NCBI GenBank assembly: GCA_036378375.1
Contig: DASUWQ010000242.1
Span: 1 to 55,746, forward strand
DNA length: 55,746 nt
DNA from: Chthoniobacterales bacterium
GTDB taxonomy: Bacteria; Verrucomicrobiota; Verrucomicrobiia; Chthoniobacterales; JAFAMB01
Direction: 5' to 3'
Below, one piece after another: positions 1 to 55,746 of this stretch (the first letter of the stretch is position 1; the number at the start of each line of letters is the position of its first letter). The notes beneath the pieces were generated by a model. That model made no database searches. It saw only the letters and a list, made by a program, of their open reading frames with translations, and was not told the DNA's origin. The translations under genes and the position numbers were made by a program.

Positions 1-55
1 CCAAACAACGCCATTCCTGCGGTAGAACATCGACGGCTTCGCTGCAACGCCGGGT

Positions 56-81
56 CTTTCGGGAGCCTCGCCCCACCAAAG
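56..81. repeat. Single arm of the GGGAGCCTCGCCCCACCAAAG dispersed repeat family
   Basis: CTTTCGGGAGCCTCGCCCCACCAAAG matches the arms at 19810-19890 and 40803-41084. The partner arm would lie left of the window. Confidence 0.6.
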
Positions 82-93
82 ATTTTGCGCTAC

Positions 94-1929
94 CTAAACC
101 TCGACCAGCTGCTCTACTCTCACCGCGACCGGGAGGTCACAGAAGAACTCGGTCAGACCATTAAGCTCGCTTTTTACCCCGATGCGGCCGTCGTGCGCCT
201 GGACGATCTGCCGGGCGATGGATAGGCCCAGGCCTACACCGTCCCGGATACTTTGTTTTTCGGACCGATAGAACTTATCAAATACCTTGGCTTGCTCTAG
301 ATCGGACAATCCGGGACCGCGGTTGGTCACACTAAAGCGGACGAATTGCTCGCTTAGTTGTTGGACCCGGAGGTCGACCTGCGTACCAGGGAAACTGTAC
401 TTGAGGGCATTCGATAAGAAGTTGGTAAGCACTAACGAGATGCGGATGCTATCAACCGACACTTTTGGCAGATCCGGCGCCACATCCAATTCCAGCTGCA
501 GCGAAGATTGATCGAAAAATTCCAGGAAATGATCGTAAGCCTCTTGCGCTAATTGAGCCGGCGAGACCGGGACAAGATCCAAGAGGTCCTGCCCGCTTTC
601 CATCCGAGCCAGATCCAAAATGCTCTTGAGCGTTTTGAGCAACCGCTCACATTCATTACAGCCCGTCATCACCAATTCCTCTTGTGAGCTCGACAACTTG
701 CCCGTGCGTTGCTCGAGCAAAAGATGGAGGACCAGTCGGATGCCGGTCAACGGCGTCTTGATTTCGTGACTCAACGTCGCCAGCAAATCGGTTTTGACTT
801 CGTCTAACCAGCGGAACCGCGTCACATCCACCAGCATCACCGCGCGCCCCGTGAATGTTCCGTCCTCGAGGATAACGGGAAAGATTCGGGGCAAGAAATA
901 CGTTTCCTGTTCGTTGATTCTGAACAGCAAAGCTTGCTTGAGATCGTCCAGCCGATAATCGGTACCGCCTCGGGAAACGTCTACTAGCCGGCGTTTGACT
1001 TGGGACGGTAAATCGCTTCCGGCGCCCAGATTCGTCATGAGACTTTCCGCAGCCGGATTCATCCGGGAGATGCGATCGTGTTCGTCCAGGATAAATAGAG
1101 GATAAGGCAACGTAGTGAGCAGAGCCCGGATAATTTGGTTTAACTCGATGAGTTTACGATCCGTTTCCCGATAGAAACTGCGGAGCTCCTGAGCCATGCG
1201 ATTGAACTCATTGGTGAGCTCACCGAGTTCATCCCGGCTCTGCACCGGAAGGAGATTCTCGAATTCCCTGGAACGCAGATCTCGAATCGAGTGGGTCAAT
1301 CTCCGGATCGGATCAATTAGCGAACGCCCGAGCCTGGCGTAGGTGAAAATGAAAACGATGATGGAACTCACCATCGCAATTAATAGAAGCCGGATCGAAT
1401 CCGCTGACTTGCGGCGCGCCTCCTGGTTGGCCTCCAACATCTGCTTTTCATTAATACTCAGGATGTTTTGGCTCAGGTTCGTGATCTTGAGAGTCAGCTC
1501 CGGAATCCGAGCCCAAGACTCGTGGATCGCAGGGTCATGAGCGAAATATTGGCGGAACGTTTCCCGATAAACGCTGATGTAATCCGTGATCGCTTGCTTT
1601 AACTCGCTCACCAGTTGCTTTTGTTCCGGATCCTTCGCGTTCCGCTCCAGGATCGGAATGGCAGCCTGGAAATCCTTTTCGGTTTTATCTAACGGCCCAG
1701 TCTGGTCGTAGGGCAAGGTTGGCCGGTCTATTCCGCGAGAGTAGAAAATGTTAACCCGAGCGGTACCCACCCGCATGGAAGAGCAGGCGCGGATACTGTC
1801 GTAGTTGTTGCACAAAACCTTGTCGACGGCGCGTCCAAGGTCATTAAATAGCCAGACCCCGTAGACCCCTACGGTCAGCAAAATGATCAGCGTGGCCAGC
1901 AGGCCGAGTGTGAGTCGCCAACGCAGCAT
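94..1929 (-). CDS. Sensor histidine kinase (TM, HAMP, PAS-like, HisKA, HATPase_c)
   Basis: Long ORF with N-terminal TM segment, H-box LSHEIKTPLTGI, N-box NFLSNALKYS and G-box GVGLGLSIARQIV. The ORF-track start at 1950 is TTG; the first ATG (MLRWRL) is at 1929. Confidence 0.9.
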   Translation of the reverse strand: MLRWRLTLGLLATLIILLTVGVYGVWLFNDLGRAVDKVLCNNYDSIRACSSMRVGTARVNIFYSRGIDRPTLPYDQTGPLDKTEKDFQAAIPILERNAKDPEQKQLVSELKQAITDYISVYRETFRQYFAHDPAIHESWARIPELTLKITNLSQNILSINEKQMLEANQEARRKSADSIRLLLIAMVSSIIVFIFTYARLGRSLIDPIRRLTHSIRDLRSREFENLLPVQSRDELGELTNEFNRMAQELRSFYRETDRKLIELNQIIRALLTTLPYPLFILDEHDRISRMNPAAESLMTNLGAGSDLPSQVKRRLVDVSRGGTDYRLDDLKQALLFRINEQETYFLPRIFPVILEDGTFTGRAVMLVDVTRFRWLDEVKTDLLATLSHEIKTPLTGIRLVLHLLLEQRTGKLSSSQEELVMTGCNECERLLKTLKSILDLARMESGQDLLDLVPVSPAQLAQEAYDHFLEFFDQSSLQLELDVAPDLPKVSVDSIRISLVLTNFLSNALKYSFPGTQVDLRVQQLSEQFVRFSVTNRGPGLSDLEQAKVFDKFYRSEKQSIRDGVGLGLSIARQIVQAHDGRIGVKSELNGLTEFFCDLPVAVRVEQLVEV

Positions 1930-1972
1930 GGATTGTTGAATAATCGTCAATGATTATTCAACAATCCATGCT
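1925..1972. repeat. Perfect 21-bp inverted repeat with 6-nt spacer overlapping the kinase start codon
   Basis: AGCATGGATTGTTGAATAATC GTCAAT GATTATTCAACAATCCATGCT read directly. The ATG at 1927-1929 (minus strand) lies inside one arm. Confidence 0.85.
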
Positions 1973-2105
1973 ATGACGCAATCCTGCGGCTTCCGCCGCA
2001 CGATTGCGTTACAAACTGATATTCAATGGTATTCAACATGGGTTATGCCGACAGGTTCTTAAATCAAGCCAAGGGGCAGACGTCCTCGTCTGCCTCTTGG
2101 CTCAT

Positions 2106-2153
2106 AGCCTGCATCGCGGAAAAATGGCTAACCATTTTTCCGCGATGCAGGCT
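2106..2153 (-). repeat. 22-bp-stem hairpin abutting the response-regulator stop codon (AGCCTGC...GCAGGCT palindrome family)
   Basis: AGCCTGCATCGCGGAAAAATGG CTAA CCATTTTTCCGCGATGCAGGCT. No U-tract follows on the minus strand, so it is not a canonical intrinsic terminator. Confidence 0.8.
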
Positions 2154-3508
2154 TACTGCAGATTGAGCCGCTTCCGTTTCCGGTACAAGGTCGCCGGGTC
2201 TATCCCCAAAGTCTTCGCCGCCGCATCCAGGCTGGATGCCCGTCCCAAAATGCTACGGATATGAGCTTCCTCCAACGCTTCCAGACTGACATCGCTTCCG
2301 ATTGAAATCCTGGCGTCGAGAGGCGCTGGTGGATTTTCCGGTATAAACCTTTCACTGAGAAAATCGTCGGGCGATAAGATAACCCCTCGTTCAATCGTGT
2401 TTCTCAGTTCTCGAAGATTACCAGGCCACCGATAACTGTTGAGTCTCTTTAACGCACCATCACTAAACGCCAATCGGGGCCGCCCTAGCTGGCGAGAAAA
2501 GAATTCGAGATACGATTTAGTGATCCGCTCTAAGTCATGGAGTCGCTCCCGCAGAGGCGGGATCCGAACCGAGATCACGTCGAGCCGATAGTAAAGATCT
2601 TCGCGGAAACTCCCGACTCGCACTCGTTCTTTTAGGTCGTTATTGGTTGCCGCAATGATCCTGGCATTCGTAACCCGGATCTTATGTTCACCGACCCGCT
2701 CGTACTGCCGTTCTTGCAGTAAACGCAGTAACTTCGGCTGGATCTCCAGGGGCAGTTCGCCAATTTCGTCGAGGAACAAGGTTCCACCCTCCGCAGCCGC
2801 GACCTTGCCCCAGGTATCTCTAATCGCGCCCGTAAAAGCGCCTTTCACATGCCCAAATAGTTCGCTCTCGAGCAACTCGCGAGACAGGCTAGGGCAACTT
2901 ACGGTAACAAAAGGCGCGTCTCTCGCTTCGCTGCGGTCATGAATGGCCCTTGCCAAAACACTCTTGCCCGTGCCGCTCTCCCCCAACAAAAGGATGGCCG
3001 CTTGGGTCGGCGCAGCTTTGAACAAAATTTCGATCGCCGATTTCATGGCCGGGTCTTCCGAAGAAAGATCGACGCTCGGATTCTGGCGATCGATCTCGCG
3101 CTGCAACTCGACGATCTTGGTTTCAAGCTTCCGCTGTTTTTCGACCCGGCCCAAGATTTGACGGAGGTTCTCGGGAGTAAAAGGCTTCTCCAGGTAATCA
3201 AAGGCCCCCTTCTGCATCGCGGTTACTGCAGAAGCCACTGATGCGTAGGCAGTAAAGACCACGACTTGGACTTGAGGAAATGTTCGTTTGATGTCTTCGA
3301 GAACTTCGAGACCGTCTTCATCCCCAAGCCGAAGGTCGAGAAAGACGAGATCGTAAGCATCCTCCTGCAATTTCAGGAGACCAACCGCTTTGCTGTCAGC
3401 ACCTTCGGCAACATGTCCCTCAGCTCGGATAGCAATGACGGTGGAACTCCGGATTGCTTTTTCGTCATCAATAATCAGCGCTCTCATGAAATCCGGCTTT
3501 TCGATCAT
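2153..3508 (-). CDS. NtrC-family sigma-54-dependent response regulator (REC, AAA+, Fis-type HTH)
   Basis: REC domain (LIIDDEK, FLDLRLGDEDG), Walker A GESGTGKS, a verbatim GAFTGA motif, and C-terminal HTH AAKTLGIDPATLYRKRKRL. An alternative ATG at 3487 gives MRALIIDDE. Confidence 0.92.
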   Translation of the reverse strand: MIEKPDFMRALIIDDEKAIRSSTVIAIRAEGHVAEGADSKAVGLLKLQEDAYDLVFLDLRLGDEDGLEVLEDIKRTFPQVQVVVFTAYASVASAVTAMQKGAFDYLEKPFTPENLRQILGRVEKQRKLETKIVELQREIDRQNPSVDLSSEDPAMKSAIEILFKAAPTQAAILLLGESGTGKSVLARAIHDRSEARDAPFVTVSCPSLSRELLESELFGHVKGAFTGAIRDTWGKVAAAEGGTLFLDEIGELPLEIQPKLLRLLQERQYERVGEHKIRVTNARIIAATNNDLKERVRVGSFREDLYYRLDVISVRIPPLRERLHDLERITKSYLEFFSRQLGRPRLAFSDGALKRLNSYRWPGNLRELRNTIERGVILSPDDFLSERFIPENPPAPLDARISIGSDVSLEALEEAHIRSILGRASSLDAAAKTLGIDPATLYRKRKRLNLQ

Positions 3509-3691
3509 CGTTTTAGCAATTTTTGAGCCTAAGTTGTAAGTGTCTTATTTACAGCGAATTAACGAAATCGCATTGCTTCAAGATACGTAATATGCAATCG
3601 AAACACCCTAATCTCGTGCAAATTGCATTGACAGCAAAGCCGGTTTATTCGAGCGGCCACCCATGACAGGGTGCGGCGAGACCGCCCAGCG

Positions 3692-3974
3692 CCTGGAGGG
3701 GAGCCGCTTTTGACCGCTGCCAGACCGCTGGCGTGTTCGCGCAAAAAATCGTGGCACCCCCCGACGGCCAATTAGCAGGCGGCTCCCGGGAACGTCGCGA
3801 CGTGTGGTTGCGCGGAAGATTTCGGATCGTTGAGACCAACGGAAACGCTGCAGGTCGTGGCGGCATCAGGAAGCGCTCGCGGGAGCCGCCCGCCAACACA
3901 CGCTGAGCACTGATAAACGCGATGTTTTAAAGGCGGGTTTAAACTCAGGACGATCAAAAGCGGCTTCCCTCCAG
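3692..3974 (+). repeat. 283-bp nested-inverted-repeat element, copy A (family CCTGGAGGGGAGCCGCTTTTGA)
   Basis: The outer inverted repeat is CCTGGAGGGGAGCCGCTTTTG with CAAAAGCGGCTTCCCTCCAG. The inner inverted repeat is AGCAGGCGGCTCCCGG with GCGGGAGCCGCCCGCC. It has the same 22-nt left end, and the same 82-nt offset to the inner arm, as copy B at 27977-28253. Confidence 0.8.
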
Positions 3975-4046
3975 AGCGCTGGGCGAGTTCACCCGTCGCT
4001 CCGTCATTTGTCATTTGTCATCTCAATTTGTCATTCCCCCCTGGCC

Positions 4047-4841
4047 TCACTCCTTCAACGTTTTGTCGATCCATTCTGCGGTTTGGGAGAACACGCTTTG
4101 GACTTGGACATTGATTGGTTCGCCTTCGCGGCTCGTTCCTTCCGGCAAAGTAACGTGAGCGCGTACTCTCACTTCGCCAATCTGAAGAATGTGGTCTCCT
4201 TTAAGGATCGCGTGTTGGCCCGGGGCAACGACTTGATTATCCACGCGGACAATAGAACCAGGATCAGGCGGCAGAACCGCTACCCAATGACTACCGGCGT
4301 TTTGGAAGCGCACGGGTCGCGCGGAAACCCCGGGCAGATCCGTAAATAGCTCAGGTCCTAAAGATCCTTCAGTGCCAAGGGTATCACCATCGGCGCAAGC
4401 GAAGACTTTATCGCCGACCAGGATATCAAGTTGCGCGGTTTCATTTGGCATGCGCTCTGGCATCGGCGCTACCGGAAGGCTCGATCGGAATTTGCCACCG
4501 TACGATTCAAAGATTTCCCGAAAACCAATGACTCCGAAAGTCTCTTCGATCTCAGCGCTTGAGTTCACCACGCAAAGGGTACCGCCTCTGGCCCGCACTC
4601 GTTTTGCCATCGACAGCAATGAACGAAGTATCACACTGCTCACGAAGGAAACGCCGGAGAAATCGATGGCCAAATCGGTCACACCTTTGGTGAGTAAGCG
4701 TTCGACCCAAATGCCCAATTCCCGGTTAAACCGACCAGCTACTTCATCATCAAGCCGCCTGCTGAAAACCAGTACCGGCCGCCCATCTGCAATTTCGACA
4801 GCAACTTCCATAAGATCGATTGGATTCGTAAACCTATGCAA
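4047..4841 (-). CDS. STAS (anti-sigma-antagonist-like) domain protein with C-terminal FHA-like domain
   Basis: The N-terminal half has a SpoIIAA/STAS-like pattern (VLVFSRRLDDEVAGRFNREL..., DFSGVSFVSSVILRSLL, GGTLCVVNSS). The C-terminal half has an FHA-like pattern (GVSARPVRF..., VRVDNQVV, LKGDHILQIGEVRV). Confidence 0.6.
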   Translation of the reverse strand: MHRFTNPIDLMEVAVEIADGRPVLVFSRRLDDEVAGRFNRELGIWVERLLTKGVTDLAIDFSGVSFVSSVILRSLLSMAKRVRARGGTLCVVNSSAEIEETFGVIGFREIFESYGGKFRSSLPVAPMPERMPNETAQLDILVGDKVFACADGDTLGTEGSLGPELFTDLPGVSARPVRFQNAGSHWVAVLPPDPGSIVRVDNQVVAPGQHAILKGDHILQIGEVRVRAHVTLPEGTSREGEPINVQVQSVFSQTAEWIDKTLKE

Positions 4842-4848
4842 AAAAAGC

Positions 4849-4864
4849 GGGCACGGAGATTGAT
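4849..4864 (+). promoter_or_regulatory. Weak candidate sigma-54 (-24/-12) promoter upstream of the export operon
   Basis: GGGCACGGAGATTGAT against the consensus TGGCACG-N4-TTGCW. The GG is present with correct spacing, but the -12 element is TTGA rather than TTGC. It lies 82 nt upstream of the ATG at 4946. Confidence 0.3.
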
Positions 4865-4945
4865 TTTTTTACACTTGTTTCGATCGGAGGCTTCTGCCAA
4901 AACGGCGATGAGGTATAGCTCTGACCCTCGCTCTTAACACCTGCT

Positions 4946-7012
4946 ATGGAATCGTTTCATTATCGCCTGACCAAGTTGAATGGTTTGTGCTTCAGTTTCT
5001 TAGCAATCCCGGCTTTGATCGGCTCTCAAGTGACTCTGGTAGTGGCCGGGCAAGCTCAAACTACGCCGGCCATTCCACCAGCGATACTGTCGCCGACTCC
5101 AACCTCAAGCGCACCCATGGAACTTCCTCAGCATGGAGGCACGCGCAATGAGATACAACCATTGATCCCGACTGGGCAGTTACCCTCGCCAACTCCATCG
5201 CCAACTCCATCGCCAAGCCCGACCGGCCCAGGCGGAAACGGTGAGATAGTCGGCGGTATCACCCAACAGCAGGCGGAGGAGTTTGATCGAAAATTCGAGT
5301 CCGCGCTTTCAGTAGTTAAGCTCGCGCCGCCGGGTCTGTTCTCCCTTTCGTTGCTTGACGCGGTGAGAATCGCGCTTGTTCAAAACAAAGATTTGCGATT
5401 GTCGTCAGAAGATTCGCAATCGGCTAAAGGCACACTTCAGCAGAAGGTAGGCGATTTCGACACCACGGCGCTAGTGATCGCTAAGTACGCCCACTCTATT
5501 CCAGCGGAAGCCAATAATACCGCTCTGGATAGCAATCAGCAGATATTAAGCTCGGCGTTGCCGTCGATCTTTCATTCCCTTGGAATCCCGGCCAGTAGCT
5601 CGACTATTAACAGCGCGATCACTCAAGCCGTTCAGAGCCAGGAACTAAAGGCAACGGACTCGATCGATACCCAGGTTTCCTTGAGCAAAAAATTTCGCAA
5701 CGGGGTCGACATGTCCATTCAGTATCAACCGATCTGGGTGGATCAGGCCGGCAACAACAAATATCCTCCGACTACCAATCGAATTGTGCTCACCGCTAAC
5801 ATTCCGTTGTTCAAGAAAGCCGGCGTCCTTTACAACGACGCGGAAGAGATTGGGGCGCGCATCAACTACGAAAGCAAGCTGCTGACGCTAAGGAACCAGG
5901 CTCAGAAGTCGGCGTCAGACACGGCCCAAGCGTATTGGGGGATGGTAGCCACTTTGGAAAAATTCGCGTTGCAGGATCGCGCCTATCGAGTCGAAACCCT
6001 TCTGGAAGAGTTGTCTAAGCAGATGGCAGAGGGAGGCGGAGTTCCTTACAGTGAGGTCACTTTAGCGGAGGGTCGTCGCTCACAGGCATTCGCCCAACGG
6101 ACACAGGCATTGGTTTCCGTTTATAATGCCGCTAAGACACTCGCGATCACCATCGGTCTGAAAAGCGACCAACTGCGCAGGTTGCCGCTTGCATTTCAAT
6201 CTTTCCCCACTGTAAGCGAACATCAGCCAAGAATTCTAGACACGGATGCATTAGTGGACACGGCCTTGGCTCGGCGGCTGGATCGAGCTGCTGCCTTGGA
6301 GACAATCAGGTCAAAACAAGTGAGCTTGGCCAAAGCTAGGGAAGATCTCACGATAGCCCCGAGTTTAACCACCGGAATCGGGACTGACATCAACAACGAA
6401 AAGCTTACGAGCTCTAGCGGCCAGAGCCAAAGAGGTACCAAGCTTGGTTTGGATCTGTCCCTCGAAGCCCAGTTGGCATGGCCATTCGCCAATAACAGTT
6501 CCAAGGGTGGCGTAGTGCTGGCCTTAGCCGACCTAAATCAGGCGATCATCCAGCTGGACGATCTTTCCACTACGATCGCTGCCAGCGTGACCGCTAGTGC
6601 AGACACCATTCAGGAATTGGGTTCGGATGTTGAGACTCAGCTTAAGGCGGTGGCTGCGTTCAGAAAGTCATTTAACGACATGCGGGAGAAGTTTCGCCGA
6701 GGTGCAACCACCATGTTTGAGACGATCCAGTCGGAAGAGCAGCTAACGACTGCCGAAACTCAGCTGGTCGATTTCCGTTTAGCTCTGGCGAACGCCATCG
6801 TAGACTTAAGATATGAAACGGCGACCTTGTTATCCCAAGGAACCGTGCTGCGGGTCCCCGGATTTCCGCAAGGAGTCGAACAGGCGAATATAACCGAGGA
6901 CGCTTTCGAGACCGTCCCCAATGCGAAGGAGCCGGTAGGCCCAGCTTTGAAGGACCGGAACTATGAGCCAAACATCAAATACATCTCAGGCCGCCCCCCC
7001 TGGCACCAGTAG
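4946..7012 (+). CDS. TolC/OEP-family outer membrane efflux protein with Pro/Ser/Thr-rich N-terminal linker
   Basis: Signal-like N-terminus, a PSPTPSPTPSPSP linker, the OEP-type motif LSLLDAVRIALVQNKDLRLS, and two-repeat coiled architecture. It sits at the head of the HlyD/ABC operon. Confidence 0.75.
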   Translation: MESFHYRLTKLNGLCFSFLAIPALIGSQVTLVVAGQAQTTPAIPPAILSPTPTSSAPMELPQHGGTRNEIQPLIPTGQLPSPTPSPTPSPSPTGPGGNGEIVGGITQQQAEEFDRKFESALSVVKLAPPGLFSLSLLDAVRIALVQNKDLRLSSEDSQSAKGTLQQKVGDFDTTALVIAKYAHSIPAEANNTALDSNQQILSSALPSIFHSLGIPASSSTINSAITQAVQSQELKATDSIDTQVSLSKKFRNGVDMSIQYQPIWVDQAGNNKYPPTTNRIVLTANIPLFKKAGVLYNDAEEIGARINYESKLLTLRNQAQKSASDTAQAYWGMVATLEKFALQDRAYRVETLLEELSKQMAEGGGVPYSEVTLAEGRRSQAFAQRTQALVSVYNAAKTLAITIGLKSDQLRRLPLAFQSFPTVSEHQPRILDTDALVDTALARRLDRAAALETIRSKQVSLAKAREDLTIAPSLTTGIGTDINNEKLTSSSGQSQRGTKLGLDLSLEAQLAWPFANNSSKGGVVLALADLNQAIIQLDDLSTTIAASVTASADTIQELGSDVETQLKAVAAFRKSFNDMREKFRRGATTMFETIQSEEQLTTAETQLVDFRLALANAIVDLRYETATLLSQGTVLRVPGFPQGVEQANITEDAFETVPNAKEPVGPALKDRNYEPNIKYISGRPPWHQ

Positions 7013-8279
7013 TAACGGCGCCAGCGAACGAAGCATCTTTCGGAGAGCCGCCCTCGAGCGCCTATCCTCGCCCGAACAACTTGATTACTTAATGTCGATT
7101 ACGTCGCCGGCCGGCTGGCTGGCGGTCTCGGCGTTAGGAATAATCCTGTTCCTGATCCTACTCTGGGGTTTTCTGGGTAGAATTCCGGACACGGTTACGG
7201 GAAGTGGAATTCTAATTCGGGGAGGTGCCGTGTACGATGTGGCCGCTGCCAACGACGGGTTTGTCACCCAAGTCCTGGTCAAACCCGGGGACGAAGTTAC
7301 CACCGGTCAGATCGTGGCTACGATGAGCCAGTCCGAATTGGAGCTGAAAATCAGGACCCAGGAAGCGCAGCTTAAGCTTTTACAGGCGCAAGACGCGGAT
7401 ATGACCGCAAGAGAAACTAAAAGTGATAGCGCTGCGATTACCGACTACGAAAAGGAAGAGAATGCCATGGAGGCGGCCCAAAAGAGTTATAAGGTTCAGA
7501 TTGACGCTGACCAGATCGAGTTCGACAACCAGTCAAACCTTCTCCAAAAAGGATTAACTACCCAGGCATCGGTAAACAAAGCCAGAGACGCTCTTTATGC
7601 GGTCCAATTACAGGCGGCCGATACGCAAGTAAAGATGAGCGAGATCCGGACCAGTGAGATTAAACTGGTCCGCGAAACCCAAACCCAGCGGAACGCGCGT
7701 CTTAAGGAAATAAATCAAAGCTCCTTGGACTTGAATCAATCCCGAGAAGAACGGGATGCCGGTACTAAAGTCATCTGCCGTTACAGCGGCCGGGTGATTG
7801 AAAAGCTGGTGGAAAGAGGATCTCCCGTCAGCTCCAAGGACAGAATCGTTACGATAGAGGCGGAAGATGCCAAAATGGAGGCGGTCATTTACGTACCAGC
7901 CGGACAAGGAAAAAAGGTGATACCGGGACAGGAAATCCAGATTTCGCCTTCGACGGTGAAGGCGGAGGAATATGGGTTCATCCTGGGAAAGGTTTCAAGC
8001 GTCTCCTACTTTCCGAGCACGCCGGACGGAATGAAAGTGGTTTTACGAAACGACGAACTGGTTAAGGACCTCACATCAAAAGGCGCGCCAATTGAAGTAA
8101 CCGCCGAGCTTTATCCTGACTCGACCACCAAGAGCGGCTACAAATGGTCGTCGTCACAGGGGCCGCCCACAGGTATTTTCAGCGGCACGTTAGCCCAAGC
8201 ATCGATTGTGGTTGAGCGTAAGCCCCCGGTCGAGTTCGTCATTCCAAAAATCAAAGAGATTCTGGGAATCAAGAATTGA
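6963..8279 (+). CDS. HlyD-family membrane fusion/secretion protein (NHLM bacteriocin system secretion-protein type)
   Basis: N-terminal FRRAALERLSSPEQLD followed by a single TM, a long coiled-coil middle and a beta-barrel C-terminus. It overlaps the upstream OMP gene by 50 nt. Confidence 0.85.
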   Translation: MSQTSNTSQAAPPGTSSNGASERSIFRRAALERLSSPEQLDYLMSITSPAGWLAVSALGIILFLILLWGFLGRIPDTVTGSGILIRGGAVYDVAAANDGFVTQVLVKPGDEVTTGQIVATMSQSELELKIRTQEAQLKLLQAQDADMTARETKSDSAAITDYEKEENAMEAAQKSYKVQIDADQIEFDNQSNLLQKGLTTQASVNKARDALYAVQLQAADTQVKMSEIRTSEIKLVRETQTQRNARLKEINQSSLDLNQSREERDAGTKVICRYSGRVIEKLVERGSPVSSKDRIVTIEAEDAKMEAVIYVPAGQGKKVIPGQEIQISPSTVKAEEYGFILGKVSSVSYFPSTPDGMKVVLRNDELVKDLTSKGAPIEVTAELYPDSTTKSGYKWSSSQGPPTGIFSGTLAQASIVVERKPPVEFVIPKIKEILGIKN

Positions 8280-10462
8280 TGAGCGTACCCAGTCTCCCAG
8301 CGGAAGAGCGGCTTCCGGATCGAGTGGTCACCCCAACCTTGTTGCAGATGGAGGCGGTGGAGTGCGGAGCAGCCGCCCTAGGCGTCATTTTTCGCTATCA
8401 CAATCTCTGGATTCCGTTGGAACAACTTCGATTGGAATGCGCCGTCGGCCGGGACGGTAGTAAGGCAAGCAATCTACTCAAAGCGGCCCGCCGATACGGG
8501 ATGGAGGGTCAGGGTATACGCTGCGAACTCGATGCTTTGCTGAAGATGAAGCCGCCGGCGATCCTTTACTGGAATTTTAATCATTTCCTAGTGTATGAAG
8601 GGGTCACCGAGGGTAAGGTTCATCTTAATGATCCTGCGACTGGACCGCGCAGAGTCGCGCTCGAAGAACTTGAAGCTTCCTTTACCGGTGTCGTCCTAAG
8701 TATTCAGCCGGGTCCGAATTTTACCCCGGGCGGAGAAAAGCCGAGCCTCTCGGCTGCCTTGCGCCGGCGGGTTTCCGGTTTCGAAGTCGGCTTGAGTTTC
8801 GCCTTGCTAACCGGACTGTTGCTGATCGTCCCTAACATTGTTAACCCATCGTTCACGCGGGTTTTTATCGATGAATATCTGATCGGCGATAAAACCGAGA
8901 TCTTGCGTCCGCTACTTTCGACGATGGGGGTCTCGATTCTTTTCATGCTCTTCCTGTTCGCCGTGCAAAGGCACTTTCTTTTGCGACTCGAGACTAAGTT
9001 GGCCCTAACTACATCGGCTAAATTCTTCACCCATGTTATCCGGCTGCCGATGGAGTTTTTCTCTCAGCGTTTTGCGGGAGAGATCGGCTCGCGAGTGCTG
9101 ATCAATGACAAGGTAGCGAAGGTGCTGTCCGACAAAATGGTGACCACGGCTCTTGACTTGATGGCGCTCTTTTTTTTCGCCCTGGTGATGCTGCAGTACG
9201 ATGCCTGGCTGACCCTGGCGTGCGTCTCTTTCGCCATGCTCAACCTCCTCGGAGTCAAAATAGTTCAACGCCCGCGAGTTGACGCGAGTTTCCGGCTCCT
9301 GCAAGAGCGAGGAAAACTGATGGGTACTTCGATGAACGGCGTGCAGATGATCGAAACTCTTAAAGCGACCGGCGGCGAAAACGAGTTCTTTTCTCGTTGG
9401 GGAGGCTATCAAGCCAAGACCATTCAGGCCGAACAAGAGATGGATTTTTATGGTCAAAGTCTCTCCGCCGTACCGCCGTTTACCAAGGCCCTAATCACGG
9501 CTACCATCCTAGGGCTAGGCGGTTGGCGAGTCATGGACGGACATCTTACGGTCGGTTTGTTGGTCGCTTTCCAGTCGCTGATGGACGGCTTTACCAGGCC
9601 GATTACTTCGGTTGTGACCTTTGGTAACGTGTTGCAGGAGACCGGTTCTGATCTAAACCGTTTGGATGATGTTCTGCGTTACGAAATAGACTCGGCCTAT
9701 CGACAGGAACATTCAGTCGATACCCGGTTTAACGCGACTATCAAACTCAGCGGTCAACTCGATGTGCACAACCTCACCTTCGGTTTCAACCCGCTGGCGC
9801 CGCCGCTGATTGAGAATCTCAGCTTCAGCATTCGGCCAGGGCACCGGGTGGCGTTAGTTGGTGGAAGTGGGAGTGGTAAGTCCACTGTCTCGAAGCTTGT
9901 TGCCGGGCTTTTTAAGCCCTGGAGTGGAGAGATCCTCTTGGACGGTATGCCCCGAGACAAAATCCCGCCACGGCTTCTGCATAATTCGATCGCGATGGTT
10001 GATCAGGATATTTTCATGTTCGAAGGGACGGTTCGCGACAATCTCACCATGTGGGACACCGGGATACCTGATTTACACATCACGCAAGCCTGCAAGGATG
10101 CCGCCATCGCGGATGTAATCGCTGCCCGTCAAGGAGGCCTGTCGAGCCAAGTCTCGGAGGGTGGAGTTAACTTTTCCGGGGGACAACGTCAACGCCTGGA
10201 GATTGCGCGTTCACTGGTCAATTCACCTAGTCTGCTGATCCTCGATGAGGCCACTAGCGCTCTCGATCCGAGCACGGAAGGAATGATTGATCAGAACCTC
10301 AGGCGGCGTGGTTGCTCTTGTTTAATCGTCGCGCACCGCCTGAGTACGATCCGGGACTGCGATGAAATCATTGTTCTGCAATATGGAAAGGTCGTCGAAC
10401 GGGGAACTCATGAGTCGATGAAGAACAGTGGCGGGCCCTACTCGAGACTGATTAGCCACTAG
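8279..10462 (+). CDS. Bacteriocin/lanthipeptide ABC exporter with N-terminal C39 double-glycine peptidase domain (LanT / NHLM peptidase-ATPase type)
   Basis: C39 catalytic Cys context QMEAVECGAAALGVI, His in NFNHFLVY and Asp in NDP. Six-TM ABC membrane domain, Walker A GGSGSGKST, signature FSGGQRQR and Walker B LLILDEATSALD. The ATG at 8279 shares one nt with the HlyD stop; the ORF-track start at 8276 is TTG. Confidence 0.92.
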   Translation: MSVPSLPAEERLPDRVVTPTLLQMEAVECGAAALGVIFRYHNLWIPLEQLRLECAVGRDGSKASNLLKAARRYGMEGQGIRCELDALLKMKPPAILYWNFNHFLVYEGVTEGKVHLNDPATGPRRVALEELEASFTGVVLSIQPGPNFTPGGEKPSLSAALRRRVSGFEVGLSFALLTGLLLIVPNIVNPSFTRVFIDEYLIGDKTEILRPLLSTMGVSILFMLFLFAVQRHFLLRLETKLALTTSAKFFTHVIRLPMEFFSQRFAGEIGSRVLINDKVAKVLSDKMVTTALDLMALFFFALVMLQYDAWLTLACVSFAMLNLLGVKIVQRPRVDASFRLLQERGKLMGTSMNGVQMIETLKATGGENEFFSRWGGYQAKTIQAEQEMDFYGQSLSAVPPFTKALITATILGLGGWRVMDGHLTVGLLVAFQSLMDGFTRPITSVVTFGNVLQETGSDLNRLDDVLRYEIDSAYRQEHSVDTRFNATIKLSGQLDVHNLTFGFNPLAPPLIENLSFSIRPGHRVALVGGSGSGKSTVSKLVAGLFKPWSGEILLDGMPRDKIPPRLLHNSIAMVDQDIFMFEGTVRDNLTMWDTGIPDLHITQACKDAAIADVIAARQGGLSSQVSEGGVNFSGGQRQRLEIARSLVNSPSLLILDEATSALDPSTEGMIDQNLRRRGCSCLIVAHRLSTIRDCDEIIVLQYGKVVERGTHESMKNSGGPYSRLISH

Positions 10463-10506
10463 CCTGCGTTCTTCAAAAATCCTGAGATTTTTGAAGGACG
10501 CAGGCT
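10461..10506 (+). repeat. 21-bp-stem hairpin starting within the C39-ABC stop codon (AGCCTGC...GCAGGCT family)
   Basis: AGCCTGCGTTCTTCAAAAATC CTGA GATTTTTGAAGGACGCAGGCT, with one G-U position. A second hairpin follows at 10509-10547 (AGGCAGTTAGACA N13 TGTCTAACTGCCT). Confidence 0.8.
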
Positions 10507-10660
10507 ATAGGCAGTTAGACACACGCTCTGCGCCTGTCTAACTGCCTGACTAGAATTATGACTGGAAGACTATTAACGAAACGTTCTACGAGTCTAGCAG
10601 CGGAACGATCCGGCGTAGCCGGAGCATTCTGCTGCCATAGCATGGATCGTAGATAGATCC

Positions 10661-13621
10661 ATGCTGCCTATGCCGCCGGTCGTACCCGTCATCAGTAACG
10701 CTCTCGTCCAAGCCGGAGTGCTTCAGGTACTACGTCTCAATGAATCCTTCGTCATAGAAGGGTCGGACGATATTTGGTACGTCGAATCGGGTAGAGTCGA
10801 ACTGTTCACTGTGCAACTGGAGGACGGAGAAGCAGCCGGACCCCGGTCACATTTCCTTTCTGTTGAGAGTGGTTCTCTCATCTTCGGGATGGATTTTGCC
10901 AAACAGGAACAGGGATACTGTTTTCTGCTCACAGGTCAGGAAGGGACCCAGTTGATCAGGCTGGGCCGAGATCGAGTCAGAAGTCTAGCCAAACACCAGG
11001 AATATGCGGCCGCTATCAGCCAACTTGTGGATCAATGGATCGGTGACCTTTCCAACAGCTTGACTCGCGATGTCAGGCCATTACCCAAAGCAGACGAAGT
11101 TCTGATAGGTGGAAAAGAGGTGCTCCTCCCCCGTGGCAAGATCGCTCGCGCTCGTCGTGGAATCGTTTGGATCCAAGTCGTACGAGGTGAAGCCCTTTAC
11201 CTGGGGATGGAAGGTGTTTCTTTATCCGGCGAAGGAGTACCGTTCCTTCCTCTCTCGCCGGACACCTGGGTGGAATCTTACGATGACAATCTCCTCTCTT
11301 GTTTTTCTACTTCATCGGCTATCACTCAATCGTCATTTTGGTTAGGCCTCTCGCTCTTTCACGAAGTGTTGTGCAAATGCGAGTTCATCAACAAGAAGCT
11401 CAGAATTGTTGACGATTTTAACCGTTTGCGGGCGCGGGAAGCGTCCGGTTTGCGATCACGCGATACCGCTTTGCGCGAAATCGCCTCAGTGCTGGCGACT
11501 AGGCGGGATCGGCAGACGGCAGCCCTGCTCGCTGACCCTTCCGGTAATCCGCTGGTTATCGCCTGTCGACTCGTGGGAGAGGCATCCGGTATTCAAGTCA
11601 AGGTCCCGGCTGATCTTTTTCAAGTCAGCGACAAATTAGGAGCGATCGCGAAAGCTTCCCGGTTCCGTTACCGCACCGTAGCTCTCCGAGGCGAGTGGTG
11701 GGAAATCGATCACGGTCCGCTCTTGGCGTTTCGGGAGGGCACAAACGAACCAGTCGCGATCGTTAAAACAGGGCCGACCACCTACGAGCTAGCGGATCCG
11801 CGCACGGTGGAACGCGTTGCGGTTACTGCTTCGACCGCTGCCACACTCGCTCCCTTCGCCGTTTCCTTCTATACGCCGCTACCGGAAAGGCAGCTGGGTG
11901 CTTGGGACCTGATTAAATTCGGTTTGCGGACTTGTCATGCCGATCTGCGTACTATCAGCCTGATGGGTGTGCTAGTCGGGTTGTTAGGGATGGTAACGCC
12001 CTACTTCAGCGGACAGATTATCGACAGCATTATTCCCGCCGCCGATCGCAGTCAGCTGGCTCAATTTGCCATTGGTCTTTTCGCGGCCGCCTTAGGCACA
12101 TTCGCTTTCGAACTAACTCGTTCGATCGCTGTCCTGCGCCTGACCGGTAAAATGGACTACTCGGTGCAGGCGGGCGTCTGGGACCGGTTACTGAACCTGC
12201 CATCTCAATTCTTTCGCAATTATACGTCTGGCGACCTCACGGACCGGGCATTAGGAGTCGAACAGATTCGGCAGGCGATCTCTCAATCCGGAACTCAAGC
12301 CATCGTCGGCGCTATCAGCACGCTCATCACCGGCATCTTCCTGCTTTCATTCAACGCCAAGATGGCCTGGACCGCGTTCGGTCTTATCGGTTTTTCCGTC
12401 ATCTTACCGCTTTGCATCAACTTGATGCAGCTAAAGAACCAGCGGCAGATGTTCCGCATCCGAGGATTGATCACCGGCTTGGTTCTACAGCTGATAAACG
12501 GGGTCGCTAAAATCCGTGTGTCCGGCGCTGAAGATTCGGCGTTCCGCGAATGGACAAAGAAGTTCTCCGTTCAAAAGCGGCTTTCCTTCCGAGTCGAGTT
12601 TCTTGGCAACATCGTTCAGGTATTCAGCCGGGTTTATCCCGTGATCGCTACCGCTTTGCTGTTCTTTCTATACGGCTGGTTCAAGGATCAGGCCGCCCAG
12701 GGACAAGAGAAATTCAACATGACTACCGGCCAGTTCGTGGCGTTTAACGGCGTATTCACCAACGTACTTTCCAGCATGTTGTCCCTGAGTACGGTCGTGT
12801 TGGATTTATTGATGATATTACCTTTGTTTCAACGACTTCGGCCGGTCATCGAAGCTCAACCGGAAATTGATGAAGCCAAAGCCCATCCCGGCGAACTCAG
12901 CGGTGACTTGGAAGTTTACCATCTCTCGTTCCGGTATAACCAGGATGCACCCCTGATTTTGAAAGATATCTCGCTGCGCATCAGGCCCGGTGAGTTTGTG
13001 GCTCTAGTTGGAGGGTCCGGATCGGGCAAGTCCACCCTCTTGCGGCTATTCCTTGGGTTCGAGAAGCCGGAATCAGGCGCAATTTTTTACGACGGCCAGG
13101 AAGTTTCTTCTTTAGATATCCGTGAAGTCCGCCAACAGATCGGCGTCGTCCTCCAATCCAGCCGGCTAATGCCCACCGATATCTACCGCAACATTATCGG
13201 CTCCCACACCAACCTGACGGTGAATGATGCCTGGGAAGCGGCTAGAATGGCGGGTCTAGACCGGGACATCAAGAATATGCCTATGGGCATGCACACCGTG
13301 GTCTCGGAGGGTGGCGGCACTTTTTCCGGGGGGCAGCGCCAAAGGCTAATGGTTGCGAGAGCACTGGTAAACCGGCCTCGCATTGTCTTTTTTGACGAAG
13401 CGACCAGTGCCATGGACAATGAAACCCAAAGGACAGTCACTGAAAGCTTGGATGCGATGCAGGCGACGCGAATTGTCATCGCGCACCGGCTGAGCACGAT
13501 CATCAATGCGGATCGTATATTCGTGCTGCAAAATGGTGAACTTGTCCAGACCGGGAGTTACACTGAGTTGATGAATCAGGCGGGGCCTTTTGCGGATCTC
13601 GCTAAACGACAGTTGGTTTAA
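10661..13621 (+). CDS. Second ABC exporter subunit with cNMP-binding-like N-terminus and degenerate (Cys-less) C39-like domain (NHLM ATP-binding subunit type)
   Basis: 986 aa. The N-terminal roughly 150 aa has a cyclic-nucleotide-binding-fold pattern (WYVESGRVELFTV...GSLIFGM). The middle region is peptidase-like without the catalytic Cys context. It also has an ABC TMD, Walker A GGSGSGKST, signature FSGGQRQR and Walker B IVFFDEATSAMD. Confidence 0.85.
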   Translation: MLPMPPVVPVISNALVQAGVLQVLRLNESFVIEGSDDIWYVESGRVELFTVQLEDGEAAGPRSHFLSVESGSLIFGMDFAKQEQGYCFLLTGQEGTQLIRLGRDRVRSLAKHQEYAAAISQLVDQWIGDLSNSLTRDVRPLPKADEVLIGGKEVLLPRGKIARARRGIVWIQVVRGEALYLGMEGVSLSGEGVPFLPLSPDTWVESYDDNLLSCFSTSSAITQSSFWLGLSLFHEVLCKCEFINKKLRIVDDFNRLRAREASGLRSRDTALREIASVLATRRDRQTAALLADPSGNPLVIACRLVGEASGIQVKVPADLFQVSDKLGAIAKASRFRYRTVALRGEWWEIDHGPLLAFREGTNEPVAIVKTGPTTYELADPRTVERVAVTASTAATLAPFAVSFYTPLPERQLGAWDLIKFGLRTCHADLRTISLMGVLVGLLGMVTPYFSGQIIDSIIPAADRSQLAQFAIGLFAAALGTFAFELTRSIAVLRLTGKMDYSVQAGVWDRLLNLPSQFFRNYTSGDLTDRALGVEQIRQAISQSGTQAIVGAISTLITGIFLLSFNAKMAWTAFGLIGFSVILPLCINLMQLKNQRQMFRIRGLITGLVLQLINGVAKIRVSGAEDSAFREWTKKFSVQKRLSFRVEFLGNIVQVFSRVYPVIATALLFFLYGWFKDQAAQGQEKFNMTTGQFVAFNGVFTNVLSSMLSLSTVVLDLLMILPLFQRLRPVIEAQPEIDEAKAHPGELSGDLEVYHLSFRYNQDAPLILKDISLRIRPGEFVALVGGSGSGKSTLLRLFLGFEKPESGAIFYDGQEVSSLDIREVRQQIGVVLQSSRLMPTDIYRNIIGSHTNLTVNDAWEAARMAGLDRDIKNMPMGMHTVVSEGGGTFSGGQRQRLMVARALVNRPRIVFFDEATSAMDNETQRTVTESLDAMQATRIVIAHRLSTIINADRIFVLQNGELVQTGSYTELMNQAGPFADLAKRQLV

Positions 13622-13657
13622 TCCTGCACAAAAGACCCCTCGTCTCCGTTTTCACCT

Positions 13658-14803
13658 ATGGATAGTGACGCCGCCAACGTGGTTCCGTTCCCATCTACGG
13701 CTGTCAACCGCAAAATCGACTCCATGTTCACAGATGTCGCCGATCTGGTCCGGGAAAAGTCATCGGAGAAATGGGGCCCAAAGCAGTCGGTGGAACTGGT
13801 CGGTACCAGCCATAAGATGCGGGAAACTCTGGAGAAGGTCCAGAAGTTCGCCAAGTTTAATCAAACCATCTTGATCACCGGAGAGAGTGGTGTCGGCAAA
13901 GAATTGTTTGCTAAAGCCTGTTATCTGTTAAGCCCTCGAATTAAGGCGCCATTCGTGGTCGTAAACTGCCCGCAATATAGCGAGGGCAACGTAACGGTGA
14001 GCGAATTGTTCGGCCATGTGAAAGGCAGCTTTACGGGTGCGATAGCGGACCATAAAGGCTTGTTTAATGCGGCAGAGGGAGGTTTAGTTTTTCTGGATGA
14101 AGTAGGAGACCTGGCTCCAACTGCTCAAACTATGCTTCTCCGGGCGCTCGCGGAGAAGGAGGTGAAACCACTGGGATCCACCCAAACACATTCGGTGGAT
14201 GTTCGGGTGGTTGCCGCAACGAACCGGCCGCTGAGAGACATGATCCAGGCCGGTCAATTTCGGCAGGACCTCTATTTTCGTCTTCGTTACTTTCCGCTGG
14301 AAATCCCGCCTATGCGCGAACGAGAAGACGATTGGAAATTATTAGTTAACTATTTTGTCGATCGGTTAAATCAAGAATACAATCTCAAAAAGGTCTTCTC
14401 ACCGACGTCGATTAAATTCCTGGAACGATATCCATGGCCCGGCAACGTCAGAGAGCTTAAAAGCATCGTTACTATCGGTTTCTCGATGGCCGAAGCGAAA
14501 TACATCGAGCCGGATCACTTCCTTAGCGAGCTTCGCCAAACCAATTTACCGAGTCCCGATACTGGCAAAAACGAACTGTTTGAAAGCATGGTCGAAGGTG
14601 GACGCCCGTTTTGGGATGTCGTTCACGAACCTTTTCTCGAACGGGATTTGAACCGATCTCAAGTACGAGACGTCGTTTCTCAGGGCTTGTTAGCAGCCAG
14701 GGGCAGCTATCGTCGGATGAGCGTCCTCTTCAATATAGGACCGGACCACTATCAAAAGTTCATGGATTTTCTCCGACATCATCGCCTGAAACCCGAGGAG
14801 TGA
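13658..14803 (+). CDS. Sigma-54 enhancer-binding protein without a recognisable N-terminal sensor or receiver domain
   Basis: The AAA+ core begins at about residue 47 (LVGTSHKM), with Walker A GESGVGKE, the GAFTGA-loop variant GSFTGA, Walker B LVFLDEVGDL and WPGNVRELK. A short helical C-terminus follows. Only about 45 aa precede the AAA+ domain. Confidence 0.88.
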   Translation: MDSDAANVVPFPSTAVNRKIDSMFTDVADLVREKSSEKWGPKQSVELVGTSHKMRETLEKVQKFAKFNQTILITGESGVGKELFAKACYLLSPRIKAPFVVVNCPQYSEGNVTVSELFGHVKGSFTGAIADHKGLFNAAEGGLVFLDEVGDLAPTAQTMLLRALAEKEVKPLGSTQTHSVDVRVVAATNRPLRDMIQAGQFRQDLYFRLRYFPLEIPPMREREDDWKLLVNYFVDRLNQEYNLKKVFSPTSIKFLERYPWPGNVRELKSIVTIGFSMAEAKYIEPDHFLSELRQTNLPSPDTGKNELFESMVEGGRPFWDVVHEPFLERDLNRSQVRDVVSQGLLAARGSYRRMSVLFNIGPDHYQKFMDFLRHHRLKPEE

Positions 14804-14892
14804 TTGACGGTAAGGCGGAAAACGCGGCGCGCCCAGGGCGTTGTTTCTCTTTAAAACGATTCCGCGCCGAGTTTTTCGCCCTACCCACTGCA

Positions 14893-14940
14893 AAAATGGA
14901 GCTGTCGTTCCATTTTCGAGAACCGGGGTTCCATTTTCGA
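14893..14940. promoter_or_regulatory. Candidate upstream activator sites: palindrome AAAATGGA-N8-TCCATTTT plus a third TCCATTTT half-site 21 bp downstream
   Basis: The direct repeat GTTCCATTTTCGA occurs at 14907 and 14928, an exact 21-bp phasing. The inverted half-site lies at 14893-14900. The sites are about 85-130 bp upstream of the -24 element at 15021. Confidence 0.4.
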
Positions 14941-15020
14941 AGGGCGTGTCGCAGCAACGCCGAAGAACCGTTTTCTGTAACACCTTGATAATTTGTGCAT
15001 TATAAATCAACAACCGGCTA

Positions 15021-15036
15021 TGGCACGGCCGTTGCT
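15021..15036 (+). promoter_or_regulatory. Sigma-54 (RpoN) -24/-12 promoter
   Basis: TGGCACGGCCGTTGCT matches the consensus TGGCACG-N4-TTGCW at every defined position. It lies 57 nt upstream of the NHLP precursor ATG and directly downstream of an EBP gene. Confidence 0.8.
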
Positions 15037-15092
15037 ATCTACCTTGGCAGATAGGCAAGTGGCTGCAGAGCTCTAATTAACGAGAATTTGCA

Positions 15093-15404
15093 ATGGATCC
15101 TAACTCAACAATCTCACGTAAAGAAATACGGGAGGCACTTGTGAGGGCGGCCTCGAAAGATGAGGCGTTCCGGGAGTCTCTCCTAGCGAACCCAAAGTTC
15201 GCGGTAGAGAGAGCGTTGGGTAAAACCTTACCGGATCACCTGCAGGTCGTTCTCTTACAAGAGACTGACAACCTCATGTATATCGTGCTGCCAAAGGATT
15301 ATCCCGAGGAAGCGGCACATCTTACGGACGCCGAACTCGAAATGGTTGCTGGCGGGTTCCTTAATCCTCAAGCCAACGTGCTGAATATTCAGGACCCCAG
15401 CTAA
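15093..15404 (+). CDS. NHLP (nitrile hydratase-like leader peptide) family RiPP precursor; 88-aa leader ending ELEMVAGG, 15-aa core FLNPQANVLNIQDPS
   Basis: The leader pattern ...ASKDEAFRESLLANPKFAVERALGKTLPDHLQVVLLQETDNLMYIVLPKDYPEE...LTDAELEMVAGG is the typical NHLP architecture with a double-glycine cleavage site. Confidence 0.88.
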   Translation: MDPNSTISRKEIREALVRAASKDEAFRESLLANPKFAVERALGKTLPDHLQVVLLQETDNLMYIVLPKDYPEEAAHLTDAELEMVAGGFLNPQANVLNIQDPS

Positions 15405-15463
15405 TCGTTTGAAATTCGGATTTCCCAACAAAGCAAAACCAACAAACTAACAACCTGCCCAAT

Positions 15464-15598
15464 ATGAGCGAAGAAACCAACAAGCCAGAATCGATTAGCG
15501 ACGAGCAACTCGAAGAGGTTGCCGGCGGCATCAACGATACGACCTCCATTCAAAGCGTCAGCTGCTCCAACGTGTTGAGCACGGTCAACATCGCCTAA
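15464..15598 (+). CDS. lanA: Class II lanthipeptide precursor LanA1 (44 aa): MSEETNKPESISDEQLEEVAGG / INDTTSIQSVSCSNVLSTVNIA
   Basis: My own translation; the gene is below the ORF-track size cutoff. It has a double-glycine leader and a Ser/Thr/Cys-rich core, and lies about 480 nt upstream of lanM. It is one of three paralogs that differ mostly at synonymous sites. Confidence 0.88.
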   Translation: MSEETNKPESISDEQLEEVAGGINDTTSIQSVSCSNVLSTVNIA

Positions 15599-15664
15599 GC
15601 CCAGAACTGGCGAACGCTGATATCTCGAACCGAAACCAACCCAACCCATAACAGCCTACGTAAT

Positions 15665-15799
15665 ATGAGCGAAGAAACCAACAAACCAGAATCCGTTAGC
15701 GACGAACAACTCGAAGACGTTGCCGGCGGCATCAACGATACCACCTCCATTCAGAGCGTCAGCTGCTCTAACGTGTTGAGCACGGTCAACATCGCCTAA
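15665..15799 (+). CDS. lanA: Class II lanthipeptide precursor LanA2 (44 aa): MSEETNKPESVSDEQLEDVAGG / INDTTSIQSVSCSNVLSTVNIA
   Basis: There are 8 nt differences from LanA1. Six are synonymous and two are conservative leader changes (I11V, E18D). The core is identical. Confidence 0.88.
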   Translation: MSEETNKPESVSDEQLEDVAGGINDTTSIQSVSCSNVLSTVNIA

Positions 15800-15868
15800 G
15801 CCGCGCCAGAACAAGAACTGGTCGGTTCCCCACTGCACAAACGACAACCCCAAAACCTACGCAATATT

Positions 15869-16003
15869 ATGAGCGAAGAAACCAACAAGCCAGAATCCAT
15901 TAGCGACGAACAACTCGAAGACGTTGCCGGCGGCATCAACGATACGACCTCTATTCAGAGCGTCAGCTGCTCCAACGTGTTGAGCACGATCAACATCGCC
16001 TAA
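15869..16003 (+). CDS. lanA: Class II lanthipeptide precursor LanA3 (44 aa): MSEETNKPESISDEQLEDVAGG / INDTTSIQSVSCSNVLSTINIA
   Basis: There are 6 nt differences from LanA1. Four are synonymous, one is E18D in the leader and one is V to I at core position 19. Confidence 0.88.
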   Translation: MSEETNKPESISDEQLEDVAGGINDTTSIQSVSCSNVLSTINIA

Positions 16004-16046
16004 GCCGCGCCAACATATTTGCTCGGCAGGCCCAAGCCTCTTGTGA

Positions 16047-16072
16047 AGCCGCCATCGGTTCCGATGGCGGCT
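16047..16072 (+). promoter_or_regulatory. Intercistronic GC-rich hairpin between lanA3 and lanM (possible attenuator or processing site)
   Basis: AGCCGCCATCGG TT CCGATGGCGGCT, with 12-nt complementary arms and an effective stem of about 10 bp. It ends 4 nt before the lanM ATG at 16077. The downstream U-tract is weak (ACUUAUGU). Confidence 0.5.
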
Positions 16073-16076
16073 ACTT

Positions 16077-19000
16077 ATGTCTACATCCTTAGCTCCCCTT
16101 TCCGCTCGAGCTCGCTATCTCCACGAGCGGTTGGCCGAGCAACCAGCCGGAGTCCCGGCAGCTCCGGAACCCGGAGACGATTTCCGCAATTGGAAGCAGG
16201 TATTCACCGCCGGAACCTATGACCGATTCTCTGCCCGCTTGAGATCGCTTGGTATTTCTGAAGAGCAGGCAGTTTATCTCACCGCAGAGGCGCCTACGTC
16301 CGCGACCCAACAGGATTCATGGGAAGAAGTCCTAAACCAGGCGCTCCAGTATCCCGCTGTCGGTTTGGAGGGGAGTGAGGCATTGCCATTTTCAGTTCTC
16401 TGGCTACCCCTTGTCGCGTTCGCTCGTCAGAACCTATCTCCGTCATCCGGGATCGTAACGGTATCAGCAATCGATTCTTTGCTTCTTTCGCTCCTCCAAG
16501 AGATTTCCGAACTTGCCTCGTTCCCTACTTTCGAGCAATTCTCTCAACACCGGCAGAACGGCGGCAGTTTTGAGACCTTTATCCAAAGCGTTCGCCAAAA
16601 CGATTACCGAATCTTGTTCGAACGATTTCCGGTTTTGGCCCGTCAGATCAGCCATTTGCTCACGTCCTGGATTAGTTCCACTAGCACATTCCTGGAGCGT
16701 CTTCGAACCGACTTTTCTGAGGTAGTCGCTTTAATTCAGTCGGAAAGTCCCTCCCCAAAACTCGTTCGCACAAAAACAGGTATCGCCGATCGGCACGATG
16801 ATGGGAAGCAAGTGATTTTGCTGATTTTCGATGACGGCAAGCAGGTGTTATACAAGCCCAAAGACCTCTCCATCGCTGAAGCGCTCAGTCGAGTTGATCG
16901 CTGGCTTGTTGACGGCGGATTCACCGCGGCTTGGCGCCTGGTGCGCTTCATCAAGCGAGAGGGGTATGGCTGGGAAGAGTTTGTCGAACAATGTCCCTGC
17001 CAAAGCGAGCAGGAAGTCCGGCACTATTACCAAGGCGGTGGAGAGCTTCTCTGTCTGGCATATCTACTGAACGGCTGTGATCTGGGATTCGAGAATGTGA
17101 TTGCTGCAGGCGATCGCCCGGTTCCTATCGACACAGAATCTTTTTTTCACCCTGGACGCGGTAGTGCGAAGTTCGAATCGACACCGGGCACCGCACACAT
17201 TTTCGAACTCGGAAGTCCGTCGGTGATCGAAACCGGTTTGTTGCCCTTCTGGCAGTTAAGCGCCTCTCATGTACCCGCAGACTATTGTGGCCTGGGAAGC
17301 GGCTTTGTCGACCTCTCGCACACTACCGTGATGGAGTGGGAAAATTTGAACTCGAGCCGGATGCGCTCAATCACCAAGCCGCGATCACCGAGGCAAGCCG
17401 GCAACACTGTCCGTTTAGGAAATGAGGTCCAAGATGTGCGGCGCTACCAAGCTGAACTGATAGCCGGGTTTGGCCGGCTATACCATTTCGTCTTAGATCG
17501 GAAAACGGAGTTTCGGCAGCTAATCGGCCAATTCGGCGAAAGCAAGACCAGGTTCGTTTATCGGCCGACTACCCTTTATGGCCTCCTGCTGAAGCAAGCG
17601 CGTTCTCCCAAATGTCTGACCTCTGGCGTACGCCATAGCACGGTTTATGAGCAGCTTTATCGTGTCCCGTTGCGAGACAACGCACTAACACCAGAAACCA
17701 AAAAGTTGATCGACTTCGAGGTTCGGTCGTTGCTCGGCTTGGATATACCGAGATTCCATATTCAACTCAACAGCACGGACTTACTTGGTCAAGATTTCAG
17801 CCTGCCCAATGCGGCCCGAAAGAAGCCGATCGAAGTGGTTTTCGAACGAATCGCTGCAATGGGAGCAGACGATCTCCAGTTTCAAACGGAGGTGATCGAA
17901 GAATCGCTGAGACGCTTTCCAGCGAGTATCAAAAAGCCGTTAACCGGATCGCAGGCCGAGCTAATCGTCCGGCAGTTTGCTACCGAATTAACGCAGCGGA
18001 TCAATAAATCGGAAAGCTCGTTTTTGTGGGATCCACCGACTTATCTGCCGCGCGATCTCAGCGCTGCTCACCGCGAAGGAATCTATCTCGGAGATATGGG
18101 TCCGCTCATTTTTCTCGCGGCGGCAGACCGGCTAACAGGACCAGCTTTCCCGACACGCCAAGCATCGAGGTTCTTGGAAAGGCTAGCTAATTTCGAGCCG
18201 CCTGGTGACTATCCTCCCGGCATTTGCAATGGAGTGGGAGCACTGATTTATGGAGCTTTGGTTCTGGCCAAGCTGACTGGCGACGAAGATTGGACTACGC
18301 TCGCTCTATCGCTGAATAAAAGAGTCAAATTTAGACCGGATAAGGATGAGCCTGACATAATCTCCGGTGTGGCGGGGTTGTTAGTGGCGCTCACGCGACT
18401 TTATCAGGTCACTAGGGACGGCGACGCAGCCGCTAACGCGTTCACCGCCGCTCAGATGTTAGCGGCTCGTTACCATCCCGAACTTGGCTGGCCTAGATCC
18501 GACGGCGATTCTTATGTCGGCTTTGCTCATGGCTTAGCGGGCATAGGTTTTGCCTTGACCCAATATGGTTGCGCTTTCTCCGATCCCCAGTTCAGCGAAA
18601 TCGTTGAGCGCGCGTTCAAGCTGGAGAGAGATCTTTTTGACCCCACAAACAGTTCTTGGCCGATCGCCGTGCGAGGGCCTCAAGGTTCTCTCAATAACTG
18701 GTGCAACGGCACTGCCGGGATTCTCTTAGCCATGGCCGGCGTCCCCACACCACAAAAGCTATCCGGCGACCAGCTGGACGTCATCGTTGAGAAGATCCGC
18801 CACCGAGGCAGCATGGATCACTGGTGTTGCGGGAACTTCGGGATTGCTGAGGTCCTGAGCTATATCGCCACAGAGGAAAATCGCCCTGAAATCCAGACTA
18901 AGAGCGCGGATCTCCTCGAGCAAAGTCTCGAACGGGGCCTGCAAGGAGCGTTCTTCCGTCTTCAACAGAGTGTGGGTGAAAACTTCTGCTTCTCGCCGAG

Positions 19001-19091
19001 TCTGTTCCGAGGAACCTCTGGGATCGGCTATTCGCTGCTGCGTTTTGCGCATCCCGGCGAGCTTCCGTGTATTTTGGCGTTTGAGGTGTAG
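16077..19091 (+). CDS. lanM: Class II lanthipeptide synthetase LanM (N-terminal dehydratase, C-terminal LanC-like cyclase), ProcM-like CCG subtype
   Basis: 1004 aa. The dehydratase motif is DLGFENVIAAGDRPVPIDTESFF. The cyclase motifs are FAHGLAGIG, NNWCNGTAGIL, HWCCGNFGIAE and GTSGIGYSLL. It lies immediately downstream of the precursor genes. Confidence 0.93.
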   Translation: MSTSLAPLSARARYLHERLAEQPAGVPAAPEPGDDFRNWKQVFTAGTYDRFSARLRSLGISEEQAVYLTAEAPTSATQQDSWEEVLNQALQYPAVGLEGSEALPFSVLWLPLVAFARQNLSPSSGIVTVSAIDSLLLSLLQEISELASFPTFEQFSQHRQNGGSFETFIQSVRQNDYRILFERFPVLARQISHLLTSWISSTSTFLERLRTDFSEVVALIQSESPSPKLVRTKTGIADRHDDGKQVILLIFDDGKQVLYKPKDLSIAEALSRVDRWLVDGGFTAAWRLVRFIKREGYGWEEFVEQCPCQSEQEVRHYYQGGGELLCLAYLLNGCDLGFENVIAAGDRPVPIDTESFFHPGRGSAKFESTPGTAHIFELGSPSVIETGLLPFWQLSASHVPADYCGLGSGFVDLSHTTVMEWENLNSSRMRSITKPRSPRQAGNTVRLGNEVQDVRRYQAELIAGFGRLYHFVLDRKTEFRQLIGQFGESKTRFVYRPTTLYGLLLKQARSPKCLTSGVRHSTVYEQLYRVPLRDNALTPETKKLIDFEVRSLLGLDIPRFHIQLNSTDLLGQDFSLPNAARKKPIEVVFERIAAMGADDLQFQTEVIEESLRRFPASIKKPLTGSQAELIVRQFATELTQRINKSESSFLWDPPTYLPRDLSAAHREGIYLGDMGPLIFLAAADRLTGPAFPTRQASRFLERLANFEPPGDYPPGICNGVGALIYGALVLAKLTGDEDWTTLALSLNKRVKFRPDKDEPDIISGVAGLLVALTRLYQVTRDGDAAANAFTAAQMLAARYHPELGWPRSDGDSYVGFAHGLAGIGFALTQYGCAFSDPQFSEIVERAFKLERDLFDPTNSSWPIAVRGPQGSLNNWCNGTAGILLAMAGVPTPQKLSGDQLDVIVEKIRHRGSMDHWCCGNFGIAEVLSYIATEENRPEIQTKSADLLEQSLERGLQGAFFRLQQSVGENFCFSPSLFRGTSGIGYSLLRFAHPGELPCILAFEV

Positions 19092-19097
19092 CAGGAA

Positions 19098-19235
19098 ATC
19101 GTCCTCGTCCTCGAAAGGCGCGACTAACATGTGTGGCGCTGTTACCAAGGGCGACATTTCCAACGGCAAATGCTATCCGCCGAACACGCGCAAAACATAT
19201 CGAGGACGAGGACGACGACGAGTACGAGGACGATC
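19098..19235. repeat. Inverted-repeat element with acidic-codon module (TCGTCCTCGTCCTCGA ... TCGAGGACGAGGACGACGACGAG)
   Basis: The 16-nt arms lie at 19099-19114 and 19200-19215. The module TCGAGGACGAGGACGACGACGAG recurs at 25022-25044 inside another repeat. Confidence 0.7.
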
Positions 19236-19344
19236 CTGAATAGCCGCCCGCTGGGTAATTCCTGGGAGCGGCTTGCTGCGAATTTGCATACCTGCCAAGC
19301 TATAAAGTAGCTCCCATATCGCCGACGAGTGCCAGACCGCCATT

Positions 19345-19782
19345 ATGGACCTCACCTACACCCTACAACCCGAGCCGACGCCCGAGGAAAGGTGTCGCAT
19401 CATTGATCCACTAATCGCTTACAACGAGGAAAAAGCAGGGCCGCGAAACTCTAAAGAATTCGCGTTTTCAGTGCATTCGGAGACCGGCGAATTCGTTGGA
19501 GGCTTGTTAGGCTTTACCCACTGGAACCATTTTTTTGTCTCAGCAGTCTTTGTCGACCAGCAATTTCGGAGACAAGGTGTCGGGCGCGAACTCCTGAACC
19601 GCGCAGAAGCATTGGCGCTCCAGCAAGAGTGCGACGTGATCTATTTAGACACTTTCGATTATCAGGCACCCGGGTTCTACGAAAAACTCGGCTTTAAAGT
19701 CTTCGGCACGTTGGAAGACTATCCGCCCGGCCACCGACGTTTCTATTTGGTAAAACGGCTTCGGGGCGCAGAGGGCGCGTAA
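19345..19782 (+). CDS. GNAT-family N-acetyltransferase
   Basis: 145 aa with acetyl-CoA motif A, FRRQGVGRELLNRAE. Confidence 0.8.
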   Translation: MDLTYTLQPEPTPEERCRIIDPLIAYNEEKAGPRNSKEFAFSVHSETGEFVGGLLGFTHWNHFFVSAVFVDQQFRRQGVGRELLNRAEALALQQECDVIYLDTFDYQAPGFYEKLGFKVFGTLEDYPPGHRRFYLVKRLRGAEGA

Positions 19783-19809
19783 ATCCAGGTAGCCTAGAGA
19801 CTTCGGAAA

Positions 19810-19890
19810 CTTTGGCGGGGCGAGACTTCCGAACGTCCTTCGCGCTTTGCTAACCCTTGCAGGATGTGCGGGAGCCTCGCCCCACCAAAG
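19810..19890. repeat. Short (81-bp) member of the GGGAGCCTCGCCCCACCAAAG inverted-repeat family
   Basis: The arms are CTTTGGCGGGGCGAGACTTCCGAA and GGGAGCCTCGCCCCACCAAAG. Confidence 0.7.
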
Positions 19891-19925
19891 CTCGCCCCCG
19901 GCAATCACCTCTCACCAATCACTTC

Positions 19926-20306
19926 TCACTGCTGCTCAGCAGCGACCACCTTATTGTTCTCGCCCATAGTCGCGATCTTGGGTGCCGCTTCCCCATTTAG
20001 TCCCCGACGGTAGGTAATCAAGTTGCCGCTGCCGCCGGCTTGGATCACGCCAACCCCCTCGAGGATTACCTTGTTGTTAGTGCCTAACACCGAAACCGCC
20101 GAGCAATCACCCGTGATCGTCACCTCATCATCATGGCCGAGGATCTGAAACGTTTTGTTACCGCCGTCAAAAGACAACTTCTGATTCGACGCCATGACCT
20201 GTTGAGCGGTGTCCGTCCCGCGAACAACGCTTTGTCCAATAGCCAAAGACGCTGAACAGCCTACTATAGCTACAAACAAACGGAATCTTCCTGATAGGTT
20301 TTTCAT
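19926..20306 (-). CDS. Secreted hypothetical protein with one DUF3060-like repeat module
   Basis: Signal peptide, then the pattern FDGGNKTFQILGHDDEVTITGDCSAVSVLGTNNKVILEGVGVIQAGGSGNLITY. This is paralogous to the modules in 20858-21562. Confidence 0.6.
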   Translation of the reverse strand: MKNLSGRFRLFVAIVGCSASLAIGQSVVRGTDTAQQVMASNQKLSFDGGNKTFQILGHDDEVTITGDCSAVSVLGTNNKVILEGVGVIQAGGSGNLITYRRGLNGEAAPKIATMGENNKVVAAEQQ

Positions 20307-20372
20307 AGATAGTTAGAAGTGGAGGTCAACTCCCAGTAATTACACATCCGAGTCGGCGTAAGTTGCAACCGA

Positions 20373-20804
20373 TTAGAAATGAAAATCGTTGCGGCGAATC
20401 CGTTCGATGACCTCACCCTTAGTTTTGTGGAAACCTGGGACCACGGTTGTGGTTAAGATTTCTCCAGGCTGCTCCTCGAGACGGCTAGCGTAGGTTTCAA
20501 ATTCTGGGTCGTGCAGCAAACGCAATCCGTATAGACCCCACATCCGGCCCTCGGGCGTTCCATGAGAAAGCAACCAACGCATGCGAGTCGCCGCGTCTGG
20601 TTGTTTAAGCAGTAGTCGGAGCTCTCGCTGGTTTGAGTTCGGGCCAAAATAGAAAGGAGGAATGTCGACCTCCCAGGGACCGACATAAAACGTTTGCGCT
20701 CTGGCCAGATCATTCTGCCAGAGATCCGGAGAGATCGCCTTTACGGGCACGGCAACCAGCCCGAAGCAGCCCACTACGATGGCAAAGCAAACGCCACGCT
20801 TCAT
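20373..20804 (-). CDS. Secreted hypothetical protein
   Basis: 143-aa ORF with signal peptide MKRGVCFAIVVGCFGLVAVPVKA. No motif was recognised. Confidence 0.5.
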   Translation of the reverse strand: MKRGVCFAIVVGCFGLVAVPVKAISPDLWQNDLARAQTFYVGPWEVDIPPFYFGPNSNQRELRLLLKQPDAATRMRWLLSHGTPEGRMWGLYGLRLLHDPEFETYASRLEEQPGEILTTTVVPGFHKTKGEVIERIRRNDFHF

Positions 20805-20857
20805 GGGTAACCCTATACAACGAAGCTCAGCTGGTAGAAAAGAAGAAAGTGACTGTT

Positions 20858-21562
20858 TCAGTCTGCCTTCTCGACCTCATTATTCGAACCGTGAGCTTCC
20901 GAAACAACGTCTCCGGAGCTTAGAGATTGCTTGTAGGTCACGTCATTATTCGAGCCGTGGAATATCACTTTGGTGACCTGATCGATCTCGACGTCGTTGT
21001 TTGATCCATCGATTTCGAGTTGCTGGGCAACGCCGGTAAACACGAGAGAGTTATTGCTGCCAACCAATCTGACGTGCGGCTTATTGATCGGTCGCGTCTG
21101 GTTGTCATTGGTCAGGGTGACCAGCTGCACATCGCCGCTGTCCTCCGCAGACGGACCCGGCGCCGCCACATTAGCGGAATCCAGGCCAGCGACTTGCTTG
21201 GCCTCATTATCCTGCCCGATATTCGCGATAGCCGGGGTGTCACCGTTGAGCGTGCGCACATAAGATACCCGGTTCGAAGCGCCAATCATCTGGATGTCTC
21301 CCACCCGCTCCACTTCAACCGTGTTGCTATTGCCTATGACCTTCAGACTCGAACAATCCCCGTGAATCTGGATCTTGTTATTATCACCAGTAATCACCCT
21401 GGGTTTACCATCCCCGTTCATAGAAAGCGTCTGATTATTAGACGCGATCAGGGTTTGATTAAGAATCGGAATATCAACAGTAGCGGGCTGCTGCGCCGGA
21501 GCCATCTTCCCCGTCGCCATCAAGACTGCAATCGAGAGCGCGGCTAATACAGCTGTCCTCAT
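20858..21562 (-). CDS. Secreted hypothetical protein with two DUF3060-like repeat modules
   Basis: Signal peptide followed by two modules of the type G(D/S)NN.(I/V).(I/F).G.C/A..L.(V/I).G.(S)N(N/T)V.(V/I)..V..I...G(A)SN.V(S/T)Y. Confidence 0.6.
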   Translation of the reverse strand: MRTAVLAALSIAVLMATGKMAPAQQPATVDIPILNQTLIASNNQTLSMNGDGKPRVITGDNNKIQIHGDCSSLKVIGNSNTVEVERVGDIQMIGASNRVSYVRTLNGDTPAIANIGQDNEAKQVAGLDSANVAAPGPSAEDSGDVQLVTLTNDNQTRPINKPHVRLVGSNNSLVFTGVAQQLEIDGSNNDVEIDQVTKVIFHGSNNDVTYKQSLSSGDVVSEAHGSNNEVEKAD

Positions 21563-21656
21563 AGGTCTGCAAAGTTGAGCGGTTTATTGTTTTCCATCCT
21601 AGGCTTAACGCCTCATATCTCCTACCCCTCTAACCAGCAAAAAGTTGCGAAAAATT

Positions 21657-21959
21657 AACCGCGAATGCCCTCAAAGACGAAAAACCAAATCCAACCGCAG
21701 ATTAACGCAGATGTACGCAGATGGGGCGTAAGCACGAAGACGCGAACCGTGAATTGACACCCTTGACCAAAAATGGAAGCCAACTCTTTCGTGCCCGTTC
21801 GCACGGATTTTCCATACACAGCGTCAATGACTCGGGCCCTTACTTAATTATGCCGCCCGCGAACCACCGCCGCGCCCGCCTGATCTGCGTCAATCTGCGT
21901 TAATCTGCGGTTGGCCTTTAGTGTTTGGTCTTCGTGTCCATTCGTGTTCATTCGCGGTT
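21657..21959. repeat. About 300-bp nested inverted-repeat element (CCAACCGCAGATTAACGCAGAT family)
   Basis: The arm pair is CCAACCGCAGATTAACGCAGATGTACGCAGAT at 21691-21722 and ATCTGCGTCAATCTGCGTTAATCTGCGGTTGG at 21884-21914. The outer pair is AACCGCGAATG with CATTCGCGGTT. Confidence 0.75.
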
Positions 21960-21997
21960 TTGGTTGCGGCCCCGGATTTGTCATTCTATTGGCTGCA

Positions 21998-23374
21998 ATG
22001 AGGATTCTCTACGTGGACTGCTTCTCTGGGATCAGTGGCGACATGTTTGTCGGAGCACTGACCGATCTCGGAGTCGCGCCATCGGTATTCGAATGGGAAT
22101 TGACCAAGATCGCACTCGAAGACCATCACCTGCATTTCGAGCGCCAACAGCGCAAAGGGATCGCGGGGGTCAAGTTCGGGGTGCACGCCGGCGCAGTCCA
22201 CATCCACTCGGAACACGAGCATCACGAGGATCATGATCATCAGCACGAACACGATCATGGGGGGCATCACCAACATCACCACGAACACCACGAACACCAT
22301 GCATATGCGGGTAGCCTAGACAAGCCGTCTCCTGAGCAAACGACTGGCGACCAGAAGCCAGTCCTTAGCATTCATCGGACGTACCGGGACATCGTCCAGT
22401 TAATCGAAGAGAGCGATCTTTCCGATTTTACCAAGAAGCATAGTCTGGGGGTGTTTCGCCGCCTGGCGGTTGCCGAAGCGAAGATCCATGGGTGTCCGAT
22501 CGACGACGTCCGCTTCCACGAGGTCGGCGCACTCGATTCGATCGTCGATATCGTGCTCGCCTGCGTCGGGATCGAAAGCTTAGATGTGGCCGAGATCCAT
22601 TTTTCTCAAATGGTCGATGGCCAGGGTTCAATCCATTGCGCTCACGGCGAATATCCGATTCCCAGCCCGGCAACGATCGAAATTCTCGCCGGATTGCCTC
22701 TCACTCAAATTGCGGTGCCCTTTGAGTTGATCACGCCCACCGGCGCCGCCCTCGTAGCTGAATTTCAGAGTTCAGTCGGCACGTTCCCGGCGATCCGGCC
22801 TAGCAAAACCGGCTACGGGCTCGGTAGCCGAGATCTCCCCGAACGCGCAAACGTCCTCCGCGCAATCCTCGCGGACAAAATCGTCTCGACTGGTCCTGAG
22901 CGCCTGGTCGAAGTACAGGCAACCATCGATGATATGACCCCGGAACTTCTTGGGGCAGCAATCGATAAAATAAGGGAGGCTGGCGCCGCAGAAGCCTTTT
23001 TCTCTCCGGTCCAAATGAAAAAGAGTCGGCCAGGGATCTTGCTCACCACTCTTTGCCGTCCCGACCAGCTGGGAGAAGTCCAAGAAATGATCCTTCGGCA
23101 CACGTCGACCTTTGGGGTGCGTTACCGTGAAGTTGATCGTTTGGCTCTCGAGCGAACCTTCGTCTCGGTGACCACTCCGTACGGGTCTCTGGCGATCAAG
23201 CTGGGCATGCTGGGAGGAGAAGTGATTCAAGTGGCGCCCGAGTTTGAGGATTGCCACAAAGCTGCGGAGAAAGCTGGCGTGCCGATCAAAACCGTTTATG
23301 ACGCGGCGCTGCAGGGGTATTACCAAACGGTCCACGGTTCCCCGGTCGCTGTTCAAAGTTCACAGGGCTCATAA
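21998..23374 (+). CDS. larC: LarC-family nickel insertion protein (nickel-pincer cofactor biosynthesis, DUF111)
   Basis: MRILYVDCFSGISGDM N-terminus and the His-rich tract HSEHEHHEDHDHQHEHDHGGHHQHHHEHHEHH. The ORF-track start at 21911 lies inside the upstream repeat, so the ATG at 21998 is preferred. Confidence 0.88.
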   Translation: MRILYVDCFSGISGDMFVGALTDLGVAPSVFEWELTKIALEDHHLHFERQQRKGIAGVKFGVHAGAVHIHSEHEHHEDHDHQHEHDHGGHHQHHHEHHEHHAYAGSLDKPSPEQTTGDQKPVLSIHRTYRDIVQLIEESDLSDFTKKHSLGVFRRLAVAEAKIHGCPIDDVRFHEVGALDSIVDIVLACVGIESLDVAEIHFSQMVDGQGSIHCAHGEYPIPSPATIEILAGLPLTQIAVPFELITPTGAALVAEFQSSVGTFPAIRPSKTGYGLGSRDLPERANVLRAILADKIVSTGPERLVEVQATIDDMTPELLGAAIDKIREAGAAEAFFSPVQMKKSRPGILLTTLCRPDQLGEVQEMILRHTSTFGVRYREVDRLALERTFVSVTTPYGSLAIKLGMLGGEVIQVAPEFEDCHKAAEKAGVPIKTVYDAALQGYYQTVHGSPVAVQSSQGS

Positions 23375-23419
23375 GTGGCATTCTGACGGGACGCGGAGGG
23401 CACGGCGACACCCAAGGAC

Positions 23420-23596
23420 AGCTCCGTAGGAGCGAAATCTTTACAGTTTGAGCCAAAAAAACGGGACCAGCTCCGGAGGGGCGACCTAGAGTTGGAGACC
23501 TCGGCTAGGCCTGACCACATATTCTTAGATGCCGCTCCTACGGAGCTGACTGCCTTCGTGTTGCTGCCGCTATATAGATTGCGCTCCTACGGAGCT
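23420..23596. repeat. Cluster of three AGCTCCGTAGGAGCG / CGCTCCTACGGAGCT repeat units
   Basis: The units lie at 23420-23434 (one orientation) and at 23533-23547 and 23582-23596 (opposite orientation). Confidence 0.7.
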
Positions 23597-23726
23597 CCGG
23601 TCGGGAAAACGGACAACTTCCAGCCGGTTCCTGTTTCGAGACAAGCGAGCGAACGACCGAATCAACCTATTGCCGCGCAAAAAGTTGTTGAAGTCACCCC
23701 TCAAAAGGCGTTGGGTGCTGATTGGT

Positions 23727-24704
23727 ATGAGCACCGAAACTCTTGAAAAGCTTTCACAGCTTGATCAGCTCAAACAGTTCACGAAAGTCGTAGCTGACAC
23801 CGGCGACTTCGAGAGCATTCAACAATTCAAGCCCCAGGACTCGACGACTAATCCAAGTCTCATTTTCGCGGCGGTTTCGCAGTCTGAATACGCCCATCTG
23901 CTGGACGAAGTCATCGCCAATTTGAAGTCTTCCCCGTTATCCGGTGCAGCGAAGATCGAAGATGTAATCGACCATTTGCTGATCGCATTCGGGTTAGAAA
24001 TTTTGAAGATCGTTCCGGGCCGGGTCTCGACCGAAACAGACGCGCGACTTTCTTTTGATCGGGAAGGCTCGATCAAGAAAGCTCGGCAACTGATCGGTCT
24101 CTACGAAAAGAACGGCATCTCCCGCGAACGCGTGTTGATCAAGATCGCCTCGACTTGGGAAGGGATTAAGGCGGCAGAACAGCTTCAGAAGGAAGGGATC
24201 AATTGCAATCTTACGTTGCTCTTCTCATTCCCTCAGGCGGTAGCATGCGCCGAAGCCGAGGTACGGCTGATCTCGCCATTTGTGGGCCGGATTTATGACT
24301 GGTACAAAGCGTCGACTGGAAAAGAATATCACGGCGCCGAGGATCCGGGGGTTATCTCGGTAACCAAGATCTACAATTACTACAAGAAGTACGGCTATCA
24401 GACCCAGGTGATGGGCGCAAGCTTCCGAAACACGGGTGAAATTATTGAACTGGCGGGGAGCGATCTACTTACCATCAGCCCGAAACTTCTGGCTGAGTTG
24501 AGCGCCTCCAACGCCCCACTCACGCGGAAACTATCGCCGGAAACCGCAAAGACGAGCGACCTTGAGAAGGTCAGTTTTGATGAAAAAGCATTCCGATTCG
24601 CGCTGAACGAGGATCCGATGGCGACTGAAAAATTAGCGGAAGGTATCCGTAAATTCTCAGCCGATATCGTGAAACTCGAGCAGATGATCGCGGCCAAGCT
24701 GTAG
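23727..24704 (+). CDS. tal: Transaldolase
   Basis: [37 protein letters not shown] and the active-site context KIASTWEGI. The upstream extension to 23670 runs into a repeat region. Confidence 0.92.
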
Positions 24705-24853
24705 AAGCGCGGCGCTGCAAGCGTTCTGATCTTAGGAGCTTACGTTTTCAGGCGGTCCTCTTTTGAGGGCCGCCTTCGATTTTTGTACCGACTTGTCCAC
24801 GGTCGTCAGGACGACGAAGGAGGAAGTGAATTAAGGAATAAACCGCGGTCGGA

Positions 24854-25208
24854 CCTTGCCGCGAAGCGGCTCTACAGAACAGCCCAGGGCTTTAGCCCTG
24901 GGTCATGCATAGCGCGAAATCGCCCTGAAAGCATCTCCAACCCCGCGGCGGGTGCAATTCGGACGAAGCACATAGATACATTCCAGCCGAAATAGCTGCC
25001 AACAAACCCTTTCGAGGACGAGGACGACGACGAGGATGAGAACGATGTGCCTCACGAGTGGCGACCGACGAACGTCTTGAGATTGCTCGGGTGTTATTCC
25101 ACCGACCGGCCCACAACATCGGGTGCCACTTTCAGGGCACCTTTCGCAAACCACCTGACCCAGGGCTGAAGCCCTGGGCTGTTCTGTAGCGCCGCTTCGC
25201 GGCAAAGG
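24854..25208. repeat. 355-bp element bounded by about 50-bp near-perfect inverted repeats; each arm is itself a hairpin
   Basis: The left arm is CCTTGCCGCGAAGCGGCTCTACAGAACAGCCCAGGGCTTTAGCCCTGGGTCA, and the right arm is its reverse complement with 2 substitutions and 1 indel. Each arm contains the internal palindrome CCCAGGGCT-NN-AGCCCTGGG. The interior carries the GAGGACGAGGACGACGACGAG module. Confidence 0.8.
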
Positions 25209-25393
25209 CTGACACGTCCATTCGGAGAGGCCATTTCTTTTTTATTCCGTACCCGGGGTTAAACCCCCTGGGTTGACTCGTTAAGCCTCTTCGGGACGAT
25301 TTGGAACGCCAGTGTCCCCAAAATCCTCCGCCTCGGAAATTGCAAACTGGCTCTGGTCGCGATTTATTGTTGGTTTGATTGCGATGACTGAGA

Positions 25394-26686
25394 ATGACCC
25401 ATCGGCTGCATAGTTATTTAGGCTACTCTTATCCGGGCCAATTGGCTGATCTGGTCAAACGAGCTTGGCCCGCAGATCTGTTGACGTATCTGCCGAATGA
25501 TTGGCAGCTCCGATTGCTGCTGGATGTCGCCTACCACGCAAGTCTGCTGAGAGAAGAACAGCGACCGGTCACTTTCCGTATATTACTGGGCCACCCCGAT
25601 GACGTCGTAAAAGTCGATCAGCCACCGACGGCTCTAAGCGGGATCTCGTTCGACCGGCCACGGCCATTTAACGAGCAGGAAGTTAGGCGGATCTCCATGG
25701 CAGCGGACTTCTTTCGGTCATTGGTCGCCGTAGCGCCATACGGAGACGAAAAGCTCAAGATTTGGGGGATTCTTTTGTCCGGCACTAGATGGGTTAATAG
25801 TGTCGACGGCGGCCGTTTCACCGGTTATCCGTTACCGACGCGAGTGGTGATTCATGCCCTCGGTCCAGGTCGCATTACCGTCTTCGTAGGTCATCGCCGG
25901 ATAGCCGCGCTTAGCGGCGGGCAGCTGGAGGCTTACGCGTTTGACCTTTTCCAGTCTAACTGGCTGCGGGAATCGTTCGTTGGTGTGCGCAAGCAAATGC
26001 AGCACTGGCTGGCCAATCACGAAGACAATCACCCGTCTGTAAGGGTCGATATCGACTTCATTAGAGCGGTTTCTCAGAATATCAGTCGCCGAACACTGAG
26101 CGTGGTAAGAAACGCCAAACATGGTGGCACGCTGGTTTTTATCGAGCCGGAGGACGAAGCCGAATTTGCTGCGCCGGGTGGTCCAATGCGTTTCAAGTAT
26201 CTGCTGGCCAAAAACCCGCTGCGGACTCGGTACCGGAACCTGCTCAGATCCGCCGTCTTGCGCCTTAGCCAGTTAGCCGTCGCCAACCACGTTCAGAACA
26301 TCGGTTGGAATGAGTACCAAAGCTTTGCTGACCGTCACCTGGGTGAATTAGACGAGGCTTTTTTCGAGTTCGCCCACTTTTTAGGCGACCTGATGGCGGT
26401 CGACGGAGCCTTAATATTGAGCAAGCAATTTGAAATCATCGGCTTCGGCGCAGAATTACTTTCGGAAGCCCCGTGCCTATCCAGCGTGCGAAGGGCGATG
26501 GATCTTGAAGCCACGATTTGGGCTAATGAATCTTTAGACGACGTCGGGACTCGCCATCGGGCCGTCTATCGGCTTTGCGATCAACATCCGAAGTGTCTCG
26601 CCATCGTGATTTCGCAAGATGGTTCAGTTAGGTTCGTCAAGAACCATAACGGTACGGTCACTTATTGGAACCAGCTCTCTTGGTGA
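25394..26686 (+). CDS. DAC (DisA_N, diadenylate-cyclase)-like domain protein with a roughly 230-aa N-terminal domain of unknown function
   Basis: The C-terminal half has HGGTLVFI, DGALIL, GTRHRAVYRL and VISQDGSVRFV. In order and spacing these resemble the DAC motifs (hGALIv, DGA, GTRHRAA, VSEEtG.iS). Confidence 0.55.
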   Translation: MTHRLHSYLGYSYPGQLADLVKRAWPADLLTYLPNDWQLRLLLDVAYHASLLREEQRPVTFRILLGHPDDVVKVDQPPTALSGISFDRPRPFNEQEVRRISMAADFFRSLVAVAPYGDEKLKIWGILLSGTRWVNSVDGGRFTGYPLPTRVVIHALGPGRITVFVGHRRIAALSGGQLEAYAFDLFQSNWLRESFVGVRKQMQHWLANHEDNHPSVRVDIDFIRAVSQNISRRTLSVVRNAKHGGTLVFIEPEDEAEFAAPGGPMRFKYLLAKNPLRTRYRNLLRSAVLRLSQLAVANHVQNIGWNEYQSFADRHLGELDEAFFEFAHFLGDLMAVDGALILSKQFEIIGFGAELLSEAPCLSSVRRAMDLEATIWANESLDDVGTRHRAVYRLCDQHPKCLAIVISQDGSVRFVKNHNGTVTYWNQLSW

Positions 26687-27972
26687 CCCCAGCTAGACCT
26701 CCTAGGACGCCCGCCCGCATCGCTACGCGAAGCGTTGCGGGCGGGCGTACGCGGCTGGCGCTCTCACTTGGCGAAGCGCGGCGGGCTGCCTTAGCGGCCC
26801 AAGGCCTGGGAGCTCCTAAACCGGCCACCGTCACCAAACGACACCTTCTATCCACAGTTCAGCGTCTGGGATTGTTGCAGATCGACTCGGTAAATGTCTT
26901 GGTTAGAGCTCATTACTTCCCACTCTTCTCACGGCTCGGTCCCTACCCAACAGAGTGGTTGGACGATCTTGCCTATCGGAAACGTCGTCTGTTCGAGTAT
27001 TGGGGCCATGCTGCCTCCCTTATCCCGGTTAACCTGTTTCCGAGTCTGCGTTGGCGGATGGAACGGGCTAAACACGGGGGCGGGGTTTACAAAGGGTTGG
27101 TCACTTTTGCCAGTGAAAAGGCCGGCTTGATTCAAGAAGTTTTGGAGGTGATCCGAGAGCACGGCCCAGCCGGAGCCGGCGATGTCGAAAAAATGATTAG
27201 ACAAGAGCAATTGGCCAGGAAAGCCGGCTGGTGGGAATGGAGCGATTCTAAGATCGCATTGGAATGGCTATTCTGGTCAGGCCAGGTCACGACTTCAACC
27301 CGGCGCAATTTCGAGCGCATATACGATCTCACAGAACGGGTCTTTCCCGATCTATACAATGGCGATCTACCCGAACGGGAAATTGGTCAGCGAGACTTGG
27401 TGGCAACAGCCTCTCGAGCTCTTGGCGTCGCGACTGAAAATGATCTTGGCGACTACTTCCGACTAAAGCTTAACGAAACCCGTCCTCGAATCCGCGAACT
27501 CGTCGAAGCAGGCGAACTGCTCGAGGTGAAAGTCGAAGGCTGGCGCCAGCCGGCATATCTTAGCTCTGCGATTCGCATCCCTCGTTCGCTGGAAGCGGCA
27601 GCTTTCTTGTCGCCGTTCGATCCGTTACTTTGGGAGAGACAACGAACAGAGCGGCTATTCGGATTTCGTTATCGGATTGAGATCTACACGCCTGCAGCGC
27701 AACGCCAACACGGCTATTACATTCTACCGTTTCTGTTTGGCCAGAACGTCGTAGCCCGGCTCGACTTGAAAGCCGATCGCGCCAACCAAATCCTGCGAGT
27801 CGTGGGCGCATTTGCCGAGCCCCAGACGGAACCGAAAACCTTTGTTCACGCAGTAGCCGCCGAGCTACGATCGATGGCGGATTGGCTGGGCCTGGAGAAA
27901 ATCGTTATTAGCAAAAACGGCGATCTTGCTCCGATGTTGAGGTCAGTGCTGGCAGCAACACGCAGCGTCTGA
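26683..27972 (+). CDS. YcaQ/AlkZ-family winged-helix protein (DNA interstrand-crosslink glycosylase family)
   Basis: LSLGEARRAALAAQGLG...LLSTVQRLGLLQIDSVNVLVRAHYFPLFSRLGPY...FEYWGHAASLIP is the typical family N-terminus. The GTG at 26683 overlaps the upstream TGA (GTGA). The ORF-track TTG start is at 26665. Confidence 0.75.
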   Translation: MTPARPPRTPARIATRSVAGGRTRLALSLGEARRAALAAQGLGAPKPATVTKRHLLSTVQRLGLLQIDSVNVLVRAHYFPLFSRLGPYPTEWLDDLAYRKRRLFEYWGHAASLIPVNLFPSLRWRMERAKHGGGVYKGLVTFASEKAGLIQEVLEVIREHGPAGAGDVEKMIRQEQLARKAGWWEWSDSKIALEWLFWSGQVTTSTRRNFERIYDLTERVFPDLYNGDLPEREIGQRDLVATASRALGVATENDLGDYFRLKLNETRPRIRELVEAGELLEVKVEGWRQPAYLSSAIRIPRSLEAAAFLSPFDPLLWERQRTERLFGFRYRIEIYTPAAQRQHGYYILPFLFGQNVVARLDLKADRANQILRVVGAFAEPQTEPKTFVHAVAAELRSMADWLGLEKIVISKNGDLAPMLRSVLAATRSV

Positions 27973-27976
27973 ACGA

Positions 27977-28253
27977 CCTGGAGGGGAGCCGCTTTTGAAC
28001 TTTGCGCGTAACCTGAGCTGATCGGGCACATAAGTGGGGCACTACCGGGTGTCTACTCAGCAGGCGGCTCCCGAGAACGTTTCAGCGTGTGGGGTGTAAT
28101 TACGCGCCGCCTTGATCCAAACCTATCGTGATCGCGACATCAGCAGACATTCGAGGGAGCCGCCTGCTTATCCCGCCAGGCAAACTTCGGCCGACGGAGG
28201 GCTCCGATCGCATGCGTTCAAATTAGCACAGGCGAAAGCGGCTCCCCTCCAGG
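27977..28253 (+). repeat. 277-bp nested-inverted-repeat element, copy B (family CCTGGAGGGGAGCCGCTTTTGA)
   Basis: The outer inverted repeat is CCTGGAGGGGAGCCGCTTT with AAAGCGGCTCCCCTCCAGG. The inner inverted repeat is AGCAGGCGGCTCCC with GGGAGCCGCCTGCT. The block order is collinear with copy A at 3692-3974. Confidence 0.8.
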
Positions 28254-28276
28254 CTACACGCATGTCAAACCCAACC

Positions 28277-28309
28277 CTTCTGGCTCCTGGATTCTGGCTC
28301 CTGACTCCT
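28277..28309. repeat. GGAGCCAGAATCCAGGAGCCAG-family repeat unit
   Basis: It is the reverse complement of 36353-36385 at 32 of 33 positions. Confidence 0.75.
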
Positions 28310-28362
28310 GCTCTCCCCGCCCTTGAACTCCTCTCTTACTACCCCCATATTTGCCGCCGAAA

Positions 28363-29541
28363 ATGAAGCAGGCTTTAATCGCTCTAGAAGACGGGCGGAC
28401 CTTCGGCGGGGACTCGTTCGGCGCATCCGGCACCACAGTCGGCGAGATCTGTTTTAACACGTCGATGACGGGTTACCAGGAAGTCCTGACGGATCCTTCC
28501 TACCGCGGTCAAATCGTCACGATGACCTATCCGCTGATCGGTAATTACGGAACAAACGACCTCGACAACGAGAGCAGTGAACCGCACGTGCGTGGGTTTG
28601 TGGTGGGAGAATTATCGCCCATAACCAGCAGTTGGCGAGCAGCCGGGTCGCTCGACGAATATCTGAAGCGTTGGAAGATCCCTGCGATCCAAGGGGTGGA
28701 TACTCGAGCCCTGACCAAGCATCTAAGGGTTCGCGGAGCGATGCGGGCCTGCCTGACAGACGAAGCTCTATCTCCGGCAGACGCGGTCGCCGCGGCTCGC
28801 AATGCCCCGCCGATGATTGGCTCTGATTTTGTTCGAGAGGTCACAACGCCTGAGGCATTCGAATGGGACCCAGAAGATCGTTTGAGCCGAGAATGGACTT
28901 TGATAAAGGGCGCCGACACCGCCGAGGTTGAAGAAAACGGTCAAGCCTTCAAATCGTTACCCCCAAAGCAGCATAGTATCGTTGCTTACGATTACGGTAT
29001 TAAAACCAACATCCTGCGCCGGCTGCGCCAACATGGGTTCGGAGTGCGGGTAGTGCCGGCCGGGACCACAGCCGAAGAGGTGTTGAGTTTGAAGCCAGAT
29101 GGCGTCTTCCTATCCAACGGCCCGGGAGATCCCGCCCCGCTGACCTACATTCACAAAGAACTCAGCGAACTGGTCGGCAGATGCCCCATCTTCGGAATCT
29201 GTCTCGGCCACCAGCTACTGGGTTATGCCTATGGCGGGAAAACATTTAAACTGAAGTTCGGTCACCGGGGAGGGAATCAACCGGTCAAAGACCTGGCCAC
29301 CGGGAAAGTAGCGATTACTTCACAGAATCACGGGTTCGCTGTGGATCCGGATTCATTACCCGCCGACGTGGAAGTATCCCACATCAACCTCAACGACGGC
29401 ACGGTTGAGGGTCTGCGCGACCGAAACCATCCTGTGTTCAGTGTGCAATACCATCCGGAGGCTGCGCCGGGGCCACATGACGCCACCTACTTTTTCGATC
29501 AGTTCCGCAAGCTGATCGACGAAGCGAAGGCGGGAAAATAA
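28363..29541 (+). CDS. carA: Carbamoyl-phosphate synthase small (glutamine amidotransferase) subunit
   Basis: MKQALIALEDGRTFGG N-terminus, TGYQEVLTDPSY, and the GATase catalytic context GICLGHQLL...HGF. An alternative ATG lies at 28351. Confidence 0.93.
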   Translation: MKQALIALEDGRTFGGDSFGASGTTVGEICFNTSMTGYQEVLTDPSYRGQIVTMTYPLIGNYGTNDLDNESSEPHVRGFVVGELSPITSSWRAAGSLDEYLKRWKIPAIQGVDTRALTKHLRVRGAMRACLTDEALSPADAVAAARNAPPMIGSDFVREVTTPEAFEWDPEDRLSREWTLIKGADTAEVEENGQAFKSLPPKQHSIVAYDYGIKTNILRRLRQHGFGVRVVPAGTTAEEVLSLKPDGVFLSNGPGDPAPLTYIHKELSELVGRCPIFGICLGHQLLGYAYGGKTFKLKFGHRGGNQPVKDLATGKVAITSQNHGFAVDPDSLPADVEVSHINLNDGTVEGLRDRNHPVFSVQYHPEAAPGPHDATYFFDQFRKLIDEAKAGK

Positions 29542-29687
29542 ATTCACCAGTAAGACACAAAGGTCAGGAAGACTGGATTTCGAGAATAGAGAAACAGAAA
29601 GCATGAAGCTCCAGGCTTTTAAGAAAATTTCTTTTCTCCTAACCTCCGTGTTCTTTGTGCCTCTGAGGTGAAATTCTGGTTTTAGCT

Positions 29688-30350
29688 ATGATATCGCCAG
29701 ACCAACAGATCAGCACGCCGGCGGTTATCTGCCCTCACACCGAGGCCTGGGACGGTTCGTCCTTAGATGCACTGGCCGGTTGTTGGTCTACGGCCAGCCG
29801 CGTTTTTCTGTTAGATAATCGGAGCGGCCGGCCGCCGGTCTGGGGAACCGAAATCCGGGTCGCTTGGCATCGAGACGAACTCCTGGTCCTTTTCGTCTGC
29901 CAAGATCCAGTCCCGTGGGCAACCCTTACTGAACGGGATGGTCCACTCTGGGAACAAGATGTCGTCGAGATCTTTATTGATCCCTTCGGCGATCTGGATT
30001 GTTACTTCGAGTTCGAGGTTAATCCGTTGAATACGGTATTAGACGTTTTTATACGACGGGTTCGGAGCGGGATGCGAAAGGATTTCGCCTGGACCTGCGA
30101 AGGACTTCGTACAGCAACGGGTCTGTTGGCTTACGGATGGGTGGCAGGACTGGCTATCCCCTTCAAAAGCATGGGCGAATGTGACGCCTCCCGCTGGCGT
30201 ATTAACTTTTGCCGGATCGAACATCCAAAAGGTCAGCCTCGCGAGCTTTCGGCTTGGTCGCCTACCTTTAGCGGGACTTTCCATCTACCGGAACGGTTCG
30301 GGGCGCTTGGTTTTGAGCGCGGTCAGGACTTGATTGGACGTGGGACATGA
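29688..30350 (+). CDS. Carbohydrate-binding family 9 (CBM9)-like domain protein
   Basis: The pattern is WEQDVVEIFIDPFGD...YFEFEVNPLNTVLD...WRINFCRIE...LSAWSPT...FHLPERFGAL. Confidence 0.65.
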   Translation: MISPDQQISTPAVICPHTEAWDGSSLDALAGCWSTASRVFLLDNRSGRPPVWGTEIRVAWHRDELLVLFVCQDPVPWATLTERDGPLWEQDVVEIFIDPFGDLDCYFEFEVNPLNTVLDVFIRRVRSGMRKDFAWTCEGLRTATGLLAYGWVAGLAIPFKSMGECDASRWRINFCRIEHPKGQPRELSAWSPTFSGTFHLPERFGALGFERGQDLIGRGT

Positions 30351-30374
30351 GGCGTCAGTGGGCTCTGCTGCCGG

Positions 30375-30444
30375 ATGGGACTTATGGGACTCATAGGACT
30401 TATGTGTCAGATCCTATTAGTGCCATGAGTCCTATAGGTCCCAT
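30375..30444. repeat. GGGACTTATGGGACTCATAGGACTTATG-type repeat with an inverted partner
   Basis: ATGGGACTTATGGGACTCATAGGACTTATGTG pairs with CATGAGTCCTATAGGTCCCAT. Confidence 0.7.
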
Positions 30445-30586
30445 TGATTCAGCAGCGCCGCCCGTCGCCTGAGACCACGAGCCGCTCGGCACGCGCGACA
30501 CACCCTCCTAGCTCCTAACTCCTTGGTTTTTTACCGGCCGTGCGTATCTCGTTTGAAAACTGCAGCTTGTGAAGACAATTTCCCAT

Positions 30587-30805
30587 ATGCCTAAGGAGGA
30601 ACCTCTGGTTATCGAAGGCACGATCACCGAAGTTCTACCCAATACCATGTTTCGGGTGACGCTGCCAAACGGCCAGAAGGTTCTCGCCCATATCAGCGGA
30701 AAAATGCGGAAAAATTTCATCCGCATCGTCCCCGGTGACAAGGTAGAAATTGAGATTTCCCCTTACGATATGAGTAAAGCTCGAATTATTTTCCGGGAAA
30801 CATAA
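30587..30805 (+). CDS. infA: Translation initiation factor IF-1
   Basis: 72 aa: [70 protein letters not shown]. Confidence 0.95.
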
Positions 30806-30986
30806 GACCGGAATCAGGAGCCTGCGCCGAAACAAATATAACCCCTAGACGCGCTAGCCCTAACCTTGTCGGAAGGCCTGCCTTGAGCAAGCCTAAGGCG
30901 CGTCGAAAGGTTGATTTTCCAGATTAAAACCCGAGAGTGTTTTATAGTTCAGAGGTTAATCCACTCTCCACTTAGAAGACATAATT

Positions 30987-31325
30987 TTGGCACGAACTAT
31001 GGAAACCACTCCAGACTCAGATGCGGCAGCGGGCAAATCAAAAGAACATTTGAAAGCTGCGGCTGACGATTTCAAAACTGCGGCTAGCGCCAAGGCCGAC
31101 GAAATTCGGAAAGCCGCGGAGAAAAAGGCGGACGAGCTCAAGGCGGCGGCAGAGGCTAGAGCTCACGAATTTCGCGGAGCGGCAGAAACGGCGTGGTCAG
31201 ATGCTCGTTCAAAGGCAAAATTTTGGCAGAGCGAAGGAGAAGCGTACGTGCGAGAGAACCCAACTAAGGCGATACTAATGGCGTTGGGCGCCGGTTTTCT
31301 GCTCGGTCTGTTTCTTCGCAAATAA
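30987..31325 (+). CDS. DUF883/ElaB/YqjD-like membrane-anchored protein
   Basis: Ala/Lys/Glu-rich helical N-terminus and C-terminal NPTKAILMALGAGFLLGLFLRK tail anchor. Confidence 0.75.
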   Translation: MARTMETTPDSDAAAGKSKEHLKAAADDFKTAASAKADEIRKAAEKKADELKAAAEARAHEFRGAAETAWSDARSKAKFWQSEGEAYVRENPTKAILMALGAGFLLGLFLRK

Positions 31326-31328
31326 TCT

Positions 31329-31748
31329 ATGAGTTCAGATGCTCCGGTTGGAGCTGAATCGGAGCGCTCATCGACGGCCGACTCGGTTAAACACTGGGTC
31401 GCGGCGTTTCTTCGTTATCTGGAACTTCGGCTCCAGCTCTTAGGGCTGGAAGCTAAGGAAGCCGGATTACACCTGTTAATTATCGGACTCCTGGTAACGG
31501 GCGTGTTGGTGTTATTTGCCGGCTTTCTGGTGATGTTTGCGGTCTTCCTGCTGTATCTGATCATCACGATACTCCATTGGGAATGGGGCTGGGGAGCCCT
31601 GCTTTGCGCTGGAATTCTGCTCGCCGGAAGTTTGATTGCCGCGATTATTCTTCGCTACCGAGTAATCCGGCCGATGTTTCGTATGACCTTAGATGAGTTG
31701 CAAAAGGATCGAGAATGGCTCCGGTCAACGACGAGAAACGTCGAATAA
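31329..31748 (+). CDS. YqjE-like (phage-holin-family/DUF1469) membrane protein
   Basis: 139 aa with two long hydrophobic helices. It follows the DUF883 gene, as in yqjD-yqjE operons. Confidence 0.55.
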   Translation: MSSDAPVGAESERSSTADSVKHWVAAFLRYLELRLQLLGLEAKEAGLHLLIIGLLVTGVLVLFAGFLVMFAVFLLYLIITILHWEWGWGALLCAGILLAGSLIAAIILRYRVIRPMFRMTLDELQKDREWLRSTTRNVE

Positions 31749-32074
31749 TCGAGGAACTGGAGAGAACTCGAGGTGATCTAGCCGGCGCTACTGCCGGCTT
31801 GCAAGGTCAGCTCAATTTCCAACACCGTTTTTCGGTAGCTTGGCAAAAAAACCGTTGGGTTTGGTTAAGCTTCATGGCGTTCTTCGGTTGGGTACTATCG
31901 CGGCTACCAAGGCGGACGAAAAAGATCTATATAGATAAACGCGGCGGTCGCGTCCGGCCTCCCGGAAAAAGCTTTGCCGGCACGGTAGTGGGACAACTTT
32001 GGTCCGTTGCCTGGACAGTCGCCAAACCAGCCTTGATCGCTTATCTAGCCAGGAAAATGGGGAAGAAGGCGTAG
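31715..32074 (+). CDS. YqjK-like small membrane protein (hypothetical)
   Basis: Charged helical N-terminus, one TM (WVWLSFMAFFGWVLS) and a basic C-terminus. It is third in the yqjDEK-like arrangement. Confidence 0.45.
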   Translation: MAPVNDEKRRIIEELERTRGDLAGATAGLQGQLNFQHRFSVAWQKNRWVWLSFMAFFGWVLSRLPRRTKKIYIDKRGGRVRPPGKSFAGTVVGQLWSVAWTVAKPALIAYLARKMGKKA

Positions 32075-32401
32075 TCCGGTAGGGGTGAGCTCGAACGAAT
32101 CCAAAACGGAGGGGCGCCGCATTCGGTGTGCTGTAGTATAGGGCGTGGCTGACCGGAAATCGGGAGCAGGGTATTTCTCGTACCACAACCGCGACGCCCG
32201 AAAACTGTGTCACACCATGGAGGATTGCCCGTCTAGGAACCTATCACACGCTTAGGGAGCCGCAGTTAACAGCACGATTCGGACGAAAGACGCGCATGAG
32301 GCAAATCGTCGGCGGTAAGGGAATGCGGAATGCGGCTCCCCACCGGCATTCCCGAGGTTCCCGCCGTCCAACGGATGAGCGGGAGCTCATTCCTACCGAC
32401 C

Positions 32402-34276
32402 CTACACTTTCCTACCAAACTTCTTCTCCAACTCTGAGTAACCGATCTGGATCATGGTGGGGCGTCCATGCGGGCAGCAATAGGGTAACTCGCAAGCGAG
32501 GAGGTCCTTAACCAATTGACCAATTTCGGCGGCGTGAAGCTGATCATTGGCTTTCACGGCGTACCGGCAAACCGTCTTGGCAATGACGTCTTCGCCCAGG
32601 CGAAGACGCGACGTGCTAGAGGTGAGAGAACGAAGCTCATCCACGAGCTGGCGGATGGTATTTGCAGGATCTTCTATCCGCAAAAACTGCGGAATCCCAT
32701 CGATCTTCAACGTCGACTCGCCAAAAGGTTCAACCGAAAACCCCATTTTCTGCAAGCTAGGCGCATTTAGCAGCAGCCAATCGTGATCTTTTGGCGGAAG
32801 CCTTAACACGATCGGAATGAGCAGCCGTTGACAGGGGACCCCGGCAGTTTCGGTTTCGCGTCGTAGACGCTCGAACAGAATGCGTTCATGCGCGGCGTGC
32901 TGATCCACCAGCACTAGTCCCTCTACATTCTCCATGAGAATGTAGAGTTTTCCTAACACACCGAGCAAGCGAAACTCTGAGCTCGGGGTTTCCGTACCGT
33001 CCTGTGGGATCCTCGTCGAATGCGCCTCGGTTTCGCGGCCGGGTGAAACCGGCATCGCCGTTTCCGAGGGATAAATCTGTGGCGATGCTAATCCGTCTTC
33101 TTTTTGCTGTAGTTGTGAAAACTCGTGCCAATCTTTCCGCAACGCGAACTGCTCCACCAGAGGCACGAGTGGCGCCATAGATTCGGCCCTCGCCGACGAA
33201 GCTAAAGGGGGAGATGGGGCGAAGTCTGCAACATCCGGTACTGGGGATGATCGCGGACTGGTGAATGCCCGACTCCAATTACCACGGTCTGAGTCGAGTG
33301 TTTTCCGAACCGCTTCTGCCAAAGACTGGCGAATTACATCCGGATTACGGAACCGGACTTCCCGTTTGGCCGGGTGCACATTAACATCAACGTCCGCTGG
33401 ATCAAGATCCAGAAAGAGAAACACCAGCGGATACTGCCCTTTCATCAACGCGGTGTGATAGCCTTCCCGTAAAGCGTGTTGGATGGTCAGGTTGTCGACC
33501 GCGCGCCCATTAACAAAAATGATCTGTTCCGCCCGGGTTGGCCGGCTGACGCCAGCTTTACCTAAAAACCCGCGAATCGAGATCCCGTCGACGGTGGTAG
33601 GCTCGATCTCGACTACCTGTTTCATGATCTCGTCGCCTCGCAGATCAGAAATGCGGGTCGCCAATGACCGCGTTGGAGGTAACTGAAAAATCACCGCTTG
33701 ATCCCGCAAAAGTACAAAACCGACCTCTGGATGACCCAGCGCTTGCAGCATCAATTGGTGTTGAACGTGACTGGCTTCTGTGTTCTCCGTGCGCAAGAAT
33801 TTTCGCCGAGCCGGCAGATTGTAAAAGAGATGTTTGGCTTCGACCAACGTCCCCGGCGCTTCGCCACAAGCCCGGACAGTGTCTATCTTTCCACCATTGA
33901 CCAAGATCTCTGTTCCTTCGATCGCCTCGTTAGGACGGGTGGCCAACCGAAAGCGAGAAACGCTGGCGATGCTTGGCAAAGCTTCTCCTCGAAAACCAAG
34001 CGTATGAATGTTTGCAAGGTCATGGCCGGTCCGAATCTTACTGGTGGCGTGGCGCTCCAGACTTAAGAGAGCGTCGTCCCGATCCATGCCAAAGCCGTTG
34101 TCCACCACGCGCACCAGGCTGGCGCCGCCTCTGGCTATGGCGATTTCAATCCTGGTCGCTCCAGCGTCCAGACTGTTTTCGACGAGCTCTTTTACCACCG
34201 AAGCAGGTCGCTCCACGACCTCGCCCGCTGCCACTTGTGAAGCGACTTCGTCCGGAAGCAAAGCGATCCGACCCAT
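32402..34276 (-). CDS. mutL: DNA mismatch repair protein MutL
   Basis: GHKL ATPase N-terminus IALLPDEVASQVAAGEVVERPASVVKELVENSLDAGA, and a C-terminal dimerisation domain with QHAAHERILFE. Confidence 0.95.
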   Translation of the reverse strand: MGRIALLPDEVASQVAAGEVVERPASVVKELVENSLDAGATRIEIAIARGGASLVRVVDNGFGMDRDDALLSLERHATSKIRTGHDLANIHTLGFRGEALPSIASVSRFRLATRPNEAIEGTEILVNGGKIDTVRACGEAPGTLVEAKHLFYNLPARRKFLRTENTEASHVQHQLMLQALGHPEVGFVLLRDQAVIFQLPPTRSLATRISDLRGDEIMKQVVEIEPTTVDGISIRGFLGKAGVSRPTRAEQIIFVNGRAVDNLTIQHALREGYHTALMKGQYPLVFLFLDLDPADVDVNVHPAKREVRFRNPDVIRQSLAEAVRKTLDSDRGNWSRAFTSPRSSPVPDVADFAPSPPLASSARAESMAPLVPLVEQFALRKDWHEFSQLQQKEDGLASPQIYPSETAMPVSPGRETEAHSTRIPQDGTETPSSEFRLLGVLGKLYILMENVEGLVLVDQHAAHERILFERLRRETETAGVPCQRLLIPIVLRLPPKDHDWLLLNAPSLQKMGFSVEPFGESTLKIDGIPQFLRIEDPANTIRQLVDELRSLTSSTSRLRLGEDVIAKTVCRYAVKANDQLHAAEIGQLVKDLLACELPYCCPHGRPTMIQIGYSELEKKFGRKV

Positions 34277-34331
34277 TTTGTTAGGCTACCGCAGTATGGG
34301 ATGTTGCACAACGGGAGGGCGGAACAGTAAG

Positions 34332-34476
34332 AGGTGAAAAGTGAAAGGTGGATAGGTGAAACCTAGGCCACTGGCCATCGGGAGAACGCAGAAATAACGG
34401 GCGGCGAATTGGTTGCGCCCTGGCGACGGCGGCTGATTCGCCGGAGTATTTTTCACCTTTCGCTTTTCACTTTTGA
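34332..34476. repeat. Inverted-repeat element (GTGAAAAGTGAAAGGTG family) in the mutL / Fe-S carrier divergent region
   Basis: The arms are AGGTGAAAAGTGAAAGGTG and CACCTTTCGCTTTTCAC. Confidence 0.7.
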
Positions 34477-34535
34477 CCTCCCCCCTCTCACACGTTGACG
34501 TCGTAGGGACTTACCGTTTAAGTTAAGGGATAGCC

Positions 34536-34874
34536 ATGATTACGGTCACCCAAGCAGCTATTCGGCACCTCCAAGAGCTGGTCTCGGAAGATCCGAGCTA
34601 CAGTGACAAAGGGTTACGTATCTTTGTCGAAAATGGAGGCTGTGCCGGTCAGCAATACGGCATGCAGTTTGATTACCCCAAGACGGATGACCATCGGATC
34701 GAAAGCAACGGAGTATCTGTACTTATCGATCCGAAGAGCGCCGCGTACTTGCATGGATCGACCGTGGACTTTACGGATGGGTTGACCGGCTCAGGTTTTA
34801 AAATCGATAATCCTAACGTTGTCCGCAGTTGTGGTTGTGGAAGTTCATTCGAAGTCTCCGGGGAGAAACGCTGA
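34536..34874 (+). CDS. HesB/IscA/ErpA-family iron-sulfur cluster insertion protein
   Basis: 112 aa with GGCAGQQYGM and the C-terminal CGCGSSF motif. Confidence 0.9.
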   Translation: MITVTQAAIRHLQELVSEDPSYSDKGLRIFVENGGCAGQQYGMQFDYPKTDDHRIESNGVSVLIDPKSAAYLHGSTVDFTDGLTGSGFKIDNPNVVRSCGCGSSFEVSGEKR

Positions 34875-34908
34875 TTTTCTATACCGTCCCAGAATCAGCT
34901 AACTACCA

Positions 34909-36354
34909 ATGAAAGCAGTAGAGCTCGGGCGCTCACGAGGACGTCTGCCCCCACCTGAGGGCTCGGACGGTCTTTTCGGTTGGACGGTTGTCATCCTGCT
35001 GCTTTGCGGTGTAGCCGTTGTTTGCTGGATCGGAACTTTCTACGTCTTCGATCACCCGGAACAGCCCTTCAACTACCAGCTGCTGGCTAAGCTCAACAAG
35101 GTGGTGCCGCCGAAGCGTTTCGAATTAACGGCTGCTCCAGCCGGAGAATTCCTGGGACCCGACAAACTGCTGGAGCGTTACGGGGCAATGACTGCCACCG
35201 GCCTCCAAGAAGAAAGCAATAATCTGGTTCGATCGTTTCTGCGCAACTACGACCACCAAGTAGGCAAAGTTCCGTACATAACCGGAAAATACACGGTTCT
35301 GGACGCCTTCCCTATGAGCGAAAATCAATACTTCGGCAGCGGAGTAGTGGCGTTGGCGCAATCAAACGACGTCCCCACGATTTACGTGGAAGCGGTCTTC
35401 CCCGGACCAAAAGAACAGCTGGCCAGCATGCAGCGGGTGTTGGTCACCGGGTTAGGGTTGGAATTGCGACGGTCGTTTGACCTGACCGCCATCGTTCATA
35501 TCACGAACCTAGGCGGCGGACGTCTGCTATTCACCTGTATGCCGTTGCTTTACTCTTCCTACGGCCAGAGCGGGAGCAGCTTCCAGCTTGAACCTCCTGC
35601 GGCCCTTTATGTAAAGGCCGGGTTACCCTTAGTGAGCAACAACCAGTTTGAAGCGGCCGAAACCCGGTTTGCCCAATATCGGCGAGCTGCCGGCTCGCAG
35701 GTGGCATCGACCAATGCTCCTTCCACAAAAGTTCCCTCGAGCAACGCTTCGCCTAGCGCCTCGGTCTCTAACGGCGCTACTCTGGTGGCCGCCTTGCGCG
35801 CCGCACCGGTGTCAACTCCGACGCCCGCTCTGGTGGTGAAGCAGCCTCACGCCAGCCCTACCCCGAAACAGCCGGTGGCAGCCGCAACACCGGCGAATCG
35901 TCCTACCGCTTCACCGACTCCGACCGCCCCGGCGGTTGCTGAAACCACTCCTCAACCCTTTTTGGCGGCTTCAGCCAGTCCCGGAACGGGTAACCGAATT
36001 GGAAGCTGGCAGCTTTTTAAGCCCGGTTTCATGCCAAGAGGCCGATTGTTCGATGTAAGCCAGACTGCTGAGCTCGCCGACAAAGGAATCGGTACGGAGC
36101 CGATCTACCTCAAAGGCGAGTTCACGGTTACTGCGGCCCGAGAGAATCGCGCCGTCTTACGGCCGAAATCCGAGTCAAGCAACGCGCCGGGTGCGAGCAT
36201 CCGAATTATCGTAGAGTTTCCGAAAGGTGGCAATGTTCCTAAGGAAGGAGATCCGGTCGCCAGATTGAATGATCGTCCCTTCCAGATCGAGGATGTTCGA
36301 AAAGGCGCTGACGGTCAGGTGAATATCTACGTCCGAGAAATCACCGTAGAATAG
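34909..36354 (+). CDS. Membrane-anchored hypothetical protein with Pro/Ala/Thr-rich linker
   Basis: 481-aa ORF with one N-terminal TM (WTVVILLLCGVAVVCWIGTFYVF) and a low-complexity PTPALVVKQPHASPTPKQPVAAATPANRPTASPTPTAP region. Confidence 0.6.
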   Translation: MKAVELGRSRGRLPPPEGSDGLFGWTVVILLLCGVAVVCWIGTFYVFDHPEQPFNYQLLAKLNKVVPPKRFELTAAPAGEFLGPDKLLERYGAMTATGLQEESNNLVRSFLRNYDHQVGKVPYITGKYTVLDAFPMSENQYFGSGVVALAQSNDVPTIYVEAVFPGPKEQLASMQRVLVTGLGLELRRSFDLTAIVHITNLGGGRLLFTCMPLLYSSYGQSGSSFQLEPPAALYVKAGLPLVSNNQFEAAETRFAQYRRAAGSQVASTNAPSTKVPSSNASPSASVSNGATLVAALRAAPVSTPTPALVVKQPHASPTPKQPVAAATPANRPTASPTPTAPAVAETTPQPFLAASASPGTGNRIGSWQLFKPGFMPRGRLFDVSQTAELADKGIGTEPIYLKGEFTVTAARENRAVLRPKSESSNAPGASIRIIVEFPKGGNVPKEGDPVARLNDRPFQIEDVRKGADGQVNIYVREITVE

Positions 36355-36446
36355 GAGTCAGGAGCCAGAATCCAGGAGCCAGGAGATCCGAATTCCATGC
36401 TAAGCAGGTCGAAGGACCTCCTGGCTTCTGGATTCTGGCTCCTATT
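36353..36446. repeat. Palindromic GGAGCCAGAATCCAGGAGCCAG-family element between convergent genes (possible bidirectional terminator)
   Basis: The arms are AGGAGTCAGGAGCCAGAATCCAGGAGCCAGGAG and CTCCTGGCTTCTGGATTCTGGCTCCTAT. The element spans the gap between the stops at 36354 and 36448. Confidence 0.7.
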
Positions 36447-36447
36447 C

Positions 36448-37599
36448 TTAGTACACGTCCCTCTTATAACGCTTCTCTTTTCGCAGGGCCTCGACGTACT
36501 CGGCAGCTTGCTCGGGAGTTTTGCCCCCATGTTTTTCGACGACTTGATGCAAAGCTACATCCACGTCTTTTGCCATCCGCGCTGCGTCGCCGCAGACAAA
36601 GAAGTGGGCGCCGGATTCCAGCCAATCGAAAATCTCCTTGCTGTTTTCGAGGATTCGATGTTGGACGTAAATTTTGTTCGCTTGGTCTCGGGAGAAAGCG
36701 GTGTCAAACCTCGTTAAAACACCCTCCTTCTGCAGCCCTTCAAGCTGTTCCTTGTAAAAGAAGTCGCAGTTGTGACGCTGTTCGCCAAAGAAGAGCCAGT
36801 TCTTCCCTGATGCGCCTAGTGCCTTTCGTTCCTCGAGATACGCTCGGAAGGGAGCTAATCCCGTGCCGGGCCCGATCATAATGATCGGTGTCGAAGGATC
36901 CTCCGGAAGACGGAATCCTTTGGCGACGTGCACGAACATCGGCACTTCTGCTCCGACCGCGATACGATCCGCCAGATAAGTGGTCGCGACACCCTCACGC
37001 TTCCGGCCATGGCTCTCATAACGGACCGACGCAACCATCAAGTGTACCTCTTCCGGGTGAGCCCTCAGGCTGGACGCGATTGAATACAGCCGCGGCTGAA
37101 GCTTTCGCAGGGTGCGCACGAATTCTTCGACCGTTAAGCGAAGAGAAGGGTTATCCAGAAGAAAATCGACAATTTCCAGTCCCCAAAGATAATTATCCAG
37201 ATCCCGTTTTCGTTCCGGATCCAGCAATTCCTTTAGCTCCGCTCTCGTGGCCGAGCGTTCAGCGATCAACTCGAGGAATTGTTTCGAAGGTTGCGTGATT
37301 TGAAAGTAGTGAAGTAGACCTTCGCGTAGCGTAAAGGTCTCGCCCTCTTTAGTGGTCACACTTTCGCCGCCAGAAAAATGGAGAGCCTCCAAAAGGTCTT
37401 CTACCAGTTTGGGATTGTTTTTCGCGAAGATCCCCATGGAATCTCCCGGCTCGTATTGCATTCCGGACCCCGCTAACGAGAACTCATAGTGCCGCGTCTC
37501 TTTCTCCGAACCTGAGAGCGTCAATGTCTGGCTAACCACAAGTTTGGCAGGAAAAGGGTTCTTTCGAGAGTACGGCGGCGCCTGCGGAGTTGTTGACAT
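36448..37599 (-). CDS. CysJ-like FAD/NADPH oxidoreductase (diflavin-reductase FNR-type module, no flavodoxin domain)
   Basis: RLYSIASS FAD motif and GPGTGLAPFR NADPH motif, ending in RYKRDVY. The ATG at 37599 (MSTTPQ) is preferred, because the 46 extra ORF-track codons run through a repeat. Confidence 0.85.
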   Translation of the reverse strand: MSTTPQAPPYSRKNPFPAKLVVSQTLTLSGSEKETRHYEFSLAGSGMQYEPGDSMGIFAKNNPKLVEDLLEALHFSGGESVTTKEGETFTLREGLLHYFQITQPSKQFLELIAERSATRAELKELLDPERKRDLDNYLWGLEIVDFLLDNPSLRLTVEEFVRTLRKLQPRLYSIASSLRAHPEEVHLMVASVRYESHGRKREGVATTYLADRIAVGAEVPMFVHVAKGFRLPEDPSTPIIMIGPGTGLAPFRAYLEERKALGASGKNWLFFGEQRHNCDFFYKEQLEGLQKEGVLTRFDTAFSRDQANKIYVQHRILENSKEIFDWLESGAHFFVCGDAARMAKDVDVALHQVVEKHGGKTPEQAAEYVEALRKEKRYKRDVY

Positions 37600-37660
37600 A
37601 AACCGACGACAGTATTGGAGGAGTTCGCGGAGTTCAAGGGGCGTATAAGCGCCCGCTAGC

Positions 37661-37778
37661 AGCGGAGATAGTGGACTGAGTGGACCTAGTCGACGGAGTA
37701 GACGTAGTGGACACATTAATCGCGGCTGTCGCTGCATCGGACGCGCCCACTCCGCCCACTCCGCCCACTCCGTCCACT
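37661..37778. repeat. GTGGAC / CCACTCCGCCCACTCC repeat element
   Basis: AGTGGACTGAGTGGACC...GTAGTGGAC is opposed to CCCACTCCGCCCACTCCGCCCACTCCGTCCACT. Confidence 0.65.
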
Positions 37779-37795
37779 GAACGCGCCGACACGCC

Positions 37796-38743
37796 CTACC
37801 CCACTGTCTTGACTAACGGCCCCAACAGATCCTCGATGCCGACCACGCCGATCGGGTGGTTTTCACCGTCGACCACCAGTGCAAGGGTCTGCGGAAACGC
37901 TGCTCTCAACCGGTGTAATGCCATCGATGCGGGCTCATCTTCGCGCACGACTAACATGCGGTGTAGATAGGCGTCGGCATTTTCTCCTGGCGTTTTGTCC
38001 AGGATAACGTCAAAGACGTTGACCAAACCAACGATCTCCCCTTGGTCAGTCGCCAAGGGTAACGAATCAAAACGTGTCTGTAGGAACAGTTCGATAACTT
38101 CGTCCACCGGCGTCCCCATTCTTAACGTCACCACCCGGTCACGTTTAACCATCACGTCCTTGACCCGCACGGCACGAAAATCGACCACGTTGTGGATCAT
38201 CTGACGTTCGATGCTGCTTAATATCCCCATTTTTTCGATCGACCTCGTCACCGACTTCAGATCTTCTCGCGCCACGAAGACTTCCTGTGGCCGCTTCAGC
38301 CGGAAAATGTGAACTGCGCACCAGGAGCCGGCTGCCATCAATGGGGTCAGCGCCAAAGAGGCTATCTCCAGGAGCACGGCTATAGAGGCGAGAGCCTGGT
38401 ACGGAAAGCGCCGGAAAAACGACTTCGGCAACATCTCGGTCACAATCAGGAAGATCGGAAAAGCGACTAAAATGGCGCAGAGATATCCCCACCCTTTAAA
38501 CTCATGCACGAACCACGAAGTCAGAATCAGGACCGCAATGATATTTGCGAGGCCGGTAACACAAAGGACGGTGATAAATAAGCGGGACGGTTCCTCCACC
38601 AGGCGCCAGAGGCGGACCGCGTGTGCATCCCCACTCCGCGATAACTGCCTCAATCGCAAGCGATTAAGCGACAGCAAACCCGCTTCGGTTCCCGAAAAGA
38701 CAAATGAAACTGCCAGGCAAACGATGAATAAAAGCCAAATCAT
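37796..38743 (-). CDS. CNNM/DUF21 transmembrane protein with CBS pair (no CorC_HlyC domain)
   Basis: N-terminal DUF21 pattern (FSGTEAGLLSLNRLRL) followed by CBS-pair-like VKDVM...VVTL / ...VVDGENHPIGVVGIEDLL. Confidence 0.8.
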   Translation of the reverse strand: MIWLLFIVCLAVSFVFSGTEAGLLSLNRLRLRQLSRSGDAHAVRLWRLVEEPSRLFITVLCVTGLANIIAVLILTSWFVHEFKGWGYLCAILVAFPIFLIVTEMLPKSFFRRFPYQALASIAVLLEIASLALTPLMAAGSWCAVHIFRLKRPQEVFVAREDLKSVTRSIEKMGILSSIERQMIHNVVDFRAVRVKDVMVKRDRVVTLRMGTPVDEVIELFLQTRFDSLPLATDQGEIVGLVNVFDVILDKTPGENADAYLHRMLVVREDEPASMALHRLRAAFPQTLALVVDGENHPIGVVGIEDLLGPLVKTVG

Positions 38744-40020
38744 GCCGCCTGCGCAGCCTCCTTTTTCTCCAGACGCCGCAGTTTCACTTCGACGACTCGC
38801 CGGCGAGTACTTTGGCGAACTTCCAGGTCCAATGGCGGCACTTGGACTTTCTCCCCCGAACGCGGCACATACCCGAGGCGATTGAAAATCAGCCCGTTGA
38901 GGGTGTCGAATTCTTCGGTGTCAAAATCAAGATGCAGCGCTTCCTCGAGGTCTTCCAAACGAACGCTACCGCACGCTAACCAGGCGCCATTGCCTAGCTC
39001 CTCAAGATAGAGTTCTTCGTCTCCTCGCGGCGCCACATCAGCCAGGATCTCGTCCAGAATATCGCTCATGGTTACGACCCCTTCCGTGCCGCCGAATTCG
39101 TCGATCACGATCGCCAATCTTTGGGGATGCTTTAAGAATGCGCGCAATAGATCCAAAGCGCGCATGGTCTCCGGCACAAACGACGGGACATCGACCTTCT
39201 CCGCATAATGTTCGGACGGATCGGCTAGAAAAGCTTTGACATCCAAGATGCCTAAGATTTCGTCCGGGCTATCGCCAAAAACCGGCACCCGACCACGGCG
39301 TTTGATTCGGAGCCGCTGGATGACGTCTTCATTCGTCATCGAGTCGCTGATGAAAAAAGCGTCAACCCGAGGCGTCATACAATCTTTGACGGACTTGTTC
39401 CCTAGTTTGATGATCGCCTCGATCATCTCTTGCTCGTCCGCCCGAAGCTGGCCCTGTTCGGCGCTCAATTCTACGAGGGCAATGAGTTCCTCATCATTGA
39501 ATTGCTCGGCTCTTTCAAGCTTCGTAGGCAGGAAAAAACTGGCAATGACTTCAGAAGCTCGTTGGGTAAGTCGAGACAGGGGACCGAAGACCGGCAGCAA
39601 AAATCGCAAGAGCATGATCGCTTGCCGCGCGAACTGAAATGGGTCACGCAACGCCAGCATCTTCGGCACCAGGTCGCAGCCGACGACGATCAACGCAAAC
39701 AGGAACAACGTCTTGACCCAATAAGGGATTGGAATCGTAATCGATGTGACGATCGCAACGGTCAGAATGATCAGTAAGATATTTACTAGGGTGTCTACCA
39801 GCAGGATCACGCTGAGCACCTCTCTGGGATTCTTCATCAGACGCTCGAATTGCTCGACTCGTTTCGGATCCTGCTTCCGCCAACGATGCAGTCGCCATTC
39901 CCGGATCGAGAAAAGCGCGGTCTCGATGCCCGAAATAAAAGCCGACAAAACCGCCAGTATTATGAGACCGGCAACTGCTACTAGGGCTACGTCCAATGGC
40001 ATAAGTCCTTCAGCCTGCAT
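38740..40020 (-). CDS. HlyC/CorC-family transporter (DUF21, CBS pair, CorC_HlyC)
   Basis: FISGIETALFS, CBS pair (VKDCMTPRVD..., VIDEFGGTEGVVTMSDILDEI), and a C-terminal transporter-associated domain. It overlaps the downstream gene by 4 nt. Confidence 0.85.
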   Translation of the reverse strand: MQAEGLMPLDVALVAVAGLIILAVLSAFISGIETALFSIREWRLHRWRKQDPKRVEQFERLMKNPREVLSVILLVDTLVNILLIILTVAIVTSITIPIPYWVKTLFLFALIVVGCDLVPKMLALRDPFQFARQAIMLLRFLLPVFGPLSRLTQRASEVIASFFLPTKLERAEQFNDEELIALVELSAEQGQLRADEQEMIEAIIKLGNKSVKDCMTPRVDAFFISDSMTNEDVIQRLRIKRRGRVPVFGDSPDEILGILDVKAFLADPSEHYAEKVDVPSFVPETMRALDLLRAFLKHPQRLAIVIDEFGGTEGVVTMSDILDEILADVAPRGDEELYLEELGNGAWLACGSVRLEDLEEALHLDFDTEEFDTLNGLIFNRLGYVPRSGEKVQVPPLDLEVRQSTRRRVVEVKLRRLEKKEAAQAA

Positions 40021-40306
40021 CGCTCATACAGCAGCTGTCGGGCCTCTGAATCTACCAGCTGATTTTTGCATTTTGCAGGCTAGAGGCATCTGTCGCATTG
40101 TCTGTGTGCTTAGACAGGATACCAAGAAAAATTCCGCACTCTTGAAATTTCTCATCAAACTCTCTTTAAATAGACCGTGAAGTCCCTATTTAAAGGGACA
40201 TTAAGCTGGCAAACCCGCGCTGCTGCCCGCTCGCTCCAGCGCCAGCCGAAGGGTTAACGGTGCGCTTTCAGCTGTGGTTTTGCTGGGTTAGGATCAGAGG
40301 TCACGT

Positions 40307-40756
40307 ATGAAGAAAGGAGATCGGATCGAAGCCTTGGCCCGCGAACTCGCCATCGGGGACGAAGATGATGTTTATTTCCGAGGCTATTTCTTGCTTTTTA
40401 ATCGGCAGGAATACTACCAAGCGCACGATTTATTGGAACACATCTGGCTCCAAACTGAGGGCCCGGAAGCCGCTTTTTACAAAGGACTCATTCAACTAGC
40501 GGGAGCATTCGTGCATTTGCAGAAACAGTTTCGCCGACCTTTGCATCCCACAGACGGTCGCCGGCTGCATCCGGCCTGGCGACTCTTCAAACTGGCCAAA
40601 AAAAACCTGAAGCTGTTCCCTTCGGAGTACCTCGGCCTAAAGGTCGATCAAATTCTTGGCCTCTGCGATTCGCAAATCGGGGCTCTGGAACACGCCCATT
40701 TTAAAACCAATCCATGGAACCCAAGCAATGCTCCAAAACTGGCGGCACCCACTTAG
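40307..40756 (+). CDS. DUF309 domain protein
   Basis: FRGYFLLFNRQEYYQAHDLLEHIWL is the characteristic DUF309 motif. Confidence 0.7.
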   Translation: MKKGDRIEALARELAIGDEDDVYFRGYFLLFNRQEYYQAHDLLEHIWLQTEGPEAAFYKGLIQLAGAFVHLQKQFRRPLHPTDGRRLHPAWRLFKLAKKNLKLFPSEYLGLKVDQILGLCDSQIGALEHAHFKTNPWNPSNAPKLAAPT

Positions 40757-40802
40757 CAACCTTCGCGCCAAAATGACTACTCGAAGGCGTTCCAGTGGAC
40801 GT

Positions 40803-41084
40803 GGTAGGGCGAGGCTCCCGAAAGAGCTAAACGTGGCCGCAACGCGAGATCGCGTCTCGACGCTATATGGCACGAAACCCCTGAAAGCTGCCGATGTGTC
40901 CGACGTAGCTTTGTTCGATCATCAAAGTGTCAAAGCTCCAAAACTGGCGAAGTCGGAGCCGGGGGACGCGCAACCATGGCTCGGCAGCTCTCCGACGATG
41001 CCCGCGATAGACCGCGCGCGCGCGCAGACGACCGTCATTTTGCCTTGCGACCCTTTTTCGGTCTTTCCGGAGCCTCGCCCTACC
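40803..41084. repeat. 282-bp element bounded by inverted repeats (GGTAGGGCGAGGCTCCCGAAAG family), copy C
   Basis: The left arm is GGTAGGGCGAGGCTCCCGAAAG and the right arm is CTTTCCGGAGCCTCGCCCTACC. The termini are related to those at 56-81 and 19810-19890. Its length is close to the elements at 3692 and 27977. Confidence 0.75.
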
Positions 41085-41136
41085 ATGCGCCCTTGAACTC
41101 CTCAAACTCCTCCATAAACTGAGCGCGATTCCCACC

Positions 41137-42078
41137 ATGGCAGCACTCGTTCGGACTTCTATTTTGTTGGTTGTAGCCTTATTGCCCATTGCGGTGAAGG
41201 CGCAGTTGGCGGCCGCGTACGTTCTCGCGGATCATACCAGCGGTTACATTCTTGAATCTTATAAAGGCGATCAGAAACGCCAGATCGCCAGCCTCACTAA
41301 GATCGCGACCGCCAAAGTAGTTTTGGATTGGGCAGCGAGCACCGGGACCGATCTGAGCCAATTGATTTCTATTCCGCCCCAGGCAATTCGCCCGTATGGC
41401 ACCAATCCCATCGGGCTTCAACCCGACGATCAGATGAGCTATCGCGATCTCATTTACTCCGCGATGATGGAATCCGACGGGACAGCCGCTTATGCCTTGG
41501 CCTATACGGTTGGTGCTTCGCTGCGGGCGCGAGGAGCAGGATCCCTAAGCGAACTCGGGCCCACCGAAGCCTTCGTTACTCAAATGAATGCGTTAGCCCG
41601 TCAACTGGGTATGGAAAAGACGCTCTTCGTGAATCCCGACGGCATAGAACCCGAGAAAGGGCCGCAGCCCTACTCAACAGCTGCCGACGTGGTAAAGCTC
41701 GTCGCTTACGCGATGAACGACGCCGGTTTTCGCTTTTACGTCTCTCAAAAGGAACGGAAGGTCAATTTCAGTCGCGGCGGCCAAAACCTGGGATATCTGC
41801 TGCGAAACACGAATGAATTAGTAGGTAGCAACGGAATTGACGGCGTTAAGACCGGTACGACGGCCAGGGCCGGGCAGTGTATCGCTCTGTCTTCCCAAAG
41901 AGACCCGGAGATTCGCAAAGAAGGCGAGACGACTTATGTTACTCCCCGACGGGTTGATATCGTGATATTGGGAGCAGCCGACCGATTTTCCGTGGCGCAG
42001 CAACTCTTAGGGAGAGCCTGGGGTTTATACGACCAGTGGGCCGCGGCCGGCAGGCCCACGCAGATTTCGAAGCACTGA
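41137..42078 (+). CDS. D-alanyl-D-alanine carboxypeptidase (S11 penicillin-binding protein family)
   Basis: Signal peptide, SxxK motif ASLTKIAT and KTG motif VKTGTT. Confidence 0.85.
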   Translation: MAALVRTSILLVVALLPIAVKAQLAAAYVLADHTSGYILESYKGDQKRQIASLTKIATAKVVLDWAASTGTDLSQLISIPPQAIRPYGTNPIGLQPDDQMSYRDLIYSAMMESDGTAAYALAYTVGASLRARGAGSLSELGPTEAFVTQMNALARQLGMEKTLFVNPDGIEPEKGPQPYSTAADVVKLVAYAMNDAGFRFYVSQKERKVNFSRGGQNLGYLLRNTNELVGSNGIDGVKTGTTARAGQCIALSSQRDPEIRKEGETTYVTPRRVDIVILGAADRFSVAQQLLGRAWGLYDQWAAAGRPTQISKH

Positions 42079-42084
42079 TTGCCT

Positions 42085-43167
42085 ATGTACCAGAGGAGAA
42101 TTGGCATACTGACGAGCGGCGGAGACTGTCCCGGCCTAAATGCCGTGCTCCGCGGCGTTACCAAAGCAGCGGAAAAATTGAATTGGCAAGTTATTGGTTT
42201 TCGAGACGGGTTCGAAGGGCTACTTCCTCCTTGCCAGTATACAATCCTCGACCGGGCCACGACCGCCGGAATCATGCAACTCGGCGGCACGATCCTCGGC
42301 ACCACGAACAAGGGACACTTTGTTGCCAAAGTCGGCAGCGGCGAAAAAACGACGGTCCCAAAAGAGGTAATCGATAGCGCCCGAGCAACACTCGCGGAGC
42401 TCGGCATAGAGGGCCTGATTGTGGTGGGTGGGGACGGTTCTTTGACGACTGCGCTCCAGCTTTACGAACAAGGCTTTTCCGTGATCGGCGTACCGAAAAC
42501 GATCGACAATGACCTGGAAGCGACGGCGATGACGTTCGGGTTTTACTCGGCGGTTAGCTGCGTAACGGATGCGCTCGATCGTCTACACTCGACTGCTGCT
42601 AGTCACAAGCGGGCGATGGTGCTGGAGGTAATGGGGCGGCATACCGGTTGGATTGCGCTTCATGGCGGGATCAGCGGAGGCGCCGATATTGTTTTATTAC
42701 CAGAGATTCCGTTCGACTGGGAAAAAGTCGCAGACGTCGTCCGCAGACGCGACGCAGACGGCTACCAAAGCACCATGATCGTCGTCGCTGAAGGCGCTCG
42801 CCCTAAAGACGGCATCCAGCATTACCAGGCGACTCAGGGCGCTGAACACCATTTCGGAGGAGTCGGCGCGATCGTAGCCCAGCAAATAGCGGAACGTACC
42901 GGCAAAGAGACTCGCTACTGCATTCTGGGGCATTTGCAGCGCGGCGGCACGCCAGGCCCACTCGATCGAATTCTGGCCACGCGTTTCGGCGTGAAAGCCG
43001 TGAATCTGATTCAGGAAGAAAAATTCGGCCGGATGGTGAGCTATCAACATTACGAGATTGCCGACGTACCTATTGAAGACGCGGTCCATCAGTTGCGTGT
43101 GGTCGATCCCAGTAACCAGTTGGTAGAAATGGCCCGTTCCGTAGATATTAGTTTTGGGGACCAGTAG
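42085..43167 (+). CDS. pfkA: 6-phosphofructokinase (PfkA family; phosphoryl donor not determinable by eye)
   Basis: RIGILTSGGDCPGLNAV, VVGGDGS, PKTIDNDL, VMGRHTGW and GHLQRGG. The ORF-track start at 42079 is TTG. Confidence 0.9.
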   Translation: MYQRRIGILTSGGDCPGLNAVLRGVTKAAEKLNWQVIGFRDGFEGLLPPCQYTILDRATTAGIMQLGGTILGTTNKGHFVAKVGSGEKTTVPKEVIDSARATLAELGIEGLIVVGGDGSLTTALQLYEQGFSVIGVPKTIDNDLEATAMTFGFYSAVSCVTDALDRLHSTAASHKRAMVLEVMGRHTGWIALHGGISGGADIVLLPEIPFDWEKVADVVRRRDADGYQSTMIVVAEGARPKDGIQHYQATQGAEHHFGGVGAIVAQQIAERTGKETRYCILGHLQRGGTPGPLDRILATRFGVKAVNLIQEEKFGRMVSYQHYEIADVPIEDAVHQLRVVDPSNQLVEMARSVDISFGDQ

Positions 43168-43192
43168 GCGGCTCTTGCTGTTGGCGCCCGGA

Positions 43193-44170
43193 TTATCGAC
43201 GTGATCTGGCTACCGTAACGGCAAGGATAATGATCACTCCTCGAGCGATCAATTGCTGGCTGAACTCGAGTCCCATGAGGATTAGACCGTTGTTGATAAG
43301 GCCGATCATAAGCGCTCCAACAATCGAACCGATGACCGAACCGAAACCGCCAAACAGACTTGTGCCTCCGAGCACGGCCGCCGCGATTACCGAAAGCTCA
43401 TCACCCTCACCGAGTTGAAAGCGGCCAGATCGCAACCGTCCGGCATAAAGCATACCCGCTACTGCTGCAGCGACGCTGGAAATGATCAATACCTGTAACT
43501 TGATATTTCGGGTGTTGATGCCCGTAAATCTCGCGGCCGTTTCGCTCCCTCCGGTCGCCAACACCTTTCGTCCAAAGCTTGTTTTCCGAAGCGCTATATG
43601 CCCGACAATGCCTATGACGAGCGCCCAAACCAGCAAGACCGGCACCGGCCCCAGATTACCAGAGCCGAAGCTAAGGTAGTAGTTCCGGTCAAGGATCGGG
43701 ATTGCCGCAGTATTGCTGATCCACATAGCTGTTCCCCTGGCGATTCCCATCATTGCCAACGTCACTAGAAATGAAGGGATACCGATCCGAGTCGTTAATA
43801 ACCCGTTAACCAAACCGACTAGAGTCCCTGTGAGGACTCCACAACAAATCCCGCCAACCAAGCCGAATTTGGCTAGACTCATCGCAGTGGTCACTGAGAC
43901 CAGCCCGGCTACCGCTCCGATCGCGAGATCGATTTCGCCCGCGGACAAGACGAATGTCATTGCCACCGCCATCACGGCAATCATCGCGGTCTGCCGGACG
44001 ATATTTAGCAGGTTATTCGGATCGAGAAACCCTTTGCCGCTCAGAGTCAGCGAGAAAAAAATGAAAATTACGATAAACCCTGCATAAATGACGTATTGCC
44101 GCCATTCCTCCAGGGCACGCCGGAATGAAGACGTGTTGTCCGCCGGCTCATCTACCTTCTCGTCCATCAT
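43193..44170 (-). CDS. Sugar ABC transporter permease (RbsC/AraH-like)
   Basis: Multi-TM protein of the ribose/monosaccharide permease type. The ATG at 44170 overlaps the ATPase stop (ATGA). Confidence 0.85.
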   Translation of the reverse strand: MMDEKVDEPADNTSSFRRALEEWRQYVIYAGFIVIFIFFSLTLSGKGFLDPNNLLNIVRQTAMIAVMAVAMTFVLSAGEIDLAIGAVAGLVSVTTAMSLAKFGLVGGICCGVLTGTLVGLVNGLLTTRIGIPSFLVTLAMMGIARGTAMWISNTAAIPILDRNYYLSFGSGNLGPVPVLLVWALVIGIVGHIALRKTSFGRKVLATGGSETAARFTGINTRNIKLQVLIISSVAAAVAGMLYAGRLRSGRFQLGEGDELSVIAAAVLGGTSLFGGFGSVIGSIVGALMIGLINNGLILMGLEFSQQLIARGVIIILAVTVARSRR

Positions 44171-45729
44171 CTTGGTTTCTGTTGGATAGCAACCTGCAGC
44201 CCCTTCTCCATCGACGAGATGCGATGGGCCGAATCGGTGGCGCCTGCCGCCCACTCTTCGATCTCTTCTGATTTGATCTCTCGAACAATCCGACCACCGG
44301 CCATAATCAGGATTCGATCGCTTAAAGCCAGAAGTTCGGCCGGTTCGGAAGAAATGATAATTGCGCCGTTACCCCGATTCACAAACTCCCGGATAATTTC
44401 GACGATTTCGGTTTTGCTGCCGATATCAACCCCCGCGGTGGGTTCATCAAGAATCAATACCACCGGTTTCACCGCCAGCCATTTCGCCAAAACGACTTTT
44501 TGCTGGTTACCGCCGGAAAGCGTCCGAACAGACTTTTCGGGTGACGCCGACTTGATTCGCAGTTGCTTGGTGTACTGCCGAACCAAGTCTCTTTCCGCGG
44601 ATTCCCGCATAAATCCATAACGAGACATACGACCAACGATTGGAAGAGTCAGATTGTCGGCGACACTGTGCTGGAACACTAAGCCTTGAGTCAGGCGATC
44701 CTCGGGGATCAAAGCGATTCCGGCTTTGAGCGCTGCTGCCGGCGAATTGATTTTTACCGGCTTGTCGTTCACGCGGAGCTCACCACTGACGATCGGTTGC
44801 ATTCCAAAGATAGACCTGGCCAGCGAACTGCGACCGCTCCCCATCAGTCCGGCAATGCCCACGATCTCACCTCTGCGAACGGTTAAGTCCGCTTGGATAG
44901 GGCGTGGTTTGGCACTCAGACTCGAAACGCGCAAGATCTCTTCGCCAGGCTTCTTCTGCCGGCTTTTCCGTTCAAATGCTCCGATTCTTCTGCCAACAAT
45001 TTGCTCTACAATCGCATCCAGCGATGTCTGGGCGATCTCGTTGGTCATCACATTGCGTCCATTCCGGATAACAGTGACCCGGTCTGAGATCCGGCGAATC
45101 TCTTCCATCCTGTGTGAAACATAAATGATCGACGCGTGAGATCGCTTTAGCCGGTCGAGGAATTCAAAGAGGTGATCGATCTCGGCCACACTCAAAGTCG
45201 ACGTTGGCTCGTCCATGATCAGAATGCTCGCCTCTTGCGAAAGGGCTTTGGCGATCTCGGTCAACTGCCGTTGGCCGGCACTCAGATTTTCAACTCGCCG
45301 GCGTGGATCGAGATTGACCCCGATCTTCTCTAGCAGGACACGCGCTTTTTTTAACGCCGCGCGATCGTCCAACATGCCGAAAGGACCCTTTGGTTCCCGG
45401 GTCAGAAATATGTTTTCGGCAACACTTAACGAGGGAACTAAGCTCATCTCTTGGAAGATCATGGCGATCCCCAACCGGCGGGCCATTTCCGGTGTATGTT
45501 CCTCTAGCGTTTGCCCGTTTATCCGGACTTCGCCCTTATCGGGCTTGTGGACGCCGGACAAGATCTTCAGAATTGTAGACTTGCCGGCGCCGTTTCCACC
45601 TAACAAGGCGTGGATCTCACCTTTGTGGAGGAAGAAATCGACCTGCTCCAGCGCGGTGACGCCGCCAAACGATTTGGCGATGCCAGTCATCGCTACAACG
45701 TCTACCCGCGATTGCTGACTCTGATTCAT
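44167..45729 (-). CDS. Sugar ABC transporter ATP-binding protein with duplicated ABC domains (RbsA/MglA-like)
   Basis: Walker A GGNGAGKST, signature LSAGQRQ, and a second half with LSGGNQQKV and LILDEPTAGVD. The ATG at 45729 (MNQSQQ) is preferred over the ORF-track start at 45849. Confidence 0.9.
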   Translation of the reverse strand: MNQSQQSRVDVVAMTGIAKSFGGVTALEQVDFFLHKGEIHALLGGNGAGKSTILKILSGVHKPDKGEVRINGQTLEEHTPEMARRLGIAMIFQEMSLVPSLSVAENIFLTREPKGPFGMLDDRAALKKARVLLEKIGVNLDPRRRVENLSAGQRQLTEIAKALSQEASILIMDEPTSTLSVAEIDHLFEFLDRLKRSHASIIYVSHRMEEIRRISDRVTVIRNGRNVMTNEIAQTSLDAIVEQIVGRRIGAFERKSRQKKPGEEILRVSSLSAKPRPIQADLTVRRGEIVGIAGLMGSGRSSLARSIFGMQPIVSGELRVNDKPVKINSPAAALKAGIALIPEDRLTQGLVFQHSVADNLTLPIVGRMSRYGFMRESAERDLVRQYTKQLRIKSASPEKSVRTLSGGNQQKVVLAKWLAVKPVVLILDEPTAGVDIGSKTEIVEIIREFVNRGNGAIIISSEPAELLALSDRILIMAGGRIVREIKSEEIEEWAAGATDSAHRISSMEKGLQVAIQQKPR

Positions 45730-45791
45730 CTCGGCAGAATCATCCAAAAATCGGCTTCCGCGGCGCCAACCTGCTCCAAGCCCCGAAAACC

Positions 45792-46919
45792 TTATTTCAT
45801 ACTGTCTTTGATACTGGCGGGCGGATCGACATGATAAACTTCCTTCCACGCCTCGAGCAAGTTGTCGCGGGTGACGGGTAGAGCAGGCAACGCCACATAC
45901 GCCGGCGCAGGTTTACCGAGTAATCCATAGCCGGCGAGCAAGGCCTCCGTCATCCCTTGATCATAGGGTCTTTGTGCACCCAGACCTTTCACCAAACCGT
46001 TCTGAGCCATTTCAATAGCTACGTTCAACCCCAAGTCGATCGTGGTAATCACCAACTCATCTTTCCCAGCTGATCGAGCAGCCGACATAACTCCTTCCGC
46101 TGGCACATCCCACACCACCCAGATACCATTCAAATTCCGATTCGATGTCAGCATGGCGGAAGCAGCTTTGTCTCCATCGCCGGAGAAATCGGGACCGCCG
46201 ATCCCTTGTTCAGCCACGATCTTGATGTCGGGATAATCCTTTTGGATCGTATTTTTAAAAGCTTCGTAACGCTGGCGCGTAACAAAAAAATCAGCAGCAT
46301 GATAGACCAACCCGATCTGCCCTTTGCCTTTCAAGAACTTCGCCATCAGGTGAGCCGCCACTACCCCGTTCCCATAATTATCCGCTGAAACCACGCTAAC
46401 GTAGTCTTTTCCCGGTTCTAAGCCTTTGGGAACGTTGTCCATAAACACCAACTTGACTCCTTGTTGGCTGGCCTTCTGATAGGCTGCCGCGGTGGCAACA
46501 GGGTCGGTAGGAATAGAAACAATGATCTGGGGTTTTTGGGCGAGTACGGTTTCGATATCAGCAACTTGTTTTTCCGGCTTAAACCCGGCGTCCGTTACCG
46601 CGACCACCTCGATTCCCATTTTTTCAAACTGCGCCTTTAATCCGGCTACCTGGGCCTGCGACCAGTCATTCCCCGAATAATGCATCACGATGGCGGCCTT
46701 CGCCTTTAGCCCCTTGATCTTGTCGATCTCTTGGGGGGTAAGACTCACCGAGCTTGGCGAGGCGGGATCTTCACCGTGTGGACCTTTACTTAACGGCTTC
46801 TGCTGAATCTCGGCTAAAGCCTTAGTTGGATCGACAGATTGCGCCCCGGCGAATTGGGTGATGCTGGCGGCTAGTAAAAGAGCAAACAGAGTTGGTTTTG
46901 GGGGGATGGCTCTTCTCAT
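45792..46919 (-). CDS. Sugar ABC transporter periplasmic substrate-binding protein (PBP type I)
   Basis: Signal peptide and a ribose-binding-like fold pattern. It is first in the ABC operon. Confidence 0.85.
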   Translation of the reverse strand: MRRAIPPKPTLFALLLAASITQFAGAQSVDPTKALAEIQQKPLSKGPHGEDPASPSSVSLTPQEIDKIKGLKAKAAIVMHYSGNDWSQAQVAGLKAQFEKMGIEVVAVTDAGFKPEKQVADIETVLAQKPQIIVSIPTDPVATAAAYQKASQQGVKLVFMDNVPKGLEPGKDYVSVVSADNYGNGVVAAHLMAKFLKGKGQIGLVYHAADFFVTRQRYEAFKNTIQKDYPDIKIVAEQGIGGPDFSGDGDKAASAMLTSNRNLNGIWVVWDVPAEGVMSAARSAGKDELVITTIDLGLNVAIEMAQNGLVKGLGAQRPYDQGMTEALLAGYGLLGKPAPAYVALPALPVTRDNLLEAWKEVYHVDPPASIKDSMK

Positions 46920-46972
46920 AACTTGGAGTTTGATTAGGTCACTATTAGGGAAACGTCGAAGATGGTTGCCGG

Positions 46973-47809
46973 CTAACCTTTTGGTCGCGTCTCGAATTCA
47001 TTCAGATAACGCAGACTCTTTTCAGCCCCAGCCTTCGGATTGTCATAGGAATCCAGTTCGACCAAGAGCCAGCCGGAGTAGTTAATGGTCATAAGCGCCC
47101 GAAGGATTTTCTCTATGCCCAGTTCTCCTTCCCCTAAGGGAAGAAAGGCAAATGGATCAGAACGAAAATCCTTGAGGTGAACATAGCTGATACGGTCAGC
47201 GTGATTGAGGATTAACTCCTCCGGACGACCGCCGGCCGCCGCCAAATGCGCAGTATCCGGACAAAACTGGATATCGGAGAGACTGAAAACCTTTTGGATC
47301 TGTTCAGGAGTTTCCGCCATCGTGGTGAGATGAGGATGGTAGTGGGCATCCAGGCCGCGTTCCCACGCGATCTCCACCACGCGATTCAGGCCTTCGGCTA
47401 AGCGTCCGTAATCCTCTTGAGTCGCAGCCGTCGTTCGCTTAGCGCCGCCGCCCACCACCAGATGCTTAGCTCCGAGCTGGGAGGCAAGGTCTGCTCCCTT
47501 GCGGATCCGCCACAATTCTTCCTGCAAAATCTCAGGAAAGATGAAATTAGCGCCGCTATAAACTGCGACCAAAGAGAGCCCCGCATCTGACAAACGCTGT
47601 CCTAACTCAGCGGTTTTGGCCTCATAGTCGAGCAGGTTGCCGTCGAATAGCTCAATGCCTTCGTAGCCCGCCGAGCCGATATCCGCGATAGCGCGGTCCA
47701 TGTCGCCGAAAGTCCGGTAGTAAAGATCTTTGATAGAAGTAACTCCCACTGGCGCTCCGCCAAGAGCGCCCCAACAGTTGGCATGATAAGCTTTCTTCCA
47801 GTGCGGCAT
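46973..47809 (-). CDS. Xylose-isomerase-like TIM-barrel protein (sugar phosphate isomerase/epimerase family)
   Basis: 278 aa with family-typical GYEGIEL, HLVVGGG, HPH and VELD segments. Confidence 0.8.
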   Translation of the reverse strand: MPHWKKAYHANCWGALGGAPVGVTSIKDLYYRTFGDMDRAIADIGSAGYEGIELFDGNLLDYEAKTAELGQRLSDAGLSLVAVYSGANFIFPEILQEELWRIRKGADLASQLGAKHLVVGGGAKRTTAATQEDYGRLAEGLNRVVEIAWERGLDAHYHPHLTTMAETPEQIQKVFSLSDIQFCPDTAHLAAAGGRPEELILNHADRISYVHLKDFRSDPFAFLPLGEGELGIEKILRALMTINYSGWLLVELDSYDNPKAGAEKSLRYLNEFETRPKG

Positions 47810-47825
47810 GGACGATTCTTTCTGG

Positions 47826-49490
47826 TTAGGACTGCAGGCTTTGAAGGGATTTGCGGTCAGAGTTGTAACGAGCGCCGATGTAGTCGGCGATTCGCCAGGC
47901 GTTGGCCATTATCGTCAAAGTGGGATTCGCCCCAGTTCCGGTCGGGAACGGTCCGCCATCGATTACGAACAAATTGTCAACCTCATGGGCCTGGCACCAT
48001 TTGTTGAGTACTGAGGTCTTCGGGTCGTCGCCCATCCGGGTCGTTCCATGCTGGTGCGAGCAGTTGCCACTAATACGATCGGGATAGACTCGATGAATTT
48101 TTTTCGCTCCGGCCGCTCCCAGAATCTCGGCGTTACGGTCGATAACCCACCGCCCCATTTTCAAATCATTCTCGTGAATTTTGTTAGTGATTCGAGCGAC
48201 CGGCAGACCCCAGGCATCGGTGACTTTCTCATCGAGCTCCACGCGGTTTTCATGCTGCGGCATGTCGTGTAAAACCATGCCGATCGCGAACGTGTGATTG
48301 AAATAGTCCCGGTCGATTTGCTTGGCCTGTGCACCCCACAGCGGCCGGTCAGGTAAACTCCAATTGATCGGCAGCGGAATACCAACACCGGCAGCTGCGA
48401 TATGGCAGCCACTAACAAATCCCCGCTTCTCGTCATGCTCGTAAAACTCGAAGCTACTGGCTGCGACATACCCTCCGCCGGCCCAGGCATAGATCGGATC
48501 GTCGAAAACGCCGACGGCAGCACTGTACTCGTGGAAAGTCGCGTTGCGTCCAACCAAATCGCTCCCATTGGCAAGTCCGCGAGGAAATCGCGAAGACTTC
48601 GAAAGCAGCAACAGGCGGGCAGATTCTATTGCTCCGCAGCCGAGGAGAAACACATCTGCTTCCTGCTCGATGAAATCGCCATCGACATCCTGATACACGG
48701 CGCTTTTGCAGCGCCCATGCTGATCGACGACGATCTCATGAACATAGCAGTCCGGGCGCAGATCGTAGCGACCGGTCTTCAAGGCGTCAGGAATGAAAAC
48801 GGACAACGCACTGGATCGCGTCCCGGTCGGGTCGCCATGCTGCTGAGCGAAGGCGCTCTGAACGGTGACCTGCCGTCCATTGTACGGCCGGGACAACGCC
48901 GCCATTGGCGTGGGAAACGCGTTGTACCCAAGCTTGCGACAGCCTTCGTAAAACTTTCGCCCATACCGTGTCGTCGGCAAAGGCGGACACGGATAATCAT
49001 CGCTGCGAGCTGATTCGTACTTGTTGACGCCGCCAGCACCAGACACGCCGAAGGCCCACTCCACCTTTGTATAGTAGGGTTCGATGTCGCGATAAGAGAT
49101 AGGCCAATCAACCAGTGTCGTTCCGGACGGTTGGCCTGCGATTGTCTGTAGCCTGAAATCATTCTCGGTAAAACGAGGCAACCAACCCTGCCAATGGACC
49201 GTACCGCCCCCAACCATCTGCGGCACGGGGCAAAACAGCTCGATCTTCGCCTCTTTGCTTGCCGATTCCCGATAGGTGCGCGGATTGAGAATCGGGTCTG
49301 GCCAAAGATTGTAACGGTTGACGTTGGCCAGCTCATCGCCACTGAACGTTTCCCGTTTGCGCCACGGTCCTCGCTCCAGCCCCACGACTCGCAGGCCCTG
49401 CTCGGTTAGTACTTTCGCGGCAGTCGCACCAGAAGCACCGGCCCCGATTATGACAATATCCGCTCGCTCAGGTTTACGTTTTTGAACCAT
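47826..49490 (-). CDS. GMC-family FAD-dependent oxidoreductase
   Basis: N-terminal ADIVIIGAGASGATAAKVL dinucleotide fold, and the C-terminal GMC signature HQHGTTRMG...NLFVIDGGPFPT. Confidence 0.88.
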   Translation of the reverse strand: MVQKRKPERADIVIIGAGASGATAAKVLTEQGLRVVGLERGPWRKRETFSGDELANVNRYNLWPDPILNPRTYRESASKEAKIELFCPVPQMVGGGTVHWQGWLPRFTENDFRLQTIAGQPSGTTLVDWPISYRDIEPYYTKVEWAFGVSGAGGVNKYESARSDDYPCPPLPTTRYGRKFYEGCRKLGYNAFPTPMAALSRPYNGRQVTVQSAFAQQHGDPTGTRSSALSVFIPDALKTGRYDLRPDCYVHEIVVDQHGRCKSAVYQDVDGDFIEQEADVFLLGCGAIESARLLLLSKSSRFPRGLANGSDLVGRNATFHEYSAAVGVFDDPIYAWAGGGYVAASSFEFYEHDEKRGFVSGCHIAAAGVGIPLPINWSLPDRPLWGAQAKQIDRDYFNHTFAIGMVLHDMPQHENRVELDEKVTDAWGLPVARITNKIHENDLKMGRWVIDRNAEILGAAGAKKIHRVYPDRISGNCSHQHGTTRMGDDPKTSVLNKWCQAHEVDNLFVIDGGPFPTGTGANPTLTIMANAWRIADYIGARYNSDRKSLQSLQS

Positions 49491-50127
49491 GATTCTTTTC
49501 CTGAGTCCAATCGACTTCTTCCTCAGCGAAGAACGGTAATGTCGTGAAGCGGCCAGCGTGGGTCTCCGCTAACGATTCGGGTCCGGCAAACCCGATCAAT
49601 TTCCAACCGATGCGGTCTTTGTTCCCTCCGTAGATCGGGTCGGAGTAGAAACCCTGCCGAGTGTGAAGCGTCAGCAGTTGAAAAAAGTCGAGATCGATCT
49701 CGGCGCTCGTCTGCTGCAAGGCAGGCTCGACCGGACCAACGGTAGCCTGTGCTTCAAAAGCTGCGGGTCCGGGGGCCGTTCCCCGCTCCATGTCAGTTAA
49801 GGTATGATCTTGCTGATTACCAGTCAGGAATACGAACTCGGCGCCGAACCGGGAAGCGCTTTTTTGATCCAGTTCCTTGATCCCCTCAACATATTTTGTC
49901 CGCAAAATCGCGATGCGTTGGCGCCAAGCGTCGGCGCGCTTACGCTCAAGTTTTTCGAATCCGCTCCCGTCCGGTCTAGCGTAAATGAAATCGACGCCTG
50001 ACAGGTAGCGGTCGAGGAATTCGATAGTATTGGCCTCTCTCGCGCCTGGCTGATCGTCGGTTGGAATTATTCGAGCCATTGCCGCTTCGATGGTCGCGCG
50101 CTGATGCGAATTGAAAAACGTTGCCAT
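49474..50127 (-). CDS. Gluconate 2-dehydrogenase subunit 3-family small subunit
   Basis: MATFFNSHQRATIEAAMARIIPTDDQPGAREA is the typical family N-terminus. No twin-arginine signal is evident. The ATG at 50127 is preferred over the ORF-track start at 50277. Confidence 0.75.
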   Translation of the reverse strand: MATFFNSHQRATIEAAMARIIPTDDQPGAREANTIEFLDRYLSGVDFIYARPDGSGFEKLERKRADAWRQRIAILRTKYVEGIKELDQKSASRFGAEFVFLTGNQQDHTLTDMERGTAPGPAAFEAQATVGPVEPALQQTSAEIDLDFFQLLTLHTRQGFYSDPIYGGNKDRIGWKLIGFAGPESLAETHAGRFTTLPFFAEEEVDWTQEKNHGSKT

Positions 50128-50328
50128 GTTTGAAGAGAGGCGATCGTATCGATTTGTAACTGACTGCGGGGGTAGTTTGACCAATTTTAACCAATTCAGG
50201 TTAAAACTCGCTTCAAAGTTCTTGAATATTACGTAAAATTTGTAGCAACTCGTGCTTCGAGTCAAGGTGAAAGCCAAATAATCCGAAATTAAGCGGACAA
50301 AGGGAACAAAATTGACGCAGGAGCGTAA

Positions 50329-52356
50329 TTATTTACGTAAATTCCTGATGGCCGTTTCGAGTGAATCCGGCATTCTCTCATGTAAGATATCTTTCCAGGC
50401 GCGACCGAGATTCTTGGGCTCAACCACATAGGGCGGCACTCCGATATACTTGTATCGCTGATCTCCCAGAAGCGCTTTCGCGGTCGCTAATCCCACCGCA
50501 ATCCCCTGCTCGTACGGCTTCTGCGAGCTGATCCCTTTTACGAACTGACCGTTGGCCAGGTAGGTCGCGATTTCGATGTCGAGATCAAAAGTCACGATCA
50601 TCACATCTTCGCGGTGAAGCTCTTTGAGAGCGCGGATCGCGTTAAGCGCAGGGCCGTCCCAGGAAACATAGAGACCTTCGATTTCGGGATGCTCAGACAA
50701 CATCTCGTGACATACTTCGTAGGCTCTGGGCATTTCGTAGAAGTACCGGGAGTCGACGATTTTGACACTTCCCTGATAGTTCTCTCTGATCACTTGTTCT
50801 GCCGCCAGATCCCGCAAACGCGTGCCGTAGAACGGCGCCCCATGGTTGATGAAGCCAACCTTTGCTGCTTTGCGATGCTTGAAAAACTCGCCTAGGAGCG
50901 TACCCGCATTACGGCCGTTTTCCTGCTCGTTCACCGAAACACAGGAAGCGTAATCCTCCTTGGTAAAACCCTCAGGCACGTTGCTGATAAAGATGAGCTT
51001 TGTCTCCTTGGCGATATCTCTGAATTTATGAGCGGTCGCTTTATCATCAGTTGGGATTGCGATAACTGCGTTCGGATGCAGCATCCGTATACCCTCTAGC
51101 TGGGTGATTTGAAGCCGGGGATCAAAATGCGAATCCGTCACAGCAACAACCTTAATTCCAACCTTTTGCAAGGTATCCCGGATCCCCCCCTCGTGAAGGC
51201 GAGCCCAAGCGGTGCCACAATAATGGAACGAAATTCCTACGCGGTAATCTCCCGCGCGCAGAGCTTCGATTTCTTTGTCAGAAAGAATTAGCTCATCGGG
51301 AGAGGTGGCGATCTCTCCGAATGGTCCCTTCCCGATAATTTGGGTCGACTTACGTATGGACAGGTGCACGGGAACGCGATTCTCCACGCGACCGTCGGGA
51401 GCATTAGCGATTTTCTTCAGCACACTTTCGGCCGCCAGACGCCCCATTGCTTGGATATCCTGTCGGAGTACGGTGAGCGGAGGGGAAGCGATCGAACACC
51501 AGTCGCGGTCTCCAAATCCGACAATGGAAATGTCCTGGGGGCAGCTTAGGCCCATTCTCTCGATAATCGACAGTAGCTGTAAGGTAAGCTTGTTCCCGCC
51601 GGCAATCACCGCCGACGGTGGATCGTTCTCGAGCGCGTTCTTGATGGTCGCTTCACTCGATCCAACTGTGCGATCCACCATCACAACCAGGGTTTCCCGA
51701 AAGGCGATCCCGTGATCGATGAGAGCGTTTTTGTAGCCGTCGAGCCGCTCGGCGCTCGTTGTTGCCAACGGGCTTTCCAAAAGGATCGCGATGTTTTCGT
51801 GACCGCTTTTGATCAGGTGGAGTGTACCTTCGTACATCGCACCCGAGTTATCGGAGATCACGGAATCCACTCTTTCATCTCGGATGGGGCGATCGAGACA
51901 CACGAAGGGTAGACCCGCCGAGATGAGCTTTGCGTACTCCTGGGGGCTCTCGCTGGCAGGCGTCAATACGATGCCGGCAACACGTTTGTTCGTAATGAGC
52001 TGACCCAAGACATGCTTTTCCCTCCTGAGATCGCCGTTGGTTGCGTACATCGACAGGATGAAGCCCTGCGCTGCCACATGCTCCGACAGAACCACCGCCG
52101 CCTGAGAACTGATCGTACTGGCGATGTCTGGCACCACGAAAGCAATCTCAGACTGCCTTCCGACCCGCATTACATTCGCTTTGGTCTGAATCTTGGCTCG
52201 ATAGCCTGTCCGATCGATGATGTCGTTAACCCTGGCCTCCACCTCAGCGCTCACGTAGCGGGTTTTGTTAATGACGTGGGAGACGGTAGCGATCGAAACC
52301 CCGGCCTGAACGGCGACATCTTTTATCGTGACGTTGACCTTGCGAACCTCTTTCAC
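50329..52356 (-). CDS. LacI-family transcriptional regulator fused to a second periplasmic-binding-protein-like sugar-binding domain (675 aa)
   Basis: The N-terminal HTH is VTIKDVAVQAGVSIATVSHVINKTRYVS. A first PBP1 domain runs to about residue 335. A second PBP1-like domain follows (YRVGISFHYCGTAWARL...VVAVTDSHFDP...). Confidence 0.8.
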   Translation of the reverse strand: MKEVRKVNVTIKDVAVQAGVSIATVSHVINKTRYVSAEVEARVNDIIDRTGYRAKIQTKANVMRVGRQSEIAFVVPDIASTISSQAAVVLSEHVAAQGFILSMYATNGDLRREKHVLGQLITNKRVAGIVLTPASESPQEYAKLISAGLPFVCLDRPIRDERVDSVISDNSGAMYEGTLHLIKSGHENIAILLESPLATTSAERLDGYKNALIDHGIAFRETLVVMVDRTVGSSEATIKNALENDPPSAVIAGGNKLTLQLLSIIERMGLSCPQDISIVGFGDRDWCSIASPPLTVLRQDIQAMGRLAAESVLKKIANAPDGRVENRVPVHLSIRKSTQIIGKGPFGEIATSPDELILSDKEIEALRAGDYRVGISFHYCGTAWARLHEGGIRDTLQKVGIKVVAVTDSHFDPRLQITQLEGIRMLHPNAVIAIPTDDKATAHKFRDIAKETKLIFISNVPEGFTKEDYASCVSVNEQENGRNAGTLLGEFFKHRKAAKVGFINHGAPFYGTRLRDLAAEQVIRENYQGSVKIVDSRYFYEMPRAYEVCHEMLSEHPEIEGLYVSWDGPALNAIRALKELHREDVMIVTFDLDIEIATYLANGQFVKGISSQKPYEQGIAVGLATAKALLGDQRYKYIGVPPYVVEPKNLGRAWKDILHERMPDSLETAIRNLRK

Positions 52357-52504
52357 TCGGAATTTACGTAAAAAATATCACCGATTTCGTAAACTTGGAA
52401 GCCACAAGGCACGTGTCCGCAAACAGATTTCTCGGCGGAATCGCTTGTTTAACGATCGCCCATGAATAAAGGGGAGGAGGATACCTCGTCTTTGCAACTG
52501 CTAA

Positions 52505-52984
52505 ATGGACCATTTGCTCGAACTTCTCCAACAGAACTCAAAACTGTCTCTCAGCGAACTAAGTAAACTCCTCGGACTGCCGATTCCCGAAATTCAGCAG
52601 AAGATCGCCGACTACGAGAAGAAGGGCGTCATCCTGGCTTATCAAGCGGTCGTCGACCCGGAGAAGCTCGACGTCGATTCCGTCACCGCTTATATCGAAG
52701 TGCGGATCACACCGGAACGAGGCGGAGGGTTCGATCGCCTGGCTCAACGTATAGCCCGATTTGACGAAGTAAAAAGTTGTTGGCTGATGAGCGGTGGCTA
52801 CGATCTAGCGGTTATCGTGGAAGGAGGAAACCTGAGACAGATCGCCCATTTCGTTTCGGAAAAGTTAAGCACCGTAGAAGGCGTGATTGCCACAGCCACT
52901 CGTTTCCGATTGAAGACTTACAAACAAAACGGGGTACTGCTTAGTGAACCGCCTCCCGTTGAACGATTGCCGGTTACGCCATGA
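52505..52984 (+). CDS. Lrp/AsnC-family transcriptional regulator
   Basis: The HTH is LSLSELSKLLGLPIPEIQQKIADYEKKGVI, followed by a RAM/AsnC_trans_reg C-terminal domain. Confidence 0.85.
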   Translation: MDHLLELLQQNSKLSLSELSKLLGLPIPEIQQKIADYEKKGVILAYQAVVDPEKLDVDSVTAYIEVRITPERGGGFDRLAQRIARFDEVKSCWLMSGGYDLAVIVEGGNLRQIAHFVSEKLSTVEGVIATATRFRLKTYKQNGVLLSEPPPVERLPVTP

Positions 52985-54168
52985 ATCCTCCTCAGGATTT
53001 TTCCAGATTCATCGCGGATCAAGTTTCGGCCATCCCCAAGTCGGGTATTAGGGACTTTTTCGAGGTGGTCCAATCGATGACCGATGTCATTTCGCTTGGA
53101 ATCGGCGAACCGGACTACGTTACTCCCTGGCGAATTCGCGAGGCGGCGATCTTTGCGATGGAGAAGGGTAAAACCGGCTACACCTCGAATCTTGGTTTAC
53201 CTCGGCTCCGAGAATCCATCGCTTCGTATCTTTCGCGACGGTACCACGTCGACTACGATGCGAAGCGCGAAGTGCTGGTAACAGTTGGTGTCTCCGAAGC
53301 ACTCGATCTAGCTCTGCGAGCAATCGTGAATCCAGGTGACGAGATCATCTATCACGAGCCAAGCTACGTGTCGTACAACCCGAGTATCGTTCTGGCCGGA
53401 GGCAAACCGGTTTCCGTCTCTACTCGGGCCGAGAATGGCTTCAGCCTGTCAGCGACCGATCTTGAGTCGAAGATCACTCCCCGCACTAAGGCTTTGTTGC
53501 TTAGCTTCCCGACAAACCCGACCGGTGGCGTTTTATCATTTGAAGAACTCCGTTCGATCGCCGCAGTTTGCCGCCAGCACGACATCATGGTGTTGGCAGA
53601 CGAAATTTACTCTGAGTTAACCTATGACGGCGTCCAGCATGTTTCTCTCGCTAGTCTACCTGGAATGCGCGAGCGAACGATTCTGCTGAACGGTTGCTCC
53701 AAATCCTTCGCTATGACCGGATTTCGCGTTGGTTACGCCTGCGCGCCTGCCCCGATCATTGAGGCGATGATGAAGGTTCATCAATACGCCATCATGTGCG
53801 CTTCAATCATGTCACAGGAGGCAGCCATTGAAGCCCTGGATCATTGCGCCAGGGAAGTGGAAGAAATGCGGAACGATTATCAGCGCCGGCGAAATTTCGT
53901 GGTCAGCCGGTTAAACGAAATCGGGTTGCCCTGCCATTCGCCGAAAGGCGCCTTTTACGTGTTTCCGGATATTCGCCCGACCAAGCGGACGAGCCTCGAA
54001 TTCTGTTTAGGTCTTTTGAAAGAGATGAAGGTTGCCGTCGTACCGGGAAGCGCCTTTGGGGAATCCGGGGAAGGCTTCGCGCGCTGCTGTTTCGCCACTA
54101 GCCTGGTAAAGCTCCAAGAGGCGATGAACCGGATCGAGACGTACTTGCAAAAGCTCGGGGCAGAATAA
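52981..54168 (+). CDS. Class I/II pyridoxal-phosphate aminotransferase (aspartate/aromatic type)
   Basis: LGIGEPDY, NPTG, DEIYSEL and the PLP-lysine motif SKSFAMTGFRVGY. It overlaps the Lrp gene by 4 nt. Confidence 0.9.
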   Translation: MNPPQDFSRFIADQVSAIPKSGIRDFFEVVQSMTDVISLGIGEPDYVTPWRIREAAIFAMEKGKTGYTSNLGLPRLRESIASYLSRRYHVDYDAKREVLVTVGVSEALDLALRAIVNPGDEIIYHEPSYVSYNPSIVLAGGKPVSVSTRAENGFSLSATDLESKITPRTKALLLSFPTNPTGGVLSFEELRSIAAVCRQHDIMVLADEIYSELTYDGVQHVSLASLPGMRERTILLNGCSKSFAMTGFRVGYACAPAPIIEAMMKVHQYAIMCASIMSQEAAIEALDHCAREVEEMRNDYQRRRNFVVSRLNEIGLPCHSPKGAFYVFPDIRPTKRTSLEFCLGLLKEMKVAVVPGSAFGESGEGFARCCFATSLVKLQEAMNRIETYLQKLGAE

Positions 54169-54290
54169 GCGGTTCGATTCAATCCAGATAATTGTAACCG
54201 CATGGAATGAAGGGTCACATTGTTCCAGAGCCTTGACGGAGGGGCATTGCATTCCGCTTGCCGAGCCGAAACCTCTCCGAACCCCCACCC

Positions 54291-55001
54291 ATGATCACGA
54301 AAGCCGTCATCCTAGCCGCAGGACGTGGGACACGCATGCGGGAACTCACGAACGAGGTTCCCAAACCGATGGTCGAGGTTCGCGGGAAACCCATCCTGCA
54401 TCATATCCTGGATGGATTACGCTCGGCTGATATCGAAGAGGTTTTGATCGTCGTCGGCTACCGAAAAGAAGCGATCCAAGATTATTTTGGTGACGGGCGA
54501 AAGGTCGGATTGCACGTCGAGTATGTCGAGCAGGTGACTCAGGACGGCACCGGCCGCGTCGTCAGCCTGGCCAAGCCGTTCTCCCGCGACCATCCCTTTC
54601 TGCTCATTTACGGCGATATCTTGGTACAGCCAGAGATGTACCGAAAACTCAGGGACCTAGGTGACGAGGAAATGTTGATCGCGGTCAAGTATTTGCAGGA
54701 CGTTTCCAAGGGTGGCGCCGTTTACCTGGACGAAAATTTTCGGCTGATTGATCTGCGCGAAAAGCAGGACGCCGGCGGGATAGAGACCCACTGGTACAAC
54801 GCCGGTCTTTATGCTTTTCGACCCTCGATTTTTCCATTCATCGACAAGCTAGAGAAATCACCTAGAGGCGAATACGAACTGACGGATGCGATTCGGGCGA
54901 CGGCCAAGGCAGGTCTCAAAATAAAAGGCGTCGAGATAAAAGGTTCCTGGGCGGATGTGCGCGACCCCGAAATTCTTCAAGCATTAAACCAACCCTCATA
55001 A
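54291..55001 (+). CDS. Sugar-phosphate nucleotidyltransferase
   Basis: MITKAVILAAGRGTRM signature (GxGTR). The ORF-track start is at 54258. Confidence 0.8.
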   Translation: MITKAVILAAGRGTRMRELTNEVPKPMVEVRGKPILHHILDGLRSADIEEVLIVVGYRKEAIQDYFGDGRKVGLHVEYVEQVTQDGTGRVVSLAKPFSRDHPFLLIYGDILVQPEMYRKLRDLGDEEMLIAVKYLQDVSKGGAVYLDENFRLIDLREKQDAGGIETHWYNAGLYAFRPSIFPFIDKLEKSPRGEYELTDAIRATAKAGLKIKGVEIKGSWADVRDPEILQALNQPS

Positions 55002-55014
55002 TATGTTCTCTTTA

Positions 55015-55746
55015 TGCGGGTCGGTTTTGCTCAGATTAATACGACCGTTGGAGCTCTAAAACAGAACTTCGACAAAATATTTGAGGCATACATCAAGGCC
55101 GTCTCGGCTGGCGCTGACTTGGTGTTAACCCCGGAGCTGGCGTTGACCGGATACCCTCCTCAGGATCTGGTCTTTAAATCTCGCTTCGTGCCCGAAACCT
55201 GGGAAGGGATTAACAACCTGCATCGACGCGTTGGACCGGTTCCGTTGCTGGTCGGCTATGTAGACTTTAATCCAAGCCCAACCGGCAAACCGTTCGTAAA
55301 TGCTTGCGCGATTCTTCAACAAGGACAGCCCATCCGAAAGGTTTTTAAGACCAGACTGCCAACCTACGACGTTTTCGACGAGGCCCGGTATTTCGAACCG
55401 GCGACCCATCAGGAACCCTTCGAGCTCGCGGGCCGTCGCGTGGGCATTACCATCTGCGAGGATATCTGGACCGAAAGATTCCTGAAAAGAGAACTCTACC
55501 ACCAGGATCCGGTAGCAAATTTGGTCGCACAGGGAGCGGATGTGATCGTCAATCTTAGCTCTTCACCCTTCCATGTGGGCAAGGCTGCACTCCGCATCGA
55601 GATGGTCAGCGAACTCGCGACTAAGTTCAAAGTCCCCTTCTTTTATTGCAACGCCATCGGCGGTAATGATGAGCTGATTTTCGACGGAAATTCGTTCGTC
55701 ATTGATGCGAACGGGCAGACGGTCGCAAGTTTGGCTGCATTTGAGG
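55015..55746 (+). CDS. nadE: Glutamine-dependent NAD+ synthetase, N-terminal CN-hydrolase domain (partial; runs off the window end)
   Basis: My own translation: MRVGFAQINTTVGALKQNFDKIFEAYIKAVSAGADLVLTPELALTGYPPQDL...CEDIW. The frame is open to 55746. It is not in the ORF track because no stop lies within the window. Confidence 0.8.

Follow-up and report, generated by a model that had tools for sequence, protein, structure and literature searches.

The region at 14893-15036 probably forms a complete sigma-54 regulatory module, through whose dyads the adjacent bacterial enhancer-binding protein (EBP) would activate the NHLP-lanA1-3-lanM operon; we put the probability of this reading at about 0.8. 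The module lies in a 55.7-kb stretch of DNA that was analyzed as a whole (the window), and its parts and the surrounding genes are listed in the table.

In the following scheme we infer from the sequence that the EBP binds the dyads, that IHF plays a role, where transcription starts, how far the operon extends and how the EBP is controlled. The module would comprise two activator sites on the same face of the DNA (~-143 and ~-122), an A/T-rich IHF-like bend (~-63) and a consensus -24/-12 promoter, on which sigma-54 RNA polymerase would wait as a closed complex. The C-terminal helical domain of the EBP would contact the TGGA-N8-TCCA dyads, and the protein would assemble into a ring and reach sigma-54 by DNA looping, perhaps with IHF-type bending; ATP hydrolysis, acting through the GSFTGA loop, would then open the promoter. 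Transcription would proceed from ~15047 across the genes of the NHLP precursor, the three LanA peptides and LanM, and probably the GNAT gene. Since the EBP lacks a sensor domain, the level of its activity would depend on the amount made or on a partner protein.

Gene cluster around the module

The window encodes an NHLP bacteriocin system, in which TIGR03793, TIGR03794, TIGR03796 and TIGR03797 all score above their curated cut-offs. The hallmarks of class II lanthipeptide clusters are also present, namely LanM, double-glycine precursors with Ser/Thr and Cys, and a C39-peptidase ABC exporter. The leader of the NHLP precursor ends in ELEMVAGG and is followed by the core FLNPQANVLNIQDPS, which has no Cys; orthologues of this precursor were found. 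The lanA leaders end in EEVAGG before the core INDTTSIQSVSCSNVLSTVNIA, and their match to the CTB bacteriocin leader model is weak and below its cut-off. The export genes are syntenic at all loci with enough sequence, and the EBP gene ends this gene row across a 37-bp gap.

Table. Features of the cluster and of the putative regulatory module (window coordinates; centers are relative to the predicted transcription start)
Feature	Position	Strand	Evidence or remark
HAMP/PAS histidine kinase	94-1950	-	Pfam
NtrC-type response-regulator EBP	2153-3508	-	Pfam; receiver, AAA+, HTH_8
STAS-domain protein	4047-4841	-	Pfam
NHLP bacteriocin export genes	4946-13621	+	Upstream of the EBP gene, same strand
TolC-like outer-membrane protein	4946-7012	+	
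HlyD-type protein	6963-8279	+	TIGR03794
C39-peptidase ABC transporter	8276-10462	+	TIGR03796
ABC transporter	10661-13621	+	TIGR03797
Sensor-less EBP, 381 aa	13658-14803	+	Pfam PF00158 3.9e-60, PF25601
Terminator-like hairpin, then TTCTCTTTAA	14824-14844	+	Consensus scan; just past the EBP stop codon
UAS dyad 1, AAAATGGAGC-TGTC-GTTCCATTTT	14893-14916		Core TGGA-N8-TCCA; center ~-142.5
UAS site 2, imperfect dyad GAGAAC-CGGG-GTTCCA plus second GTTCCATTTTCGA copy	14918-14940		Center ~-121.5
IHF-like site TATCAAGGTGTTA, with perfect WATCAANNNNTTR	14978-14990	-	Between UAS and promoter; center ~-63
Sigma-54 (-24/-12) promoter TGGCACGGCCGTTGCT (TGGCACG-GCCG-TTGCT)	15021-15036	+	Consensus match
Predicted transcription start	15047	+	12 nt past the C of the -12 GC, standard sigma-54 geometry
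Conserved transcript-start block, consensus GCAGACATGCAAGTGGCTGTCGA	15048-15070	+	
NHLP-leader RiPP precursor, 103 aa, first operon gene	15093-15404	+	TIGR03793 1e-20, 73.4 bits (cut-off 50.9)
lanA1-3, three near-identical 44-aa double-glycine-leader precursors	15464-15598, 15665-15799, 15869-16003	+	Translations
Hairpin with 11-bp stem, between lanA3 and lanM	16047-16072	+	
LanM class II lanthipeptide synthetase, 1004 aa	16077-19091	+	TIGR03897 2.3e-171; Pfam DUF4135 and LANC_like
GNAT acetyltransferase	19345-19782	+	Pfam; follows lanM in orthologues, 72-88% identity at syntenic loci

The terminator-like hairpin behind the EBP gene sits within a 23-nt inverted repeat (14809-14831 and 14863-14885) and probably closes the transporter-EBP transcription unit. 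The hairpin before lanM is possibly an attenuator or a transcript-stabilizing structure. A second, NtrC-type EBP with its kinase, as given in the preliminary description, was recovered on the minus strand with the expected domains. The STAS gene is conserved in three related loci (L031, L032 and L029), and the response-regulator EBP recurs in one of them (L032). A two-mismatch sigma-54 site in front of the exporter/EBP operon, GGGCACGGAGATTGAT at 4849-4864, was considered as its promoter and rejected, as it is not conserved in L031 and L032; a sigma-54 cascade linking the NtrC-type regulator to the EBP is therefore without support.

Putative promoter and activator sites, and their conservation

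The match to the -24/-12 consensus, described earlier as complete at every defined position, is indeed perfect for TGGCAC-N5-TTGCW. TGGCAC (15021-15026) and TTGCT (15032-15036) are separated by the spacer GGCCG, and the GG and GC doublets lie 10 nt apart, as the sigma-54 class demands. The site is the sole zero-mismatch match to TGGCACNNNNNTTGCW on both strands of the window, and the sole one-mismatch sigma-54 site is at 40755 on the minus strand. Shuffled 55.7-kb sequences contained 0.07 matches on average, with one or more in 6 of 100 shuffles. The promoter is oriented toward the operon, with 57 nt between it and the ATG, and the predicted start would leave a 5' UTR of 46 nt. Among 24 distinct promoter sites, T1, G2, G3, C4, A5, G14 and C15 carry 2.0 bits each, and spacer positions 8 and 10-12 only 0.1-0.8 bits. 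This information profile reproduces the sigma-54 logo, which indicates selection on the defined positions with the spacer left free.

The preliminary description had also reported a palindrome and a third half-site 21 bp further on, in the geometry of upstream activator sites (UAS). The coordinates proved exact, and footprinting across about 25 related loci bore the geometry out. The half-sites are AAAATGGA (14893-14900), TCCATTTT (14909-14916) and again TCCATTTT (14930-14937), so that the spacing from 14909 to 14930 is 21 bp. However, the third element, although present at that distance, is not a lone half-site but part of the second copy of a longer 13-nt direct repeat, GTTCCATTTTCGA, found 100% identical at 14907-14919 and 14928-14940, 21 bp apart. 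It would more plausibly form the right arm of an additional dyad, which is imperfect and offset from dyad 1 by 21 bp or two helical turns. Within this site, CGAGAA and GTTCCATTTT are conserved in orthologues, and at the corresponding position a related locus (L033) carries a pair of complete TGGA-N8-TCCA dyads separated by 21 bp.

In the window, the AAAATGGA-N8-TCCATTTT dyad occurs once; AATGGA-N8-TCCATT has one perfect match, every other match has at least two mismatches, and no further UAS-like dyad with fewer than two was found elsewhere. The 8-mer TCCATTTT is present in 9 copies against 2.5 expected, the remaining six being isolated half-sites. Dyad 1 is nearly invariant among 21 distinct orthologous sequences, and its TGGA-N8-TCCA core is retained at loci whose EBP is 53-74% identical. 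Dyad symmetry, a place 80-150 bp upstream, helical-turn phasing and conservation together with the regulator, the properties of upstream activator sites, are thus all found here. Between these sites and the promoter, the IHF-like site recurs with at most one mismatch, at either of two fixed positions, in 15 of 24 loci, compared with a roughly estimated chance of ~0.06 per locus. The TAA (14978-80) and TT (15000-01) around it are invariant in orthologues, and an IHF/HU-type protein may bind at 14978-14990.

The elements recur in many soil Verrucomicrobiota: in every related locus whose sequence extends downstream past the EBP gene (23 loci), dyad, repeat and promoter are present at fixed offsets, with half-sites near -126, -112 and -91 relative to the promoter; such locus counts overstate the number of independent events because the loci are phylogenetically related. 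Meanwhile, the distance from the EBP stop codon to the UAS varies from 6 to ~500 bp, the intergenic DNA around the elements diverges, and the aligned columns of the region average only 69% identity. A search for the strict promoter pattern in the 55.7-kb window and the fetched loci (~390 kb) gave 32 sites; 31 of these have UAS half-site motifs within 150 bp upstream, 30 of the 31 at the fixed offsets. In addition, the whole module has been duplicated before a second precursor gene set in three lineages (L003, L012/L014 and L022-24). Relatives with an EBP of only 53-60% identity (Chthoniobacter, Verrucomicrobiales) still place it within NHLP/LanM clusters; the NHLP gene there is preceded by TGGA-N8-TCCA dyads and a GG-N10-GC promoter, and the sensor-less EBP is the only EBP within the fetched 5-9 kb flanks. 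Footprinting across the ~25 related loci and the persistence of the same logic in distant relatives agree with the earlier proposal that the promoter is placed to drive the precursor/lanM operon. In one locus (L032), the exporter and the EBP are kept and no RiPP operon, dyads or promoter stand beside them; therefore, the EBP may have other targets, or this locus may have lost its payload.

These patterns bear on the possibility that the sigma-54 match is a chance look-alike and that operon transcription depends on an ordinary housekeeping-sigma promoter or on read-through out of the EBP gene. The odds of one perfect match somewhere in the window are ~6%, and Verrucomicrobial housekeeping promoters are poorly defined and could be missed. 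However, conservation follows the sigma-54 logo at each position, strict matches in the ~390 kb of fetched loci and the window are practically limited to this setting, and the module is duplicated intact. A consensus scan found no plus-strand sigma-70-like site between the EBP gene and the operon, and the terminator-like hairpin after the EBP gene also speaks against read-through. We consider a chance match very improbable.

The transcript-start block at 15048-15070 is kept in orthologues and in duplicated modules, regardless of the downstream gene. RNA structure in this block was considered and rejected (RNAalifold -2.7 kcal/mol, no compensatory changes or covariation), and Rfam gave no match in or near the promoter/UAS region. 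Small ORFs over the intergenic region (e.g., 14611-14988 on the plus strand and 14690-15013 on the minus strand) were dismissed because the conservation consists of short blocks split by divergent, indel-rich DNA. Pfam scans of the larger ORFs of the window revealed no rpoN. The two EBP genes with intact sigma-54-contact loops in the window are indirect support for rpoN in the genome.

The sensor-less EBP and its putative binding of the dyads

Relatives of the EBP were gathered by homology search; its exact sequence has no database record, and no NCBIfam equivalog attains its cut-off for it (TIGR02974, 218 bits against 443). The AAA+ sigma-54 interaction domain spans residues 47-214, followed by the AAA lid (220-299) and a five-helix C-terminal domain (~304-374). 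The view that this EBP lacks a sensor holds, as Sigma54_activat begins at residue 47 with no N-terminal domain before it, and none of the 34 aligned family members has an N-terminal sensor or regulatory domain. The ~46 residues ahead of the AAA+ domain comprise a segment predicted to be disordered (1-21) and a short conserved helix (26-39), with A28, W39 and G40 nearly invariant. Walker A (GESGVGKE), Walker B (DE), the G[AS]FTGA loop and the R-finger arginines are invariant in the 34-sequence alignment; the loop of the window EBP, GSFTGA, is a conservative variant of the GAFTGA sigma-54 contact loop. The AlphaFold model (pLDDT 86) matches FlrC, NtrC1, FleQ and PspF over the AAA+ domain with Foldseek E-values of 1e-24 to 1e-27 and target-normalized TM scores of 0.88-0.94. 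The EBP has an intact AAA+ core with its catalytic motifs and, in the predicted model, the fold of solved EBPs.

The basic C-terminal domain shows strong conservation and a confident predicted fold (pLDDT 91), and sits where EBPs carry their DNA-binding domains. It has no Pfam match at E<=1, HTH_8 included, and no PDB sequence match; Foldseek places Fis and the NtrC DNA-binding domain at E ~9 (TM 0.35-0.42), and hhalign aligns it with Fis-type HTHs in the expected register at 6% probability, none of which is significant. A Fis/HTH_8 assignment is not supported by these comparisons. Because no Fis-type HTH is recognizable, DNA binding by this domain is what we infer rather than read from a known family.

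This makes it necessary to consider that the sigma-54 promoter is real and that another protein binds the dyads, either the NtrC-type regulator with its kinase or a repressor, the adjacent EBP acting from solution or at other targets. EBPs that lack a DNA-binding domain and act from solution are known, such as Chlamydia CtcC and Helicobacter FlgR. The missing recognizable HTH of the adjacent EBP would fit such a case, and the NtrC-type regulator has a canonical HTH_8 and recurs beside the cluster in L032. However, L032 has the NtrC-type gene and neither dyads nor promoter, whereas L028, L029, L033 and L035 share the dyad-promoter logic with no second EBP in the fetched 5-9 kb flanks. In addition, the C-terminal domain of the adjacent EBP is about as conserved as the TGGA/TCCA core. 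Binding of the dyads by another protein is unlikely, and binding by the adjacent EBP is preferred.

How that EBP is itself controlled is a refinement of the main model. It is possible, though we lean against it, that the EBP is restrained by a partner in trans, as PspF is by PspA, or answers the exported peptides; candidate partners are the STAS protein and, in other lineages, a DUF7005 protein. The absence of a sensor domain in 34 of 34 family members and the conserved helix 26-39 are consistent with a partner, in L029 and L033 a DUF7005 gene is directly adjacent to the EBP gene or overlaps it, and the STAS gene is conserved beside the cluster. However, no DUF7005 or PspA-like gene was found among the scanned window genes, and control purely by the amount of EBP fits the data equally. 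Decidedly more speculative, and improbable as a whole, is a wider model in which dyads, bend and sigma-54 promoter form a portable, lineage-wide cassette that, with the sensor-less EBP carrying the unclassified, presumably DNA-binding domain, would be the dedicated on-switch of NHLP/LanM clusters in Verrucomicrobiota. The switch would be closed into a sigma-54-based autoinduction loop governing lanthipeptide production, the conserved, Cys-free NHLP peptide being exported by the C39 transporter and sensed via the kinase/NtrC-type pair or the STAS protein.

Comparison with known systems and implications

The arrangement, with its pair of activator sites, IHF-like site and -24/-12 promoter, resembles that of PspF and the pspA promoter in E. 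coli, where tandem UAS and an IHF site accompany a sigma-54 promoter; the window EBP likewise starts almost directly with the AAA+ domain, and its fold matches PspF (2c98, 2c9c). However, PspF has a Fis-type HTH, whereas the C-terminal domain here matches no known family. No PspA-like gene is present among the scanned window genes, TIGR02974 stays below its cut-off, and the target is a RiPP biosynthetic operon instead of a membrane-stress operon. NtrC at glnAp2 binds as dimers to two sites on one DNA face, which nucleate the activator ring. The module shares with it two dyad-type sites that are spaced by whole helical turns (21 bp) and lie over 100 bp upstream of a sigma-54 promoter, but differs in the lack of receiver/phosphorylation control, in the recognition sequence TGGA-N8-TCCA and in a site 2 that is half-degenerate in this clade.

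As in LanRK systems (NisRK, SpaRK), a cluster-encoded positive regulator appears to drive the precursor and modification operon. Systems of the NisRK/SpaRK type use OmpR-type response regulators, housekeeping-sigma promoters and the mature peptide as inducer; in contrast, the system described here differs in promoter class, in activator class (AAA+ ATPase) and in the absence of a sensor. The EBPs that control natural products in Myxococcus xanthus are global developmental regulators, whereas this EBP is cluster-encoded and apparently pathway-specific, belongs to another phylum and concerns a ribosomal peptide. In M. xanthus, polyketide and non-ribosomal peptide genes are directly under EBP-activated sigma-54 promoters (PMC7910581), and lanthipeptides, lantibiotics, bacteriocins and ribosomal peptides go unmentioned in that paper. 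The cluster agrees with the NHLP/NHLM systems of Haft et al. 2010 (PMC2887384) in having all four defining families; the words sigma, regulator and transcription are absent from this founding NHLP paper, and the EBP and its promoter module are an additional feature of the Verrucomicrobiota systems described here.

Our literature searches gave no paper tying sigma-54 or EBPs to lanthipeptide or NHLP clusters, in line with the earlier remark that such control is unusual for lanthipeptide operons. The module would extend sigma-54 control from the polyketide/non-ribosomal peptide clusters of myxobacteria to ribosomal peptides and to another phylum. Lanthipeptide and NHLP-type clusters of uncultured soil Verrucomicrobiota are usually silent or inaccessible, and a two-part switch of one small EBP gene and a ~150-bp module would offer a direct route to turning them on. 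Because the promoter fits the general consensus, co-expression of the EBP could be feasible in any sigma-54 host, such as E. coli or Pseudomonas. The C-terminal domain, absent from Pfam models, is likely a new DNA-binding module with TGGA-N8-TCCA as its candidate recognition sequence. It is represented by 826 representative clusters and is present also in long EBPs of Acidobacteriota.

Predicted sigma-54 promoter and upstream activator sites

The region encodes an NHLP-type bacteriocin system; its genes and regulatory elements are collected in the table. The -24/-12 promoter that the preliminary description placed ahead of the NHLP-lanA1-3-lanM operon has the sequence claimed for it and lies 57 nt before the operon's first ATG. 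No other sequence in the 55.7-kb window matches TGGCAC-N5-TTGCW without a mismatch, and allowing one mismatch adds one site (40755, minus strand); shuffled sequences gave a mean of 0.07 matches, with any match in 6 of 100 shuffles. No sigma-70-like site was found on the plus strand between the operon and the adjacent gene for a sigma-54 enhancer-binding protein (EBP). Among 24 distinct promoter sequences, T1, G2, G3, C4, A5, G14 and C15 carry 2.0 bits of information, positions 6, 7, 13 and 16 carry 1.2-1.6 bits, and spacer positions 8 and 10-12 carry 0.1-0.8 bits. Judged from this alignment, the profile is a sigma-54 logo, distinct from generic conservation.

The palindrome noticed in the same description is a perfect 8-nt inverted repeat with a gap of 8 nt; the dyad AATGGA-N8-TCCATT is unique in the window, every other match having at least two mismatches. 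The third half-site also stands, as a further right arm 21 bp on, and is refined here in that it belongs to a 13-nt direct repeat. Because the second repeat copy follows a conserved GAGAA(C/T)-N4, it may be regarded as the right half of another, imperfect dyad (GAGAAC-CGGG-GTTCCA), spaced 21 bp from the perfect one. Between these upstream activator sites (UAS) and the promoter lies an IHF-like bend site. Such a site, with at most one mismatch and at one of two fixed positions, occurs in 15 of 24 loci (roughly estimated chance rate ~0.06 per locus), and the TAA and TT on its flanks do not vary among the loci. It is plausible from these patterns that an IHF/HU-type protein acts there.

Features of the bacteriocin region and its surroundings
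Feature	Position	Strand	Details
NtrC-type EBP	2153-3508	-	second EBP of the window
STAS-domain protein	4047-4841	-	264 aa; divergent from exporter operon
TolC-like outer-membrane protein	4946-7012		
NHLP export protein	6963-8279		TIGR03794, above curated cut-off
NHLP export protein	8276-10462		TIGR03796, above curated cut-off
NHLP export protein	10661-13621		TIGR03797, above curated cut-off
Sensor-less EBP	13658-14803	+	381 aa
EBP C-terminal domain	14555-14800		residues 300-381
Terminator-like hairpin	14824-14844		after EBP stop codon
Dyad, left arm	14893-14900		AAAATGGA
Dyad, right arm	14909-14916		TCCATTTT
Direct repeat, first copy	14907-14919		GTTCCATTTTCGA
Direct repeat, second copy	14928-14940		GTTCCATTTTCGA
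Third half-site	14930-14937		TCCATTTT
IHF-like bend site	14978-14990	-	TATCAAGGTGTTA, perfect WATCAANNNNTTR
Sigma-54 promoter	15021-15036	+	TGGCACGGCCGTTGCT
Predicted transcription start	near 15047		
Conserved block	15048-15070		consensus GCAGACATGCAAGTGGCTGTCGA
NHLP-leader precursor	15093-15404		TIGR03793
Three double-glycine precursors			44 aa, nearly identical; between NHLP precursor and LanM
Hairpin	16047-16072		lanA3-lanM gap; 11-bp stem AGCCGCCATCGG-TTCC-GATGGCGGCT
LanM	16077-19091		TIGR03897, 2.3e-171
Small GNAT acetyltransferase	19345-19782		after lanM
Acido-Lenti-1 RNA motif	24857-24902	-	RF01687
Acido-Lenti-1 RNA motif	25159-25204	+	RF01687

Standard sigma-54/EBP activation of the NHLP-lanA1-3-lanM(-GNAT) operon is the most likely account (probability about 0.8), with the EBP as the predicted ligand of the dyads. 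EBP dimers would bind two same-face sites, with centres near -143 and -122, and form a ring, which DNA bending would carry to the sigma-54 holoenzyme at -24/-12; ATP hydrolysis would then open the promoter and allow the operon to be transcribed. According to the usual geometry of sigma-54 promoters, the transcript would begin one nucleotide before a conserved block, which is retained whatever gene follows, also in duplicated modules. No support was found for RNA structure in this block, and it could be an operator or an initial-transcribed-region element. The strong hairpin between lanA3 and lanM has no T-tract; it is possibly an attenuator or a processing/stability element, and may tune the precursor-to-enzyme ratio.

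Conservation of the module among related loci

The comparison covered 25 close loci from genome and metagenome collections (EBP 76-95% identical) and ten further loci obtained by exact-protein look-ups of more distant EBP homologues. The module of UAS and promoter is present in 23/23 close loci having sequence downstream of the EBP gene, with half-sites about 126, 112 and 91 nt ahead of the T of TGGCAY-N5-YTGCT and a distance of 6 to ~500 bp between the EBP stop codon and the UAS. The remaining intergenic DNA is poorly conserved (69% mean column identity), and the invariant columns fall mostly at the UAS and the -24/-12 elements, with a few intervening A/T positions. The strict promoter pattern occurs 32 times in the fetched loci (~390 kb) and the window; 31 of these have UAS half-site motifs in the 150 bp before them, and in 30 of the 31 the motifs are at the fixed offsets. 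In three lineages the module occurs twice (L003, 7435 and 8539; L012, 4604 and 6492, with L014; L022, 6707 and 7763, with L023 and L024), one copy preceding an inserted series of 42-aa lanA genes and the other the NHLP gene; the spacing inside the copies is identical. L012 also holds a decayed third copy at about 5090-5160. Thus, the module acts as a single unit that accompanies precursor genes. The loci share ancestry, so their number overstates the independent support; the module duplications, and the way conserved blocks stand out from divergent flanks, are independent of how many loci are counted. Comparative genomics gives solid support to the sigma-54 module as a sequence element.

A diverged version of the module is retained in L026 (EBP 74% identical). 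L028 (EBP 60%) carries ATATGGAGC-GACA-GCTCTATTC ~105 bp upstream of TGGCACATGCGTTGCT, with precursor genes and lanM downstream, and the Chthoniobacter MAG locus L029 (EBP 54%) carries AAATGGAGCC-GG-GCCTCCAAAAT and TGGCACGAGCCAAGCT upstream of the NHLP gene and lanM. In L033, from Verrucomicrobiales (EBP 55%), a pair of full TGGA-N8-TCCA dyads spaced by 21 bp is followed by TGGCACGCGGCTAGCA, upstream of the NHLP gene; in L035 (EBP 54%), at a distance of 8 kb from the EBP gene, TGGAGCC-GT-GGCTCCA and TGGCATATGCCGTGCG precede NHLP-lanM. Within the fetched flanks (5-9 kb) of these loci no EBP other than the sensor-less one occurs, which argues for it, rather than the NtrC-type protein, as the cognate activator. 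L032 (EBP 73%; 10001-11196) keeps the STAS, exporter and EBP genes, with fatty-acid degradation genes directly after the EBP gene; no RiPP operon, dyads or sigma-54 promoter were found downstream of the latter, and the payload is either lost or located elsewhere.

The sensor-less activator and its control

The EBP beside the promoter had been described as sensor-less, and Pfam indeed finds no N-terminal domain in it. Residues 47-214 form a full sigma-54 interaction domain (PF00158, 3.9e-60), an AAA lid is present, and HTH_8 was not found by Pfam. In an alignment of 34 sequences (52-97% identity), the Walker A GESGVGKE, the Walker B DE, G[AS]FTGA (GSFTGA in the sigma-54 contact loop of the window EBP) and the arginine fingers are invariant, and the N-terminal 25-45 residues vary in sequence and length except for one short helix. 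The AlphaFold model (pLDDT 86) has residues 1-21 disordered, and its AAA+ core resembles FlrC, NtrC1, FleQ and PspF (target-normalised TM 0.88-0.94). The window derives from a soil verrucomicrobial genome; the closest EBP homologues and all four genome matches are Verrucomicrobiota MAGs.

The last ~70 residues form a predicted five-helix domain (pLDDT 91 modelled alone) with many invariant basic and aromatic residues. Searches of this domain gave no Pfam family at E<=1, no match among PDB sequences and no significant Foldseek match (for Fis and the DNA-binding domain of NtrC, E was about 9); hhalign placed it against Fis-type HTHs in the expected register at 6% probability. It represents a sizeable unmodelled family, to which 826 representative clusters belong at E<=0.001, and also forms the C-terminus of sigma-54 activators of far greater length, among them one of 1650 aa from Acidobacteriota and a TPR-containing one of 743 aa. 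From its position and conservation, we take it to be a putative DNA-binding domain.

The element fits squarely within the sigma-54 promoter/UAS/EBP class. Closest in layout are PspF/pspA, with a sensor-less EBP, tandem sites and IHF, and NtrC/glnAp2, with two phased dyads. The EBP is not regarded as a PspF orthologue, since its score falls short of the equivalog cut-off, its C-terminal domain is different and no PspA partner was seen among the scanned genes of the window. How a family without a sensor domain is controlled leads to its neighbours. No conserved sigma-54 promoter was found ahead of the exporter/EBP genes, so a cascade from the NtrC-type regulator to the EBP is without support. 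The STAS protein is a candidate EBP partner: its gene is kept beside the cluster in L031 (78-842), L032 (401-1183) and L029 (16420-17140), and adjoins an NtrC-type response regulator in the window and in L032; its C-terminal ~140 aa have no Pfam match. A DUF7005 (PF22541) gene, absent from the window, overlaps or directly follows the EBP gene in L029 (9137-10276), L033 (10188-11309) and L034 (13960-15060), and its product is a candidate EBP partner in other lineages or a candidate further biosynthetic protein.

Lantibiotic operons are usually described under OmpR-type two-component systems. The preliminary description did not count RpoN control as usual for lanthipeptide operons, and our literature search likewise gave no paper in which lanthipeptide or NHLP clusters are tied to sigma-54 or EBPs. 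The founding NHLP paper (PMC2887384) does not discuss regulation. Myxococcus polyketide and non-ribosomal peptide clusters are under sigma-54 control (PMC7910581), and sigma-54 regulators have been noted to be enriched in Acidobacteriota BGCs (PMC13642348). The practical value of the module is as a route to activating silent clusters.

Precursors, payload and flanking RNA motifs

The NHLP precursor core after the GG site, FLNPQANVLNIQDPS, contains no cysteine, so a lanthionine ring cannot form. The Cys-free FLSA[DE]xN...DP.. core is retained in the orthologues (L001-L031), and Cys is present in the precursors of the more distant L019, L029 and L035. The product may be a signalling or other non-lanthipeptide molecule.

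In L001-L031, LanM is 34-91% and LanA 49-98% identical where the EBP is 81-95% and the exporters 76-100% identical and the promoter module is conserved; the NHLP leader, at the same loci as these LanM values, is 66-100% conserved (73-100% without L019). Turnover of the payload is thus far quicker than that of the platform, a pattern suggesting that lanA/lanM are exchanged cassette-like under a fixed regulatory and export scaffold. The GNAT after lanM is 72-88% conserved in orthologues, and that of the Chthoniobacter locus is longer (306 aa). In what PMC8784127 describes of lipopeptides, GNATs acylate NHLP/Nif11-type RiPPs; therefore, by analogy, an N-acylated product of the window cluster is possible.

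The two copies of the Acido-Lenti-1 RNA motif score 38.8 and 51.1 bits (gathering score, 37) and sit inverted, ~250 bp apart, between the genes for transaldolase and a DAC-domain protein. The motif takes its name from Acidobacteria and Lentisphaerae; the host genome here belongs to Verrucomicrobiota.
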